From the NCBI GenBank assembly GCA_017557605.1, contig JAFYYJ010000122.1:1344-65343 (forward strand): DNA of 64,000 nucleotides. Direction: 5' to 3'. Source of the DNA: Salinivirgaceae bacterium. Lineage in GTDB: Bacteria > Bacteroidota > Bacteroidia > Bacteroidales > SZUA-534. Of the stretch, positions 1 through 64,000 are shown piece after piece (the first letter of the stretch is position 1; each line of letters opens with the position of its first letter). The position numbers and the translations under genes were made by a program. The notes beneath the pieces were generated by a model. The model ran no database searches. It was given only the letters and a program-made list of their open reading frames with translations, and was not told the DNA's origin.

Positions 1-2
1 CG

Positions 3-1400
3 ACTGCCGAAGGCGAAGACGAGAAATTTGTGGTTGCTCTCACAGCCGAAGAAGCGCTGGTTGAGGCTCGCAAAATCGCTGGATTCGAATCGATTACCAT
101 TGACCAACTTCGTCACGACGAGGATGCGCTCGACACTTGGTTCTCATCGTGGTTGTGGCCGATTTCGCTTTTCGACGGAATCAATAACCCTGGGAACAAG
201 GAGATTAACTACTACTACCCCACCTGTGACCTTGTAACTGGCCCCGATATTATCTTCTTCTGGGTTGCCCGTATGATTATGGCAGGTGAGGAATATCAGC
301 ACGATGTGCCTTTCCGCAACGTTTATTTCACTGGTATTGTGCGCGATAAGTTGGGCCGCAAGATGTCAAAATCGCTCGGCAACTCACCCGACCCGCTCAA
401 GCTCATTGCCGACTATGGCGCCGACGGCGTTCGTGTTGGAATGCTGCTCTGCTCACCGGCCGGTGGCGACTTGCTTTACGACGATTCGCTGCCCGAGCAA
501 GGCCGCAACTTCGCCAACAAGATTTGGAATGCCTTCCGTCTGGTTTACAGCTGGGATGTGGACGATAAACTGCCGCAACCCGATGCCGCACGTGTGGCCA
601 TCGAGTGGTTCAACCAAAAGTTGAGCAGCACCATCGAGCAACTGAACGACCACTTCGACAAGTTCCGTCTGTCAGAAGCCTTGATGACCGTTTACCGCCT
701 GTTCTGGGACGAATTCTCAGCATGGTTCCTTGAGATGGTTAAGCCAGCATATCAAACAGCTTGCGACGTCAAGACTTATAATGCTGTGATTGAGTTGTTT
801 GAGAAGATGCTCAAACTGCTGCATCCGTTTATGCCGTTCATCACCGAGGAAATTTGGCAATCGATAAAAGACCGCGATAAGGCTGACAGCCTGATAGTTG
901 CCAAATGGCCTGAGGCTGGTGCGTTCAGCGAAGATTATCTGGCTGAATTCGAAAATGTTAAGCAGACAATTGCCGAAATTCGCACCGTGCGCACTGACAA
1001 GAAAATCCCGAACCGCGACGCCATCAAACTCTTTGTGAACAAAGGCAGCAAAGGCTACAACGCACAGTTCGACAGCGTTTTGGCAAAGATGGGCAATACT
1101 GAGTCGATTGAGATTGTCAGCCAGAAAGTTGACGGCACGGTGGCATTCATGGTTCAGACCACAGAGTTCTACGTTCCGTTTGGCAGCAACATCGATGTTG
1201 AAGCCGAGCTTGCAAAACTTCGCGCCGACCGCACCTATCTCGAGGGATTCCTGCAATCGGTGATGAAGAAACTCTCGAACGAGAAGTTTGTAAATGGTGC
1301 CCCTGCAGCTGTTGTCGAGAATGAGCGCAAGAAACAAGCCGACGCCGAAGCCAAAATTAAGGCAATCGACGAGCAGATAAAGGCTCTGGAAAATGCTTAA
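3..1400 (+). CDS. valS: valine--tRNA ligase, 5'-truncated by window edge
   Basis: DALDTWFSS, TGPDIIFFWVARM, KMSKSLGN motifs; C-terminal coiled-coil arm (KLSNEKFVNGAP); frame is open to the window start. Confidence 0.97.
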   Translation, partial: TAEGEDEKFVVALTAEEALVEARKIAGFESITIDQLRHDEDALDTWFSSWLWPISLFDGINNPGNKEINYYYPTCDLVTGPDIIFFWVARMIMAGEEYQHDVPFRNVYFTGIVRDKLGRKMSKSLGNSPDPLKLIADYGADGVRVGMLLCSPAGGDLLYDDSLPEQGRNFANKIWNAFRLVYSWDVDDKLPQPDAARVAIEWFNQKLSSTIEQLNDHFDKFRLSEALMTVYRLFWDEFSAWFLEMVKPAYQTACDVKTYNAVIELFEKMLKLLHPFMPFITEEIWQSIKDRDKADSLIVAKWPEAGAFSEDYLAEFENVKQTIAEIRTVRTDKKIPNRDAIKLFVNKGSKGYNAQFDSVLAKMGNTESIEIVSQKVDGTVAFMVQTTEFYVPFGSNIDVEAELAKLRADRTYLEGFLQSVMKKLSNEKFVNGAPAAVVENERKKQADAEAKIKAIDEQIKALENA

Positions 1401-1473
1401 TACCAACAGTGCAAAACACGATAGATTATTATTTGTATAAATTTCTATATTTGCACCTTGTAATTAATATGAT

Positions 1474-2676
1474 ATGAAAAAAGTAAAACCAATTTTGTTG
1501 CTGACTGCCTTATCGTTAGGCTTCAGTGCAAGCGCACAACAAGGTATTTTCTACTATGTTAATACCAACCAAAATTTCATTAATTCTAAAACAATCGATG
1601 TTAAGCCAACCGATAACGGAATGGTTATCCTTAATCAATGCTCAGATGCAAATTATGCATCGCATGCCATTCAGGTTATTGAGCTGAACAAGACAATGAT
1701 AAAAACATCTGAAAGCATTGTTAATATCGATAAGCTTCACAATATCAGCGGTTTCTCACGTCAAACCGACGGCTCATACAGTGTTCTTGTCAATTCGGGA
1801 ACAAGCCAACTCGAAGCAATGCAAGTGAAATTGTCAGCTGCCTATAAAGAAGCTGGACTGAATAAATTCGATGATTTGGAGCAGAGCTCATTTGTTTCGC
1901 AAGCTACTGTAGGCAAGCAAGTTCTGGCAATATCGACACATACACCGACAAAAGGTAAATTTGACATTATGCTCAGCTGCTTTAATGATAACGGATTAAT
2001 GGTTTGGACCAAGAAAATATCAAGCGAACCCAACGAATCAGCTGACATCATCGTCGCCGACAACGAAGACAACGTAATAGTTCTTGGACGCAAGTATAAC
2101 GATAACGCAACAGAGTATATTCCAATACTTTACAAGCTTTCGGCTGACGGCAATATACTTTGGAAGAAAAGCGGTGTCGACATGCCGTCAAACTTCTACT
2201 CACAAAACATTACAGTGAGCAAAAACGGTGATATCTACTATGCTTGCGGACTTACGCTGCGCACTGGTGTGCTGCAAACCAAAGTCTTCAAACTCGACGG
2301 CAACGGCAACACCAAACGCACATCGAACCTGAACGATTTCACAAGCAACGGTGCTTTATGGCTGTCATCGGGAAAAGTGCTACTCTATGGTTCGCGTTTC
2401 TACACCGATGCCAAGCAGGTTGTTACCAAAGGCGCATACATGATTCTTGACGCCGACCTTAACGAACTCAGCAACAAGGCGTTGGCCGTTAATGACAAAC
2501 CTGATTCCGATTTTAACTACAACACAACCACAAGTTCTGATTTGCAAGCCGCTATTGAGCTTGAAGGTGGCAGCGTTGCAATGGTTGGTAAGGTCACAAT
2601 GCCTCAGGCTGGCGGAAATGACAAACATAACAACACAATTGTTGTGGTTGCCGACGCATACGGAAACTACAAATAA
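1474..2676 (+). CDS. secreted hypothetical protein, probable beta-propeller-like repeats
   Basis: Signal peptide (..ASA|QQ); repeated D-x-x-G-x-x-x-W-x-K units (DNGLMVWTK, DGNILWKK); no T9SS C-terminal domain seen. Confidence 0.6.
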   Translation: MKKVKPILLLTALSLGFSASAQQGIFYYVNTNQNFINSKTIDVKPTDNGMVILNQCSDANYASHAIQVIELNKTMIKTSESIVNIDKLHNISGFSRQTDGSYSVLVNSGTSQLEAMQVKLSAAYKEAGLNKFDDLEQSSFVSQATVGKQVLAISTHTPTKGKFDIMLSCFNDNGLMVWTKKISSEPNESADIIVADNEDNVIVLGRKYNDNATEYIPILYKLSADGNILWKKSGVDMPSNFYSQNITVSKNGDIYYACGLTLRTGVLQTKVFKLDGNGNTKRTSNLNDFTSNGALWLSSGKVLLYGSRFYTDAKQVVTKGAYMILDADLNELSNKALAVNDKPDSDFNYNTTTSSDLQAAIELEGGSVAMVGKVTMPQAGGNDKHNNTIVVVADAYGNYK

Positions 2677-2697
2677 ACCGCTGTTACATAACAACAT

Positions 2698-2729
2698 AAA
2701 AAAGCGCATAACAGTTATGCGCTTTTTTT
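2698..2729 (+). terminator. intrinsic terminator
   Basis: aaaaaaGCGCATAAC-a-GTTATGCGCttttttt just after the stop codon. Confidence 0.85.
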
Positions 2730-2928
2730 ATGCTTGTCCGCTTCGTTTTTTAAAGTTAGTTCACATCCATATTTTCATATAAATAATAGGTATGAATTTA
2801 GGCGTTTTCGCTATTTACGAAAATCACTTACGGTTTGTATATCACTGAATTAAACCGAATTGCGGCGGTCAGTGCCTCAACGGGCGGCTGTGGCGGACTT
2901 TTGCTTGGCCGCATATTGAATTGTTTAA

Positions 2929-2936
2929 TACATTTG
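2929..2936 (+). promoter_or_regulatory. Bacteroidota -7 promoter element for nfnAB
   Basis: TACATTTG matches TAnnTTTG, about 70 nt before the GTG start. Confidence 0.5.
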
Positions 2937-3007
2937 CCCACTTTTTGTAGAAAAGAAAACTGCCGTTTATAGGCAAATTGATGATAATCAATAAAAAACG
3001 TTTTTAA

Positions 3008-3829
3008 GTGAATAAGATTGTTGCAAAAGAGCACTTCTCTGAAAATGTGGTAAGGCTCGAGATTGAGGCACCGCTTATTGCCAAATCGCGCAAGGCGGGA
3101 CACTTTGTGATTGTTAAAGTTGGCGAAAAGGGAGAGCGTATCCCCTTGACCATTTCGGCAGCCAACGTCGAGAAAGGCACTATCGACCTTGTTGTGCAGC
3201 GTGTGGGAGTTTCGTCGTGCAAACTCACCGACCTGAACGTAGGCGACTATGTGACCGACGTTGTGGGCCCGCTTGGACGCGCCACCGAGATTGAGAAATT
3301 CGGCACCGTGCTGGCTTGCGGCGGCGGTGTGGGCGTGGCCCCGCTGCTTCCTATCGTCGAGGCGATGAAAAAGGCTGGAAACCGCGTAGTTACTATTCTG
3401 GCGGCACGTTCGAAAGACCTTATCATTCTTGAGGACGAAATGCGCAAATGGTCAGATGAGGTAATAATTATGACCGACGACGGCTCGTACGGCGAAAAAG
3501 GTAACGTGACCGTCGGTATGGAGAAAGCCATTGCTAAAGAAAAGATTGACAAGTCGATAGTGATTGGCCCGACTATTATGATGAAATTCGCGTCGCTCAC
3601 CACAAAGAAGTACGAAATCCCAACCGTGGCAAGCCTTAACACCATTATGGTGGACGGCACCGGAATGTGTGGCGCCTGCCGCGTGACGGTAGACGGCAAA
3701 ACCAAGTTCGTCTGCGTTGACGGACCCGAGTTCGACGCCCACAAAATCGATTTCGACGAGGTGATGACACGTATGCGCGCCTACAAACCGCAAGAGACAG
3801 AGGCACTTGCAGCATATAATTCAAAATAA
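3008..3829 (+). CDS. nfnA: NfnA/SudB-type FAD/NAD-binding [2Fe-2S] subunit of NADH-dependent ferredoxin:NADP+ oxidoreductase
   Basis: GERIPLTI, GGGVGVAP, MVDGTGMCGACRV...CVDGPEF cluster motif. Confidence 0.85.
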   Translation: MNKIVAKEHFSENVVRLEIEAPLIAKSRKAGHFVIVKVGEKGERIPLTISAANVEKGTIDLVVQRVGVSSCKLTDLNVGDYVTDVVGPLGRATEIEKFGTVLACGGGVGVAPLLPIVEAMKKAGNRVVTILAARSKDLIILEDEMRKWSDEVIIMTDDGSYGEKGNVTVGMEKAIAKEKIDKSIVIGPTIMMKFASLTTKKYEIPTVASLNTIMVDGTGMCGACRVTVDGKTKFVCVDGPEFDAHKIDFDEVMTRMRAYKPQETEALAAYNSK

Positions 3830-3842
3830 AAAAACGAAAGAG

Positions 3843-5312
3843 ATGACAAAAGAAGAAATATTGGCTCTGCGTAATGAGCCATGGCGTGATGAGTTGCGCA
3901 AGAAGATGAGTCCGAAAGACCGTGGTGCTCTGGAGCGCGTAAAAATGCCCGAACTGACACCCGACTACCGCGTGAAAACATTCACCGAGGAGGTCCAACA
4001 AGGTCTTACAAAGGAGATGGCTGTGGCTGAAGCACAACGCTGCTTGGACTGCGCCGACCCATCGTGTATGAAGGGCTGCCCGGTTGGAATCAACATCCCG
4101 ACATTCGTTAAACAGATTGAAAACGAAGATTTTGAAGGCGCAATTGCCACAATCAAAAAGACATCGAGTCTGCCGGCTGTCTGCGGACGTGTCTGCCCGC
4201 AGGAGAAACAGTGCGAGGGCAACTGCATAAAGCTGAAAATGAAACAGAAACCGGTTGCTATCGGTTATCTGGAACGTTTTGCTGCTGACTACGAGCGTGA
4301 GTCGGGAAAGATGAAAGCACCCGAATGCGCTGCCAAGAACGGCAAGAAAGTCTGCACCGTTGGTTCAGGTCCGTCAGCTTTGGCTTTTGCAGCCGATATG
4401 ATTAAATTGGGTTACGATGTAACCGTGTTTGAGGCACTTCACGAGATTGGCGGTGTACTCAAATATGGTATTCCTGAATTCCGTCTGCCAAACAGCGTTG
4501 TTGATGCCGAAATCGACACTCTGCGCAAGATGGGAGTTAACTTCCAGCCGAACACAATTATCGGCAAGACAATCAGTTACGAGCAACTGCACGAGATGGG
4601 CTTCGACGGCATTTTCGTCGGTTCGGGAGCTGGTCTGCCGCGTTTTATGAATATTCCAGGCGAAAACCTTATTGGTGTGATGTCGTCGAACGAGTATCTG
4701 ACACGTATCAACCTGATGGGCGCTGGCCGCGGACAAGGTGCCGACACCCCTGTGCTGAAAGGCAAAAACGTGGTTGTTTGCGGTGGTGGTAACACTGCAA
4801 TGGACTCTGCCCGCACAGCAAAACGTATGGGTGCCGAGACCGTTACTTTGGTTTACCGTCGTGGTTTGGACGAACTTCCGGCACGTGCCGAGGAGGTTCA
4901 CCACGCAATGGAGGAAGGCATCGACTTCCACGTACTTCACAACCCAATCGAATACCACGCTGATGAGAATGGCCGCGTGAAAGAGGCCGTGCTTCAAGTG
5001 ATGGAGTTGGGTGAGCCCGACGCTTCGGGACGTCGTTCGCCAGTTGCCATTGAGGGTAAGACCGAAACCATTCCGGCTGACCTTGTAATTGTTGCCATTG
5101 GTGTATCACCAAACCCAATTATCCCGACCAACTTTAAAGGCCTCGAGATTTCGAAGAAAGGCACAATCGTTGTTGGCGAGGAGACAATGCAATCGGCTGT
5201 TAGCGATGTGTTTGCAGGTGGCGACATTGTTCGTGGTGGTGCAACAGTTATCCTTGCAATGGGTGATGGCCGCAAAGCCGCCGGTGCAATGGACGAGTAT
5301 TTGAAAAAATAA
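3843..5312 (+). CDS. nfnB: NfnB/SudA-type subunit (GltD-like NADPH-dependent Fe-S flavoprotein)
   Basis: RCLDC..C..GCP, CGRVCPQEKQCEG, GGGNTAMD, FAGGDIVRGGATVILAM; follows nfnA; no gltB in the window. Confidence 0.85.
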   Translation: MTKEEILALRNEPWRDELRKKMSPKDRGALERVKMPELTPDYRVKTFTEEVQQGLTKEMAVAEAQRCLDCADPSCMKGCPVGINIPTFVKQIENEDFEGAIATIKKTSSLPAVCGRVCPQEKQCEGNCIKLKMKQKPVAIGYLERFAADYERESGKMKAPECAAKNGKKVCTVGSGPSALAFAADMIKLGYDVTVFEALHEIGGVLKYGIPEFRLPNSVVDAEIDTLRKMGVNFQPNTIIGKTISYEQLHEMGFDGIFVGSGAGLPRFMNIPGENLIGVMSSNEYLTRINLMGAGRGQGADTPVLKGKNVVVCGGGNTAMDSARTAKRMGAETVTLVYRRGLDELPARAEEVHHAMEEGIDFHVLHNPIEYHADENGRVKEAVLQVMELGEPDASGRRSPVAIEGKTETIPADLVIVAIGVSPNPIIPTNFKGLEISKKGTIVVGEETMQSAVSDVFAGGDIVRGGATVILAMGDGRKAAGAMDEYLKK

Positions 5313-5356
5313 GACAATAAGTTGATTAATACCCGCTTACGGGTAATCTCAGTCAG

Positions 5357-5385
5357 AAAAAGGGAACTTTCGGGTTCCCTTTTTT
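5357..5385 (+). terminator. intrinsic terminator after nfnB
   Basis: aaaaaGGGAACt-ttcg-gGTTCCCtttttt. Confidence 0.85.
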
Positions 5386-5508
5386 ATTTTTAGCCACGGC
5401 GCTAACAACAAGATTTTCAATTTTTTGTATGCTAATATATCTGCCTGAAGCGCTTTTTACAACAACATTATTCCACCATTTCCCAATTTTCCACTATCTT
5501 GCCGCATT

Positions 5509-6540
5509 ATGGACGAAAGTTTTGACATACGGCAGAATGCCAACATTATATCCGACAAGGAGTATGAGAACAAGCTCCGCCCCTTGTCGTTCAGCGACTT
5601 CAACGGACAGCCGCGAATACTCGACAACCTGAAGGTTTTTGTTGAAGCCGCAAAAATGCGCGGCGAGCCTCTCGACCATCTTCTGCTCAACGGTCCTCCG
5701 GGATTGGGCAAAACCACCTTGGCCAATATCGTGGCCAACGAATTGGGCGTGGGATTCAAAGTTACATCGGGACCGGTGCTCGACAAACCGGGCGACCTTG
5801 CGGGAATCCTTACCAGCCTTGAGCCTAACGATGTGCTTTTCATTGATGAGATTCACCGACTGAACCCCGTTGTTGAAGAGTATCTCTACTCGGCAATGGA
5901 AGATTTTCGGATTGATATTCTGATAGATAAAGGCCCTGCCGCACGTTCGGTGCAGTTGTCGCTATGCCCGTTCACATTGGTAGGCGCCACCACACGCGCC
6001 GGATTACTCACAAGCCCGTTGCGTGCACGCTTCGGCATCAATCTGCATTTTGAGTATTACGATGCTGAGACGCTGAAGAAAATCGTTAAACGCTCGGCAT
6101 CAATTCTTCAGGTGCCCATTGACGATGATGCAGCCTTCGAGATATCGTCACGCAGTCGTGGAACGCCGCGTATCGCCAACGCTCTGTTGCGACGTGTGCG
6201 CGATTTTGCACAGGTGAAAGGCAACGGCCATATCGACCTTGAGATTGCGCAGTTCTCGTTGCGCGCCCTCAACATCGACCAGTACGGCCTCGACGAGATG
6301 GACAACCGCATTCTGACAACCATCATCGACAAGTTCAAAGGCGGTCCGGTGGGCATCACCACCATTGCTACCGCCGTGGGCGAAGATGGCGGCACAGTGG
6401 AAGAAGTTTACGAGCCGTTCCTCATTCAGGAAGGCTTCATCAAGCGCACACCCCGCGGCCGCGAAGCCACCGAAAAAGCTTACAGTCATCTTGGGCGCAC
6501 ACGCTTTTCACCCGACCCACAGCAGGGAACGCTGTTCTAA
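5509..6540 (+). CDS. ruvB: Holliday junction branch-migration ATPase
   Basis: [42 protein letters not shown]...RTPRGR. Confidence 0.98.
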
Positions 6541-6656
6541 AAGACTACTGACGATAGACAACAGACAATGGAAGATAAGAAGTGTAATTTCAACTTGTAA
6601 AACCTTTAACCAAGAACTTAAAACTTATAACTTCGAAAACGTATAACTCACTGTCA

Positions 6657-7754
6657 ATGCGCAAGATTCTTACCATATTGCTAATGCTGCCCCTAATCGC
6701 CCCTGCCCAATACTTCGCTTCCGAGAGCGATGTTGAGCGTTTGCTGAAGGCCGATTCGGCAGCATTGCATCTGACAATTGACAACTACAACTTTTTGTGG
6801 AACAACGAGTTTTTCGGCCCAATTGACAAGGGCTACACTCTCATTGGTTTCAATTTGCAGCCGGCGCTTGAATATCATTTCACACCGAATATCAAGGCAA
6901 AGGCGGGTGTGCGACTCACAAAATATTCCGGGCTCGACAAGTTTACCGACTGTCTGCCAGTCTATTCCGTCACTTGGCACACCGATAAACTTGCCGTGAC
7001 TATGGGCACCATCAACGGCGCGTCGTTCCACCGCCTGCCAGAACCTGTGATGCACCGTGAGCGGCAACTCGTCAACAACTACGAGAACGGAATGCAGATT
7101 GTCTATAACACAAACCGCCTGTTTGCCGATGTGTGGGTCGATTGGCAGGATTTTATCTTCCGCGGGGACAATAAGAAAGAGCAGATTTATGGCGGACTGT
7201 CGATTGGATGGAAGACCCTGTCTTCCGATGCTCTTGAACTGGAAATTCCTGCATCGTTCACCATTTTCCACCGTGGCGGACAGATAGATACCGACACAAC
7301 ACCAATGCGGCTGTTCTACTACGTTTCGGGCGGTGCGCAACTCACTCACCATATCAACGGTTTTATTAGCGGCATTGGCGCATCATCGCAAGTACTTGGT
7401 TACAAGGATAATTCACCCACACCAGAAAGTCTCTACCAGAGTGGTTGGGGTTGGTTGTTCGATGTCAGGCTGATGCACGAAAAGAGCAGCCTGACAGTTG
7501 GTTATTGGCTTGCCGATGGTTTCATTGCCCAGCAGGGCAACCCAATGTATATGTGCCAGTCGTACGACGGCGCCACCGACCAGAAGCACCGCAGTATGCT
7601 CACAGGCGAACTGAATCTTGCCAAAGACATAACCGATTATTTCACAGCCGCTTTGACTGCCGTCGGCTACTACGATATTAAAAATTCAGCGTTCGACTAC
7701 ACCTACGCCTTCACCTTCATCCTTCGCCCCGATTTTGTGCTTTGGCGGCGATAA
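6657..7754 (+). CDS. hypothetical outer-membrane beta-barrel protein
   Basis: Signal peptide; alternating aromatic beta-strand pattern; NNEF and WVDWQDFI-type motifs. Confidence 0.6.
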   Translation: MRKILTILLMLPLIAPAQYFASESDVERLLKADSAALHLTIDNYNFLWNNEFFGPIDKGYTLIGFNLQPALEYHFTPNIKAKAGVRLTKYSGLDKFTDCLPVYSVTWHTDKLAVTMGTINGASFHRLPEPVMHRERQLVNNYENGMQIVYNTNRLFADVWVDWQDFIFRGDNKKEQIYGGLSIGWKTLSSDALELEIPASFTIFHRGGQIDTDTTPMRLFYYVSGGAQLTHHINGFISGIGASSQVLGYKDNSPTPESLYQSGWGWLFDVRLMHEKSSLTVGYWLADGFIAQQGNPMYMCQSYDGATDQKHRSMLTGELNLAKDITDYFTAALTAVGYYDIKNSAFDYTYAFTFILRPDFVLWRR

Positions 7755-7928
7755 GAACGAAAAAAAATCCGTAGGCAAGCGCCCCCCCACAATTTGAACA
7801 CTTTTGAATAGTTGCTGAAGCGACTATTTTTTTTGAAAGCAAGCAACCTTATCGCGTTTTTGAGCGTCATAGTTTGCAGATACATTTTTTTATTACTTTT
7901 AAATTTTGAAAACTAAAACCATACTACT

Positions 7929-9026
7929 ATGAATCGGAAATATTTTCCATTGGTTGCGGCATTTTTGTTTGCCGCAGGAATAGGGCAGAGCGTTAAGGCC
8001 CAGAGCTTTGAAGAGTTTGTAAGGCAGCAAAATCAAGAATTTGAGGATTTTGCAAAAGAGCGTCAGCAGGGCATAGAAGCGCTGCGGGCAGAGTATGAAC
8101 AAACCGTTGAGGACTACAAACGGGCAATGAACCGGATGTACGATTCTGAAATTTCATCTATCGACCTTATGTCGTCCGATGACAACATTGAAATCACAAG
8201 CAAGGCAAAAGCCCCTAAATCGACTATCAATTCGAAAGAACTTTCGGACAACGCTATAAAAGAAAAAAATATTATTGCTAATACTTCGTCAAGTGAACTG
8301 ATGAAGCAACTGACCGGCACTGACACCGAAAATGCCACATCGCAGCAGGTGAAGGAGGCTACCAACAAACTGGCAAGCATAATAAGCGATGTCATAAACC
8401 AGACTGAAAGCGCTAATGCTCAGCCAAAAGAGGAGCCGAAGAAAGAACAGCAAAAAGTAGAACCAAAACAAGAGGAAAAACAAAAAGCAGAGCCTAAGAA
8501 AGAGGAGAAAAAGGCTGAACCAAAGCAAGAGACCAAAAAGGAAGAACCCAAAAAAGCTGAACCTAAAAAAGCTGAACCTAAAAAAGAGGAGAAAAAAGCC
8601 GAACCTAAACAAGAGACAAAGAAAGCTACCGATACTGGCGTAGGTCCAAATGGCAAACCTTGCACCTACACCCGTATATCATCACCATTTGGTGAGCGAA
8701 TCCACCCTGTTTATGGGAAAAAGAGCTTCCACAAAGGTGTTGACCTTGCATCGCCAAACGGCACGCCAATCTACGCTACAGCCGACGGCATTGTAGCTTT
8801 TGCCGGTGTGTGCAACGGTTACGGCAACTTCATCAAACTGAATCACCAGAACGGCTACAAGACCGGTTATGCACACATGTCGAAAATGGTTGTCAAAACC
8901 AACGACAAAGTAAAGAAAGGCGACCTGATTGGCTATGTAGGCTCAACAGGAACATCAACCGGCAACCACCTTCACTACGAGGTTTACTACAAAGACCAAC
9001 TGACCGACCCTGCAAAAACTTTGTAA
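7929..9026 (+). CDS. M23 family metallopeptidase with N-terminal coiled coil and K/E/P-rich linker
   Basis: Signal peptide; SSPFGERIHP, HKGVD (HxxxD), YAHM, GTSTGNHLHYEV (HxH). Confidence 0.9.
   Translation: MNRKYFPLVAAFLFAAGIGQSVKAQSFEEFVRQQNQEFEDFAKERQQGIEALRAEYEQTVEDYKRAMNRMYDSEISSIDLMSSDDNIEITSKAKAPKSTINSKELSDNAIKEKNIIANTSSSELMKQLTGTDTENATSQQVKEATNKLASIISDVINQTESANAQPKEEPKKEQQKVEPKQEEKQKAEPKKEEKKAEPKQETKKEEPKKAEPKKAEPKKEEKKAEPKQETKKATDTGVGPNGKPCTYTRISSPFGERIHPVYGKKSFHKGVDLASPNGTPIYATADGIVAFAGVCNGYGNFIKLNHQNGYKTGYAHMSKMVVKTNDKVKKGDLIGYVGSTGTSTGNHLHYEVYYKDQLTDPAKTL
8420..8628 (+). repeat. in-frame tandem repeat encoding (K)AEPK(K/Q)E units
   Basis: KAEPKKEEKKAEPKQETKK occurs twice plus further EPKK units; gctgaacctaaaaaa is tandemly repeated at DNA level. 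Confidence 0.85.
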
Positions 9027-9048
9027 TTGAAACAAAAATCTGATAATG

Positions 9049-9078
9049 AAAAAGAGCCGCAGAGATGCGGCTTTTTTT
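9049..9078 (+). terminator. intrinsic terminator after M23 gene
   Basis: AGCCGCA-gaga-TGCGGCT followed by a T-tract. Confidence 0.8.
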
Positions 9079-9486
9079 ATCATCAGCCACCAATGAGAAA
9101 TGGGGATACTCAGCTAAACGAACACAGAAGCCGTTGAGTGAATTGTATGAATGCAAAAAAGATTCCGCGATGCTGTTCTGTTACAGAATTATACCATTTA
9201 GCAACAACCTCATATGGCATTCTAGTAAATTAATCCTACAGATTGTTCTTTTGTGTAGCAATGTAGTAAAGGACTCCATTCACTTCTCCCTATAACATAC
9301 AACAACTTCTGCGAATAAAACAGTATTAAACTGATGGGAGAAAACAAGAATCGAAGAACTACTAACTACTCACATATTGATTACCATCGGCACTGTCCTC
9401 ATAAAAACAAAGCCATGATAAAGAATTCGACAGCTGCTTGCGTTTTATCATAGTGCAAACAATACCATAGACTTTAAGACATAAAC

Positions 9487-9519
9487 AAAAAAAAGAGGCT
9501 GCCCCGAAGGACAGCCCCC
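9487..9519 (-). terminator. intrinsic terminator after T9SS cargo gene
   Basis: Minus strand GGGGCTGTCC-ttcg-GGGCAGCCTC-T8. Confidence 0.85.
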
Positions 9520-9545
9520 AAAAATTCAGCAATCAGTTGTTAAAT

Positions 9546-10412
9546 TTATTTCACAAACTTGATTGTCTTGTTACCAACTTTAGCGATGTACAGACCAGCT
9601 TTCAGGTCAGATACGCTGAGTGAAGTAACATTCTTAGCAGCCTTAACAGCTACACCGCTGATGTTGTAAACAACAACGTCGGCAGCCTCAGAAGCGTAAA
9701 GAACGTCACCAGCTACGAAAGCATTAACAGCAGCAACTTCGTCAACAGCAGTCTCACCAGCAATAGTGTAGTACTCGAGAGTTGTCTTCTTACCCATCTT
9801 GATAACGATGTTGCGGAAGTAGAATGCACCAAGGTTTGTACCTGCATTGTTATCCAAGTTGATTTGGATACATACAGCCTGAGTACCACCAATTTCACCA
9901 AGGGTTATACCCTCACCCCAAGAAACTTTTGTCCATTCGTTCTTGGCGATTTTCCTTGCTACGTTGTGAACTGACCAAAAACCACCATCAGCAACAAGCT
10001 CGGTGTTAGCGTCAGCATTCCACTGCCAATCTTCGTGACCAGTATCACCAATCTTACCAGTCAAAAGATGGATTTCTGCGGTATCAGATGCACAAGCTGA
10101 AGACCAGAAAATCTCGCAGTCAAAAGTAAAAGTAGCACCTACTTCTTGGCCTTTGTTACCACGAAGAATGTTGCAGAACTCAACATCCCAATCGTTACCA
10201 GCTTTTGGAACGACTACTTTAGCAACTTTGCCACCAAGAGCAGTACCAGAAATTTGGTCAACTTCTTCCAAATCTGAAGAAGCACCACCATCTGTCCACC
10301 ACTCATTGTAACCATAATTACCTTTTGCTTTGTCAGGCCATACGAAGTCCTGAGCATTTGCTGTGAATGCGAACATGCAAGCAACAGCAGATAATAGATA
10401 AATCTTTTTCAT
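9546..10412 (-). CDS. T9SS type-A C-terminal-domain cargo protein with a Trp-rich, CBM4-like beta-sandwich
   Basis: Signal peptide (ANA|Q); C-terminus VVVYNISG..V...LSVSDLKAGLYIAKVGNKTIKFVK; WDVEF and Trp-rich core; no catalytic domain recognised. Confidence 0.75.
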   Translation of the reverse strand: MKKIYLLSAVACMFAFTANAQDFVWPDKAKGNYGYNEWWTDGGASSDLEEVDQISGTALGGKVAKVVVPKAGNDWDVEFCNILRGNKGQEVGATFTFDCEIFWSSACASDTAEIHLLTGKIGDTGHEDWQWNADANTELVADGGFWSVHNVARKIAKNEWTKVSWGEGITLGEIGGTQAVCIQINLDNNAGTNLGAFYFRNIVIKMGKKTTLEYYTIAGETAVDEVAAVNAFVAGDVLYASEAADVVVYNISGVAVKAAKNVTSLSVSDLKAGLYIAKVGNKTIKFVK

Positions 10413-10469
10413 TTTGCTTTTTTGTTTTAGTTAAACATAAAATTCTGATTCTTGCTGAATCTTTTGTGC

Positions 10470-10500
10470 CAAAAATAGATTGCGCTTGTCAGTTGGCAAG
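10470..10500 (-). promoter_or_regulatory. Bacteroidota promoter (-7/-33) of the T9SS cargo gene
   Basis: Minus strand TATTTTTG at 10470-10477, with CTTG 19 nt upstream (10497-10500). Confidence 0.65.
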
Positions 10501-10507
10501 TCTGCCA

Positions 10508-10582
10508 TGTTACACATACTATTACTTGTGTTAAATTATCTATCAACCTTGTTACAATTCGTTTCTCATACGTTACATTTTT
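10508..10582. promoter_or_regulatory. phased direct-repeat operator array, period 21 bp
   Basis: GTTACA at 10509, GTTAAA at 10530, GTTACA at 10551, GTTACA at 10572. Confidence 0.65.
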
Positions 10583-10818
10583 ATCACAACATGTTTATAA
10601 CCAATGTGTTATTATGATAAAGAAAAATTACGGGGTAAACGTAAAAAATGTAGCATCAAGCACAAAAATGTCGCAAATGGTGACGAATTTTGATAAAAAA
10701 AGTGCTTCATAACTGAAATATGAAATTTGACTTCACGGGAAGCACGGCACTACCATTACGTCGCGTGCGCCTTGATAACATTAAATGCAAAAAATGGCTT
10801 ATTTGGCGAGAAGTGCAA

Positions 10819-11607
10819 CTACTCCTCGGAGGGGTCAATATCATCGAATATGGAGTCGAAACCTTCGCTGCCACTGCCGCTGCTTTCGTGCTGACGGTTC
10901 TTCACTATCTCCTCCATATCATCGAACGATAACATGCGGACATTTGTCACTAAAAAATCCTCCTCAAGGAAGTTTCCATATTGGTTGCACTCCTCAACAG
11001 CTCGCAAAAGCACATCGTGGAAAGGCACATCAAGCGGAATTAGCATTGTCAATGCGGCATAACGGCCTTGAAACTCAACTTTTTCGAGCTCAGAGCGATT
11101 TGTGCGCAGTGCCGTTTCGAATTCCGATTGTATAATATGCTGCTGATAGGGTTCAAACTCCTCAACGCCGTGGCCGACAAGCCCGACAAAATAGCGCAGA
11201 AGATTGCCGCGCCCTCCCAATCCGGTAGAAACAAAAATCTGTCGCTCGTTCAACAAACTGCCTTCAATCAGCATTTTGCTCTCCTGTTGCGCCATAACCG
11301 CCCATTTGTGCAGTCGGTTTTCCGATTTCTGGGCAAACTCCTCAAGAATGCGATAGGCACGCGGGTCATCGATGTCGCTAAGCAGAATCAGACGCTCCTC
11401 AATCTGCTCATTGGTAAGCGAGGGGTCGTACAAGTCGGCAATCTGCTCAAGCTCAGGCTTATTGTCCTTATGAACCTCCTTTACCTTCTTCGAGCGCAGA
11501 AAATAAGCCGTCTGCAACTTCATGTCGATAGGCTCATCGATAGTACTGAAGTTGTTGGAAATCAGCTTGGCAACGCTTTGTAATTTATCGTAAAGACTCT
11601 CGTTCAT
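10819..11607 (-). CDS. hypothetical cytoplasmic protein
   Basis: 262-aa ORF with normal codon use; IFVSTGLGG motif; acidic C-terminal tail. Confidence 0.7.
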   Translation of the reverse strand: MNESLYDKLQSVAKLISNNFSTIDEPIDMKLQTAYFLRSKKVKEVHKDNKPELEQIADLYDPSLTNEQIEERLILLSDIDDPRAYRILEEFAQKSENRLHKWAVMAQQESKMLIEGSLLNERQIFVSTGLGGRGNLLRYFVGLVGHGVEEFEPYQQHIIQSEFETALRTNRSELEKVEFQGRYAALTMLIPLDVPFHDVLLRAVEECNQYGNFLEEDFLVTNVRMLSFDDMEEIVKNRQHESSGSGSEGFDSIFDDIDPSEE

Positions 11608-11686
11608 CGCCTGTTTTTTTCATCTGCAAATTTGGCAAAAGAATATTTTCGCCAACATCATTATATATTTTTTTCGCCTTGCCGCC

Positions 11687-12736
11687 CTATTTTTCTTTAA
11701 CTAACAGAATATAAACCGGATAGTGGTCGCTGTAACCACCGATAAAACTGCCGTAAGAGAAGGTGCGGAACGGATAGCCGCGATATTGTCCCTTGGTGTT
11801 GGTCAGAAAATTGGCATTATAGATTTTAGCGGATTTTATTGTAAAAGAGCTACTTCCGTCTTTTACAAGTGCCGGTGAAACCATTATCTGGTCGAAATTG
11901 TTCCATGCATCGCGATAGGCAAGCGAGCCATCGCCCTTCTTATACATATTATAATATGGGTTGTACATCGATTTTGAATCGACATCAGTGCGCTCGCTCT
12001 TGGCGTTTACACGCTCCAGAAGGCTCACATCGTTTGGGTCGTCGTTCAAGTCGCCCATCATAATTATTTTTGCGTTGGAATCCAAGGCCAGCAGCGAGTC
12101 GATAATGTGGCGGCTGAGGTCGGCGGCGGCGTTGCGCAACGGACGACTGCGGGCCTCTCCTCCACGCCTCGACGGCCAGTGGCAGACAATTATGTGCAGA
12201 GTTTCGCCATAAATAGTGCCTGTAACCACAAGTTGGTCGCGGGTACGGAACGATGTGTCGCTGCTGTAATCGAGCCTGTGGACAGCCGAACTGGTAACGG
12301 TGAAATACGACGGATTATAGATGAGCCCGACGTCAACTCCGCGACGGTCGGGCGAGTCGTAATGCACAATCTGATAATTGTATTTTTTCAGATTATCGTT
12401 TTTGACAACATCCTCAACAACAACGCGGTTCTCAATCTCCGAAATACCAAGAATCATCGGCGGCAGAGGCATCAGGTTGTCGCCAATGCGGCTTATGGCA
12501 TACGCCATGTTGTCAACTTTTTTCAAATATCGCTCCGAGGTCCAATGGTTCTTTCCTCCGGGCAGAAACTCCTCATCGTTGGTGTTGGGGTCGTTAATGG
12601 TATCAAACAGATTCTCAAGATTATAAAAACCGACACTTACCGTCAGCAGTTTCTTGTCGGACTGAGCAACCGACATCTGCGACATCAGAAAAACGGAAAC
12701 CAAAGTTAATAGTATGCGCCTCATCAGTTCAAACAT
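11687..12736 (-). CDS. secreted endonuclease/exonuclease/phosphatase family protein
   Basis: FYNLENLFD, SPDRRGVDV, HWPSR, MGDLND, FDQI, YSDHYPV; signal peptide from MFELM/MRRILL. Confidence 0.9.
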   Translation of the reverse strand: MFELMRRILLTLVSVFLMSQMSVAQSDKKLLTVSVGFYNLENLFDTINDPNTNDEEFLPGGKNHWTSERYLKKVDNMAYAISRIGDNLMPLPPMILGISEIENRVVVEDVVKNDNLKKYNYQIVHYDSPDRRGVDVGLIYNPSYFTVTSSAVHRLDYSSDTSFRTRDQLVVTGTIYGETLHIIVCHWPSRRGGEARSRPLRNAAADLSRHIIDSLLALDSNAKIIMMGDLNDDPNDVSLLERVNAKSERTDVDSKSMYNPYYNMYKKGDGSLAYRDAWNNFDQIMVSPALVKDGSSSFTIKSAKIYNANFLTNTKGQYRGYPFRTFSYGSFIGGYSDHYPVYILLVKEK

Positions 12737-12803
12737 TATTATTTCCAAAAATAAATAAAATGCTGAATTTATACATCGGGGCTTGCGCATCGGGCAAAAA
12801 TGG

Positions 12804-12811
12804 TACATTTG
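12804..12811 (+). promoter_or_regulatory. -7 promoter element for the HD gene
   Basis: TACATTTG 17 nt before ATG 12829. Confidence 0.55.
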
Positions 12812-12828
12812 GTGAAAATTATATTGAT

Positions 12829-14961
12829 ATGGCATCGTCAGTAGAATCGGTTGCGCGGCACAACAAGTGGATTGCCGCAATCATCTTTGTTGTGGCAGTG
12901 GCCATAATAGTGCTATTTTTGCCCAAACAGCGCCAATTCAGATACGAGTTACAGAAAGGCAAAGCATGGCAGCATGAGGATTTGTACGCTCCGTTCGACT
13001 TTGTGGTGCTGAAAACCGACGCCGAGATTAAGGAGGAGCGCGAAAACAACTACAAAAACGCCAAACCATATTTCAATGTTCTGTCGGAAGTCTATCCCGA
13101 GCAGAAAATACGCTTTGAGCAAGAGTTCGACCACAGATTTGCCGTCGCGTTAGAGGCAATGCTGGTCAAATATCCGCAGGCCGACATCAAACCGGACACT
13201 CTGAAAACGCACATCTACAATTTTGCGGCTAACTGCCTGAGTTTCATGTATAGCAAAGGCATAACTAGTTACAGCGACATTATCGAAAAAAGCGACAACC
13301 AAGCATTGGTGGTGCTGGTCGAAGACAAGGTTTCGAGGGTTGTGCCGGCAACTGAGATTTTTACCGTTCGCTCGGCGCAAGAGTTTGTTAGCCGGCAGAT
13401 TAACATGACATTCCAAAGCAGCCTGACATCGCTTGCAACAGCCGACGGCTTCAACATGTACGATTTCATAAAACCGAACATTGAATACGACAAGACAACC
13501 ACCGCCAAAGCCCGCGAGCAGCTAGGACAACAGCTTTCGACATCGCACGGAATGGTGCGTGCCGGGCAGCTGATTATAGCCCGCAACGAGCTTATGAACG
13601 ACAGCAACCTGCGCATTCTGGAGTCGCTGCGACGCGAGTACCAGAACTACGGAGTGGCAACATCCACCATATCGTGGATTACTGTGGGGCAGTCTCTCAT
13701 TATAATTATCTTGCTGACGCTGTTGTATTTATACATCTATTTCTACAATATCGAAATATTCGGGCAAGTACGTCGGCTTATTCTGCTCATCGGGATGATT
13801 GTCACCATTATTATAATGATGTGTGTTCTGGTGCGCCTGCAAATTGGCAACACACTTGTTCTGCCGATTGTCATCCTGCCAATCATCATAAAGACCTTCT
13901 ACAACGGACGACTCGCCTTTTTTGCTCACATTATCACCATTCTGATTTGCGGGCTGATGTCAGCGAATGGGTTCCAATTCATTTTCCTTCAAGCAATTGC
14001 GGGAACGGTGGCCGTATTCACACTGATGCGTATAACCAAGTTGCGCCAGCTAATGGGGGCTGTGCTTCTTGTGGCGTTGGCGTACATTCTTGCCTACACA
14101 GCATTGTCGCTGCTGCAGGAAGGACAACTGTCGACGATAAGCCTGCGTCCGTATATGTGGCTGATTATAAACGGGTTGTTCCTGTTCCTATGCTATCCGC
14201 TCATCTTCTTGATTGAGAAGATTTTCGGTTTTGTATCAGATGTGACGCTGCTCGAACTGGCCGACACCAACAATCCGCTTCTGCGCGAGCTGGCCGAGAA
14301 AGCCCCATGCACGTTCCAGCATGTTATGCAGGTTGCCAATCTGGCCGAGGACGCAAGCCGCAACATTGGCGGCAATCCGCTGCTGACACGTGTAGGCGCG
14401 CTCTACCATGACATCGGCAAAACTATCGCTCCACAGTATTTTACTGAAAATCAGGTTGGCATTAATCCGCATGACCAGCTTCAGCCCGAACAAAGCGCCG
14501 AGATTATTATCAGTCACGTAACCAACGGTGTGACGCTTGCCAAAGAGCACAAACTGCCGCCAAGAGTTGTCGATTTCATTGAAACGCACCACGGCACCGA
14601 TTTGGTAAGATATTTCTACAACAAAGCCGTCGAGCAAAATGGACAGGAAAACACCGACATCGCCAAATTCCGCTATCCTGGCCCACTACCGTCGACAAAA
14701 GAGACGGCTATACTGATGCTGGCCGACTCAATTGAAGCGGCGTCAAGGACACTGAAGGATTACTCTTCGAAAACAATCGATGAGCTTGTAGAGCGTATAT
14801 TCAACGATAAAATTGAAAACGGGCAGATGAACCACGCGAAAATCACCTTCAACGACATCAACACCATAAAAGAGACATTTAAGCAGAAACTGCAAAACAT
14901 ATACCACACACGCGTCGCTTATCCCGACCAAAAAAAGAAAACGAAAAAAGGCGGACTCTAA
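12829..14961 (+). CDS. 7TM-HD (HDIG) membrane phosphohydrolase, PgpH-like
   Basis: N-terminal TM, large extracytoplasmic domain, about 7 TMs, then AP.TFQH..VA, YHDIGK, YFTENQ, HHGT, LADSIEAASR. Confidence 0.9.
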   Translation: MASSVESVARHNKWIAAIIFVVAVAIIVLFLPKQRQFRYELQKGKAWQHEDLYAPFDFVVLKTDAEIKEERENNYKNAKPYFNVLSEVYPEQKIRFEQEFDHRFAVALEAMLVKYPQADIKPDTLKTHIYNFAANCLSFMYSKGITSYSDIIEKSDNQALVVLVEDKVSRVVPATEIFTVRSAQEFVSRQINMTFQSSLTSLATADGFNMYDFIKPNIEYDKTTTAKAREQLGQQLSTSHGMVRAGQLIIARNELMNDSNLRILESLRREYQNYGVATSTISWITVGQSLIIIILLTLLYLYIYFYNIEIFGQVRRLILLIGMIVTIIIMMCVLVRLQIGNTLVLPIVILPIIIKTFYNGRLAFFAHIITILICGLMSANGFQFIFLQAIAGTVAVFTLMRITKLRQLMGAVLLVALAYILAYTALSLLQEGQLSTISLRPYMWLIINGLFLFLCYPLIFLIEKIFGFVSDVTLLELADTNNPLLRELAEKAPCTFQHVMQVANLAEDASRNIGGNPLLTRVGALYHDIGKTIAPQYFTENQVGINPHDQLQPEQSAEIIISHVTNGVTLAKEHKLPPRVVDFIETHHGTDLVRYFYNKAVEQNGQENTDIAKFRYPGPLPSTKETAILMLADSIEAASRTLKDYSSKTIDELVERIFNDKIENGQMNHAKITFNDINTIKETFKQKLQNIYHTRVAYPDQKKKTKKGGL

Positions 14962-14974
14962 AATCCGCCTTTTT
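14944..14974. terminator. bidirectional terminator between HD gene and recQ
   Basis: aaaaaaGGCGGA-ctctaaaa-TCCGCCttttt, overlapping the HD stop codon. Confidence 0.8.
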
Positions 14975-14991
14975 CAGTTATAACAAAATCA

Positions 14992-17160
14992 TCAGAACGC
15001 CTCGTCGCAGATGAACTTTATGCGCACCAGACGTATTTCTTCCTCGGTGTAATCGTCCTCGCCAAGCTCCTTTACCGCCTCTTCAAGCGAATCGGTCTCT
15101 GCCTCACGGAAGTATTCGTAAATATCGTCACGGGCATCCTCGTCAATATTCTCATCAATGTAATAATCGATATTGAGCTTGGTGCCGGAATTCACAATCT
15201 TCTCCATTTCGGTCAGTAACTCATCCATTTCCAAGCCTTTGCCGTCGGCAATGACATCAAGTCCAAGCTTGCGGTCGATGCTTTGGACAATGTAAAGTTT
15301 CATTCCCGAATTGTTGCCCATGGTTTTGACAACGAGGTCGACCGGACGCTCTATCTCGTTCTCTTTCACATATTTTGTTATGAGTTCGCAGAACGGTTTG
15401 CCAAATTTCATAGCCTTAGCCTGCCCCACACCCGGAATGTTGCCCAACTCCTGCAAGTTCATCGGATAATGAATGGTCATGTCCTGCAGTGCCGGGTCCT
15501 GGAAAATGATGTACGGCGGCAGTCCGCGTTTTTTGGCAATGTCTTTCCGCAAATCACACAACATCGAATAGAGTGTCTCATCAGCAGCCACCATTGCACC
15601 GCCGCCCTCCGACGGTTCGTTGTCGGCCTCCTCAAAATCACGTTCTTTGGCAATCATGAACGAGTGCGGATTCTTGATGAACTCATAGCCGGCCTCAGTT
15701 ACCGTAAGCGAGCCATAGTTCTCAATATTCTTGCCAAGCAGATTGGCAACAACAGCCTGACGGATAATGGTCTGCCAATATTTATCGTCATGGTCCTTGC
15801 CACTTCCAAATTCAGGTATCTCGTTGTATTTGTATGCTTTAATAGTACTGTCGGCAACACCGCAGAGCACGCTGGCCACAAGGTCGGGTTTGAAGAACTC
15901 CTTAACGGCGATGACAGTTTTCAGTACTTTCACAATACTGTCCTTACCCTCAAATGTCTCGCGCGGATGCAGGCAGTTGTCGCACGCGCCGCAGTTTGTC
16001 TCAGTATATTCCTCACCGAAATAATGCAGCAACTGACGACGACGGCAAACAGCCGACTCGGCATAGGCGACAGTCTCGAGCAACAGATGCCGGCCAATCT
16101 CCTGTTCTGCCACTGGCTTGCCCTGCATAAATTTCTCAAGCATCTGTATATCCTTATATGAATAGAAGGCGATGCAGTGACCCTCGCCTCCGTCGCGGCC
16201 TGCGCGACCCGTCTCCTGATAGTAACCCTCAAGACTTTTTGGCATATCGTGGTGAATGACAAACCGGACATCAGGCTTGTCGATACCCATACCGAAAGCA
16301 ATGGTAGCCACAATCACGTCAACCTCCTCCATAAGGAACTTGTCCTGATTGGCCGAACGCACCGACGATTCAAGGCCCGCATGATACGGTGCGGCTTTTA
16401 TGCCATTAACAACAAGAGTTTCAGCAAGTTCCTCAACTTTCTTGCGGCTTAGGCAATAAATGATTCCCGATTTCCCGGAATTATTCTTTATATACTTGAT
16501 TATCTCGCGGGTAACATCGCGCTTCGGCCTTACCTCATAAATAAGATTGGGTCGGTTGAACGACGACTTGAACACATCGGCGTTCACCATGCCCAGCGTT
16601 TTTTGTATATCGCTCTGCACCTTGGGCGTAGCAGTAGCGGTAAGAGCAATTATAGGTGCTCGGCCAATCTCATCAACACGGCTGCGGATACTGCGGTACT
16701 CAGGGCGGAAATCGTGTCCCCACTCCGAAATACAGTGCGCCTCGTCAATGGCATAAAACGAAATCTTGATTTGTTTTAAGAATTGTATGTTTTCGTCTTT
16801 GGCAAGCGACTCCGGCGCCACATACAACAATTTGGTCTTATGCGCCAGCACATCTTCCTTCACATTCTGTATCTCAGTTTTCGACAACGACGAGTTCAGA
16901 AAATGCGCCACACCCTCCTCCTCACTAAACCCGCGGATAGCGTCCACCTGGTTTTTCATAAGCGCAATGAGCGGCGATATCACAATGGCTGTGCCGTCTT
17001 GCAACATGGCCGGAAGCTGGTAGCAGAGCGATTTTCCACCGCCTGTAGGCATGAGCACAAACGTATCGCGGCCCTCAAGAATATTCTTGATTATAGCTTC
17101 CTGATTGCCCTTGAATGTGTCAAAACCGAAATACTGTTTTAAATAATCTTTCAGCTCCAT
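14992..17160 (-). CDS. recQ: DNA helicase RecQ
   Basis: MPTGGGKS, DEAHCISEWGHDFRP, QETGRAGRDG, Zn-binding Cys (CRR..CGACDNC), RQC and HRDC domains. Confidence 0.97.
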   Translation of the reverse strand: MELKDYLKQYFGFDTFKGNQEAIIKNILEGRDTFVLMPTGGGKSLCYQLPAMLQDGTAIVISPLIALMKNQVDAIRGFSEEEGVAHFLNSSLSKTEIQNVKEDVLAHKTKLLYVAPESLAKDENIQFLKQIKISFYAIDEAHCISEWGHDFRPEYRSIRSRVDEIGRAPIIALTATATPKVQSDIQKTLGMVNADVFKSSFNRPNLIYEVRPKRDVTREIIKYIKNNSGKSGIIYCLSRKKVEELAETLVVNGIKAAPYHAGLESSVRSANQDKFLMEEVDVIVATIAFGMGIDKPDVRFVIHHDMPKSLEGYYQETGRAGRDGGEGHCIAFYSYKDIQMLEKFMQGKPVAEQEIGRHLLLETVAYAESAVCRRRQLLHYFGEEYTETNCGACDNCLHPRETFEGKDSIVKVLKTVIAVKEFFKPDLVASVLCGVADSTIKAYKYNEIPEFGSGKDHDDKYWQTIIRQAVVANLLGKNIENYGSLTVTEAGYEFIKNPHSFMIAKERDFEEADNEPSEGGGAMVAADETLYSMLCDLRKDIAKKRGLPPYIIFQDPALQDMTIHYPMNLQELGNIPGVGQAKAMKFGKPFCELITKYVKENEIERPVDLVVKTMGNNSGMKLYIVQSIDRKLGLDVIADGKGLEMDELLTEMEKIVNSGTKLNIDYYIDENIDEDARDDIYEYFREAETDSLEEAVKELGEDDYTEEEIRLVRIKFICDEAF

Positions 17161-17286
17161 TTGAAATCAATTATAACAGGATAATAAATTTATAAAAAAA
17201 TTTATCACACGTTTGTATTTTTGTCCATATTTATTTCATGATTTTTTCCGATGTGGATAGCATTATCCACCTCATATTCGAATAAG

Positions 17287-18255
17287 ATGAAAAGTAAAGA
17301 AGAAATAATCAGAATTGCAGCTAACGTTATTGAGCAGGAAACCAATACGATAAGCTATTTAAAAAATCTTATCGACAACGAGTTTGCAAAGGCTGTAGAG
17401 CTGATTTTCAACAGCAAAGGCCGGCTTGTAGTAACCGGCATAGGCAAAAGCGCCATTATTGCGCAGAAGATTGTGGCCACCATGAACTCGACCGGCACCC
17501 CCGCCCTGTTCATGCACGCCGCCGACGCCATTCACGGTGATTTGGGCATGATTCAGGACAACGATGTCGTGATGCTTCTGTCGCGGAGCGGCAGCACTCC
17601 CGAAATTAAAGTGCTGGTGCCTATTCTCAAGATTCGCCGCAACAAGATGATAGCCATGGTGAGCGACACACAGTCGTATCTGGCGCAACAAGCCGATATT
17701 GTGATAAACGCCTTCGCCGCTCATGAGGCCTGCCCCAACAACCTTGCACCTACATCAAGCACCACAGCGCAGCTTGTCATGGGTGACGCACTGGCTGTGG
17801 CCCTGCTTGAATGCCGTGGTTTTACTCCAGCCGATTTTGCCAAATATCATCCGGGCGGAGCACTCGGCAAGAAACTGTATATGCGTGTCAGCGATTTGTA
17901 TGTCAACAACGAAAAGCCTCAGGTTCAGGCAACCGACAATATCAAACGAGTGATTATGGAGATGACCTCGAAGCGTTTGGGAGCCACCGTCGTGCTCGAC
18001 AGCAACAGCAATCTGCTCGGTATCATCACCGACGGCGACCTGCGACGCATGCTTGTCTCGGAGCGAAACATAAACAATCTGACAGCCCAAGACATCATGT
18101 CAAAGAAACCGAAAACCATTGACGAGAACGAAATGGCTGTGAACGCTTTTCATCTAATGGAGCAGAATCACATTACGCAACTTGTTGTCTTGCAAGAGGG
18201 AAAGTATGCTGGCATAATTCACATTCACGACATTCTGCAAGAGGGGATTGTTTAA
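17287..18255 (+). CDS. kdsD: arabinose-5-phosphate isomerase (KpsF/GutQ family, SIS + CBS)
   Basis: GIGKS, HGDLG, EACP.NLAPTSS, HPGGALG, GIITDGDLRR. Confidence 0.92.
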   Translation: MKSKEEIIRIAANVIEQETNTISYLKNLIDNEFAKAVELIFNSKGRLVVTGIGKSAIIAQKIVATMNSTGTPALFMHAADAIHGDLGMIQDNDVVMLLSRSGSTPEIKVLVPILKIRRNKMIAMVSDTQSYLAQQADIVINAFAAHEACPNNLAPTSSTTAQLVMGDALAVALLECRGFTPADFAKYHPGGALGKKLYMRVSDLYVNNEKPQVQATDNIKRVIMEMTSKRLGATVVLDSNSNLLGIITDGDLRRMLVSERNINNLTAQDIMSKKPKTIDENEMAVNAFHLMEQNHITQLVVLQEGKYAGIIHIHDILQEGIV

Positions 18256-18352
18256 TAGGCATAAGGTTTAAGACAAACGTAAGTGAATTGCGAAAGCATT
18301 TCGTCTTTAAAAATTAAGCCAAAATACCACTATAATAATCCATTGTAAAGAA

Positions 18353-18360
18353 TACTTTTG
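18353..18360 (+). promoter_or_regulatory. -7 promoter element
   Basis: TACTTTTG upstream of ATG 18394. Confidence 0.55.
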
Positions 18361-18393
18361 CGTCAATTTAGAAACATCTAAAACTTTATATAA

Positions 18394-19659
18394 ATGGATA
18401 TTTTTGAGAGAATAGAGGAATCGTCGGGCGGTCCGTTGGGACAGTACCGCGAGCAAGTTGAAGGCTACTACTCGTTCCCGAAACTTGAGGGCGAGATTGG
18501 CCCGCATATGCGTTTCCAGGACAAAGACGTTTTGTGCTGGAGTTTGAACAACTATCTGGGCCTGGCCAACCACCCCGAAATCCGCAAGGTTGACGGCGAG
18601 GCTGCCGTACGCTGGGGTCTGGCTTATCCTATGGGTAGCCGTATGCTCACCGGCAACTCTGACCTTCACGAGAAGTTCGAGCGCATGCTTGCAAAATTCG
18701 AGAAGAAAGAGGCTGCTTTCCTGTTCAACTTTGGTTATCAAGGAATTGTGTCGGCAATCGACTCGCTGCTGTCGCGCCACGACATAATTGTGTTCGACGC
18801 CGAGTGCCACGCCTGCCTAATGGACGGCAAGCGTCTGCACCAAGGCAAGGCCTACTCGTACAAGCACAACGACATTGAAAGCTGCGAGAAGAAACTGAAA
18901 GTGGCTTGCAAAGAGGCCGAGGAGCAAGGCGGCGGCGTACTGCTCATCACCGAGGGCGTTTACGGTATGACCGGCGCACTTGGCATTCTTGACCAGATTG
19001 CAGCTCTCAAAAAGAAATACAAATTCCGCATTATGATTGACGACGCCCACGGCTTTGGCGTGATGGGTCCTCACGGACGCGGCACATCGGAGCACTTCGG
19101 CGTAATGGACGACATTGACATCTACATTGGCGCTTACGCTAAATCAATGGCAATCATCGGCGGTTTCATCGCTTCGAAAAAGTCGGTTATCGACTACCTG
19201 CGCTACAACATGCGCTCGCAGATTTATGCAAAGGCTCTGCCAATGCCGATTGTCGAGGGCTGCATCAAGCGTCTTGAGATTATCGACAGCCCCGAGGGCG
19301 ACGAGCTCCGCAACAAACTGTGGACAATCACCCGTCGCTTACAGGACGGTTTCCGCAATCTTGGTTTCGACATCGGTCCGGCCGAGGCTTGCGTATCGCC
19401 GGTACACATTCAGGGCGGCCCTGAGCAGGCAACAGCAATGGCATACGACCTGCGCGAGAACTACAAGATTTTCTGCTCAATTGTGGTTTACCCCGTAATC
19501 CCGCCGGGAATGGTAATCTTCCGTATTATCTCAACTGCCGCTCACTCAATTGAGGACGTTGACTACACGCTGAACGCATTCAAGGAAATCAAAGAGAAAC
19601 TCGACAAAGGATACTACGACAACAGCGGTATCCAGGCAAATGCAAGTCTGATGGACTAA
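18394..19659 (+). CDS. PLP-dependent alpha-oxoamine synthase, most like cysteate acyl transferase (SulA/CapB, sulfonolipid synthesis)
   Basis: N-terminus GPLGQY...GYYSFPKLEGEIGP, WSLNNYLGLANHP, DDAHG, PLP lysine in AKS, RSQIYAKALP, all as I recall them for the SulA/CapB clade. Confidence 0.75.
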   Translation: MDIFERIEESSGGPLGQYREQVEGYYSFPKLEGEIGPHMRFQDKDVLCWSLNNYLGLANHPEIRKVDGEAAVRWGLAYPMGSRMLTGNSDLHEKFERMLAKFEKKEAAFLFNFGYQGIVSAIDSLLSRHDIIVFDAECHACLMDGKRLHQGKAYSYKHNDIESCEKKLKVACKEAEEQGGGVLLITEGVYGMTGALGILDQIAALKKKYKFRIMIDDAHGFGVMGPHGRGTSEHFGVMDDIDIYIGAYAKSMAIIGGFIASKKSVIDYLRYNMRSQIYAKALPMPIVEGCIKRLEIIDSPEGDELRNKLWTITRRLQDGFRNLGFDIGPAEACVSPVHIQGGPEQATAMAYDLRENYKIFCSIVVYPVIPPGMVIFRIISTAAHSIEDVDYTLNAFKEIKEKLDKGYYDNSGIQANASLMD

Positions 19660-19678
19660 TCGGATAAGCGATATTTTT

Positions 19679-19712
19679 AAAAGCCGTGCCCGCAATTGGG
19701 TGCGGCTTTTTT
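19679..19712. terminator. bidirectional terminator
   Basis: aaaaGCCGtgCCC-gcaatt-GGGtgCGGCtttttt between convergent genes. Confidence 0.75.
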
Positions 19713-19818
19713 ATTTATTGAAGGATTGATTTATTGAAGGATTGAATGAAAACGGGCAACTTTCTCAACCCTCTAAACCGCACAGCGCTCAACCTTCTAA
19801 ACTCTTACCCCTTACCAC

Positions 19819-20256
19819 TTACCTTTCACCCACTACCTTCAGCGCTTCTGCGATAATTTCGGCGTGGTCGAAGGCCAAGGGTGGCAGATTGTTGATTGGA
19901 AACCAACACAAGGTTTTGGCATCGTCGGCGGCAGAGGCCTGCTGCGGATTGTCGGTGTAGCCCCAATAGGCAACAGTGATGGTGTGTCCGCGTGGGTCAC
20001 GGCCGGGTTTGCCGAATGCTCCAAATTGGTGCAGCTCAACGCCCACAAGGTTTGTTTCTTCGCGCAACTCACGTGCGGCGGCATCGGCAAGGTCTTCGTT
20101 CTCATCAACAAAGCCGCCGGGCAGTGCCCAACAGCCGGCAAATGGATTGTTCCGGCGTTCGATTAGCAGAATCTCGAGCCCCGATGCGGCGCGGTGCAGA
20201 ACTGCCATATCAACCGTAACGGCCGGGCGTGGATATTGGTATGTAAAACGGCCCAT
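19819..20256 (-). CDS. NUDIX hydrolase (ADP-ribose pyrophosphatase-like)
   Basis: WALPGGFV..NE...AAARELREET Nudix box; RDPR; LAFDH. Confidence 0.9.
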   Translation of the reverse strand: MGRFTYQYPRPAVTVDMAVLHRAASGLEILLIERRNNPFAGCWALPGGFVDENEDLADAAARELREETNLVGVELHQFGAFGKPGRDPRGHTITVAYWGYTDNPQQASAADDAKTLCWFPINNLPPLAFDHAEIIAEALKVVGER

Positions 20257-20263
20257 AAGTCAG

Positions 20264-20359
20264 CTATTTATCTTCCATTTTATGCTTAGAATAGAAGAAG
20301 AGTGCCACAACTATAATTATGAGCACCAAAGCCACTTTAACTGTCAACGAGTAAGTCAT
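20264..20359 (-). CDS. small single-pass membrane protein (31 aa), absent from the ORF track
   Basis: MTYSLTVKVALVLIIIVVALFFYSKHKMEDK*; fills the gap between the NlpC/P60 and NUDIX genes (17 nt and 7 nt spacers). Confidence 0.6.
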   Translation of the reverse strand: MTYSLTVKVALVLIIIVVALFFYSKHKMEDK

Positions 20360-20376
20360 GACGAGGCCGTTAAGAA

Positions 20377-21162
20377 TCAATCGTTTATGATTCTGTTCAC
20401 AAGTCTGAGCTTATGTGTGTATTTGTTTATCTCTCTATTGAATATGCCCTGGTGGTCGACAAGGTCGACACGAACACGGCCGTATGAGGCATGCACAATC
20501 TGCCCGCCCTCGACAATCATTCCCACATGAATAATGTTGCCGTCCTCGTTGTCGAAAAAGGCGAGGTCGCAAGGCTGGGCTTCACCGATAAACGGTACCG
20601 GCATGCCGACAATTGCTTGCTGCGATGCGTTGCGCGGAAGATTGACACCAACAGTGCTGAACAGCACTTGGGTGAGGCCCGAACAATCGATGCCGAGCAT
20701 GGTTTTTCCACCCCAAAGATAAGGCGAACCTACAAAGGCGTCGGCAAGCGATGTAACTGCAAGGCGCTTGTTGCTTATGGTTTGATAATCAGAATAATGC
20801 GAATACAAGTGCTGGCCTATCTCGATATTGAAGTTTGGTCCGCGACCATAAAGGATTGAGCCGGCAGGCATTGGCAGCTGCCATTGTCCGTCGACAATGA
20901 CGAAATCGAGCGGGCGGTTTGACGCGCGGCGCTCCATTGACAGCAGTCGTCCAAGCTGCTCATCGGCTATTGGTTCAAGAAGTTTGCTGTTTATCCAGCC
21001 CTCGGTGTTGTCGCTTTCAATTTTTATGTGACACCATTTTTCTGTCGATTCCACTACCCGATATAACTCGCCAAAGAGAATTTGTGTCTCTAATTCAGCT
21101 GTTTCGCTTGGCTGGGTGCGAACTGGAATAAAACTTTGATTGCAAAAATATGTCTCGCTCAT
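20377..21162 (-). CDS. SH3 + NlpC/P60 peptidase (YkfC-like gamma-D-Glu-diamino acid endopeptidase)
   Basis: ETQILFGE SH3b region; PYLWGGK..GIDCSG, HVG, IVHA. Confidence 0.88.
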   Translation of the reverse strand: MSETYFCNQSFIPVRTQPSETAELETQILFGELYRVVESTEKWCHIKIESDNTEGWINSKLLEPIADEQLGRLLSMERRASNRPLDFVIVDGQWQLPMPAGSILYGRGPNFNIEIGQHLYSHYSDYQTISNKRLAVTSLADAFVGSPYLWGGKTMLGIDCSGLTQVLFSTVGVNLPRNASQQAIVGMPVPFIGEAQPCDLAFFDNEDGNIIHVGMIVEGGQIVHASYGRVRVDLVDHQGIFNREINKYTHKLRLVNRIIND

Positions 21163-21328
21163 TTTGCGGTTATTATTTTTTTTGAAGCCCCAAATATAAG
21201 GCATTCAAGCTATACTTGTCAGATAACGAACCCAATATGCGACAAAAATGCAATGTATTTTTGCCTAAAAATAAATGCCTTACGGCGGTTCTTTTTGTTC
21301 CGCAAGAAACAAAAAAGACTATCCGTTT

Positions 21329-22264
21329 TTAGAAGATAAAATTCGAACTGATTGACCTCTCTTGATAAACACTCTTAATGGTGTTTGCGAACAAATCAGC
21401 AACCGAAAGAACCGTTATCTTACTGCATTCCTGCTTCAAAGGAATGGTGTCGGTGGTGATGATTTCAGTTATCGGCGAATCCATAAGACGCTCATAGGCC
21501 GGACCCGACAGAATGGGGTGCGTGGCCATTACACGAACGCTACTTGCGCCTTGGTCCATAATCACTTGTGCGGCTTTGGTGATGGTTCCGGCGGTGTCAA
21601 TCATATCGTCGATGATGACAACGTTGCGGTCCTTCACATCACCGATGATGCGCAACTCATCAACCACATTGGCTTTTGCACGGTGCTTGTGACCGATGGC
21701 CATTGGTGCGTTCAGGTATTGAGCATAGGCGTTGGCGCGCTTTGAACCACCCATATCAGGCGCTGCAATTGTCAGGTCTTTAATGTTTTGGCTACGCAGA
21801 TACGGTACAAAAATCGACGATGCGTACAAGTGGTCGACTGGCAGATTGAAGAAGCCTTGAATCTGGTCGGCGTGCAGGTCCATTGTGATGACACGCGACA
21901 CACCGGCAGCTGTGAGCAGGTCTGCAACCAATTTTGCGCCTATCGAAACGCGCGGACGGTCTTTGCGGTCCTGGCGGGCGAAGCCGAAATAAGGCATCAC
22001 AGCGATAATCTTGTAGGCTGAAGCGCGTTTGGCTGCATCAATCATCATCAGCAACTCAAGCAGATTGTCGCTCGGTTGGAATGTCGATTGGATGATGAAA
22101 AGATTTGAGCCGCGGACGGTTTCTTCGTACGATGTGGCAAATTCGCCGTCGGCAAAGTGCTGAACCAAAGAGCGGCCTAATGTTATACCATAACTGTCGG
22201 CAATTTTCTCAGCAAGATAGCGCGTTGCGGTTCCTGAAAACAATTTTATTGGCGCGGATAACAT
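21329..22264 (-). CDS. prs: ribose-phosphate pyrophosphokinase
   Basis: FADGE, PYFGFARQDRK, DLHADQIQGFF, PDMGG, IDDMIDTAGT. Confidence 0.97.
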   Translation of the reverse strand: MLSAPIKLFSGTATRYLAEKIADSYGITLGRSLVQHFADGEFATSYEETVRGSNLFIIQSTFQPSDNLLELLMMIDAAKRASAYKIIAVMPYFGFARQDRKDRPRVSIGAKLVADLLTAAGVSRVITMDLHADQIQGFFNLPVDHLYASSIFVPYLRSQNIKDLTIAAPDMGGSKRANAYAQYLNAPMAIGHKHRAKANVVDELRIIGDVKDRNVVIIDDMIDTAGTITKAAQVIMDQGASSVRVMATHPILSGPAYERLMDSPITEIITTDTIPLKQECSKITVLSVADLFANTIKSVYQERSISSNFIF

Positions 22265-22428
22265 AAATAATTGATTTTCAAAAAATTATTTTTAAAATCA
22301 TCACCGACAAAATTACAAATAATTTGTATCGCTGCGTGTTTTTTCCGAAACATTGTGACCAAAATATCAACAAATGGTTAAGTAGCTGATAGTGTGAAAA
22401 ATGCTGAGAGTAAAGTGGAAATTGGTTT

Positions 22429-23028
22429 TCAATTCTCAGTTTTATTTGTCTCATCAATAAAATCGAGAATCTCATCGCGCCCCTCGCGTTTTTCCGACGA
22501 TGTGACGAAACACGGCGGCAGCTCTTCCCAATCTTCGAGCAGTTGCTGCTTGTAAATGTCTGTGTTTTTGATTAATGCTGTTTTTGAAAGTTTGTCAGCC
22601 TTGGTGAAGACGATGGCAATGGGAATGCCCTGCTCTCCTGCCCAACGGATGAACTCGATGTCGATGGCAAGCGGGTTGTGGCGGCTGTCGACAAGGATGA
22701 ACAGGCAGTAAAGGTTCTCACGGTTGCGGATGTAGTCGCCAATGAACGACTGCCATATGCGGCGCTCACTGCGGGCCGATTTGGCGTAGCCATATCCCGG
22801 AAGGTCAACCAGATACCAATTTTTATTGATAACGAAGTGATTGATTGTCTGTGTCTTGCCTGGCGTACCCGACACTTTGGCGAGTTTCTGGTTGTTTGTC
22901 AGCATGTTGATGAGCGAGCTCTTGCCCACGTTCGAGCGACCGATGAATGCGTACTCAGGCATTGTCGGGGGCGGGCATTTCCGGAAATCGGTGTTGCTCA
23001 TTACAAATTCAGCTGACTTTACTTCCAT
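22429..23028 (-). CDS. engB: ribosome biogenesis GTPase YihA/YsxC
   Basis: [25 protein letters not shown]. Confidence 0.96.
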
Positions 23029-23070
23029 TTGTTTGGTGAATCGGTGAATTGTTTAATCGGTGAACCGGTT

Positions 23071-23098
23071 GTAGAGACGATGCGCACTTCGCCTCTAC
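23071..23098. repeat. degenerate GTAG-type REP-like palindrome
   Basis: GTAGAGACG-atgcgcactt-CGCCTCTAC. Confidence 0.55.
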
Positions 23099-23124
23099 CC
23101 CTATAGTCTCGTAATTCGTAATTG

Positions 23125-23787
23125 TTATTCTTCTTCCGGTTTTATTTCGCCTTTCGAGCTTTCTTTTTTCTCGATTTTCGGTGAGCCGATGTAGATGATG
23201 CTTGCTTTTTCGGCAATATCAGCCACAATTTTATCCGACACTTTCGGGCGAGCGATACCGGCTTTCATATCGGCGTAAAAAATGTTGCAGTCCAACTCAT
23301 CAGCAGCATACGAGCCACCTGTTGATGTCTTGAGCTGAACAGCACGTGATTTTCCTGTAAGTCTGACAAAACCACCGCGAACCACCAAAACGTTAATGGA
23401 GTCGCACTCAACAAGCAAATCGAGCTCACTGCCGGCACCAGCCTCAAGATGCAGAGAGTCAGCTTTAATGGCTCCACTGGTGAAACATTTTGCGTTGCCG
23501 CCCAGCTCAATGGCGTCCAACTTCGGACAACCGACAGTCACCACCACGTTGCTCTGGCGCGTAACAGCCTCAGCATTAATGCGTAACTGACCGTCAACCA
23601 CTTTGTATGTAACTTTATCAGTTTTCCCGGCATTGACCGTAACACTCTGCGGCTGACCATATTTGACGCTCACTTCCATTTTGCCGAAAACCTTTATTTT
23701 GGTGAATTCGGGCAGGTCTGTCTGAGCTGTGGCTGTGAGCGAATATGCCAACACCATAATCGCTGCAATGGCCCTTATCAGTTTCAT
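23125..23787 (-). CDS. DUF2807 (head GIN, beta-helix adhesin-like) secreted protein
   Basis: Signal peptide; FTKIKV..V, repeating L...GS/GG units, IIYIGSP ending. Confidence 0.75.
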   Translation of the reverse strand: MKLIRAIAAIMVLAYSLTATAQTDLPEFTKIKVFGKMEVSVKYGQPQSVTVNAGKTDKVTYKVVDGQLRINAEAVTRQSNVVVTVGCPKLDAIELGGNAKCFTSGAIKADSLHLEAGAGSELDLLVECDSINVLVVRGGFVRLTGKSRAVQLKTSTGGSYAADELDCNIFYADMKAGIARPKVSDKIVADIAEKASIIYIGSPKIEKKESSKGEIKPEEE

Positions 23788-23874
23788 AATTAACAATTTA
23801 TATTTTATTATCTAATCAAGGTAATCCAACAAGAACTTTGGTTTCTATTTTGGATTCGTTTGGTTAGCAATCAA

Positions 23875-25161
23875 TTAAATCTTTGCCAAAGCCTGGTCCA
23901 AATCGGCGATGATGTCCTCAACATCCTCAATACCAACCGAGAAGCGGATAAGGTCTGGTTTAACACCGGCCTCAAGCAGTTGCTCGTCAGTCAACTGACG
24001 GTGGGTGTGGCTTGCAGGGTGAAGCACGCAGGTGCGGGCATCGGCAACGTGAGTTACAATGCAGGCAAGCTGCAGACTGTCCATAAAGGTGATAGCCTTC
24101 TCGCGGCCGCCCTTAACGCCGAATGTTACCACACCGCACGACTGGCCGTTGGTGAACTGTTTCTGAGCCAGCTCGTAGTACGGACTCGACTTCAGACCTG
24201 AATAGTTAACCCAAGCCACTTTCGGGTGTTTCTCAAGATATTCGGCAACTGCCTGAGCGTTAGCGCAGTGACGCGGCATACGCACGTGCAGAGTTTCAAG
24301 TCCGAGGTTGAGCAAGAATGCGTTCTGCGGTGCCTGAATCGAGCCAAGGTCGCGCATCAGTTGGGCTGTGGCTTTGGTGATGTATGCACCCTTGCCGAAA
24401 GCCTTGCTGTAGGCCAGTCCGTGGTACGACGGGTCGGGTTGGGTCAGGCCGGGGAACTTGTCTTTGTGAGCTTCCCAGTCGAAGTTACCGCTATCGACAA
24501 TGCAGCCGCCAACGTTGGTGGCGTGGCCGTCCATATATTTGGTGGTGGCGTGAGTCACAATGTCGCAGCCGAACTCAAACGGACGGCAGTTGATTGGTGT
24601 CGGGAAAGTGTTGTCAACAATCAAAGGCACACCGTGTGAGTGAGCAATGCGGGCGAATTTCTCGATGTCGAGCACGCTCAAAACCGGATTGGCGATGGTC
24701 TCGCCGAACAAGCATTTGGTGTTCGGGCGGAAAGCCTTGCTGATTTCCTCTTCCGAAGCGTCGGGGTCAACAAATGTGCACTCAATGCCTAACTTCTTCA
24801 TTGTCACGGCAAAAAGATTGTATGTTCCTCCATAGATGGTTGATGATGAAACAAAATGGTCGCCGGCCTCGCAAACGTTGAACACGGCATAGAAACTTGC
24901 AGCCTGGCCCGACGATGTAAGCATTGCTGCAACACCGCCCTCGAGTGCGCAGATTTTTGCTGCAACTGCGTCATTCGTAGGATTTTGCAGACGAGTGTAG
25001 AAATAGCCCGAAGCCTTCAGGTCGAACAAATCGGCCATTTGCTCGGTGTTGTCGTATTTGAACGTTGTGCTTTGGTAGATGGGCAGCACACGCGGCTCGC
25101 CCTTGGTCGGCTTCCAGCCTTCTTGCACACAGATGGTGCCTAAATTGTGTTTTTTACTCAT
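23875..25161 (-). CDS. metY: O-acetylhomoserine aminocarboxypropyltransferase
   Basis: PIYQSTT, YTRLQNPT, VDNTF, HATTKYMDGHA (PLP Lys), HPASHTHRQL, IRFSVGIE. Confidence 0.92.
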   Translation of the reverse strand: MSKKHNLGTICVQEGWKPTKGEPRVLPIYQSTTFKYDNTEQMADLFDLKASGYFYTRLQNPTNDAVAAKICALEGGVAAMLTSSGQAASFYAVFNVCEAGDHFVSSSTIYGGTYNLFAVTMKKLGIECTFVDPDASEEEISKAFRPNTKCLFGETIANPVLSVLDIEKFARIAHSHGVPLIVDNTFPTPINCRPFEFGCDIVTHATTKYMDGHATNVGGCIVDSGNFDWEAHKDKFPGLTQPDPSYHGLAYSKAFGKGAYITKATAQLMRDLGSIQAPQNAFLLNLGLETLHVRMPRHCANAQAVAEYLEKHPKVAWVNYSGLKSSPYYELAQKQFTNGQSCGVVTFGVKGGREKAITFMDSLQLACIVTHVADARTCVLHPASHTHRQLTDEQLLEAGVKPDLIRFSVGIEDVEDIIADLDQALAKI

Positions 25162-25178
25162 TATGTATAAAGCTTATG

Positions 25179-26606
25179 TTATTTCCTACTAACACCTTTA
25201 TAATCTTCACAATAGAAGATATCGTAGGCCGGAATTCCAGCCACTTTCACGCAATCTATCTTTTTGACGCTGGCGAAACAATCGCGGATAAAATAGAACT
25301 GCGTGTTGCTGTTCAGCCGCGGTTTGACCAATATTCCGTCACGCCCTTTCAGATTGTCAATGTCGAGACCGACATAACCGAAATGGTATGGTGTCTGGCC
25401 AATAATCTGCGGTCCGTAGATGGTGTCTTTTCTATTATAGAAGCTGATTTTAGACGCTGTTTTGTAGCCGTCGGTAGCATAAACAAAGGTGTTGGGATGG
25501 GCGGCGTGAATGGAATCCACCTCCTGCGCCAGCAACTCCGAATCCAAGCCTAAATCGTAACGGACAAAGGGCGACTGCGGCGCCAGCACAATAAAATAGA
25601 TGCTGACAAGATAGAGCGCCGAAGTTGAAATCCAATGCCACTTCTGCCAGCGCAACTTCAAGAAGCGCGCCATAAGCACAATGCCGCTTATATATGTCGG
25701 TATCAGCCAGTTATATTTAACCTCACCGAATATCGACACAAGGTAAACGCCTATATATGTTGGCATAAAGAAGCAGAACAGGAACCAAATCTCGGGATTG
25801 GTCTGATTGGGTTTTGTGAAAATCCTCCACAGATATTTGCCAAAAAGCCACCACAATCCTACAAACAAAACGGGCATCAATATAATTATCTGTGAGAGAA
25901 TGAATTGCAAGATATTTTGCGGAGTGTCGCTATCGAAAGGCTCAGCTCGCAGCACCGAGCTGATACGGAATGATACAAAATCGTTTTGCGCATTCCAGAT
26001 GAGCACTGGCAATGCCAACACCACCATTATCAATATCGACAGGTACGGCCACGGCTTGGCGAGCAGATTGCGGTAGCGCCCCGAAAAAAGCAGAAAAAGC
26101 AACAATCCGATTGGCAAGCCCATTGCCGGATACTTGCTATCGAAAGCCAAACCCATAAACAAACCGGCGTAGAGCCAGAATCGTTTTTCGCCGTCGAAGA
26201 TGGCGCGATAGAGTGCCCAGATGGAGAGCGTCCAAAAGAGCGTCAGAACCACATCGGGACAGTTCTGCAACGAGAGCGATGTTACAAGCATCGATGTGCA
26301 GAACATGGTCCAGGCCAAGTATTTGCGGTCGCTGCGCAACACCCGCGACGACAGGGCGAAGAAGGCCAGCTGTGCCATAAGCGTTATGAAAAACGATGCA
26401 AACTTGACAGCAAACATATTGTGTCCGAACATCTTCATAAATAACCAAATAGTGTAGCCAACCAACGGCGGATGGTCGTAATACGATAGTGAAAGATGGT
26501 CGGCATAGTAGGCAAAATACGATTCCTGCGGTGTCAACCCGATAAACGGCATAAACGCTAACCGCAAGATGTTCAATATGATAACTACTATAAGAGCCTT
26601 TTTCAT
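25179..26606 (-). CDS. GT-C fold membrane glycosyltransferase (GT39/ArnT-PMT_2 family)
   Basis: About 11-12 TMs; QESY..Y...LSLSYYDHPP, PD..L, GLAFDSKY, P.L.WN. Confidence 0.82.
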   Translation of the reverse strand: MKKALIVVIILNILRLAFMPFIGLTPQESYFAYYADHLSLSYYDHPPLVGYTIWLFMKMFGHNMFAVKFASFFITLMAQLAFFALSSRVLRSDRKYLAWTMFCTSMLVTSLSLQNCPDVVLTLFWTLSIWALYRAIFDGEKRFWLYAGLFMGLAFDSKYPAMGLPIGLLLFLLFSGRYRNLLAKPWPYLSILIMVVLALPVLIWNAQNDFVSFRISSVLRAEPFDSDTPQNILQFILSQIIILMPVLFVGLWWLFGKYLWRIFTKPNQTNPEIWFLFCFFMPTYIGVYLVSIFGEVKYNWLIPTYISGIVLMARFLKLRWQKWHWISTSALYLVSIYFIVLAPQSPFVRYDLGLDSELLAQEVDSIHAAHPNTFVYATDGYKTASKISFYNRKDTIYGPQIIGQTPYHFGYVGLDIDNLKGRDGILVKPRLNSNTQFYFIRDCFASVKKIDCVKVAGIPAYDIFYCEDYKGVSRK

Positions 26607-26670
26607 ACTCTGTTTTTATAAGGCGCTAAAGTACACAAATAAATTATTTGTTTGCGCCGGCATTTCGGGT

Positions 26671-27048
26671 TTACGTTTTTGGTTTCGGCTGATTGTTGTC
26701 TGAGGAGGCCTCATCGTTTTCAGTCTGATATTTAGTAAGCCTCTCAATCACCTTGTTGTAAATCTGCTCATACTCTTTGATGTGCCGCCCGTAATATTTC
26801 ATTGTATTCATAAACTGAGCGGGTGTAACATCATATTTTTCAAGAATAAAACCATAAGCGTTCTCCGCATCATCGTGTTTTGGCCACTTGCCAAACCTCC
26901 CTTGGTAACTCAGATACGCATCGGTCATGTGAATATCGATAAGCATATCGACAAGTTTGTCCCTCTCTATCTCGGGCCGACTGCCTGGCTCACGCGAGCA
27001 GCACTGCATCAGCACAAGCAAAACGATTATCGGTATAAATCTTTTCAT
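26671..27048 (-). CDS. DUF4296-like lipoprotein
   Basis: Lipobox-like LMQCC; L.DIHM.DA, I.EKY.VT..QF..T..YY, IY..V..RL. Confidence 0.7.
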   Translation of the reverse strand: MKRFIPIIVLLVLMQCCSREPGSRPEIERDKLVDMLIDIHMTDAYLSYQGRFGKWPKHDDAENAYGFILEKYDVTPAQFMNTMKYYGRHIKEYEQIYNKVIERLTKYQTENDEASSDNNQPKPKT

Positions 27049-27051
27049 AAT

Positions 27052-27091
27052 AAAAAAGCAACTGCCCCGCGTTTTGATGCGAAGCAGTTGC
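27052..27091 (-). terminator. intrinsic terminator of the adhesin-sprF operon, overlapping the next promoter
   Basis: Minus strand GCAACTGCttcgc-atcaaaac-gcgggGCAGTTGC-TTTTTT; TATCTTTG at 27091-27098. Confidence 0.7.
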
Positions 27092-27114
27092 AAAGATAAA
27101 GCTATGTTCTTTGA

Positions 27115-28068
27115 TTATCTAATCTTTCGTTTCGATTTTGACTTACGGATGTCTTCAAATTTAACACCGAGCATAATCTCATGCGAGCCGTTGCTGGCGT
27201 TGCTCAACTTAGATATAGTAACATCGTAAGAATAACCAACGTTAATCATATCGTTGTAGTTGTAACCAACAAATACTATCACAGCCTCAGGATTCTTGAA
27301 GTTGTAGCGGAAGCCAAGGCCGCCCCAAACCATTTTCTGATAGATGACACGGCAGTTGATGTCGGTCATAAAATCGTAGTTTGGCACAGTTTTAATCAAG
27401 ATTGAAGGCTCAAGGTCGAAGTTACGGTCGATGTTGTACTTGTAGCCGCCCTGAATGTAGAAGTGCGGTTTAACGCGGCCGTCCTTTACAATATAACCCT
27501 CGTCATACTTGTCGAGCAACGACATGTTGTTGAAAAACAGGTGATGGAAAGCTATGCCGGCATAATACTGCGATGTGTAGAGATAGACACCGAGCGATGC
27601 ATCAGGGTAAATCTTCTTGTATACAGAGTTTGAAAAACCGTCTGCTCCCTCGTTCAATTCAACATTGACATCGGTAAGGTCGACTTTCTGTTGAACTATG
27701 CCAAGGAACAAACCCGCCGATATGCGGATATCGCCCGTGATGCGCAGATTGTAGCTATAAGAACCATAGGCGCCCATGTTGCCAACCGGACCGGTAACAT
27801 CGTTGAAGATGTAGCCGCCGTAGCCCATCGGCATCACCTTATGCGGGCCATAGCCACCAAGCATATAGGTCTGAGGTGCATTCTTTATACCTGCGAACTG
27901 ATAGCGATAGTTCGTTTTTATCTGCCAATAGTCGTTTGTTCCGCCAACGGCCGGGTTCAGCATATAATCGTTGAACATATACTGCGAGAATTGAGGCAGT
28001 AGTTGTGCGTTGGCACTTGGAGCAATCAGCATCGCTCCAGCAAACAATGTTAAAATAATCCTTTTCAT
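27115..28068 (-). CDS. T9SS membrane protein, PorP/SprF family
   Basis: PQFSQYMFN...NPA..G, YRYQF.GI..AP.T, GYSYD, GSHEIML; directly downstream of a type-B cargo gene. Confidence 0.92.
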   Translation of the reverse strand: MKRIILTLFAGAMLIAPSANAQLLPQFSQYMFNDYMLNPAVGGTNDYWQIKTNYRYQFAGIKNAPQTYMLGGYGPHKVMPMGYGGYIFNDVTGPVGNMGAYGSYSYNLRITGDIRISAGLFLGIVQQKVDLTDVNVELNEGADGFSNSVYKKIYPDASLGVYLYTSQYYAGIAFHHLFFNNMSLLDKYDEGYIVKDGRVKPHFYIQGGYKYNIDRNFDLEPSILIKTVPNYDFMTDINCRVIYQKMVWGGLGFRYNFKNPEAVIVFVGYNYNDMINVGYSYDVTISKLSNASNGSHEIMLGVKFEDIRKSKSKRKIR

Positions 28069-28075
28069 AGCTTTA

Positions 28076-31000
28076 TTACCTTACAATTGTAACAGGACCT
28101 GTTTTCTTCTTACCACCAAGCTTATCGCTGCTGCATTGGATTACATAGTAGTATGTACCCGACGGCAGCGGCTTGTTCTTAGCATTTCTACCATTCCACT
28201 GGTTAGCCACGTACTCGAGGCCGCTTCCTGAGAACTGCCATACACGTCCGCCCCAGCGGTTGAAGACGTAGATGTTGACATGCTCGTACGATGACAAACC
28301 GTCAATTCCCCATGTCTCGTTGTATGCATCACCATTAGGAGTGAACACATCAGCTGGTTTTATTCCGCTTACTGTTCTGACATCGACGCTCTCAGTGTAA
28401 CGGCAAGCAAAAGTGGTGTCTTCAAGGTAGAACATCACGCTGTCGCTGACTTTGAAGGTCAGATTCTCGGCAAACGGACGGACAACGGCCGGCATGGTGT
28501 CGTGCGATGACATCCAGAAGGCATTGTCGGTGTTGGTTGCCCATTGGAAGTTATTCTCGTACTCGTAAGAGTAGAGCATGTCGAATGTAAGAGTGTTGGC
28601 TACCAGATAGAGCTCTGCACCCTCGGCCACCTCGTAAACTCCGTTATTCTTCAGCGCCTCTGAGTCGAAGCCGTCCATTTCGATATGCGTCTTGAGCTTG
28701 TTATCGGGCTTCATTGCCACTGCGTGCAGCGAATCGATAGCCATGCAGACACCGTTGGTGGCTTTCACATAGTAGTAGGTGTCGCCGCCGTAAGGCAAGA
28801 ATGTGAACGGAAGGATAAAGTCTGGCTCACTGCCTACTGAATCAATACCCAGAACCACATTTCCGTCAGCGTCTATCACGTAGCGTGGCTTAGCCGGCTC
28901 CTCGGTAACTGGTACGGATTCTGTTGGGAGGCTGTCAATTATCACGCTGTCAACCTCTGTGCTGTCGCCGTTGGCGCGCAGGAAGTAATGACGCATTTTG
29001 CTGATAGCCAAAGCTGTATCGATACGAGTTGTGTCGGCACTTGTGGTGTCAGGCTCAACAACAGTTTCTTCCTCTTCTTCCTCCTCAACGTATGGCGTGT
29101 ACCACTTCATCGACTTGTATGCCGATGTTGTGTGTGCGTATGCCTTCAACTCGTTGTCCGGGCAAGTAAATATCTCGTCAGACTGAGTGTTGGCGAAGTA
29201 GATGTCGTCGATTGCAAAGCCGTTGCGGCTGCCGAGCTTGCGGCTTACAGTTGTCGAGCACGACAAGGTGTCGCCGTAGCCAATTGTTATAGTGTGACGG
29301 CCTGAAGCCAAACCACTAAACTGTCCGCTGCTCTGAACCTTACCGCCATCAATCCGATAACGAAGGTCTTTATTCTCAATGGTATCGACACCTGTTATAG
29401 TGCTTGATACTGAATAGAAGGCTGTTACGTTGAGTGAGCCATCGAGTGATAATTCACCGGCATCGGTATAAGTGTCGCAAAGTGGCAATGATAGGTCGAC
29501 TTTGAGAACCATTATCTCAGGATGTTCTGAGTAAACACGGAACGGAACGGAGTCGCTGACGCAAGACTTGACGTCGGTTACACGAACCTTGTAGTTACCT
29601 GTCGGCAACAGACTGCTGAAGCTAATCACTGATGTGTCAACACTTGGCGTCTGCTCGTAATACTCATCGCCAAAGAATTCGAAGCGGTTGAACAATCCCG
29701 CACCACCTTCCAAACCGGATATTTCAATAGTACCATCGCTCAAATTATAGCAAGAGTTTGGTATTGTGCTCGATACCGAGAACACTATTGGCATTGGTTG
29801 TCCAAGTTCGAAAGTATCGGTTTTAACGCAGAGTGAATCATCGGTTACAACTACCGAATAGGTTCCTGCTGCCAAACCACCAATTGATGCGGTTGTTTCG
29901 CCATTGCTCCACTGATAAGTGAAGTTTGTACTGCTCTTACTTGTAGCTTCGATTGACAATTTACCATCTTCGTAGCCAAAGCAGCGTGGTGCTGTAGAAT
30001 CGGTGCGTGTGATGGTGAATTCCGACAAGTCAGGAACAGTAATCACTGTATCGTATTGGCATCCAAGGTCGTCAACAACAAGCAGATTGTAATCATCGGT
30101 AGCCAAACCTGTGACTTTTACTGGTTTTGCTCCAGAATTCACAACAACTGAGTCTGTCCAATCGCTATGCGAGAAGTAATATTTGAATGGTACGTTACCA
30201 CCGAATTCTTCTGCCAAATTAGCAGGTTCCACAATTGTTATTGTACCTATAGCATTGTAGCAGAACGAACCTTCAGGAATAATATTTGCATTAGGAATAT
30301 GGAGTCTTGTCGACGGTTGTCCAACCTCAATAGTTGTAGTGTCGGATACACGGCCATTGCTTTGTGATATTACAACGGTGTATAAACCGGCTTTCAATCC
30401 ACTGATAGATGCTGTTGTAGCAACTGAGTCGGCGGGCCAATTCTCACTTGTCCACTCATATTTATAAGCCTCATAGTAGCCACCAACACCTGAAACTTCC
30501 AAAACACCATTGTCGCCACCGTAGCATGTGGTTGCCACCAATTGTATAGTGTCACATGAAAGCGGACGATGCTCAATTTGTATTGTTGTATCAACCGCGC
30601 AACCAAGCGGGTTTTCATCTTCAATATGCAAAGTATAGTAACCTTCACAAAGGCTGTACACAGTTGTTGTCGTTGCTGCATCCTGCGATTCTAACGAGTT
30701 GTTTGAAGCGTCAGACCATGAATAGGTGTATCCGCCAATTCCTCCGCCAATGGTTACTGTAAGCGAACCATCACAGTTCGGGTCGCCCGTCAAATCTGGA
30801 TAGTTAGCAATATTGGTAACGCGCAATGCCAGCGTATTGCCTATATCAACGCTACCTGCACGACGGCAACCATCATCGGCAACAACCACTACACGGTTAG
30901 AACCATAATGCAAGGTCTTTACTGTCTCGCCTTGAGCGACAGTGTCAGTGCCGTTCCAAATAATCATCGATTTTGTGAAGACGTTATTGATATTGCCATC

Positions 31001-34000
31001 TGCGTCAAGGCCGTAAACAGTGTTTATAGTAGCCTCACCAGTAGGATGCTGGATACAAGCCACATCTTTTGTAACTGGTTTCCCGAATTCGATGTTACCC
31101 TTATCGAGGACCTCAACTGTGTCATAAATGGCACATCCAAGCGAATCGACTATTTTGGCAACGTAGATGTCTGCCGCAATATCTTTTATTGAGTCAACCG
31201 TACCGATAATATCAGTAGTGTTTACAACAAACCAACTGAAAGAGTATGGTTGAACGCCACCTTCAAGATTCAGTTTTATCTTGCCTGTCGGTACTGCGCA
31301 CTCCGACTTGACTGTGTCTGCCGATAACACTGCTAACGGTTTCTCCGGTTGTTGAATGGTAATAGTGTCGTAAATCGGGCAATTGTTGTCATCGGTAATC
31401 ATGACAGCATACTTGCCTGCGCCAACATTACTCAATACCGAATCGGCAACTTCAGTGTTTTCAGTAAAATTGAACCAAGTGTAGTTGTAGCTCTTGTTGG
31501 CAGCGGTTCCACCCTTGGCTTCTGCATAGAAGCTAGCCACATTGTCACCGTAGCACTGGATTGCTTGAGCGAAGATGATGGTGTCTTTAATTTGCGATGG
31601 TTGACCAATTGTAATAGTATCGCTTGCCGGACAACCATTCTCATCAATCACATCGACATAATACCTGCCAGCCGGTATTCCTGTTAATATAGAATCTGTC
31701 AGCGTATTATCGCCATTCCACATGAAGCTGAAATCCGGGTCACCATTTCCAACAACCACTGCAACTGAAGTTGTTCCGTTATAGCAGTCTATCGAATCCG
31801 CTACGAACGACAACGTCATCGGGTCTGGTATGGTATTTATTGTGGTATCCTTAGAGCAACCTTTGGCATCGGTAATGGTGAAGGTAATGCTACCACCCAT
31901 CAGGTTTGTAACTTTTAACGCATCATTATCAATAACTGCTCCTGCATCGTTGCAAGTAATTGTATACTTAGAGGCAGGCACCTTGCCTTGAGTTCCCCCA
32001 CTAACTGTAAACTGAACCTCACCATCAGTTGTTCCGCAAGGAGTAAGTGTTACAACCGCGCTTATGCTGATTGAGTCAGGCTCTGGCATTACGAATATAG
32101 AATCAGAAGTACACCCATTTTCATCGGTTACTGTAACTTTGTAACTGCCAGCTGTTAGCTCACTAGCGAGAGCAACTGTAGACTTCTCATTTGATGTGAG
32201 AACATCTATCCATCGGTATGTTGGTTCGCCAACACCGTCAGATGAAGTTACTAAGATTGAACCATCGTTGCCTCCGTAGCACTTAACTGTATCTTGGCTG
32301 AGTTTTTCAATTTTAATCTTTTCAGGTTGACCAACCTCGACTGTGGTTGTCGCTTTACAACCATGGCTATCTGTTACACGAACATAGTATGTGCCAGCAT
32401 AGAGGTCGGTAGTGTCGTTATCTGAAACAAGGTCGTTAAAGTCCTCATCTTTAGCCCACTCAAATATATTGTATACGCCTGAACCACCTATGGCATTGGC
32501 CACCGCACGGGCATCGTTGCCACCATAGCAAGTTACATTCAGACCAATTGGTGAGATATATGACAATGTATGGTGGTCTGGAATTATTTCCACAGGATTC
32601 AATACTCTCGAATTAAAAGTGATGGTCTGCAAGTCACCATCGTAATTATAATCGGTGAACTTTATTACGGCTTGTTGCAGTTTGCCTCCTGTACTATATG
32701 GACCACCTACTCTAACCGCCCAACCGCCTTCAGCCGGATTCTTTCCGTAGATTCCACTCACATCACCTGTAATACCAAACGTACCACTCTGGGGTTGGTT
32801 CATAGTGAATTGAGCCAAATCAAGTTCAAGTGCCGGACTTGTAGTAAATATGAAATCGAATTCATCTCCAGCTGCAGGCCATAAGCCGGGAAGGTCCTCC
32901 ATTCCCTTATCACTTTTATGGTCATAAAGTTTCAGGGATGTTCCGTCTGGAGCTACCAAATAGTATCCCAAATCGTATGCCTCAACAATGCTGCCAACAA
33001 CTTGTACTTCTATCTTAGTTGAAGATGCTATCGGGAACGGAATGATACCGCCGACTGCAACAACAAATTCCGGCAAAATATTAATAGTCACTTTATCGGT
33101 TGTTTTGCCGCAAGATTCGCTATCAACTGTCAAAGTAAGAATTGCCTTATGTGCTGCCAAATCGGCATCGCTTGGTTTATAGGTTGTATGCAAATCATTG
33201 ATATCACCGAAAGTACCACCTGATTCCGACGACCATTCAATGGTTGTTCCGTTTTCAAAAGAAGCGTCAAGCAAGACATAGTCGCTGCCATAGCAAATAG
33301 TAGTATCTTTCCCTGCAAAAGCAGAAGGTCCTTGCGTGTTGGTTATCACAATTTTATAATCTTTTGAGCAACCATAAGTGTTGTCAGAAATGGTGCAAGT
33401 CAGGTTGTAAGTTCCGGCTGTAGTGCAAGCAAAGGTTGGTGTGGCACTTTTATCATCATCAAGATAATCAACTCCATCGCCGCTCCACGCGTAACTGAAA
33501 CTGCCGCTACCGCCCGATGCTGTAGCGTCCAATCCAACGCTTCCATTGGTGCACGAGGTTTCGGTTGATGACAATGCGCTTGTCGGCAAGTCATGAACAG
33601 TTAAGTCAAAGTCTGTTGCTACCGCTGCCGTACAACCATTTCCATTGGTATAGCTAACTGATACTTTGTGTGGACCTGCAGTTGTCCATGTGTAATCAAA
33701 AGTTTCAGTTCCGCTCTCTGGTGTTCCTCCGTCAACTGACCAATAATAATTGCTCATTCCGCTTTCGGTTGTGTAAGTACCGGTTTTGTCTTGGCATATC
33801 TCATCATCAGCCATGATTGTTGGAACTGGCAACGGATTGATTGTGATAGTTACTGACGAAGAAAGCGGGTCAACGCATGGTGCGTTTGGTGTAAGTGTAA
33901 GTGTTAGTGTTACGCTTCCTGCCGCTATTTCATCTGTGCCAAATGTGTAAGTTGGTTTCAAAGTAGATGCATTGTCAAACGTTCCGTTACCTGATGATGT

Positions 34001-37000
34001 CCAAAGTAACGATGTATAATGGTCGGCTGTTGCAGCTGATAATGGGTATGTTGCTTGGTCGGCGCAAACCGCATCGTTTATGGCTTCGAAAATTACAGGT
34101 TCGGCGACGAAGGTTATATCAGCTTCATCGTATGCTTGGCACGAACCAACCATTTCAGTCAACCGCAAAGTATAAGTACCTTCGGCATTCGCTTTGAATT
34201 GTGTTGCTGTAACAGACGCTCCAGGACTGGCTGTTGACCAAGCAAAATCAGATGTTGTGCCTGTTACGCTTTGTGTGGTTGTCGGCAATGTGTATTCCAA
34301 TCCGCAAACTGTTGCATTTTCAATATTTGGAACAGGCATCGGATTAACTGTCAATGTCATCTTTTTACCTCCTGATTCATCGCAGCCATATTTTGGTGTA
34401 GCCGAAATAGTTACTTGTTTCCATTCCGTTGAAAGTGCTGCGTGATAAGTTGCCGCGTTTGAGCCCAGAGTAGGCGTTCCACCATCTGACACAATCCACT
34501 GATAATTGGTGAAATTCTCATGAGTTATTACATTAACTGTATAATCATCGCCAGCACAAATTGTAGCCTCATACTCCTCAAATTCCATAACCGGCTTTGC
34601 CTTGAATGTGACATTAGCAGTGGCAGTGGCGCTACAATTGGCACCATTGATTTCCGTCATTGTTATGGCGTATGTTCCGTATGCGGCCCCCTCGTTAAGG
34701 GTTGCTGTTATTGTAGCTGTAGTTCCTGTCTCGCTTTGGCCTGTTAGCGTTACTCCTGCCGAAGCGTTCCACACAACTTTATTGCCGGCTGTAGTCATAT
34801 TGGCAGTTATTACATCAGTTGTGCCGCAAATCTCTATTGCACTTGCAATTGATGGTGTCGGATTTGCATAAACATGGAATGTATATGTTTTAGGAACTGC
34901 AGGGCAAATACCACCATTGCTTGCTGTAACAGTAAGTGTTACATCCTGGTCAGCTGCAGAAGGTACAAATTTGGCTGTCTTTGATGATGACGAACCTGAT
35001 TGGGTAAGTGTTCCTGCACCTGTTGCCGTCCAAACCAAATCGGTAGCATCAGTTGCCGTAGCCGCTACTTCAACATCGCCCGTCTCACAAATATCATCAG
35101 GTGACGGTACTGTTACTTCCGGCGCTTTGTGGAAAGTTACTGATTGTGGTGAACTTGTAGCCGAGCAACCTTCTGTTGTTGCTTCGGTAACAGTCACATT
35201 ATAATAAACTCCATTATCGCCGTCAATGGTAACATTCGCCCCTGTAGGCGGGTTAATTTTTAATGTGTTATCACCTCCATTATCCCATGTTAATGTTCCG
35301 CCAAGAGTAGCGTGAGCGGTTGCGGTTGTCGTTAATCCGCAAATATCACCCAAAGCATCAATTGTTGGAGCAGGAACATCGCCTACTGTCAATTCAAAAG
35401 TTGCTGTTTCCGGTGCTGTACAAACTGTAGGATGGTTGCTTGTAGCTGTAAGTGTGAGTGTTATTGTTTTACCATAGTCAGCCTCCCCCGGAGTATATAC
35501 CGTGTTAAGCGAGTTATCCGGGCTGAATGTGCCTGCACCACCGCTCCATTTTACATTAGTGCAGTTCGATGTTGCAGATAAAGAGATTGTTTTGTTTCCG
35601 CAGACAGTACCCGATGTGCCTGTAGTAATGGTTACTGTTGGTGCGTCGTAGAAAGTTACGGGGGTTGCCGCACTTTCTTTAGGGCAGCCATCTAACGTTT
35701 CCTCAACATATATATTATATGTGTTGGCTGAAGTAGCAGTTACGGTTGTTGTCTCTCCATTAGGCGAACCAAATGTCAAACCTCCACCTATTGGCTTCCA
35801 AGTAAGCGTGCTGCCTGAAAGCGAATGTGTAGCCGAAGCTAACGTTGTCAATCCGCAAACATCAGCAGCAATCGTTGGCGCTGACGGATTAGGCACTTTT
35901 TTTACTGTAAGAGTGTAATACGCATATACAACCGGGCACGCCTCACTTGTACCTGTCAATGTTAGAGTTATTGTCTTACCGGCATCAGATGCGGCTGGAG
36001 TGTAAGTAGTATTTACTGTTGTTTCGCTACTGAACGTACCTGCGGCATTGGAACTCTTTGCCCACTGCAGCGTGCAGTTCGTTGATGAACCTTTAATATC
36101 AACCGGAGTAGTTCCGCAAGTTGAGCCTGATGTTGATGTAAGACTTAATGTGGGTTCGTCGTAGAATGTAATAGTTACTGTACCTGTGCTAAATCCTGGA
36201 CACTTTGCAGCCGATTTTTCAGTTTCTTTTACACGGAATGTATAAGCACCCGCTTTAGTAACGGTAACATTCAAACCATCTATAGAAGATACTGAACCTC
36301 CAGAAGTGGTGCTAACAAAATCAACCTCCAAATCACCTCCCATTTTGGCTGTAGCGGCAATGCTTGTAGAAAGGCCACAAACCGAACGGTCAGAATCGTC
36401 CATTGTCGGCTCTGGAGTTGCTATAATATCGATAGTTTTTGTACAAGTATCTGGTGTACATGTTCCGTTTGTCACTATCATTGACAACGTCGCTTTCCCC
36501 ACACCGTCTAATGAAATTGTTGGTGATTTTGTATCGCCACCGCTTGTTATTGAAGCCGGACCTGAAACCAACCAATTTATGCTCTCGTCATTCTCTGCGG
36601 ATGCGTCATTTACTGTATATGAAAGCTTTTCTTTACATATAGTAACATCAGCACCAGCATTGGCAACAGGTGCGGGAATTGGTGTGATTTCCGTACTAAG
36701 GTCGTTAGGACTTTTCAGTTTTGTTGCATTTGTCGTGTTATCACAACCAGCTTCATCAGATATTAAAATATCATATTCTCCTGCTGGCAAACCGCTGATA
36801 TCAGGTGAATCGGTTGTTCCACTATGGGAACCTGGACCTGCATAACTGAAGGAAAGGGCTCCGGTACCTCCTGAAGCATTTATATGAATAATACCGGTTT
36901 CTTCTCCTACACAACTTGCTTCATTGTCGAATGTTGCGGTTATTCTTTCCGGACCGTCGGTGTAATTGTTCATATTGGCCGGACCTGTAGGCCTATATGC

Positions 37001-38230
37001 ATATTTTTCTGCTACATATACACAATGATTCTCATCTTCAATAGTTAAGAAATTTGTTCTACCCGCTATAGCTGTAAATGTTGCAGACGAGCCATATCCT
37101 CCTCCATTATTCTCCCAAGTAAAGGAGTATTCGCCTGTACCGCCAGTAATATTATGTGTCAATATTAAATCATCGCCCCAACAGGTTGCGCCGGTACCAA
37201 CAATAATACCGCCCGAAAATATTGGAGCATAACCTACTGTTACATTTTGAGGTTCCGAAATTGATGTGCCTACCTGATAACTTACCATATGGGTACCAGG
37301 CGCAACATTTGGAAAAGTCACATCTTTTCCTACCTTGCTTATCGATTTTATTGTACCATTTCCTTCATCGTTAAGAACTACCTCCGACAATAAAACTTTA
37401 AATTCTCCCTCTCCATCAATAATTACTCTAATAGAACCATCATTAAGAACAGTCTGTGCATTTTCCGGACAACTAACAGCTGTAGGTATTGGCGTCAAAG
37501 ATGCTTTCGATGCGCGATAAGTCCCAATAACACCATATTTTAAACCATCAATTGTAAAGAAATTGCCTTGAGGAGTGTCTCTGAACAATATTTTCGAATT
37601 TTCAGCTTCTAAGGTCAAGTTCGAAGCCGAACGCAAATTCCACTTGTCGCAAACAATAGTTGATTTTTTAATATTGAGCATTTCTGCTTTTTCGGTTGCC
37701 GAAAATTCAGCACACGCTATACTATGACCATTTGCATTTAGCGAGCCGGATTTTAATGTGATATTGCCATCAACATCCAACGGAATAGCCAAAGTCCAAC
37801 TGCCACCATCAATAATAACGTCTGTCGGAACAATCGGGAATATATTAATGGTATTGTTTCCTTCTCCCGACAACACCAACGCTCCGCGCAACTTGCCAAA
37901 GTCGGCATTAGCGTCAACGCTGATTGAGCCGCTGACAGTGAAGTCTTTCTTGCCAGACAATGCAAAGTTGGCGTCGATAGCCGTAAAGCTGCCCACTTGC
38001 ACTGCATCGCTGAACGACACCGTGTTGCGTGCGCCGCTGAACGAATTTTCATCGAACACTACACTTGTACCTGATTCCGGCACCGTTGCACCCGGCTCGC
38101 CGCCCGATGTGGTTGACCAGTGGCTCTCGTCAGTCCAACTGCCGCTGCCGCCTACCCAGAATCTCGACTCTTGACCGAATAGTTGCGCTGCAACTAATAA
38201 AATCGATACGGTTAAAATATGTCTCTTCAT
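28076..38230 (-). CDS. giant SprB-like surface adhesin (3384 aa) with Ig/PKD-like repeats, P-domain-like module, SprB repeats and T9SS type-B C-terminal domain
   Basis: Signal peptide; FWVGGSGSW.D..HWS..SGG N-domain; C..G.I...GG...Y.W...L.AG.Y.V.VTD..GC repeats; C-terminus VFTPNGD..NE.W...VFNRWG...WNG....LPSGTYYY...G.VTIVR. Confidence 0.92.
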   Translation of the reverse strand: MKRHILTVSILLVAAQLFGQESRFWVGGSGSWTDESHWSTTSGGEPGATVPESGTSVVFDENSFSGARNTVSFSDAVQVGSFTAIDANFALSGKKDFTVSGSISVDANADFGKLRGALVLSGEGNNTINIFPIVPTDVIIDGGSWTLAIPLDVDGNITLKSGSLNANGHSIACAEFSATEKAEMLNIKKSTIVCDKWNLRSASNLTLEAENSKILFRDTPQGNFFTIDGLKYGVIGTYRASKASLTPIPTAVSCPENAQTVLNDGSIRVIIDGEGEFKVLLSEVVLNDEGNGTIKSISKVGKDVTFPNVAPGTHMVSYQVGTSISEPQNVTVGYAPIFSGGIIVGTGATCWGDDLILTHNITGGTGEYSFTWENNGGGYGSSATFTAIAGRTNFLTIEDENHCVYVAEKYAYRPTGPANMNNYTDGPERITATFDNEASCVGEETGIIHINASGGTGALSFSYAGPGSHSGTTDSPDISGLPAGEYDILISDEAGCDNTTNATKLKSPNDLSTEITPIPAPVANAGADVTICKEKLSYTVNDASAENDESINWLVSGPASITSGGDTKSPTISLDGVGKATLSMIVTNGTCTPDTCTKTIDIIATPEPTMDDSDRSVCGLSTSIAATAKMGGDLEVDFVSTTSGGSVSSIDGLNVTVTKAGAYTFRVKETEKSAAKCPGFSTGTVTITFYDEPTLSLTSTSGSTCGTTPVDIKGSSTNCTLQWAKSSNAAGTFSSETTVNTTYTPAASDAGKTITLTLTGTSEACPVVYAYYTLTVKKVPNPSAPTIAADVCGLTTLASATHSLSGSTLTWKPIGGGLTFGSPNGETTTVTATSANTYNIYVEETLDGCPKESAATPVTFYDAPTVTITTGTSGTVCGNKTISLSATSNCTNVKWSGGAGTFSPDNSLNTVYTPGEADYGKTITLTLTATSNHPTVCTAPETATFELTVGDVPAPTIDALGDICGLTTTATAHATLGGTLTWDNGGDNTLKINPPTGANVTIDGDNGVYYNVTVTEATTEGCSATSSPQSVTFHKAPEVTVPSPDDICETGDVEVAATATDATDLVWTATGAGTLTQSGSSSSKTAKFVPSAADQDVTLTVTASNGGICPAVPKTYTFHVYANPTPSIASAIEICGTTDVITANMTTAGNKVVWNASAGVTLTGQSETGTTATITATLNEGAAYGTYAITMTEINGANCSATATANVTFKAKPVMEFEEYEATICAGDDYTVNVITHENFTNYQWIVSDGGTPTLGSNAATYHAALSTEWKQVTISATPKYGCDESGGKKMTLTVNPMPVPNIENATVCGLEYTLPTTTQSVTGTTSDFAWSTASPGASVTATQFKANAEGTYTLRLTEMVGSCQAYDEADITFVAEPVIFEAINDAVCADQATYPLSAATADHYTSLLWTSSGNGTFDNASTLKPTYTFGTDEIAAGSVTLTLTLTPNAPCVDPLSSSVTITINPLPVPTIMADDEICQDKTGTYTTESGMSNYYWSVDGGTPESGTETFDYTWTTAGPHKVSVSYTNGNGCTAAVATDFDLTVHDLPTSALSSTETSCTNGSVGLDATASGGSGSFSYAWSGDGVDYLDDDKSATPTFACTTAGTYNLTCTISDNTYGCSKDYKIVITNTQGPSAFAGKDTTICYGSDYVLLDASFENGTTIEWSSESGGTFGDINDLHTTYKPSDADLAAHKAILTLTVDSESCGKTTDKVTINILPEFVVAVGGIIPFPIASSTKIEVQVVGSIVEAYDLGYYLVAPDGTSLKLYDHKSDKGMEDLPGLWPAAGDEFDFIFTTSPALELDLAQFTMNQPQSGTFGITGDVSGIYGKNPAEGGWAVRVGGPYSTGGKLQQAVIKFTDYNYDGDLQTITFNSRVLNPVEIIPDHHTLSYISPIGLNVTCYGGNDARAVANAIGGSGVYNIFEWAKDEDFNDLVSDNDTTDLYAGTYYVRVTDSHGCKATTTVEVGQPEKIKIEKLSQDTVKCYGGNDGSILVTSSDGVGEPTYRWIDVLTSNEKSTVALASELTAGSYKVTVTDENGCTSDSIFVMPEPDSISISAVVTLTPCGTTDGEVQFTVSGGTQGKVPASKYTITCNDAGAVIDNDALKVTNLMGGSITFTITDAKGCSKDTTINTIPDPMTLSFVADSIDCYNGTTSVAVVVGNGDPDFSFMWNGDNTLTDSILTGIPAGRYYVDVIDENGCPASDTITIGQPSQIKDTIIFAQAIQCYGDNVASFYAEAKGGTAANKSYNYTWFNFTENTEVADSVLSNVGAGKYAVMITDDNNCPIYDTITIQQPEKPLAVLSADTVKSECAVPTGKIKLNLEGGVQPYSFSWFVVNTTDIIGTVDSIKDIAADIYVAKIVDSLGCAIYDTVEVLDKGNIEFGKPVTKDVACIQHPTGEATINTVYGLDADGNINNVFTKSMIIWNGTDTVAQGETVKTLHYGSNRVVVVADDGCRRAGSVDIGNTLALRVTNIANYPDLTGDPNCDGSLTVTIGGGIGGYTYSWSDASNNSLESQDAATTTTVYSLCEGYYTLHIEDENPLGCAVDTTIQIEHRPLSCDTIQLVATTCYGGDNGVLEVSGVGGYYEAYKYEWTSENWPADSVATTASISGLKAGLYTVVISQSNGRVSDTTTIEVGQPSTRLHIPNANIIPEGSFCYNAIGTITIVEPANLAEEFGGNVPFKYYFSHSDWTDSVVVNSGAKPVKVTGLATDDYNLLVVDDLGCQYDTVITVPDLSEFTITRTDSTAPRCFGYEDGKLSIEATSKSSTNFTYQWSNGETTASIGGLAAGTYSVVVTDDSLCVKTDTFELGQPMPIVFSVSSTIPNSCYNLSDGTIEISGLEGGAGLFNRFEFFGDEYYEQTPSVDTSVISFSSLLPTGNYKVRVTDVKSCVSDSVPFRVYSEHPEIMVLKVDLSLPLCDTYTDAGELSLDGSLNVTAFYSVSSTITGVDTIENKDLRYRIDGGKVQSSGQFSGLASGRHTITIGYGDTLSCSTTVSRKLGSRNGFAIDDIYFANTQSDEIFTCPDNELKAYAHTTSAYKSMKWYTPYVEEEEEEETVVEPDTTSADTTRIDTALAISKMRHYFLRANGDSTEVDSVIIDSLPTESVPVTEEPAKPRYVIDADGNVVLGIDSVGSEPDFILPFTFLPYGGDTYYYVKATNGVCMAIDSLHAVAMKPDNKLKTHIEMDGFDSEALKNNGVYEVAEGAELYLVANTLTFDMLYSYEYENNFQWATNTDNAFWMSSHDTMPAVVRPFAENLTFKVSDSVMFYLEDTTFACRYTESVDVRTVSGIKPADVFTPNGDAYNETWGIDGLSSYEHVNIYVFNRWGGRVWQFSGSGLEYVANQWNGRNAKNKPLPSGTYYYVIQCSSDKLGGKKKTGPVTIVR

Positions 38231-38507
38231 AACCTATATTATTGAAGTGTTTCTATTCATCTTTCTTGTCGCGCCCGCTTTTGGGTACTTCAAGCGCATA
38301 AAAGTAAATTTTATTTAAATCAGCGTTTTTTAGCTTTGATAATTCGACAATAAAACGTGATTAAATACGATTATACATTGCCAAACCTACTTGGCAGTTG
38401 ATAAATAACGGTCCTTCGCACAATAAACATCGGATAAAAACGTAGGGAGGTAGATACCGCAATATCAAAACTCATTATTTTTATATTTGCTAACAAAACA
38501 TAACAAT

Positions 38508-39599
38508 ATGAACCAAGATTTATTCTGCGTGATAATGGCCGGCGGTGCCGGAACGCGCTTTTGGCCGGTAAGCCGCGCCTCCTATCCTAAGCAATTCATT
38601 GATATACTTGGCGTTGGCAAGTCATTGCTGCAGCTGACCATTGAACGGTTCACACAGATAGTGCCCAAAGAGAACGTGCTGATTGTCACAAGTGCCGAAT
38701 ATAAAGACTTGACTCTCAAACAGCTGCCGCAGATAAACGAGTCGCAGATTCTGCTTGAGCCGACACGGCGCAACACGGCTCCATGCATAGCTTACGCCAA
38801 TTTCCGCATCCAGCAGATGAATCCGAACGCCAAGATTGTCGTTGCGCCATCTGACCACCTGATTCTCAACGACCAGATGTTCATCAACACCATAAAGAAC
38901 GGTTTCGACTTCGTATCAAACAATAATAACCTGCTGACTCTAGGCATTCAGCCAACACGTCCCGACACGGGTTACGGCTATATTCAGTTTGGTGAGCCGC
39001 TTAGTTTCAACAATATAAGCGATTTGTGCAAAGTGAAAGCTTTTACCGAAAAGCCGAATCTCGAGTTTGCCAAATTCTTCGTTCAAAGCGGCGAATTCTA
39101 CTGGAACGCAGGTATTTTCCTCTGGTCACTGAAATCGATTCAAGAGGCATTCCGCAAACATCTGCCTGAAGTTTACAATCTGTTCAACAGCAAATCGGAA
39201 CTCTTCAACACGGCCGATGAGGAAGACGCCATACAGCAGATTTATCCCGTTTGCGAGAACATCTCTATCGACTATGGTGTTATGGAAAAGGCTGATAATG
39301 TGGCTGTTCTTGGCTCACATTTCGGCTGGTCCGACCTTGGCACATGGACATCGCTCTACGAAAACAAAAACAAGGACAACGACGCCAACGTTGCTGCCGG
39401 CGACAATATACTATTGTATAACACAACGCGCTCGGTGGTTTATGCACCAAAGGGAAAACTTGTTGTGGTTCAAGGTCTTAACAATTACATAATTGCCGAC
39501 ACACCCGACGCTTTGCTAATCTGCAACAAAGACGAGGAACAAAAGGTTAAAAACATTGTCAACGACATAAAAACCCGCACCGGCGACAAGTTTATTTAG
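38508..39599 (+). CDS. manC: mannose-1-phosphate guanylyltransferase
   Basis: IMAGG.GTRFWP.SR..PKQF, EP..RNTAP, PSDH, GYGYI, F.EKP, WNAG, SIDYGVME, WSDLG; TATATTTG promoter at 38482. Confidence 0.93.
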   Translation: MNQDLFCVIMAGGAGTRFWPVSRASYPKQFIDILGVGKSLLQLTIERFTQIVPKENVLIVTSAEYKDLTLKQLPQINESQILLEPTRRNTAPCIAYANFRIQQMNPNAKIVVAPSDHLILNDQMFINTIKNGFDFVSNNNNLLTLGIQPTRPDTGYGYIQFGEPLSFNNISDLCKVKAFTEKPNLEFAKFFVQSGEFYWNAGIFLWSLKSIQEAFRKHLPEVYNLFNSKSELFNTADEEDAIQQIYPVCENISIDYGVMEKADNVAVLGSHFGWSDLGTWTSLYENKNKDNDANVAAGDNILLYNTTRSVVYAPKGKLVVVQGLNNYIIADTPDALLICNKDEEQKVKNIVNDIKTRTGDKFI

Positions 39600-39616
39600 T
39601 TGATACATAGCTAATA

Positions 39617-39654
39617 AGACAGCCGCCAACGCCATTGGCGGCTGTCTCTGTTTT
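39617..39654 (+). terminator. intrinsic terminator after manC
   Basis: AGACAGCCGCCAA-cgcca-TTGGCGGCTGTCT followed by T-rich tail. Confidence 0.75.
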
Positions 39655-39792
39655 ATGACGACTCAACTATTTTTGCGAAACACTTTTATTCAAGTGCAAT
39701 TATTCTAATTTTGCAACCTTAATCGAAAGGCGGATTAAACAGCTTTTGTCAATGACAATCAAGCATTTCCGCAATAAAAACAATATTGAATT

Positions 39793-41664
39793 ATGGATAA
39801 AAATTCTTGGATTGGCCTTTTACTCATCATGGCCGTCGTGTTCGGTTGGAGCTATTTTACACGCCCATCGGAAGAAGAAATACAACGCTATCGCCAGCAG
39901 CAAGACTCCATTGCCCGCGTAGAACAACAACGCGCCATGGAAGCCGAAATGAAGAAGGCTCAAGCCACTGAGCAAGCACAACTGACATCGGTCGAGCAAA
40001 GCGACTCGGTGGTAGGTGTGATGCTGCGCAACCAGTACGGCGAGTTTGCACCGTTTGCCGCCGGCGAGCGCGAATATTACACAATCGAAAACTCGGTGAT
40101 GAAACTGCGCTTTACCAACCTTGGCGGACGCTTGGCCTCGGTCGAGCTTAAAAATTACGACACTTACGATTCGCTGCCAGTTGTTCTGTTCGACGGCGAC
40201 TCCACAATTTTCAACATCAGCTTCTTTGCTCAGAACCGCCGCATCGAAACTGGAAAATTGTTTTTTGTTCCGTCAGAAAATATTAGCACACAATCGGTTA
40301 CTGCCGATTCTCTCGTTGTCAGCTTCAACCTTGATTTGACTGACGACCGCTCGCTGCAGTTCATCTACACCATTTATCCCGACAAGTACAACATCGGCTT
40401 CAATGTGAAGATGCACAATCTGAACCAACTGATTCCTGCTAAATCGACCAACTACTTGACACTCAACTGGGAAACCTTCGCTAAACGGTTGGAGAAAGGC
40501 ATCAAATGGGAGACAATGAACTCAACCATCGCCTACCGTTACTTTGACGATGATGTTGAGCAGTTGAACGAGACTAGCGATTCTGATACTGAGGAGATTA
40601 ACACCCGTCTGCAATGGGTGTCATTCAAGCAGCAATTCTTTAACAGCACTCTGATTGCCAAAAAAGGTTTTTCGGGAGCTGTGCTCAAACAGCAAAAGAC
40701 TGCTTCGGGCGAGAAATATGTAAAACACTTCGAAGCCGAAATATCACTCCCCTACGACGGCCGCGCCGATGAGGAGTATGAAATGGAAATGTTCTTCGGC
40801 CCGAACCACTTCAAAACACTCAAAGCATTGGACATCGACCTTCAGAACATTATTCCGCTGGGCCGCAGCATCTTCCGCTGGGTGAATGTGGGCATTGTGA
40901 TTCCAGTGTTCAACCTACTCGGACGCTTTATCGACAACTATGGCATTATCATCTTGATTCTGACCATATTAATCAAGTTAGTTCTATTCCCGCTCACCTA
41001 CAGACAATACAAGTCGACTGGTATGATGAGCGCTCTAAAACCTGAAATTGACAAGCTGAACGAAAAATATCCGAAACAGGAGGACGCAATGAAGAAACAA
41101 CAAGCAATGATGGACCTCTACAAACGCGCCGGCGTGAGCCCGATGGGCGGCTGTCTGCCAGTGCTTTTGCAGATGCCGTTGCTGATTGCGATGTTCCGCT
41201 TCTTCCCAGCCTCAATTGAGTTGCGTCACGAGAGCTTCCTTTGGGTTGACGACCTCTCGACCTACGATGCCATCCTCAACCTGCCGTTCAGTATTCCTTG
41301 GTACGGCGACCACGTGAGCCTCTTCTGCTTGCTGATGACCATCGTCAACATTCTATATATCAAGATGAGCGGCCAAGCCAATGCTGGCGGTCAGCAAATG
41401 CCGGGTATGAAGATGATGATGTATATGATGCCAGTAATGATGCTCTTCTGGTTCAACGACTACGCCGCAGCCTTGAGCTACTATTACTTCCTGACACTGC
41501 TCATCACCATTATGCAGACCTACGTTATCAAACGCACAATCAATCCAGATGAAGTGCTTAACCGCCTGAAAACGGCCAAAGTGCAGAAAACCCCAACCAA
41601 ATCGAGGTTCCAACAACGTTTGGAAGAAGCAGCAAAGAAACGCGGCGTTAAGCTACCGAAATAA
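39793..41664 (+). CDS. yidC: membrane protein insertase
   Basis: N-terminal TM, periplasmic domain, NYGIII..LT..IK..L.PL, GGCLP.LLQMP, FLW..DLS. Confidence 0.95.
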   Translation: MDKNSWIGLLLIMAVVFGWSYFTRPSEEEIQRYRQQQDSIARVEQQRAMEAEMKKAQATEQAQLTSVEQSDSVVGVMLRNQYGEFAPFAAGEREYYTIENSVMKLRFTNLGGRLASVELKNYDTYDSLPVVLFDGDSTIFNISFFAQNRRIETGKLFFVPSENISTQSVTADSLVVSFNLDLTDDRSLQFIYTIYPDKYNIGFNVKMHNLNQLIPAKSTNYLTLNWETFAKRLEKGIKWETMNSTIAYRYFDDDVEQLNETSDSDTEEINTRLQWVSFKQQFFNSTLIAKKGFSGAVLKQQKTASGEKYVKHFEAEISLPYDGRADEEYEMEMFFGPNHFKTLKALDIDLQNIIPLGRSIFRWVNVGIVIPVFNLLGRFIDNYGIIILILTILIKLVLFPLTYRQYKSTGMMSALKPEIDKLNEKYPKQEDAMKKQQAMMDLYKRAGVSPMGGCLPVLLQMPLLIAMFRFFPASIELRHESFLWVDDLSTYDAILNLPFSIPWYGDHVSLFCLLMTIVNILYIKMSGQANAGGQQMPGMKMMMYMMPVMMLFWFNDYAAALSYYYFLTLLITIMQTYVIKRTINPDEVLNRLKTAKVQKTPTKSRFQQRLEEAAKKRGVKLPK

Positions 41665-41690
41665 TTGTTGGTCAGCAAAATAAAAACTTC

Positions 41691-41722
41691 AAGGCCGTCA
41701 GCATTATGTTGACGGCCTTTTT
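41691..41722 (+). terminator. intrinsic terminator after yidC
   Basis: AAGGCCGTCAgCA-tta-TGtTGACGGCCTT-ttt. Confidence 0.8.
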
Positions 41723-41790
41723 GTTGTCACACCTTTGCAATTTTCACGTCAATTTCAATTAAATTAGCATTTGGTTTTGAAAATGCGGTT

Positions 41791-43851
41791 ATGGATATGA
41801 AATATATAGGTGTTAAATACGGTGCAGCACTTTGTCTTACAGCGATTTTCTCATTATTGGTCTCGCAAGCGCCAGCCATCGCGCAAACCCAACTCGACAG
41901 CACTATTCTGAAACAAATCTCCCCCGACTTGCAGACAGCCAAAGTGTATGCGCAAATCGATGATTTTGAGGCAGCTAATGTTTATCTGAACAAAGCCACG
42001 CAATGGGTGGAAAGCACTGGCGACACTGCCGCCATAATCCAATTATATTTCATAATTATCAGAGATTCATGCACGCCGCTCGAAATCAGCCAGAATTATG
42101 CGAACAAAGCGCTGGAACTCTGCACGCAAACCCGCGATACGGCATATCTAATCAGTTGTTATCTGACGCTTGGAAATTTGGCTCAACAGCAGAATTACGA
42201 CCAAACTGCGGAAGAAAATTTCAGGATAGCGGCGCAGCTGTGCCGACTATCGAACAATCATAATTTGCTGGTCAATGTGTTGTGTGTAATGGGTTATTTC
42301 TACGGCAATCTGGCCGAAAAGCACCATTCCGACTCAATAAATCTCATTGTAATACAATGTTTTAAGGAGTCGGCGCGGATTTGCGACTCACTCAAAATAA
42401 CAGAGGGCGAGTTGTACGACTACATCTATATGGGGCTCGCTGGCGCTAACCTGGGCGTGGCCGAGGGCACTGGCGACCAGCGCTACACCGACACTTGCTA
42501 CCACTATTTCCAGAAGGTGGCGCAGTCACCCACGCTCAATCAGTTTCAGAAAAACGATGTTTACGTCCGTTACCTTATCCAGCGCAAGCAGTACCAGAAG
42601 GCTTTGGATTATGTCGATGCCAATTTCGAAAAAGATAACACCGAATACCACAAAAAACTGCACAAAATTTACGGTCTGATGGGCAACTATCGCGAGGCTT
42701 ACCGCCACTTGCAGGCTTATCACGAGCTGACAAACCAGACCAATGTGGAGGAAAACGCCCGTGTGTTGGCCAAGATGGAAGCCGACCGCGCCGCCGCCGT
42801 TGAGCGCGTCAAGCGCGATGCCGAAAAACAAGTTTATGAGGCCGATGAGCAGCGGATGCACGTCATAATTGTGTCGCTGATTTGCGGACTGGCACTGATA
42901 CTGCTATGGGTTGTATTCATTATCAGAATGTTGCACGCCAAGCATAAAGCCAATGCCGAACTGGCCCGCAAAAACACCGAGCTGGCTGAGCAAAAGGAGG
43001 AAATTACCTCGCAGCGCGATGAGATTGCAACTCAGCGCGACACCATCCAAGCCCAGCGTGATGAAATTCAGGCAAGCATCAACTATGCACGGCGAATCCA
43101 ACGCTCGCTGCTCACACCAGCCGAGACAATCGACCGCATTTTCCCCGACCATTTTCTGCTCTACAAGCCGCGCAATGTGGTGAGCGGCGACTACTACTGG
43201 ATTGGCCAATTTGGCGACAACAAGGTTTGCATTGTGGCCGACTGTACAGGCCACGGAGTACCGGGCGGCTTTATGAGCGTGTTGGGAATGACCAATCTAA
43301 ATTGGATTGTAGGTAAGGATGTTAGCCCCGATATGATATTGAACCGCTTGCGCGAAGCCATTATCGCCAATCTCCGCCAGAGCGACGACGCCCCCACCGC
43401 ACTTCAAGATGATGGCGAGCTCGATTCGTCAATCGACCGCAGTTGCGACGGTATGGACGCTGCCGTTTATGTAATTAATGAGCGGCAGATGACGCTCACC
43501 TTCGCCGGAGCCAACAATCCGTTGGTGCTAATACGCGGCAATGAGATTCAACTGATGAAAGCTGACCGCATGCCTGTTGGCATTTATGCTCGCCTGAACC
43601 CGTTTGCCTGCACCACCGTCAAATTACAAAAAGGTGATTGCATCTACACATATTCCGATGGTTATCAGGACCAATTCGGCGAAGGAACTGACAAGAAATT
43701 CTCTGGACGTCGTCTGCGCGAACTATTGCTTGAAATCCACCAACGACCAATGTCGGAACAAAAAGAAATCCTGAACCGGGAATATGAGCAATGGCGCGGT
43801 CCCAGCTCAAATCAGACCGATGATGTGGTTGTTATGGGAGTGAGAATCTGA
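41791..43851 (+). CDS. TPR-sensor, single-TM, SpoIIE/RsbU (PP2C) phosphatase
   Basis: Signal/TM, TPR-like helices, TM, heptad linker; SINYARRIQ, VSGDYYW, DCTGHGVPG, DGMD, YSDGYQDQFG, QTDD. Confidence 0.9.
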   Translation: MDMKYIGVKYGAALCLTAIFSLLVSQAPAIAQTQLDSTILKQISPDLQTAKVYAQIDDFEAANVYLNKATQWVESTGDTAAIIQLYFIIIRDSCTPLEISQNYANKALELCTQTRDTAYLISCYLTLGNLAQQQNYDQTAEENFRIAAQLCRLSNNHNLLVNVLCVMGYFYGNLAEKHHSDSINLIVIQCFKESARICDSLKITEGELYDYIYMGLAGANLGVAEGTGDQRYTDTCYHYFQKVAQSPTLNQFQKNDVYVRYLIQRKQYQKALDYVDANFEKDNTEYHKKLHKIYGLMGNYREAYRHLQAYHELTNQTNVEENARVLAKMEADRAAAVERVKRDAEKQVYEADEQRMHVIIVSLICGLALILLWVVFIIRMLHAKHKANAELARKNTELAEQKEEITSQRDEIATQRDTIQAQRDEIQASINYARRIQRSLLTPAETIDRIFPDHFLLYKPRNVVSGDYYWIGQFGDNKVCIVADCTGHGVPGGFMSVLGMTNLNWIVGKDVSPDMILNRLREAIIANLRQSDDAPTALQDDGELDSSIDRSCDGMDAAVYVINERQMTLTFAGANNPLVLIRGNEIQLMKADRMPVGIYARLNPFACTTVKLQKGDCIYTYSDGYQDQFGEGTDKKFSGRRLRELLLEIHQRPMSEQKEILNREYEQWRGPSSNQTDDVVVMGVRI

Positions 43852-43909
43852 AAAAGTGTAAAGACTTATGCTACAACCATAAGACTCAGTCTCACGCCAT
43901 GTCAGCAAT

Positions 43910-44848
43910 TTACTTCTGTTTCCCCTCCCGATACGAAGCCACGTGCCGTTCCGATTTTTCCTTGTAGATGTCAGCAATGGTTACCATTATTCCTGTTTCC
44001 TCAACATCGCCAAAATAGGGATTTAAGCTCGTACCGAACACTTTAAGCGTCGATGAAAGGCTCATATAGGAGTTGATAAGCGGCGGTATGCGCTCGCCAC
44101 GGGCACGCACCTCGCGCGACAATGTGCGATAATCTTCCTTGTAGTCGTTGCCCTTGAAGGCCGCATGCAACTGTTCAAGATTGAAATGCAAGTCGAGAGG
44201 GTTGAGAAGATGCATAAGACTCTCGTTTCCACCAAAATACATATTCATAAAATAGAGCAGGAAGTTGCGCGCCTCCTGATTGTAATGGCGGTACATTGTT
44301 ACTTTTCCAAAGAAATATCGGGCTTTAGGATAATCGACAATCAAAGTGCCGAGTCCGTCCCAAAGGTTGTCTAGGGTATAAAGGCTGCGACGACCGTCAC
44401 CAATAGCCTGATTCTCAGGAACAACAAATGAGCGTCCAAGCTCTATTATATATGGCAGGTAATTCTTTTTAAACTCGTCGGAATAATAGAACAGCTGCGA
44501 TGTGGCCAGAACCGGATTGCCTTCAGCATCAGTTGGGGCATCATTTCCTGTAATAAACCGATATCCGCCCAGAATCTCCTGCTTGCGTGGGTCCCAAACA
44601 ATGAGCTGACTGTAAGGCTTTTCTGCTGTGTCGTATTCGTCAATGTCGCAAGCCAAACCTGTGCCGCCACCGGCGTTGCGGAATGTGAACTCACGCAGAC
44701 GACCTACTTCACGAAGCAGATTTGGCGAGTCGAAATGCTTGAAGATGTATATCTCGTTGTCGCCGAAATTTGTTTTGCGGACAAACTTATCGGGAGTCAG
44801 CTCGCTCAATATCAACTTCTTATCTATCGGTTCGATAATATTTTCCAT
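43910..44848 (-). CDS. glsB: GNAT N-acyltransferase, GlsB/ChoA-like (glycine lipid synthesis)
   Basis: EVGRLRE.TFR.AGGG.G...DID.YD, I.GGYR, IELGRSFV, LDNLWDGLG, IPPL.NSY. Confidence 0.75.
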   Translation of the reverse strand: MENIIEPIDKKLILSELTPDKFVRKTNFGDNEIYIFKHFDSPNLLREVGRLREFTFRNAGGGTGLACDIDEYDTAEKPYSQLIVWDPRKQEILGGYRFITGNDAPTDAEGNPVLATSQLFYYSDEFKKNYLPYIIELGRSFVVPENQAIGDGRRSLYTLDNLWDGLGTLIVDYPKARYFFGKVTMYRHYNQEARNFLLYFMNMYFGGNESLMHLLNPLDLHFNLEQLHAAFKGNDYKEDYRTLSREVRARGERIPPLINSYMSLSSTLKVFGTSLNPYFGDVEETGIMVTIADIYKEKSERHVASYREGKQK

Positions 44849-44902
44849 AATTATCTTCCAAAAAACTTTTCGTGTAACAAAATTGGCGAAAAATAGCCAA
44901 GT

Positions 44903-45733
44903 TTATTCTTGTCCGGATTCTAATAAATACGAACTCTCTCTAAGCATTTGCACCCATTCTTGAGGTTTGCGGCTCTTGTCGAATGTTTGCCAACCGACAG
45001 GTTTACCGAACGTTATGGTAATATCGCGGTCGTATTGGTTATACATTTCATCGATTAGGAAAAACATTTCCAAATTGGCCTTAATGTGTAATTTCTTACG
45101 AATGTTGGCAAGGTTATAGAAGAATTTCGAATTCTCGCCTGTGATATGTACTGGCACCACATCGCGCTGATATTTAACAGCTTGTGTAAGGAAATTACGT
45201 TTCCACTCAAGGTCGGTTATCTTCCCTTTGATTTTCCGCGAACACAATCCGGCCGGAAAATATAGAACATGCCTATCGCCGGCATACGCACTGTCGATAG
45301 CCTCCACGCCCTCACGCGACTGGCGGCCATGCTTGTTGATTGGCAGAAATACGCCCTTCATATTAGGCAGATTGAGCAACAAATCGTTGACCGGGAAAAA
45401 CACCTCTCCAAAATGGTGATAGACAACACTTGTGAAAACCAGTCCGTCAAGCCCGCCAAGCGGATGATTCGATATGAAAATCAACCGTTTGGCATCGGCA
45501 GGGATATTCTCAACACCTTCAACTTTTATCCGTGCGCCAAACATCTTCAGCCCAGCATCGACAAACTCGTAAGGCCCCGCATCTTTGTTTTCGCGCAAAA
45601 ACCAATTTATCTCATCGATATGCAGAGTCCGTTTCACCTTGTTCATCAAGAATTTAGGAATGAACTTAAGCAGTTTCGGATTCTTTGAACTGATGATTTT
45701 CTCGATATCGATTTGCGGACAATCGGTTGCCAT
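44903..45733 (-). CDS. glsA: PlsC-like O-acyltransferase, GlsA/ChoB-like
   Basis: SNHPLGGLDG (HxxxxD), FPAGLCSRK, W...F; adjacent to the GNAT partner. Confidence 0.72.
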   Translation of the reverse strand: MATDCPQIDIEKIISSKNPKLLKFIPKFLMNKVKRTLHIDEINWFLRENKDAGPYEFVDAGLKMFGARIKVEGVENIPADAKRLIFISNHPLGGLDGLVFTSVVYHHFGEVFFPVNDLLLNLPNMKGVFLPINKHGRQSREGVEAIDSAYAGDRHVLYFPAGLCSRKIKGKITDLEWKRNFLTQAVKYQRDVVPVHITGENSKFFYNLANIRKKLHIKANLEMFFLIDEMYNQYDRDITITFGKPVGWQTFDKSRKPQEWVQMLRESSYLLESGQE

Positions 45734-45748
45734 AAAACTCTTATTCTC

Positions 45749-45780
45749 AAAAAAAAGAGGCACTATCCGTGCCCCTTTTC
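45749..45780 (-). terminator. terminator after infB
   Basis: Minus strand aaaaGGGGCAC-ggata-GTGCCTCtttttttt. Confidence 0.75.
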
Positions 45781-45796
45781 GTTGTGCTTATTTTGT

Positions 45797-48586
45797 TTAT
45801 AATGTACGTTTTACCTCAGTCTCCTCATAAACCTCGATAATGTCGCCGACCTTAATGTCGTTGTATTTATCGATGTTAAGACCGCACTCCATTCCGGTGA
45901 GCACCTCTTTGGCGTCGTCTTTGAAGCGCTTAAGCGAGCCAAGTTCGCCGGTATAAACCACAATACCGTCGCGGATGACACGCACTTTCGAGGTGCGTTT
46001 CACTTTTCCGTCGCGGACGAAGCAGCCTGCAACCGAGCCAACCTTCGAAATCTTGAAGACCTCGCGAATCTCAACCGTTCCGATAATCTCCTCTTTGATT
46101 TCAGGGGAAAGCATGCCTTCCATAGCGTCTTTCACCTCGTTGATTGCATCATAAATAATCGAGTACAAGCGGATATCGACTTGTTCGCGCTCGGCCAGTT
46201 TGCGGGCGTCCATTGACGGACGAACCTGGAAACCTATGATAATGGCGTCGGAAGCGGCGGCCAGCGTAACATCGGACTCCGAAATCTGACCAACGGCCTT
46301 ATGGATGACGTTGACCTGAATCTCGGGCGTCGAGAGTTTTACAAGCGAATCCTGCAGAGCCTCAGCCGAACCGTCAACATCAGCTTTAACAATGATGTTG
46401 AGCTCGTGGAAGTCGCCAATGGCTTTGCGGCGTCCAACCTCGGCCAATGTAAGGTGCTTTTGCGTACGCAAGCCCTGCTCGCGCTGCAGCTGCAAACGGC
46501 GGTTGGCAATGTCGCGGGCTTCTTTGTCGCTGCTAACAACGTTGAATTTGTCGCCAGCCTGTGGTGCTCCGTTCAAACCGAGAATCAGTGCCGGTGTCGA
46601 AGGCCCTGCCTTGTCAATCTTGCCGTTACGCTCGTTGTACATGGCCTTTACGTGACCAGTGAAGCTACCGGCAAGAACAATATCGCCAACTTTCAATGTG
46701 CCGTTCTGCACAAGCACTGTGGTAACGTAGCCACGGCCCTTATCCAAAGCCGATTCAATTACCGTACCCGATGCCAATTTGTTAGGATTGGCCTTCAAAT
46801 CAAGCAGTTCGGCTTCCAAAAGAACCTTGTCGAGCAACTCGGCAACGTTGATACCCTTCTTGGCCGAAATGTCTTGCGACTGGTATTTGCCGCCCCATTC
46901 CTCAACCAAAAGGTTCATATTGGCCAAGGCCTCTTTTATCTTGTCGGGATTTGCTCCCGGTTTATCTATCTTGTTGATTGCAAAAATGATAGGAACACCG
47001 GCCGCTTGCGCATGGCTTATGGCCTCAACCGTCTGCGGCATTATGGCGTCGTCGGCTGCAATCACAATAATCACAATATCAGTAATTTGAGCACCACGGG
47101 CACGCATGGCGGTAAATGCCTCGTGACCCGGAGTGTCGAGGAACGTGATAGTCTTTCCGTTTTTCAGCACTACGCTGTAGGCACCAATGTGCTGGGTGAT
47201 ACCACCGGCCTCACCTGCAATAACGTTAGCGTTGCGGATGTGGTCGAGCAACGATGTCTTACCATGGTCGACGTGACCCATGACTGTAATGATAGGCGGA
47301 CGCGGAGCCAAATCTTCCTCCGAATCCTCCTCCTCGGATATGGTGTCAAGCAAGTCGGCGCTAACGAACTGCATCTTATAACCGAATTCGTCGGCAACCA
47401 AAGCCATTGTCTCAGCATCAAGCCGCTGGTTGATTGACACAAACAAACCAAGGTTGAAGCAAGTTGAGATAACCTCGTTCACCTGAACATTCATCATGGT
47501 TGCAAGCTCGTTGACCGACACAAACTCGGTAACTTTCAATACCATTTTCTCGGCTTCCTGACGCTCCATTTCCTCAGCGGAACGCTGACGCACATTCTCA
47601 CGTTTGTCGCGGTTGTGCTTGGCCGTTGTGGTTTTGTGACCTTTGCTCTGCAAGCGCGCAAGTGTCTCTTTTACTTGCTTTTGCACATCCTCGTCGTTCA
47701 CTTCCTTCTTCAGGAATTTCGAACCTTTCTGATGCTTGTCGCTCTTCGATATTTGTTTGTCGTTTACATCGACGCGGTCTTTCTGTATGCGTTTGCGTTT
47801 CTCGCGACGCTTTCCTCCGGCCTCGCTTGTCGGATTGGTAAACCTTGGGTCAGTCAGGTCAATCTTATCAACGACCTTGGGACCTTGCAGTTTCTCAACC
47901 TTGGTGTCGATATGCTCTGGCTTGGCCTGTTTGCTACTGTTTCCGCTTTGAGCCTGTTGCTTCTGCGCAGCTTGCTGCTTTTTCATTTGCAACTCGTGCT
48001 CTTTGCGCTCGCGGGCACGCTCCTCCTTGCTTTTCTTGTCGGGGCGGGTTTTAGTGTTCAGCTTGTCAAGGTCAATCTGTCCAAGAATTTTGACGTCCTT
48101 AACCGGCTCAACTTTAGTCTTGATAAGCTCAGGCTCGGGTTTCGGCTCGACTTTCGGCTTTGGCTCCTCTTGAACTTTTGGCTGAGGCTCAGGTTCTTGC
48201 TTACCCTGATTTTTTGCTTTCTCTTCCTTTTTCTTGTTCAGGTCGATTTTACCCACAACATTCACCTTCAACTCCTTTTTGGGAGTCTCGAATATCTGTT
48301 GCTCCTCTTCGGCAGGCTTTTCAGGCTCGGCAAACTCATCGTCGGCATATATCGACTCCTTTTTGGCACGCATTGCGTTGAGTTCGATTTTTGCCGATTC
48401 CTCCTTCGCTTTCATGTCGCCGCTGTATTCCTTCAACAGCATCTGATAGACATCGTACTCGATTTTGGTGTTGGGGCCTTCGTCAACAGCAATACCCTTT
48501 TTGCTCAAAAATTCGGTTATTGTGTTGATACCTACGCTTAAGTCGCGCGCTATCTTATTCAATCTCAATGGTTTGTAATCGCTCAT
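45797..48586 (-). CDS. infB: translation initiation factor IF-2
   Basis: [46 protein letters not shown]. Confidence 0.98.
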
Positions 48587-48641
48587 TTGCTATACTTTAA
48601 TTTTCCTGATAAAGTCTGTTTTCTCCTTTTTATGCCGATGT

Positions 48642-49865
48642 TTATTCAAATTCAGCTTTCAGAATACGAAGCACGTCGTTGATTGTACTCTCCTCAAGGT
48701 CAGTACGATGTGCAAGCTCATCGGCCGGAATTTCCAGAACGCTCTTGGCGGTATCGCAGCCAATGGCTTTGAGGGTGTCAAGTACCCAGCCGTCTATTTC
48801 GTCAGCAAATTCTTCAAGGTCAACATCCTCCTCATTATTCGATTCGCGATATACGTCAATCTCATAACCAGTAAGTTGGCTTGCAAGTTTGATGTTTGAG
48901 CCGCCCTTGCCTATGGCCAGCGACACTTGGTCGGGCTGCAGATAGACATCGGCCTTCTTGGTCTCGTCGTTAATCTTGATTTGTGACACCTTGGCAGGAC
49001 TGAGTGCACGCGCAATGTAGAGCGACACGTTGTTGGTGTAGTTAATTACGTCGATGTTCTCGTTGCGCAGCTCGCGGACGATGCCGTGGATGCGTGCGCC
49101 CTTCATACCAACGCAAGCTCCAACCGGGTCGATGCGCTCGTCGTACGACTCAACGGCCACTTTAGCGCGCTCGCCAGGGATACGTTTGATGTTTTTGATA
49201 GTGATAAGTCCGTCGAAGATTTCTGGAACTTCAAGCTCGAACAGACGCTCAAGGAAAATCGGGCTTGTGCGCGACAGGATGACAAGCGGAGTGGCGTTGC
49301 GCATCTCCACGCGAACAACAGCAGCGCGGACGGTATCGCCCTTGCGGAAATAGTCGTTCGGAATCTGCTCGGTTTTCGGCATAATCAGCTCGTTGCCTTC
49401 ATCATCGATAATCATTATCTCTTTCTTCCAAACTTGGTAAACCTCACCAGTCACAATCTCGCCTATGCGGTCTTTGTATTTTGCATAGAGCTGGTCTTTC
49501 TCAAGGTCGAGAATGCGCGAAGTCAGATTCTGGCGCAGAGTGAGAATGGCGCGGCGTCCGAAGTCAACCATTTTTACCTCGTCCGACACTTCCTCGCCCA
49601 CTTCGTAGTCCTCATCGATTTTCTTTGCCTCGGTGAGCGAAATTTCCTTATTCGGGTCTGTAAGTTTGTCGTCTTCAACCACTTCGCGGTTGCGCCATAT
49701 TTCAAAGTCACCTTTGTCGATATTGATGATTATGTCAAAATTCTCATCGGTGCCGTATTGTTTCACCAATGTGCTACGGAATACGTCTTCCAAAACCCTC
49801 ATCATTGTGGGGCGGTCGATGTTTTTCAGTTCCTTAAATTCTGAAAATGTGTCGGTAAGGTTCAT
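48642..49865 (-). CDS. nusA: transcription termination factor NusA
   Basis: S1 and KH domains; EVPEI.DG, R.PGERAKVAV, DPVGACVG..G.RI, AIGKGG.N. Confidence 0.98.
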   Translation of the reverse strand: MNLTDTFSEFKELKNIDRPTMMRVLEDVFRSTLVKQYGTDENFDIIINIDKGDFEIWRNREVVEDDKLTDPNKEISLTEAKKIDEDYEVGEEVSDEVKMVDFGRRAILTLRQNLTSRILDLEKDQLYAKYKDRIGEIVTGEVYQVWKKEIMIIDDEGNELIMPKTEQIPNDYFRKGDTVRAAVVRVEMRNATPLVILSRTSPIFLERLFELEVPEIFDGLITIKNIKRIPGERAKVAVESYDERIDPVGACVGMKGARIHGIVRELRNENIDVINYTNNVSLYIARALSPAKVSQIKINDETKKADVYLQPDQVSLAIGKGGSNIKLASQLTGYEIDVYRESNNEEDVDLEEFADEIDGWVLDTLKAIGCDTAKSVLEIPADELAHRTDLEESTINDVLRILKAEFE

Positions 49866-49877
49866 TTTTTCTGATTT

Positions 49878-50342
49878 TTAAAATATTATTGTTTCTTTCA
49901 CTGTTTTTATCTCACTGAATTTGAAAGGTTCGGTTTTCACCACCTTGACTGGTCTTTTAGCGCCTTCGGGTTTCTCTTTTGTCTCATATTCGAGAAGGAT
50001 GCCCTCGTCGCCGGCATCGCGAAGTATACCGTTGATTTTAAGTCCGTTGCTGAACAGAACTTCAACTGTACCGTTAAGTATTTTCTTGTATTGCGGCAAC
50101 ACTTTCAGCGGCTGGCCAATTCCCGGACTCGACACCTCAAGTGCGAAATCCTCCTCGTCGCGGTTCAGCTGCGACTCGATGTACTGGCTAATAAGCACGC
50201 AAGCGTCAACCGATATTCCCTCGGACGAATCGAGTATAACGGTGATGTTGTTCTGAGTATCAACCTTCACCTCAACCAGAAACAAGTCGGTTTCGGCTAT
50301 GCGGTCGGTTACAATTTTCTCAATTATTTTCTTATCTATCAT
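49878..50342 (-). CDS. rimP: ribosome maturation factor RimP
   Basis: DC..IS, LEVSSPG...PL; first gene of rimP-nusA-infB. Confidence 0.93.
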   Translation of the reverse strand: MIDKKIIEKIVTDRIAETDLFLVEVKVDTQNNITVILDSSEGISVDACVLISQYIESQLNRDEEDFALEVSSPGIGQPLKVLPQYKKILNGTVEVLFSNGLKINGILRDAGDEGILLEYETKEKPEGAKRPVKVVKTEPFKFSEIKTVKETIIF

Positions 50343-50357
50343 AGTATTGCAATAAAA

Positions 50358-50378
50358 CAGGGGACTTTTAATCCCCTG
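50358..50378 (-). promoter_or_regulatory. rimP leader hairpin
   Basis: CAGGGGA-ttaaaag-TCCCCTG just upstream of rimP; TACATTTG promoter at 50405-50412 (minus). Confidence 0.6.
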
Positions 50379-50521
50379 AAATTGTCTACCTCACAAAAAC
50401 GTTACAAATGTATTAATTAATTTTTCTTCTGCAAATCAAATAATTGCAACTCAGTCCGTCAGCCATTCAAAGTGGCATTGTTTTTGTAACATTTTTGCAC
50501 CGAAAAAAACAATATCATAAA

Positions 50522-51316
50522 ATGCAACTTATTGACGCACACGCACATATATTTCCAGACGCTTTGGCGGCAAAAGCATCGGTATCGGTTGGCAACTGGT
50601 ACAACATTATGCCGCACACCGATGCCACAAGCAACAACCTGATAGAACACGAAAAAGCCGTCGGCGCATGTAAATGTCTTGTCTGCTCACCCGCACTCAA
50701 ACCGCACAACGTACCTACAATCAACACCTATATAAGTAACGAGTGCAAATTGCACCAGGAGTTTGTGGGTTTTGGCACCATGCATCGCGACTTTGAGGAT
50801 TACGAGGAGGAACTTGACCGCGTTGTGAGCCTCGGGCTTAAAGGCATCAAATTTCATCACGACATGCAAGGTTTCTACATCGACGACCCGAAAATGATGC
50901 CAATCTACCGCGCCATTGCCGACCGCAGCCTGGCTCTGCTGCTGCATATGGGTGACAGCCGTCTCGATTTCTCGTCGCCTAGCCGCCTTGCTGTTATTGC
51001 GCGACAATTTCCCAACCTGACAATCATAGGCGCGCACTTTGGCGGCTACCGTCGTTGGGACGAGGTGATGTCAATCCCCGTCTTCGACAATGTCTATTTC
51101 GACACGTCAAGCTCATTGGCCTTTTTGGAACCCGAAAAAGCCCGGGAGCTTATTGAAAAATTCGGTGTCAGCCATTTCTTTTGGGGCAGCGATTTTCCTA
51201 TGTGGTCGCCACGCGAGGAATGGCAACGCTTCCTATCACTCGGTTTCGATGACGAGACCAATCAAAAAATTGGTTATGAGAATTTTGCAAGAGTGGTGTT
51301 AGGTGTCAGAAAGTAA
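50522..51316 (+). CDS. amidohydrolase_2 family metal-dependent hydrolase
   Basis: IDAHAH, GIKFH, LHMG, AHFGG, FDTSS, WGSDFP. Confidence 0.88.
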   Translation: MQLIDAHAHIFPDALAAKASVSVGNWYNIMPHTDATSNNLIEHEKAVGACKCLVCSPALKPHNVPTINTYISNECKLHQEFVGFGTMHRDFEDYEEELDRVVSLGLKGIKFHHDMQGFYIDDPKMMPIYRAIADRSLALLLHMGDSRLDFSSPSRLAVIARQFPNLTIIGAHFGGYRRWDEVMSIPVFDNVYFDTSSSLAFLEPEKARELIEKFGVSHFFWGSDFPMWSPREEWQRFLSLGFDDETNQKIGYENFARVVLGVRK

Positions 51317-51390
51317 TGTGAAATGGCAGACCTTCTATCATTCAATTATTCAATTATCTTTGTGAAGCGTTAAACCAAAACTGAATTGAA

Positions 51391-51636
51391 ATGAATAAAG
51401 GTATTTTCATCACGTTAGTCATTCTAGACGTTATAGCCTTAATTGTCAGTGTTATATGCATTGCATCTTGCTATGTGGAGACCGGCCGCACCGACCCACT
51501 GCCTTGGTGTCTGCTGTTGTCGTGGGCAATTATCGGTATCATAAAAGACGGCTTGATTTATCGCGGAAACGAGTTGAGTTCAACAGGGCAAAATGGCGTA
51601 AACCAAATTAACGATACACTACGTCCGCAAGCGTGA
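51391..51636 (+). CDS. small two-TM hypothetical protein
   Basis: 81 aa, two hydrophobic segments, A-rich region before ATG. Confidence 0.55.
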   Translation: MNKGIFITLVILDVIALIVSVICIASCYVETGRTDPLPWCLLLSWAIIGIIKDGLIYRGNELSSTGQNGVNQINDTLRPQA

Positions 51637-51747
51637 TTCTAATAACTTGCCACCATCACGTTTGGAATTCAATCCCAAACAATGGATATGTTGTTAGATA
51701 TCATCTAAGATATTGATTATTAAAAAATGTTATAAAAACATAGGACT

Positions 51748-52356
51748 ATGTTTTCAGGAATTGTTGAAGAGTTTGCCGAAGTTGTCGGCATTGAGAAAGA
51801 CCAGGAAAATCTGCATTTCACGCTGAAATGCTCGTTTGTTAATGAGCTGAAAATCGACCAGAGCGTGGCGCACAACGGCGTCTGCCTGACGGTGGTGCGT
51901 ATCAAGGACGGAACCTACACCGTGACGGCAATGAAAGAGACGCTCGATTGCTCGAACCTGGGTCTGTTGAAGGTTGGCGACAAGGTGAACGTTGAGCGTT
52001 CAATGCTGATGAACGGCCGATTGGACGGCCACATTGTGCAAGGTCACGTGGATAAGACAGCTCGCTGCACAAAGGTTGAAGACGCCGAAGGAAGCCACGT
52101 TTTCACCTTCGAATACGATTTTGACAAGAAAATGGCATCGCGCGGTTATCTGACTGTGGATAAGGGTTCTGTGACAGTCAACGGTGTGAGCCTGACGGTC
52201 TGCCGCCCGACTCGCAACTCGTTCCAAGTCTGCATCATTCCTTACACTTTCGACAATACCAACTTCCACACTATAAAGGTTGGAACGGTTGTCAATCTGG
52301 AATTCGACATCATCGGAAAATACATTGCGCAAATCACAAAACTGTCGCAGGAATAG
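51748..52356 (+). CDS. ribE: riboflavin synthase (alpha chain)
   Basis: MFSGIVE, GVCLTV, VNVER, GHIVQGHVD, KGSV.VNGVSLT, IPYT, VNLEFD. Confidence 0.95.
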   Translation: MFSGIVEEFAEVVGIEKDQENLHFTLKCSFVNELKIDQSVAHNGVCLTVVRIKDGTYTVTAMKETLDCSNLGLLKVGDKVNVERSMLMNGRLDGHIVQGHVDKTARCTKVEDAEGSHVFTFEYDFDKKMASRGYLTVDKGSVTVNGVSLTVCRPTRNSFQVCIIPYTFDNTNFHTIKVGTVVNLEFDIIGKYIAQITKLSQE

Positions 52357-52438
52357 TAAAGATGTGGCGCGCCGCGGCTCTACCGCGTGCGCCATACGAA
52401 CACCCAACACCTGATACCTAACACCAAAAATTGATAAA

Positions 52439-54340
52439 ATGGACATTGTCAACTTGTCATTTACTGACAAACGTTTTGATACTCACCCTATTACAATAGG
52501 AAATCTGCAAATGGGCGGCACCAATCCCATTCGTGTGCAATCAATGGCCAACACGCCTACGCACGATGTGGAAGCGTCTATCCGTCAGGCAATTGAGATT
52601 TTCGATGCAGGCGCCGAACTTGTAAGGTTCACGGCGGTGGATGAGAAAGACGCCTATGCCCTGCGTGACATCAAAAACGGACTTGTGGCCAAAGGTTACA
52701 CAAAACCCATTGTGGCCGACGTGCATTTCAATGCCAAATTGGCCGACATTGCAGCACAATTTGTTGACAAAGTGCGCATTAACCCTGGAAACTATCTCGA
52801 GAAACGCGCCACCTTCGCCACACTCGAATTCACTGACGATGAGTACCGCGCTGAACTCGACAAACTTGACAGCCGTCTGCTGGAACTCATCAAAATTTGC
52901 CGTGAGCACCACACCGCACTGCGCATAGGCACCAACCACGGTTCACTTTCCGACCGCATAATGTCGCGCTACGGCGACACACCCGAAGGTATGGTTGAGG
53001 CAACAATGGAGTTTCTGCGCGTGTGCAAGAAATATGATTTTCAAGATGTTGCTGTTTCGCTCAAATCGAGCAACACGGTGGTTATGGTGCAGGCTTACCG
53101 CTTGCTTGTGAAGCAGATGAGCGCCGAGGCGATGAACTTTCCAATTCATTTGGGCGTCACGGAAGCTGGCACTGGCTCCGACGGCATCATCAAGTCGGCT
53201 GTGGGCATTGGCACTCTGCTGACCGACGGCATTGGCGACACCATTCGCGTATCGCTCACAGGAAGCCCCGCAGCCGAAATTGCCCCGGCAAAAATGCTTG
53301 CTGAACATTTTGCCAGCTGCAACAAGAACGTGAAAATCAACTACAACGAGCCTCTTGCACTCGACCCGTTCAAATTCAGCAAACGCGACACCAGTCTCAA
53401 TCCATCGTTCGATAACAAGAAACCTCTGGTAATCTGCGACTTGCCCGACCTTTCGATGGAGACACTCAAATCGCTCGGCATCAGTTTCGACTTGAACACA
53501 ATGACCATCAGCGGCAGCAACCAATCGCCTGACGTTCTGTATTTTGGCGCTCCCGAAATGGATTTGCCCGACTTCAAGACTAAAAACATCTCGCTTCTAA
53601 TCGATTACAAAGTCTGGATTAAGGACAGCAATTTTGAACCGCTATATGGTCTAAACACATATTTGTCAGCAAAATACAAATCGGACAAACGCAACTGGGT
53701 AATGGTGAGCCTGAACACTCTCACACCCGAAGCAATGGCCGTGCTGAAAGCCGACCCAACGGTGGTGCTCATTGCGTGCTCAATGTGCGTGAACCAGGCG
53801 GCAGAACAGCGTGCCATCTTCAACACACTGATTGCCAATGGTGTAAATCTGCCAGTAGTAGTCAGCAGCATCTACAAAGAGCCCGACGTTGCCAAATTCC
53901 AACTGACAGCCGCCGCCGACAATGGTTTGTTCTTTATCGACGGCTTGGCCAACGGATTGTGGTTGAGCAATTTCGCACCAACGCAAGTGAGCATTGTAAG
54001 CGAAACGGCCTTCACCATTCTGCAATCGGCGCGAGCACGCTACACCAAAACCGAATACATTGCTTGCCCGTCGTGCGGACGCACTTTGTACGACATCGAA
54101 AAGGGCCTGGCCGAAGTGAAAAAGGTTACACAGCACCTGACCGGACTGAAGATTGCCGTTATGGGCTGCATTGTGAACGGCCCCGGCGAAATGGCTGATG
54201 CTGACTACGGATATATGGGCGCGGGTCCCGGCAAGGTGAATCTTTACAAAGGCAAAACGCTTGTGAAACGCGGTGTGAATGAGGCTGTGGCTCCAGCAGA
54301 ACTGCTGAAGATTATTGAGGAGGACGGAAAAATTGCGTGA
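52439..54340 (+). CDS. ispG: 4-hydroxy-3-methylbut-2-en-1-yl diphosphate synthase, three-domain form
   Basis: IRVQSM, VADVHF, RINPGN, RIGTNHGSLS, HLGVTEAG, GIGDTIRVSL, CPSCGR, MGCIVNGPGE. Confidence 0.97.
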   Translation: MDIVNLSFTDKRFDTHPITIGNLQMGGTNPIRVQSMANTPTHDVEASIRQAIEIFDAGAELVRFTAVDEKDAYALRDIKNGLVAKGYTKPIVADVHFNAKLADIAAQFVDKVRINPGNYLEKRATFATLEFTDDEYRAELDKLDSRLLELIKICREHHTALRIGTNHGSLSDRIMSRYGDTPEGMVEATMEFLRVCKKYDFQDVAVSLKSSNTVVMVQAYRLLVKQMSAEAMNFPIHLGVTEAGTGSDGIIKSAVGIGTLLTDGIGDTIRVSLTGSPAAEIAPAKMLAEHFASCNKNVKINYNEPLALDPFKFSKRDTSLNPSFDNKKPLVICDLPDLSMETLKSLGISFDLNTMTISGSNQSPDVLYFGAPEMDLPDFKTKNISLLIDYKVWIKDSNFEPLYGLNTYLSAKYKSDKRNWVMVSLNTLTPEAMAVLKADPTVVLIACSMCVNQAAEQRAIFNTLIANGVNLPVVVSSIYKEPDVAKFQLTAAADNGLFFIDGLANGLWLSNFAPTQVSIVSETAFTILQSARARYTKTEYIACPSCGRTLYDIEKGLAEVKKVTQHLTGLKIAVMGCIVNGPGEMADADYGYMGAGPGKVNLYKGKTLVKRGVNEAVAPAELLKIIEEDGKIA

Positions 54341-54380
54341 AACTAAAAGCACTAACTCTCCGCATTAGTGTCCGCAATAA

Positions 54381-54944
54381 TCACTTATTGTTGAACTGAT
54401 TCATTATGCCGGGAACGCCTACAAACGGCAACTGCTGAACAGCCTGGCAGCAAAGATTGACGCGCTCATCGAGAGTTGCTATTTCCTCGTCGGTCCATTG
54501 GCCGAGCACATAATCGACTTGATGTCCGCGCGTAAATTCGTTGCCTATACCGAAACGCATACGCGCAAAATCGGATGTTGAAAGCGATTCGGCGATGTTT
54601 TTCAATCCGTTATGACCGCCGTCGCTACCGCGCTGACGGATGCGGATTTTGCCAAAAGGCAAGGCCAAATCGTCGCAAATGATAAGAAGATGGTCGAGCG
54701 CTATTTTCTCCTGCTGCATCCAATATGCAACGGCTTTTCCGCTCAAATTCATATAAGTTGTTGGCTTGATGAGAATAAAGGTGCGGCCGCGCGACTTCAT
54801 CTCGGCGCGGTAAGCGTGACGCACCTCGCTAAAAGAAATATTGGACGCCTTAGCCAAGGCATCCAATACTTTAAATCCTATGTTGTGGCGGGTATTGGCG
54901 TATTCAGCGCCTATGTTGCCCAAACCTACAATCAGATATTTCAC
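54381..54944 (-). CDS. pth: peptidyl-tRNA hydrolase
   Basis: VGLGN.G..Y..TRHNIGF, KP.TYMNLSG, GGHNGLK. Confidence 0.97.
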   Translation of the reverse strand: MKYLIVGLGNIGAEYANTRHNIGFKVLDALAKASNISFSEVRHAYRAEMKSRGRTFILIKPTTYMNLSGKAVAYWMQQEKIALDHLLIICDDLALPFGKIRIRQRGSDGGHNGLKNIAESLSTSDFARMRFGIGNEFTRGHQVDYVLGQWTDEEIATLDERVNLCCQAVQQLPFVGVPGIMNQFNNK

Positions 54945-54952
54945 TCCCTAAA

Positions 54953-55531
54953 TTATTTTTCTTCAGTTGCAGCGGCTGCCGATACTGCGGCACGAGTCAT
55001 CTTAACTGTTGCTACAACAACGTTCTTAGCCTCAAGAAGCTCAAGACCGTCGAAACTCAAATCCTGAATCTTGATAGCCTTGCCAAGTCCGAGGTTGGTG
55101 ACATCAATGTCAAGAATGTCAGGAAGTTTGGCAATCAAACCTTTAACGCGGATTTTGCGAAGTTTCAACACCAGTTTACCACCTTGGCGAACACCTTCGG
55201 CCAAACCATTCAGTTTCACAGGAATAGCGATTGAAACTGGTTTTTTGTCATTAACCTCAAGAAAATCAATGTGCTCGATAGCGTCAGACACGCAGTTGTA
55301 CTGAATGTCTTTCAAAATGGCCTTGCAAGCTTTTCCGTCAATTACAAGGTCAACAATGTAGATGTTCGGTGTGTAAATCAGACCACGGAAAGCCTCAACT
55401 GGGGCTGTGAAGTGTGTTACTGACTCTCCGCCGTACACTACGCAAGGAACTTGTCCGTTTTTGCGAAGTTCGCGTGTTGCCTTTTTGCCAAGCTCTGAAC
55501 GAACAGAACCTTTAATCTCAATAGTTTTCAT
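54953..55531 (-). CDS. rplY: 50S ribosomal protein bL25 (Ctc form)
   Basis: R...GK.A.R.LR..G.VP.VVYG, HIDF, GV..GG; TACCTTTG promoter at 55603-55610 (minus). Confidence 0.95.
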   Translation of the reverse strand: MKTIEIKGSVRSELGKKATRELRKNGQVPCVVYGGESVTHFTAPVEAFRGLIYTPNIYIVDLVIDGKACKAILKDIQYNCVSDAIEHIDFLEVNDKKPVSIAIPVKLNGLAEGVRQGGKLVLKLRKIRVKGLIAKLPDILDIDVTNLGLGKAIKIQDLSFDGLELLEAKNVVVATVKMTRAAVSAAAATEEK

Positions 55532-55664
55532 TCTAATAAATTTATGTGCTACTTGTGACTGAGTCACCCATTGCACGTTAGACAATAAAAATTTTTGCGG
55601 CGCAAAGGTAGAAATTTATTGATTGAAAGCAACAACCGCCAACTTTATTATTTTTGGCATCGAT

Positions 55665-56438
55665 ATGGATACACAAGAACTCAAAAAATTCCTTGACAGC
55701 CAGGCCGCGCGCTTCGACAATCCTGATTTCATCAGCGAAGACCCGATATCGGTTCCGCACCGTTTCAGCCAACCTGACGATATTGCCATTGCCGGATTCC
55801 TGGCGGCAACCATTGCGTGGGGGCAGCGCAAGAGCATTGTGAAGTCGGCACACAGGCTCATTAACTGGATGGACGGCTCGCCGCACGATTTCATTGTCAA
55901 CTGCACCGAAGCTGACTTGAAACCTTTCAACCAGTTTGTTTACCGCACTTTCAACGGCACCGACTGCGTGACTTTTCTGCGCTCGCTGCATAACATTTAT
56001 GTCAATCGCGGTGGATTGGAAAATGTTGTCACCGAAGGATTTAACTCAACGGGCTCGATACGCGGCGCATTGTCGCATTTATATAATGTCTTTTTCGAGA
56101 TTGAGCATTTGCACCGCACCGAAAAGCATTTGGCCAACCCCGACAAAGGTTCGGCGTCGAAGCGGATGAATATGTTTCTGCGCTGGATGGTGCGCCAGAG
56201 CGGCACCAGAGTTGATTTTGGCATTTGGCGCGGCATTCCGCAATCGGCATTGTGCATTCCGCTCGATGTGCACGTGGGCAATGTCTCGCGGCAGCTGGGA
56301 TTGCTCACACGCAAGCAAAACGACTGGCAAGCCGTGGAGGAGCTAACCGCCCGTCTGTGCCAATTCTGCCCCGACGACCCAGTGAAATACGATTTCGCGC
56401 TTTTCAGTTTGGGGGTGAATGGTGAAACAATTATTTGA
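55665..56438 (+). CDS. TIGR02757/DUF2400 family protein
   Basis: FI..DP...PH, AWG.R, SA.KR.NMFLRWMVR, PLDVHV, DPVKYDFALF. Confidence 0.88.
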   Translation: MDTQELKKFLDSQAARFDNPDFISEDPISVPHRFSQPDDIAIAGFLAATIAWGQRKSIVKSAHRLINWMDGSPHDFIVNCTEADLKPFNQFVYRTFNGTDCVTFLRSLHNIYVNRGGLENVVTEGFNSTGSIRGALSHLYNVFFEIEHLHRTEKHLANPDKGSASKRMNMFLRWMVRQSGTRVDFGIWRGIPQSALCIPLDVHVGNVSRQLGLLTRKQNDWQAVEELTARLCQFCPDDPVKYDFALFSLGVNGETII

Positions 56439-56511
56439 ACACAGATGGCCACATATTTACCTTATTGTCTTTTCAACTTATAACTATCAGACTTAAAACT
56501 TACAACCCTCT

Positions 56512-57225
56512 ATGAGCAACAACTACTTCTGTTTCAAACAATTTGCTATAGTGCAAGACCACGCGTCGATGAGAGTCGGAACCGACGGAGTGCTGATTGG
56601 TGCCTGGTGCAATTGCGCAGGAGCGCGGCGCATACTCGATGTCGGAACTGGAACAGGACTTGTTGCCATTATGGCGGCGCAACGTTCTGAAGCACAAGTG
56701 ACTGCCGTTGAAATTGACAGTTCGGCTTGCATTGATGCCGTGGGCAACTTTGGCAACAGTCCGTGGTCGGACCGTATTGAGCTTTTCAACTTACCTGTTC
56801 AGGAGTTTGCCGATGATTGCCAAGACCGTTTCGACCTGATTGTCAGCAACCCACCGTTTTTCAGCAACTCGTTGAAAGCCCCCAGTGCAAGCCGTGCGCT
56901 TGCCCGCCACGACGACACTCTGCCCGTGGCCGACCTTTTCAGTTGCGCCACCCGCCTGCTCACCGACAACGGACGCCTTTCAGTTATCATTCCTGCCGAC
57001 CGTCTTGCCGATTACGATGCCGAAGCCGCACGCCACCAACTGTCAGCCGTACGACGCGCAATGGTACGCCCCAATCCCAACCTGCCATTCCACCGCGCAA
57101 TGGTGGAATACAGCTACGGCGACGCACTTGTCACCGATGAAATTATCAGCATCGAAACTGACGAGCACGGCGTTTATAGTCCTGAATACATCGCACTTAC
57201 ACGCGATTTCTATTTAAAATTCTGA
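56512..57225 (+). CDS. yfiC: tRNA1(Val) A37 N6-methyltransferase (YfiC/TrmN6-like)
   Basis: F.FKQF.I.QD...M.VGTDGVL.GAW, LDVGTGTG, SNPPFF, ARH, LTRDFYL. Confidence 0.88.
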   Translation: MSNNYFCFKQFAIVQDHASMRVGTDGVLIGAWCNCAGARRILDVGTGTGLVAIMAAQRSEAQVTAVEIDSSACIDAVGNFGNSPWSDRIELFNLPVQEFADDCQDRFDLIVSNPPFFSNSLKAPSASRALARHDDTLPVADLFSCATRLLTDNGRLSVIIPADRLADYDAEAARHQLSAVRRAMVRPNPNLPFHRAMVEYSYGDALVTDEIISIETDEHGVYSPEYIALTRDFYLKF

Positions 57226-57301
57226 TTAATGGGCTTTAGACAGCCTACATACAAAATTAATGCATAACTTGGTATATTAATTAGTTGAACAATAATTAAT
57301 T

Positions 57302-57360
57302 ACACCAATATTTTCAGTCTCACTTTGCGACTTTTGTCAGTCTCACTTTTTAACACCAAT
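57302..57360. repeat. nested direct repeats near tRNA 3' end
   Basis: TCAGTCTCACTTT at 57314 and 57337, bracketed by ACACCAAT at 57302 and 57353. Confidence 0.7.
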
Positions 57361-57437
57361 TAAGGCATTTTTAAAGGTTTTTGCAGAAAAGAAAAATCCC
57401 CAACTCGTTGAAAGTCAGGGATTCGTTTTCTTTCCAG

Positions 57438-57525
57438 CGGAGAGGACGAGATTCGAACTCGTGGTACACTAATCGCGTACGGCAGTTTAGCAAACTGCTG
57501 GTTTCAGCCACTCACCCACCTCTCC
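57438..57525 (-). tRNA. tRNA-Ser(GCT)
   Basis: GGAGAGG...CCTCTCCG acceptor stem; GCAGT-ttGCTaa-ACTGC anticodon arm; long variable arm; GTTCGAATC; CCA not encoded; TACTTTTG promoter at 57563-57570. Confidence 0.96.
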
Positions 57526-57667
57526 AAGTGTTCTGTGCTGAACGTGCCTTAACAAGGCGGCACAAAAGTATGAATTAGATATTCATTCACAAACTAATTG
57601 TCGTTTTTTTTAGTTTGGATTGCGTAATTCGATGTTATAAAACGATTTACCCATTATTTCCTGATGC

Positions 57668-58939
57668 CTACTCGATGGCTATCTCCACTGAATCGGCCTC
57701 CAATTCAAGAGTTGAGTCGGCTTCGGCAAATTCATCTGCGTCAATGTGCCCATTATCGAATAATGTAGTGTCGGTTCGAGTCGAAGAATACAGAATATCA
57801 AGCATTTGCCCCATTCCGATTCCTCCGGTACGACTGCTGCTATTGCGCAGCACAACAATAGTGGCGGTGTCTTGCGGCACACGGACAAGCATTGTCTTGA
57901 ATCCGTGCCACCAGCCGCTATGGAACTGAATTGGAATGGTGTCGGCATAAGTGGTGATGCGCCAACCGTAGCCATAATTGGTGCCGAAACGTATCCGCCT
58001 GCCCATTGGTTGGAAGGCCAACTGCAACGTATCGGCATTGATGATTTTGCCCGAATAGAGCCCCTGGTCCCATTTCATAAGGTCGTTGGCGGTGGAGTAG
58101 ATGCCCTTGTCGCCTAAAAAATGGTCAAGATAGTTGTCGTCGGCAGGAGTGCGGCGGCGCACATAACCAGTGGCGCGTGACGGATAAGTTACGCTCTGCA
58201 TCGCCCTATATGTGAACGTGTGGCTCATCTGCAATGGCTCGAAGATGTTACGCTGAAGATAAACCTCGAATTTCAACCCCGACACCGCCTCAACCACAGC
58301 GGCCAAAACCGCATAGCCGGTGTTGCTGTATTGGAAGCGCCGATTCGGCAGAAAATAACGCCCGGCATTGGCCTCAATCAGTTCGGCAACAATCTGCTGG
58401 TTGCTGAAATATGGGTCGTCAAGCATTTTCTTCCTGTCGCACAGATAGTGATAGTTGGGCAACCCCGAACGATGAATTAGCAACTGATGAATAGTGATGT
58501 CGGGATAAGGGAATCCCGGCAGGTATTTGGCCACGCTGTCGGTTAGGCGCAGCTTGCCACGCTCATAAAGCTGCAAAATGGCCACAGCGGTGAACTGCTT
58601 CGAGACTGACGCAAGCTGAAATGTAGTAGTGTCGGTGTTTGGCAGACATTCTTTGATGTTGGCGTAACCACAAGCCCGCTCGTACAATACGCTGTCCTTC
58701 TGCCCTATGAGCACCACGCCGCTGAAATTACCGCTCCGGCATTTACGCTCAACAACAGAGTCGATGGCGGCAATCTGCTCTTTGGTGAATGTGCAGCGGT
58801 TTGGTTTCTGTGGCGCCTCAATTACAGTATCAGCAACGGCTGGTGTCTCTCCACACCGGGTGCCTATGTGGCACACAACAACGGTTATCGCGGCTGCGAC
58901 GACCATTGGCAACGCTTGTTTTAAGATGGTAGTTGTCAT
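57668..58939 (-). CDS. serine hydrolase, class C beta-lactamase/AmpC-like family
   Basis: N-terminal TM; FQLASVSK (SxxK), LLIHRSG, YSN (YxN), YGYGW, HSG. Confidence 0.88.
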   Translation of the reverse strand: MTTTILKQALPMVVAAAITVVVCHIGTRCGETPAVADTVIEAPQKPNRCTFTKEQIAAIDSVVERKCRSGNFSGVVLIGQKDSVLYERACGYANIKECLPNTDTTTFQLASVSKQFTAVAILQLYERGKLRLTDSVAKYLPGFPYPDITIHQLLIHRSGLPNYHYLCDRKKMLDDPYFSNQQIVAELIEANAGRYFLPNRRFQYSNTGYAVLAAVVEAVSGLKFEVYLQRNIFEPLQMSHTFTYRAMQSVTYPSRATGYVRRRTPADDNYLDHFLGDKGIYSTANDLMKWDQGLYSGKIINADTLQLAFQPMGRRIRFGTNYGYGWRITTYADTIPIQFHSGWWHGFKTMLVRVPQDTATIVVLRNSSSRTGGIGMGQMLDILYSSTRTDTTLFDNGHIDADEFAEADSTLELEADSVEIAIE

Positions 58940-59060
58940 CGTTATTAATTGGCCGCAAAGATAACATTTGCTACAAAATGAATTTCGATGCAGAGAAATA
59001 CGTGGCTAATAACACTGTTTTTCTCACAAAAAAACTATCTTGCAACAAAATCACAGCAAC

Positions 59061-59861
59061 GTGGGCAAACTCAAACAAATAATTCTTGCGGTTGCGCTGT
59101 TGGCGGCAATGCGGGTGGGGGCGCAGGACGGCCATTTTGAAGCTATGGGCAACGCTTCGGTTATGCAGAGCGGGCTTTGGTCGGTGAACAACAACCAAGC
59201 GGGCTTGGCCGACTTGCAGAATTTCGCCGTAGGTGTGAACTACCAAAACCGTTTCCAACTGTCCGAGACAAGCACCAAATCGGTAGCCGCCGCCATTCAT
59301 ACCCGGACGGGCAATTTCGGTTTGAGTTTCAACCGGTTCGGCTATTCGCAATATTCCGAAAACAGTTTCGGTTTGGCCTACGCGCGTCAGTTTGGCGATG
59401 CCGTTTCAGCCGGTCTGCAGTTCGACTATCTCAACATTAATCAGTCGGCGGCATACGGCAACAATGGTGTTTTTCTGTTCGAAGTTGGTTTGATTGCCAA
59501 ACCCATAACCAACCTTCAGATTGGCGCCCACATCTACAACCCCACAAAGGCCAAAATGGCTGAATATGAAGACGAACGCGTCAACACGTCGTTCCGCTTG
59601 GGCGCGAGTTATTTCTTCTCGAACATTGTGCAACTTGCCGCCGAAGTTGAAAAGACAATGCAGACCGACCTGCGCTGCAAAGTGGGCATTGAATATCAGT
59701 TAATCAGCAACTTATATCTGCGGACAGGCTTCCGTTCAAAGCCGAATGAGTTCTGTTTCGGTGCGGGCTACACCTTCAAAGGTCTCACCTTCGACTTCTC
59801 GTTCGCAACGCACCAATATTTGCCAATGTCAACGCAAATATCATTAATGTATTCATTATGA
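59061..59861 (+). CDS. outer-membrane beta-barrel, FadL/PorV/PorQ-like
   Basis: GTG start, signal peptide; AMG....N(N)QAGLA plug motif; amphipathic strands; LYLRTG, FGAG. Confidence 0.65.
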   Translation: MGKLKQIILAVALLAAMRVGAQDGHFEAMGNASVMQSGLWSVNNNQAGLADLQNFAVGVNYQNRFQLSETSTKSVAAAIHTRTGNFGLSFNRFGYSQYSENSFGLAYARQFGDAVSAGLQFDYLNINQSAAYGNNGVFLFEVGLIAKPITNLQIGAHIYNPTKAKMAEYEDERVNTSFRLGASYFFSNIVQLAAEVEKTMQTDLRCKVGIEYQLISNLYLRTGFRSKPNEFCFGAGYTFKGLTFDFSFATHQYLPMSTQISLMYSL

Positions 59862-60727
59862 GCACGTTGTTTGCATTTTGGCCGTTCGTTGGAAAGGTGC
59901 TGATGACAACACTGTTCCAATTGCTGTCGATATTCGGTGTTTTCTTTGTTTTTGGACTGATACTCTATCTGTTAGCACGATACACACGGCGGCTTTTCGT
60001 CAACATTTTGGGCGAGAAGTCCGACATCTACGTCACCGGTTGGATAGGCACGCCGGTGCACGAGTTGGGGCACGCCCTGCTCTGCATCCCTTTCCTGCAC
60101 AGAATCACAGAGATAAAACTCTACTCGCCCAACGGTGAAGACGGCACTTTGGGCTACGTCAACCACGCCTACAACCCACGCAACCCGTGGTCGCAAATCG
60201 GAAATTTCTTCATCGCTTTGGGCCCGATTCTGTTCGGCTCGCTGATTATCTATCTGTTAGTCAGATTTTTGTTGCCGAATAATCAGGCACTGCTGACCGC
60301 GCTTCACGGCTCGCCGGCAAGTTTCACATCGCTGTCGGGATTTATGTCGCTGATGGTGAGTGTTTTCGCATCGTCGTCCGATATGATTTACGCGCTTTTC
60401 ACCGGCGGCCACCTGCACCAATGGCAGTTTTGGCTGTTCCTCTACCTTGCCATTTGCATTTCGGCGCATATGGAATTGAGCCCGCCCGACCTCAAAGGCT
60501 TGGGGTCGGGACTGCTTGCAATAATCATCATTCTACTGATAATCAATATTGTATTGGTTCTTTTGAATGTCGATGCGATGGTGATTGGCACGGCTGTGGG
60601 CCGATGGACTAGCCTCACAACCGGAATTTTCACGTTGGCGGTCGCCATTTCGGCAATGACCTGCATTGCAAGTTTCATCATTTTGAATATCATATCGTTG
60701 ATAATCAATAAGAAAATCTTTATCTGA
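59858..60727 (+). CDS. polytopic membrane HExxH metalloprotease-like protein (M50-related)
   Basis: About 6 TMs; GTPVHELGH, GYVNH, FIALGP, HMELSPPD. Confidence 0.7.
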   Translation: MSTLFAFWPFVGKVLMTTLFQLLSIFGVFFVFGLILYLLARYTRRLFVNILGEKSDIYVTGWIGTPVHELGHALLCIPFLHRITEIKLYSPNGEDGTLGYVNHAYNPRNPWSQIGNFFIALGPILFGSLIIYLLVRFLLPNNQALLTALHGSPASFTSLSGFMSLMVSVFASSSDMIYALFTGGHLHQWQFWLFLYLAICISAHMELSPPDLKGLGSGLLAIIIILLIINIVLVLLNVDAMVIGTAVGRWTSLTTGIFTLAVAISAMTCIASFIILNIISLIINKKIFI

Positions 60728-62802
60728 TGCTTCGGTTTGTTTTTGCATCGATGTTTCTTCTTGCTGCCGTCGGGCTTTATGCCCAAACCGATGGCGACGG
60801 GCGGCAGACGGTTGAGACTTTGATGGAAAATCTATCGGAAGAACTTGAAGAAGATGCTGATATTGAGCAAATTGCCGAAGATTTGGAATATTTTCTGCAA
60901 AACCCTATCAACCTGAATACGGCCACAGCCGAAGACCTTGCCAAACTGCATTTCCTGAACGAGTTTCAGATTGCAAGCCTCACCGACTATGTGCGGCGCA
61001 ACGGCCCGATGCTCACGCTCTACGAGTTGGCGATGGTTGACGGCTTCGACCAAACTGATATTTTCCGACTGCTGCCGTTTGTCAGGGTGGCCGATACGGG
61101 CGACGAATCGAAATTCAGCCTGAAACGCGCCGTCAAATACGGCAAAAACGAACTTTTCAGCCGCGTGACGCTCGTTGGCGAAGAACAGGACGGCTTTGCA
61201 AGCGTGCCCGACTCTGTGCGCCTGTCAGAGCCCGAAAAGCACTATCCGGGTAACCGCGCAAAGATTTTCAGCCGCTACTCGTTCAACTTCAACCGCCAAC
61301 TGATGGCCGGCGTCACGGCAGAAAAAGACCCGGGCGAACAGTTTTTCCGCGGGCATCAGCGCAAAGGCTTCGACTTCTATTCGGCCTATGCCGCCATTCA
61401 CGACATTGGCGTGATTGAGACGCTGATTGTGGGCGATTTTCAGGCGAAATTCGGTCAGGGATTGGCTGCGTGGTCGGGAATGTCGAGCGGCAAATCGGCC
61501 TTTGTGATGGATATCCGCAAAAAGGGCGCGGGCATCCGTAAATACTCGTCGGCCGATGAGAACCTTTTCTACCGCGGCGTGGCCACCACACTCAAATTCG
61601 GGCAGTTCAGAGCCACCGTTTTCGGCTCGCACAAGAAGATTGACGCCACACTTGCAAGTCAGGACACGGCCGCGGCAGAAGAAGCCGGATTCACATCGTT
61701 CGGCACCGTCGGACTGCACGCCACACCAAAACAGATTGAGAAGGAAGACGCTGTTACAGAGAGCATTTGGGGCGCCAACATCAACTACAACCACAACAAT
61801 CTGCGAATCGGGGCAACCGGTTTGGGCTATCAGTACGACAAGGATTTTGTGAAACGCGAGACGCCGCTCTACAAGTTCGATTTCGACGGTCGTAAGAATA
61901 TGAATGTCAGCATCGACGCGCAATATTCGTTCAGCGCGCTCTACTTGTTTGGTGAGTACGCGATGTCGGCCAACGGCGGGCGGGCGATGGTTTTCGGCTC
62001 ACTGATGAGCCTTGCGCCGGGCCTTCGGGCATCGGTGCTCTACCGCAACTACGGCCGTGACTATCAGGCGCAATACGCGGGCGGTTTTGCCGAAGGCGGA
62101 AAGACGCAGAACGAAGAAGGGTTCTTTTTCGGCATCGAAGCAACACCCATAAAACGTTGGAAATTATCGGCTTACTACGACATCTACCGCTTCCCGTGGA
62201 TAAAATACGGACTGAACGCCCCGTCGCGCGGCAACGATTTTCTGGCACAAGCCGAATTTGCAGCAAATCGTTCAACATCAATGATTTGGAAAGTAAAATA
62301 CGAAACCACGCAGACGCAAGGCTCTACTGAAGACGGCAAAATCCAACCGCTGGCCGACCTCTCGCGCTGGACCGTGCGCTACCACCTGAACTACGCCATA
62401 AATCAGCGCTGGCAACTGAAAAGCCGCATCGAACTGTCGGGCTACAAAAACGGCAACGCCGACACCGAAACCGGCTGTCTGCTCTATCAAGATGTGGCCT
62501 GCTCGCCGTTCCGTTTTCCGTTGAGTCTGTCGGTGCGCTACGCGATATTCGAAACAACCTATAACTCACGCGTCTACGCATACGAGAGCGACGTGCTCTA
62601 CGCCTATTCGATTCCAATGATGTACGGTCGCGGCACTCGCACCTATCTGCTCGCCACGTGGTCGCCCGCCAAAAATCTGACCATTTGGGCAAAGGCGTCG
62701 CGCATCTGGTACGCCGACAAAGAGACCATTGGCACCTCGCCTAATATGATTGACGCCAACCACCGCACTGAATTCAAGTTTCAGGTTAGGTGGAAGTTTT
62801 GA
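60727..62802 (+). CDS. ComEA-like helix-hairpin-helix domain fused to a large outer-membrane beta-barrel
   Basis: Signal peptide; PINLNTAT.EDL..L..L..FQI..L..Y...NG....YEL..V.G; EKD.GE, G.F...FGQGL, YAYE.D; C-terminal F (VRWKF). Confidence 0.8.
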   Translation: MLRFVFASMFLLAAVGLYAQTDGDGRQTVETLMENLSEELEEDADIEQIAEDLEYFLQNPINLNTATAEDLAKLHFLNEFQIASLTDYVRRNGPMLTLYELAMVDGFDQTDIFRLLPFVRVADTGDESKFSLKRAVKYGKNELFSRVTLVGEEQDGFASVPDSVRLSEPEKHYPGNRAKIFSRYSFNFNRQLMAGVTAEKDPGEQFFRGHQRKGFDFYSAYAAIHDIGVIETLIVGDFQAKFGQGLAAWSGMSSGKSAFVMDIRKKGAGIRKYSSADENLFYRGVATTLKFGQFRATVFGSHKKIDATLASQDTAAAEEAGFTSFGTVGLHATPKQIEKEDAVTESIWGANINYNHNNLRIGATGLGYQYDKDFVKRETPLYKFDFDGRKNMNVSIDAQYSFSALYLFGEYAMSANGGRAMVFGSLMSLAPGLRASVLYRNYGRDYQAQYAGGFAEGGKTQNEEGFFFGIEATPIKRWKLSAYYDIYRFPWIKYGLNAPSRGNDFLAQAEFAANRSTSMIWKVKYETTQTQGSTEDGKIQPLADLSRWTVRYHLNYAINQRWQLKSRIELSGYKNGNADTETGCLLYQDVACSPFRFPLSLSVRYAIFETTYNSRVYAYESDVLYAYSIPMMYGRGTRTYLLATWSPAKNLTIWAKASRIWYADKETIGTSPNMIDANHRTEFKFQVRWKF

Positions 62803-62816
62803 AAAAGTGTGAAAAC

Positions 62817-62850
62817 AAAAAAAGAGAGAATGTAAATTCCCTCTCTTTTT
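62817..62850. terminator. bidirectional terminator
   Basis: aaaaaaaGAGAGaa-tgtaaa-ttccCTCTCttttt between convergent genes. Confidence 0.6.
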
Positions 62851-62904
62851 AATTATTGTCTGTAATTCTAAACGCTAAACTTTCAACCTATTAAGCCACA
62901 CACC

Positions 62905-63999
62905 TCAATCCTCAACCTTAACAATTTCAACGCTGCCGTCAGACTTTTTTCCGCCTTCGAAAAACTCATCCTCTTTCAGTTTGTCGAGACGATAGTCGAC
63001 ATACTCGAAGATGCTACGGTTAGCCTTAGTGCGAGGCGAGTCGGACTTTTTGATTTTTTGCAGCCAAAGACGCTCATTATCACGGTCGTGCATCCGGCCA
63101 TAGGCAATAGCCATATTATATTGGCGGGTGATTGTCGGCTCGTAGCTCAACGCCGATTTTAGCGTTCGCACCTGATTGGCCACACAAGTGCGGGCTTTCT
63201 GATAGTCGGTGCTGCAATAATGGTAAAAATATGCCTCGTAGAACTTTGCCTGAATGTCATAAACTTCCGCCATCGAAGCCGAATCTGCCTGGCATAACTC
63301 GAAAGCCATCTGTGTGTAGTTGAGCACATCATCGCGATACTCGGAATTGTTCGACACCCGTGCCAGCGCCTTCACAATGGGCAAACTCGCAAATGACGAC
63401 TTTTCGGCGGCCATCAGCATAAAATCATGCGCTTTTTCGAAATTGCTGCAACACTCATAGGTGCGGCCGATGTAAAAGAGCAATGCTGGACTCTCGTCAC
63501 CGTTTCGGTATGCATCGAGGAAAAGGTCGAGAGCGGGATAATAATCTTTTTTGATGAACAGAGCCCGTGCCATCTGCTTGTTAACCTGCTGATTAGTCGA
63601 ATCAAGAGCGTAGTAGGTGCGGCAGTATGACAGCGCAGTGTCGGCCAACTGCTTGCCGTTGTAATAGGTTGCAATGTCGGCCACCACGGCGGCATCCATG
63701 GGGTTGATTGACACGAGCCTCTGCGCACAATCAATCCGCAGCGAATCATCAGCATCCATCTTCTGAAGGCAGTTGTAGCGCAGTTTAATATGCTGATACA
63801 GAATCGTATCTGCCATAAGCGTATCGGTCAGTGCAAGACATTTGACATACTGCCCGCGCTTGAAATAGCACTGAGCCAGCTTGTGCATCACCGTATCGTT
63901 ACGGCCCAACTGATTGGCTTGCTCGTAGCAGAGCATCGAGTTATAAGTGTCGTTCATCAGCATGCACGAATCGCCGCGGGCCACAAGTGCAGCCGCATC
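62905..63999 (-). CDS. tetratricopeptide-repeat protein, 5'-truncated by window edge
   Basis: TPR-like helices (LAQCYFKRGQY, MARALF..KDY, YIGRTYE); frame is open to the window end. Confidence 0.75.
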   Translation of the reverse strand, partial: DAAALVARGDSCMLMNDTYNSMLCYEQANQLGRNDTVMHKLAQCYFKRGQYVKCLALTDTLMADTILYQHIKLRYNCLQKMDADDSLRIDCAQRLVSINPMDAAVVADIATYYNGKQLADTALSYCRTYYALDSTNQQVNKQMARALFIKKDYYPALDLFLDAYRNGDESPALLFYIGRTYECCSNFEKAHDFMLMAAEKSSFASLPIVKALARVSNNSEYRDDVLNYTQMAFELCQADSASMAEVYDIQAKFYEAYFYHYCSTDYQKARTCVANQVRTLKSALSYEPTITRQYNMAIAYGRMHDRDNERLWLQKIKKSDSPRTKANRSIFEYVDYRLDKLKEDEFFEGGKKSDGSVEIVKVED

Positions 64000-64000
64000 G

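What the first reader, a model, noticed from the sequence alone, without database searches (positions are those of the whole stretch)
28076..32420. Giant adhesin split into a sequon-free half and a sequon-saturated half
Seen (by-eye count): from about residue 1938 (DNDTT, nt ~32415) to the C-terminus there are about 38 D-[ST]-[AILVMT] motifs (DTV, DSI, DTT, DTI, DSV, DSL...). The first ~1935 residues are very rich in D, S and T, yet contain only 7 D-[ST] pairs, and only one (KDTT) is canonical; the others are DTP, DSP, DTK, DTC, DSD and DSE. The switch falls right after the P-domain-like module, where the long run of SprB repeats begins. Known: D-[ST]-[AILVMT] is the general Bacteroidota O-glycosylation sequon, and type-B T9SS cargo engages its SprF partner through the C-terminus. 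Inference: glycosylation is selected for in the cell-proximal stalk (stiffening or protease shielding) and selected against in the distal part, giving a positionally programmed glyco-pattern along one filament.
Basis: partly seen in the sequence, partly recalled or inferred. Interest (0 to 1): 0.85.

Follow-up and report, generated by a model that had tools for sequence, protein, structure and literature searches.

The report
Adhesin with a sugar-site gradient
A giant bacterial surface filament carries almost no sugar-attachment motifs in its outer half and is packed with them in the half next to the cell, a pattern that evolution has kept in related bacteria and that fits a sugar-coated stalk carrying a bare binding tip.

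Summary
The 3384-aa ORF (28076-38230, minus strand) has 1 D-[ST]-[AILVMT] sequon in residues 1-1938 and 38 in residues 1939-3384. Shuffles expect 12.4 and 8.6. A best-split scan statistic beats 1000 of 1000 shuffles.

The protein is a T9SS type-B-CTD, SprB-repeat adhesin. Its operon also encodes a PorP/SprF anchor and a DUF4296 protein.

The repeat consensus does not explain the pattern:
- Five SprB-like units in the N half carry no sequon, while all 11 in the C half carry at least one.
- Other Bacteroidota SprB-repeat giants range from 0 to about 2 sequons per unit.

The pattern is inherited:
- 21 orthologue-set proteins total 18 N-part sequons against 241 expected, and 555 C-part sequons against 182 expected.
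- 19 syntenic orthologues show a gradient from 0.12 to about 4.5 times expectation.

Two qualifications apply. The boundary is not fixed, because a second allele class, found even in near-identical genomes, has about 20 sequons in residues 1000-1900. Glycosylation itself is also unproven here.

The idea has a published precedent. The Aureispira grappling-hook protein GhpA has a glycan-studded Ig-like stem, a distal N-terminal head and a C-terminal anchor. Veith et al. proposed selection against sequons in surface cargo.

Verdict: a real, selected feature. It is a new variant of a known kind and of moderate interest.

The parts
28076..38230 (-). Giant ORF of 3384 aa, a T9SS type-B-CTD, SprB-repeat filamentous surface adhesin (P0001)
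   Evidence: ORF listing and translation. Pfam hits PF13573 SprB repeat (6.8e-25) and PF13585 CHU_C (4.9e-19). NCBIfam hit TIGR04131. Full-length orthologues of 38-89% identity are named by NCBI as Salinivirgaceae MAG proteins.
38174..38230 (-). Sec signal peptide, about residues 1-19 (MKRHILTVSILLVAAQLFG|QE)
   Evidence: Read directly from the translation. A crude signal-peptide rule flags the protein. No dedicated predictor was run.
37511..38173 (-). N-terminal head, about residues 20-240: a right-handed parallel beta-helix followed by an Ig-like domain. No sequon.
   Evidence: AF2 model of residues 20-345 built from 15 orthologue rows: pLDDT 86.2, pTM 0.74. VIA-align wide search gives Z 10-12 to many beta-helix proteins, including the polysaccharide-lyase-like 4phb, AlgG, phage tailspikes and the adhesins SRRP, PfbA and EtpA. 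Foldseek alone was weak.
32417..38230 (-). Sequon-poor N part, residues 1-1938: 1 canonical sequon, 7 D[ST] pairs
   Evidence: It contains 5 SprB-like Ig units with 0 sequons, plus weak Ig_7, PKD_6 and IG_AIR9 matches.
32546..33028 (-). P-domain-like module, about residues 1735-1895 (assignment tentative)
   Evidence: No Pfam family at E <= 1. No meaningful PDB sequence match. ESM-Atlas features: all 30 hits are PF01483 clusters, best score 0.92.
28079..32416 (-). Sequon-rich C part, residues 1939-3384: 38 canonical sequons
29510..32563 (-). Contiguous run of SprB-type Ig-like units of about 82 aa, residues about 1890-2907. Eleven score confidently and one or two more weakly. They carry 24 sequons at three recurrent positions per unit.
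   Evidence: Own HMM built from the protein. Unit alignment. AF2 model of residues 1972-2300: pLDDT 86.1, four beta-sandwich units. Foldseek top hits are GhpA stem fragments, E 2e-10.
28826..29083 (-). Acidic, proline-rich linker, residues about 3050-3135, with 7 sequons (3061, 3066, 3071, 3089, 3094, 3099, 3130). It lies about 250-330 residues from the C-terminus.
   Evidence: The six sites 3061-3099 are kept as sequons in 14-23 of the 20-28 orthologue-set rows that have residues there, with S/T and third-residue swaps.
28085..28354 (-). Type-B C-terminal sorting domain, residues 3293-3382
   Evidence: PF13585 at residues 3293-3378. TIGR04131 at residues 3294-3382, 55.4 bits against a cut-off of 35.
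27115..28068 (-). PorP/SprF-family outer-membrane protein (P0002). It starts 8 nt after the giant ORF ends and is the presumed anchor.
   Evidence: PF11751 4.2e-64. TIGR03519 7.5e-69. A match at E <= 1e-40 in 28 of 40 related genomes, including 23 of 24 in the family. Adjacent to the giant gene in 20 of 20 fetched loci.
26671..27093 (-). DUF4296 protein of 140 aa, the third conserved gene of the operon
   Evidence: PF14129 2.2e-19. A homologue follows PorP in 18 of 20 fetched loci.

Best explanation
The ORF encodes a filamentous T9SS surface adhesin. From N- to C-terminus it has:
- a signal peptide;
- an N-terminal beta-helix head;
- about 1700 residues of Ig-like domains;
- a P-domain-like module;
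- a run of about 12 SprB-type Ig-like units;
- an acidic linker;
- a type-B C-terminal domain, which should hold the protein on its cognate PorP/SprF barrel.

Proposed mechanism, steps inferred:
1. The protein crosses the periplasm before T9SS export.
2. There, the general Bacteroidota O-glycosylation system should modify every accessible D-[ST]-[AILVMT].
3. Sequon density is therefore a genetic proxy for the glycan coat.

Selection has packed sequons into the C-terminal, membrane-proximal third to half. They sit at three fixed places per Ig-like unit: the last strand, the inter-domain linker and one loop. There is also a cluster in the linker ahead of the anchoring module. In this allele lineage, selection has purged sequons from the N-terminal, distal 1600-1900 residues.

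The likely result is a glycan-sheathed stem carrying a bare distal part. The stem would be rigid, soluble or protease-resistant, like the glycan-studded Ig-like stem of GhpA. The distal part's protein surface would be left free for binding, or kept free of glycan epitopes.

What is shown: the sequon statistics, their conservation and turnover, the domain architecture and the operon. What is inferred: actual glycosylation, orientation on the cell, and the selective benefit.
For: 1. Non-randomness. There are 1 versus 38 sequons against 12.4 and 8.6 expected. The scan statistic is reached by 0 of 1000 shuffles. The protein is the most extreme in its own proteome in both directions.

2. Motif-level selection in the C part.
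- 38 of 44 D[ST] pairs are followed by a permissive residue, against a background of 0.39 (binomial P 1.4e-10).
- E and N analogues are not enriched.
- Individual columns stay sequons while S/T and the third residue change. Residue 2128 is a sequon in 27 of 28 rows, with 7 different triplets. Residue 2893 is one in 23 of 28, residue 3166 in 28 of 28 with 4 triplets, and residue 3066 in 21 of 25 with 5 triplets.

3. Not a repeat-consensus effect.
- Within the protein, 0 of 5 N-half SprB-like units carry a sequon, against 11 of 11 C-half units (Fisher P 2.3e-4).
- Across 2009 units in 94 proteins the same hot positions recur. Occupancy ranges from none (P0040 0 sequons in 37 units, P0052 0 in 37, P0066 0 in 29, P0037 1 in 67) to about 2 per unit (P0045 74 in 42, P0074 38 in 20).

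4. Purging in the N part.
- The 21 class I proteins total 18 sequons against 241.4 expected, a ratio of 0.07. None has a sequon before aligned query residue 1465.
- These alleles form several deep lineages in the N-half tree, with 43-58% identity to the query.
- At columns where class II has DTA or DTV, class I often keeps the D and the hydrophobic residue but has E, D, K, V or R in the acceptor position (DEA, DDA, DKV, DVA).

5. Gradient in species-level syntenic orthologues. Observed/expected rises from 0.12 (first 250 aa, 16 proteins) to 4.0-4.6 (last 1000 aa, 19 proteins).

6. Context.
- The type-B CTD, PorP/SprF and DUF4296 operon is conserved. SprA and GldJ are present in the genome.
- Sequons are enriched in signal-peptide-like proteins of this genome (1.59 against 1.15).

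7. Literature, passages read.
- SprB binds SprF through its C-terminal 368 aa, and type-B cargo are proposed to be anchored by PorP-like proteins (PMC9143113).
- T. forsythia T9SS cargo carry 120 mapped O-glycosylation sites in 18 proteins (PMC8550257).
- TfsA and TfsB are glycosylated in the periplasm even in T9SS mutants (PMC10202324).
- The GhpA stem's Ig-like domains all show putative O-glycan densities. The N-terminus is the distal hook, and the C-terminus has the T9SS CTD with PorP and PorE homologues downstream (bioRxiv 10.1101/2024.01.29.577165).
- GhpA fragments are the top Foldseek hits of my model of four C-half units.
Against: - There is no direct evidence of glycosylation of this protein or in this organism. 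No glycosylation gene was tested. The Bacteroidota O-oligosaccharyltransferase is not characterised, according to the review passages read (PMC12871550).
- The boundary is not fixed. Class II alleles carry 16-22 N-part sequons (120 against 58.4 expected in 6 proteins). They occur in the genomes closest to this one. A bare distal half is therefore not a requirement of the protein family.
- P0030 and P0031 are near neutral in the N part (11 against 16.4 expected).
- Distant SprB-repeat giants show only a weak average polarity by decile (0.82 to 1.48), and some are reversed (P0070, P0080, P0096).
- Orthologues are related, so the counts are not independent events.
- The third-position test is inflated, because site (a) lies inside a beta-strand where hydrophobic residues are common anyway.
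- Orientation on the cell is taken by analogy with SprB and GhpA.
- Solvent exposure of the acceptor residues was not measured. Only secondary structure was available.
Confidence: 0.6

Rival explanations
1. Historical mosaic without positional function. Giant SprB-type adhesins exist in whole-protein 'sequon-free' and 'sequon-rich' regimes. This gene is a recombinant whose N-terminal and C-terminal segments descend from donors under different regimes. The contrast would then record ancestry, or protein-level selection in the donors, rather than a stalk/tip programme.
For: - Sliding identity shows pervasive cassette exchange. P0008 is 97% identical to the query in residues 1-100, 24-51% in residues 200-2200, and 82-99% from about residue 2300 on. 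P0005 diverges only in 2300-2900. P0004 diverges only in 1200-1400.
- The N-half and C-half trees are incongruent.
- Genomes with 97-100% identical flanking genes carry a giant gene only 47-57% identical.
- Whole-protein sequon content among distant homologues is bimodal, from 0 against 29.3 expected up to 103 against 24.2.
Against: - Recombination breakpoints do not coincide with the sequon boundary. The divergent cassette of P0008 spans about residues 200-2200, while the sequon switch in the query is at about 1640-1940.
- The N-poor, C-rich gradient recurs in all 19 syntenic orthologues despite shuffling.
- The sequon-free state of the N part persists through 43-58% identity divergence in several lineages. 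That needs continuing selection on that segment in its present position.
Confidence: 0.2
2. A structural motif unrelated to glycans. D-[ST]-hydrophobic would be favoured at strand starts and linkers of this sub-type of Ig-like unit for folding reasons, such as an Asp/Ser/Thr capping motif. The C-half units would simply be a sub-family that has it.
For: - Sequons sit at the same three register positions in unit after unit.
- The same hot positions recur in distant proteins.
- Site (a) lies inside the last beta-strand in 4 of 4 modelled units, where a hydrophobic third residue is expected anyway.
Against: - Homologous units in the same protein and in other taxa lack D[ST] at these positions. Examples at site (a) in sequon-free proteins include CTFSKAFTI, CTYTESLTI and CTATADVTI. 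The motif is therefore not needed for the fold.
- Seven sequons lie in a non-repeat acidic linker and are conserved as motifs with residue swaps.
- E and N analogues are not enriched.
- The N-part depletion to 7% of expectation has no structural rationale, since class II alleles of the same architecture tolerate about 20 sequons.
Confidence: 0.08
3. Chance, or a by-product of amino-acid composition.
For: The split point was chosen by eye after looking at the data.
Against: - Global and local shuffles reject it.
- The scan statistic over all splits is reached by 0 of 1000 shuffles, and the Bonferroni-style P is 1.4e-10.
- The pattern is replicated in orthologues.
Confidence: 0.01

Closest known systems
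GhpA, the grappling-hook protein of Aureispira sp. CCB-QB1 (PDB 9fls, 9flp, 9flu and others; bioRxiv 10.1101/2024.01.29.577165, passages read)
   Same: - Both are giant Sec- and T9SS-exported surface filaments of Bacteroidota.
- Both have an N-terminal distal adhesin module and a long stem of tandem Ig-like domains.
- Both have a C-terminal T9SS sorting domain and a PorP homologue encoded downstream.
- In GhpA, putative branched O-glycan densities are seen on Ser/Thr in all stem Ig-like domains.
- GhpA stem fragments are the best Foldseek matches of my four-unit model (E 2e-10 to 9e-9, 16-21% identity).
   Different: - No sequence-level match was found: 0 PDB hits at E <= 0.001 with residues 1939-2900. 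The profile search found only phage Hoc-like Ig domains.
- The head here is a beta-helix, not the antigen I/II-like hook described for GhpA.
- There is no PorE homologue next to PorP here. The next gene is DUF4296.
- This protein has 3384 aa, against 5898 for GhpA.
- Heptamer formation is unknown here.
- About half of the Ig-like part here is sequon-free.
- I could not obtain the GhpA sequence, so its sequon distribution was not compared.
SprB gliding adhesin with SprF of Flavobacterium johnsoniae (PMC9143113, passages read)
   Same: - Both have SprB repeats (PF13573), a type-B CTD (TIGR04131) and a cognate PorP/SprF-family gene immediately downstream.
- Neither has an adjacent PorE-like gene. 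Gorasia et al. postulate that this arrangement marks mobile adhesins.
- GldJ and SprA are present in this genome.
   Different: - Only repeat-level similarity was seen to Flavobacterium-type proteins. P0086, from a Flavobacterium sp., is 23% identical over 28% of the query.
- That Flavobacterium protein is almost sequon-free, with 3 sequons against 24.2 expected.
- Gliding function is untested here.
- The F. johnsoniae O-glycoproteome paper (Veith et al. 2023, PMC10294664) is not held. I could not check whether SprB itself is glycosylated.
Selection for or against the O-glycosylation motif in T9SS cargo (Veith et al. 2022, PMC8729774, and Veith et al. 2021, PMC8550257; passages read)
   Same: - The same sequon is involved.
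- The same argument is used: absence of a low-specificity motif implies negative selection on surface-exposed cargo (the gingipains have none).
- Heavy glycosylation of other cargo is documented: T. forsythia has 120 sites in 18 cargo proteins.
   Different: Those papers contrast whole proteins and species. Here both regimes sit in one polypeptide, with homologous Ig-like units on either side. The boundary also differs between alleles of closely related genomes.

Membership tests
T9SS type-B cargo (SprB-like adhesin) | C-terminal type-B sorting domain (TIGR04131 / PF13585) | tested here: met
   TIGR04131 scores 55.4 bits against a cut-off of 35, at residues 3294-3382. PF13585 scores 68.7 bits against a cut-off of 27.
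T9SS type-B cargo (SprB-like adhesin) | Cognate PorP/SprF-family gene adjacent | tested here: met
   P0002 matches TIGR03519 at 232 bits (cut-off 90.55) and PF11751. It starts 8 nt downstream of the giant ORF. It is adjacent in 20 of 20 related loci.
T9SS type-B cargo (SprB-like adhesin) | SprB repeats (PF13573) | tested here: met
   86.9 bits against a cut-off of 28, in 4 stretches. My own HMM finds 16 confident units.
T9SS type-B cargo (SprB-like adhesin) | N-terminal Sec signal peptide | tested here: met
   Read from the sequence and flagged by a crude hydrophobicity rule. No dedicated predictor was run.
T9SS type-B cargo (SprB-like adhesin) | T9SS translocon and gliding components in the genome | tested here: met
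   SprA (TIGR04189) scores 2443 bits. GldJ (TIGR03524) scores 451 bits, or 461.8 with its neighbours in the frame, which is over the cut-off. Other gld and por genes were not searched.
T9SS type-B cargo (SprB-like adhesin) | Moves on the cell surface and drives gliding | not testable with these tools
   This needs live-cell imaging or a mutant.
Bacteroidota general O-glycoprotein | D-(S/T)-(A/I/L/V/M/T) motif in a region exposed to the periplasm | tested here: met
   There are 39 motifs and the protein has a signal peptide. The motif definition comes from passages in PMC8550257 and PMC12871550.
Bacteroidota general O-glycoprotein | The organism runs the general O-glycosylation system | tested here: inconclusive
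   Only indirect evidence is available. Sequon observed/expected is 1.59 in 803 signal-peptide-like ORFs and 1.15 in 1652 others. Relatives are named Salinivirgaceae, order Bacteroidales. No glycosylation gene was tested.
Bacteroidota general O-glycoprotein | Glycan found on the Ser/Thr | not testable with these tools
   This needs glycoproteomics.
GhpA-type grappling hook | Stem of tandem Ig-like domains similar in fold | tested here: met
   Foldseek E 2e-10 to 9e-9 to seven GhpA fragments. TM-scores are low (0.31-0.36) for the four-domain model.
GhpA-type grappling hook | N-terminal antigen I/II-like hook module | tested here: inconclusive
   The N-terminal model matches right-handed beta-helix proteins (Z 10-12). 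No antigen I/II entry appears among the 50 rows shown, which does not exclude one.
GhpA-type grappling hook | PorP and PorE homologues encoded downstream | tested here: not met
   PorP is present. The next gene is DUF4296, followed by a PMT_2 glycosyltransferase. No PorE-like gene lies in the adjacent positions examined.
Proprotein-convertase P-domain (PF01483), residues about 1735-1895 | Match to the Pfam model | tested here: inconclusive
   No Pfam family at E <= 1. In ESM-Atlas features, all 30 hits are PF01483 clusters, with best score 0.92 and 178 of 256 features shared.

The most novel reading that the evidence does not exclude
The glycan coat of this adhesin may be a heritable, tunable trait. 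Sequons are laid down as a proximal-to-distal gradient. At a recombination-hot locus, cassette exchange swaps N-terminal and middle segments that differ about 20-fold in sequon content, even between otherwise near-identical genomes.

Populations would thereby hold 'bare-tip' and 'coated' versions of the same filament. This would be a form of glyco-type variation that could tune adhesion, or help evade phages, predators or lectins that read either the protein surface or the glycan.
Probability: 0.25. Interest if true: 0.7.

Novelty: new variant of a known kind. Interest (0 to 1): 0.5.

Why it matters
The function of the phylum-wide O-glycosylation system of Bacteroidota is still described as unclear in the review passages I read (PMC12871550). 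This protein offers a natural experiment. Homologous Ig-like units with and without sequons sit in one chain, and natural alleles differ mainly in sequon load.

If the sequons are used, the locus would allow a direct test of whether glycans serve as stiffeners or protease shields of T9SS filaments, and of why some surface regions must stay bare.

It also shows that sequon observed/expected profiles along a protein can serve as a cheap genomic read-out. In uncultured Bacteroidota they could indicate topology (proximal stalk versus distal head) and selection on surface glycans.

The wider survey is itself a usable lead. SprB-repeat giants range from 0 sequons against 29 expected to 103 against 24.

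Tried and rejected
- A dedicated glycosyltransferase partner. A PMT_2 (GT-C) gene at 25179-26606 (-) and a GDP-mannose pyrophosphorylase gene at 38487-39599 (+) flank the operon. Both are adjacent in only 2 of 20 related loci, those of the two closest genomes. I do not link them to the adhesin.
- Paralogues in the same genome. BLASTP of the giant against 2455 crude ORFs found only weak partial matches, the best being 25% identity over 595 aa. The class II form is therefore not a second copy in this assembly, which is 95% complete.
- PDB sequence searches. Residues 1939-2900 gave no hit at E <= 0.001. The four-unit profile hit only phage Hoc and decoration Ig domains. Residues 1720-1900 gave only chance-level hits.
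- Foldseek on the N-terminal model was weak, with best TM-score 0.23. The VIA-align wide search was needed to identify the fold.
- N-glycosylation-type motif. N-x-[ST] counts (30 and 12) look near composition by a hand estimate. I did not pursue this.
- My 90%-identity de-replication removed nothing. Counts 'of 28' are therefore over all other orthologue-set rows, which are related to one another.
- Papers. The F. johnsoniae O-glycoproteome paper (PMC10294664) is not held. What I remember of its abstract is recall only and is not used as evidence. Supplementary tables of the glycoproteome papers and Figure S9 of the GhpA preprint were not seen. They may list sites that bear on SprB-like proteins.
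- Print search. Searches found no paper describing an intramolecular sequon polarity in a T9SS adhesin. These searches cover only the held library.

Full report
WHAT IS THERE

Window 28076-38230 (minus strand) is one 3384-aa ORF. Its features are:
- SprB repeats (PF13573, 6.8e-25).
- A type-B T9SS sorting domain at residues 3293-3382 (PF13585, 4.9e-19; TIGR04131, 55.4 bits against a cut-off of 35).
- A typical signal peptide at the N-terminus, read directly.

Eight nucleotides downstream lies a PorP/SprF-family gene (27115-28068; TIGR03519, 232 bits). A 140-aa DUF4296 gene follows at 26671-27093.

The trio of giant gene, PorP and DUF4296 is conserved. PorP matches at E <= 1e-40 in 28 of 40 related genomes searched, including 23 of 24 in the same family. 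In 20 fetched loci the giant gene is adjacent in 20 and the DUF4296 gene in 18.

NCBI names the closest database proteins as coming from Salinivirgaceae MAGs, order Bacteroidales. The genome (3.1 Mb, 124 contigs, 95% complete) also encodes SprA and GldJ.

THE OBSERVATION

- Canonical sequons D-[ST]-[AILVMT]: 1 in residues 1-1938 (DTT at 1642) and 38 in residues 1939-3384.

Shuffles of each half expect 12.45 +/- 3.27 and 8.61 +/- 2.79 sequons. A fraction of 5e-5 of 20000 shuffles reach 1 or fewer in the N part, and none reach 38 in the C part. Shuffling within 40-aa blocks gives the same result. E[ST][AILVMT] and N[ST][AILVMT] are flat between the halves, at 6 and 5 and at 7 and 7.

The split was chosen by eye, so I ran a best-split scan statistic. 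The observed log-likelihood ratio is 27.8, against a maximum of 9.1 in 1000 local shuffles. The conditional binomial P is 4e-14, or 1.4e-10 after allowing for 3384 possible splits.

Among 2455 crude ORFs of the same genome, this protein has both the most extreme sequon-free run and the densest 1446-aa window.

ANATOMY OF THE SEQUON-RICH PART

Residues about 1890-2907 are a run of SprB-type units of about 82 aa each. Twenty-four of the 38 sequons fall in these units, at three register positions:
- Site (a): three or four residues after the conserved 'GC'.
- Site (b): in the linker before the next unit's 'C.G'.
- Site (c): in the loop before the 'G.Y.V.V.D' strand.

I built an AF2 model of residues 1972-2300 from ten orthologue rows. 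Its pLDDT is 86.1 and it shows four beta-sandwich units. By its DSSP string:
- Site (a) lies in the last strand of the unit in 4 of 4 units.
- Site (b) lies at or just after the inter-domain linker.
- Site (c) lies in a loop.

Solvent exposure could not be computed, because only secondary structure was returned.

Seven more sequons cluster in an acidic, proline-rich linker at residues 3061-3130. This is about 250-330 residues from the C-terminus and roughly where the C-terminal anchoring module would begin, by analogy with the 368-aa SprB fragment that binds SprF (PMC9143113).

IS IT JUST THE REPEAT CONSENSUS?

No, for two reasons.

1. My unit HMM also finds five confident SprB-like units in the N part (349-405, 439-500, 810-853, 1321-1368, 1559-1627). 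None carries a sequon, whereas all 11 confident C-part units do (Fisher P 2.3e-4). For example, 'GCSKDYKIVI' in the N part stands against 'GCSKDTTINTI' in the C part.

2. I extracted 2009 units from 94 proteins.
   - The same hot positions recur across the family.
   - Occupancy is protein-specific. Low end: P0037 has 1 sequon in 67 units, P0040 0 in 37, P0052 0 in 37 and P0066 0 in 29. High end: P0045 has 74 in 42 and P0074 has 38 in 20.
   - At site (a), the sequon-free proteins have strings such as CTFSKAFTI or CTATADVTI, so the fold does not need D-[ST].

I had no SprB-repeat proteins from clearly non-glycosylating taxa.

CONSERVATION

One database search returned 96 proteins. Twenty-eight of them, P0004-P0031, are orthologue-like. 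Of the 29 aligned proteins including the query:

| Group | N part, observed / expected | C part, observed / expected |
|---|---|---|
| Class I, 21 proteins | 18 / 241.4 | 555 / 181.8 |
| Class II, 6 proteins (P0008-P0012, P0014) | 120 / 58.4 | 230 / 51.0 |
| P0030 and P0031 | 11 / 16.4 | 94 / 21.2 |

None of the class I proteins has a sequon before aligned query residue 1465.

In an N-half tree, the sequon-free alleles form several deep lineages, at 43-58% identity to the query. Class II is one clade on a long branch. The parsimonious reading is that the bare state is old and has been maintained. A rough expectation for neutral drift at this divergence is about 10 sequons per protein (my inference, not a simulation).

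At columns where class II has conserved DTA, DTV or DSV, class I often keeps the D and the hydrophobic residue but has E, D, K, V or R in the acceptor position. This points to the acceptor residue as the target of selection.

In the C part, individual columns stay sequons while S/T and the third residue vary:
- Residue 2128: 27 of 28 rows, with 7 different triplets.
- Residue 2893: 23 of 28 rows.
- Residue 3066: 21 of 25 rows, with 5 triplets.
- Residue 3166: 28 of 28 rows, with 4 triplets.
- Residue 3263: 28 of 28 rows.

Species-level syntenic orthologues from 18 other genomes show the same thing as a gradient. Observed/expected is 0.12 in the first 250 aa (16 proteins with complete N-termini). 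It is 0.5-0.8 up to residue 1250 and then rises, reaching 4.0-4.6 in the last 1000 aa (19 proteins). All these proteins are related, so the numbers are not independent trials.

The switch is not fixed at the P-domain-like module.
- In class II the rise starts near residue 1000.
- In G020, G023 and G024 it starts near residue 1200.
- The two genomes whose flanking genes are 97-100% identical to this one, G009 and G015, carry class II giants only 47-57% identical overall.

Sliding identity shows cassette-like mosaics:
- P0008: 97% in residues 1-100, 24-51% in residues 200-2200, and 82-99% from about residue 2300 on.
- P0005: divergent only in residues 2300-2900.
- P0004: divergent only in residues 1200-1400.

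The N-half and C-half trees disagree. The locus is therefore a recombination hot spot, and 'bare' and 'coated' middle regions are alternative alleles.

Among 67 more distant SprB-repeat or related giants, whole-protein observed/expected is bimodal, from 0 against 29.3 to 103 against 24.2. The average polarity by decile is weak (0.82 to 1.48), and a few proteins are reversed.

Two other giant proteins of this genome, on contig C100, also carry their sequons only near the C-terminus. Others do not.

THE DISTAL END

An AF2 model of residues 20-345 has pLDDT 86.2 and pTM 0.74. It shows a right-handed beta-helix at about residues 20-240, followed by an Ig-like domain.

VIA-align gives Z 10-12 to many beta-helix proteins. 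These include polysaccharide lyases and epimerases, phage tailspikes, and adhesins such as SRRP, PfbA and EtpA. This fits a carbohydrate-binding or adhesive head, but a shared fold does not show function.

The first about 100 residues stay 97% identical even where the next 2000 diverge.

HOW IT MOST LIKELY WORKS

Published work (passages read) supplies four points:
- T9SS cargo are O-glycosylated in the periplasm independently of secretion (PMC10202324).
- T. forsythia cargo carry 120 mapped sites (PMC8550257).
- In P. gingivalis, abundant surface cargo lack the motif altogether, which the authors read as negative selection (PMC8729774).
- Type-B cargo are held by PorP-like proteins through their C-terminal region (PMC9143113).

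The best structural match to my four-unit model is the stem of GhpA. Its cryo-EM maps show putative branched O-glycans on all stem Ig-like domains. It has the N-terminus as the distal hook and the C-terminal CTD at the membrane (bioRxiv 10.1101/2024.01.29.577165).

Putting these together, the most likely reading is a glycan-sheathed proximal stem and linker carrying a distal region that this allele lineage keeps free of glycans. The sequon statistics and their evolution are shown. Glycosylation, orientation and the benefit (rigidity, protease shielding, solubility, masking) are inferred.

NOVELTY AND VERDICT

The protein is a new member of the SprB/GhpA kind of T9SS filament. Two ideas are already in print: that stems of such filaments are glycosylated, and that sequons can be selected against in surface cargo.

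I did not find three things in the held literature:
- Both regimes inside one polypeptide, with homologous units on either side.
- The family-wide gradient.
- Alleles that move the boundary.

I rate it a new variant of a known kind with interest 0.5. Confidence that the pattern is real and selected is about 0.9. Confidence in the full stalk/tip glycan explanation is about 0.6.

LIMITS

- Supplements were not available.
- The F. johnsoniae glycoproteome paper was not held.
- ORF calling for the genome-wide background was crude.
- The signal-peptide classifier was a simple rule.

Noticed in passing
window 28076-38230 (-), compared with P0004-P0014 and loci L033 and L034: The adhesin gene is a recombination mosaic. 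Blocks of 200-2000 residues at 24-51% identity are flanked by blocks at 82-100% identity. Two genomes with 97-100% identical flanking genes carry a giant gene only 47-57% identical.
   Followed up: partly
window 25179-26606 (-) and 38487-39599 (+): A PMT_2-family GT-C glycosyltransferase (PF13231, 3.7e-33, with weak ArnT similarity) lies downstream of the adhesin operon. A mannose-1-phosphate guanylyltransferase (TIGR01479, 2.3e-91) lies upstream. The adjacency is seen in only 2 of 20 related loci, so it is probably coincidental.
   Followed up: yes
window 26671-27093 (-): A DUF4296 protein is the third conserved gene after the giant adhesin and PorP/SprF, present in 18 of 20 related loci. It sits where GhpA and some F. 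johnsoniae loci have a PorE-like gene.
   Followed up: partly
proteins P0032-P0098 (distant homologues): Giant SprB-repeat proteins across Bacteroidota are bimodal in sequon content. Some have 0 sequons against 17-29 expected (P0040, P0052, P0066, P0073). Others have 96-103 against 24-30 expected (P0045, P0074). Some are mosaics in either polarity: P0057 and P0092 are rich at the C-terminal end, while P0080, P0096 and P0070 are rich at the N-terminal end.
   Followed up: partly
G000 contig C100, 23004-31304 (+) and 3046-10620 (-): Two other giant proteins of the same genome carry nearly all their sequons in the last 600-800 residues. One has a sequon-free run of 1842 aa against 10.1 expected. 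Their C-terminal endings look like a T9SS sorting domain by eye only; I ran no family search on them.
   Followed up: no
window 37511-38173 (-), residues 20-240: The N-terminal head is predicted to be a right-handed beta-helix (Z 10-12 to lyases, tailspikes and adhesins). Its first about 100 residues remain 97% identical across alleles whose next 2000 residues are only 24-51% identical.
   Followed up: partly
window 43910-44848 (-) and 18394-19659 (+): A glycine-lipid synthase GlsB (NF053696, 3.6e-138) and a serine palmitoyltransferase/Kbl-like PLP enzyme lie in the window. These are lipid-synthesis genes unrelated to the finding.
   Followed up: no
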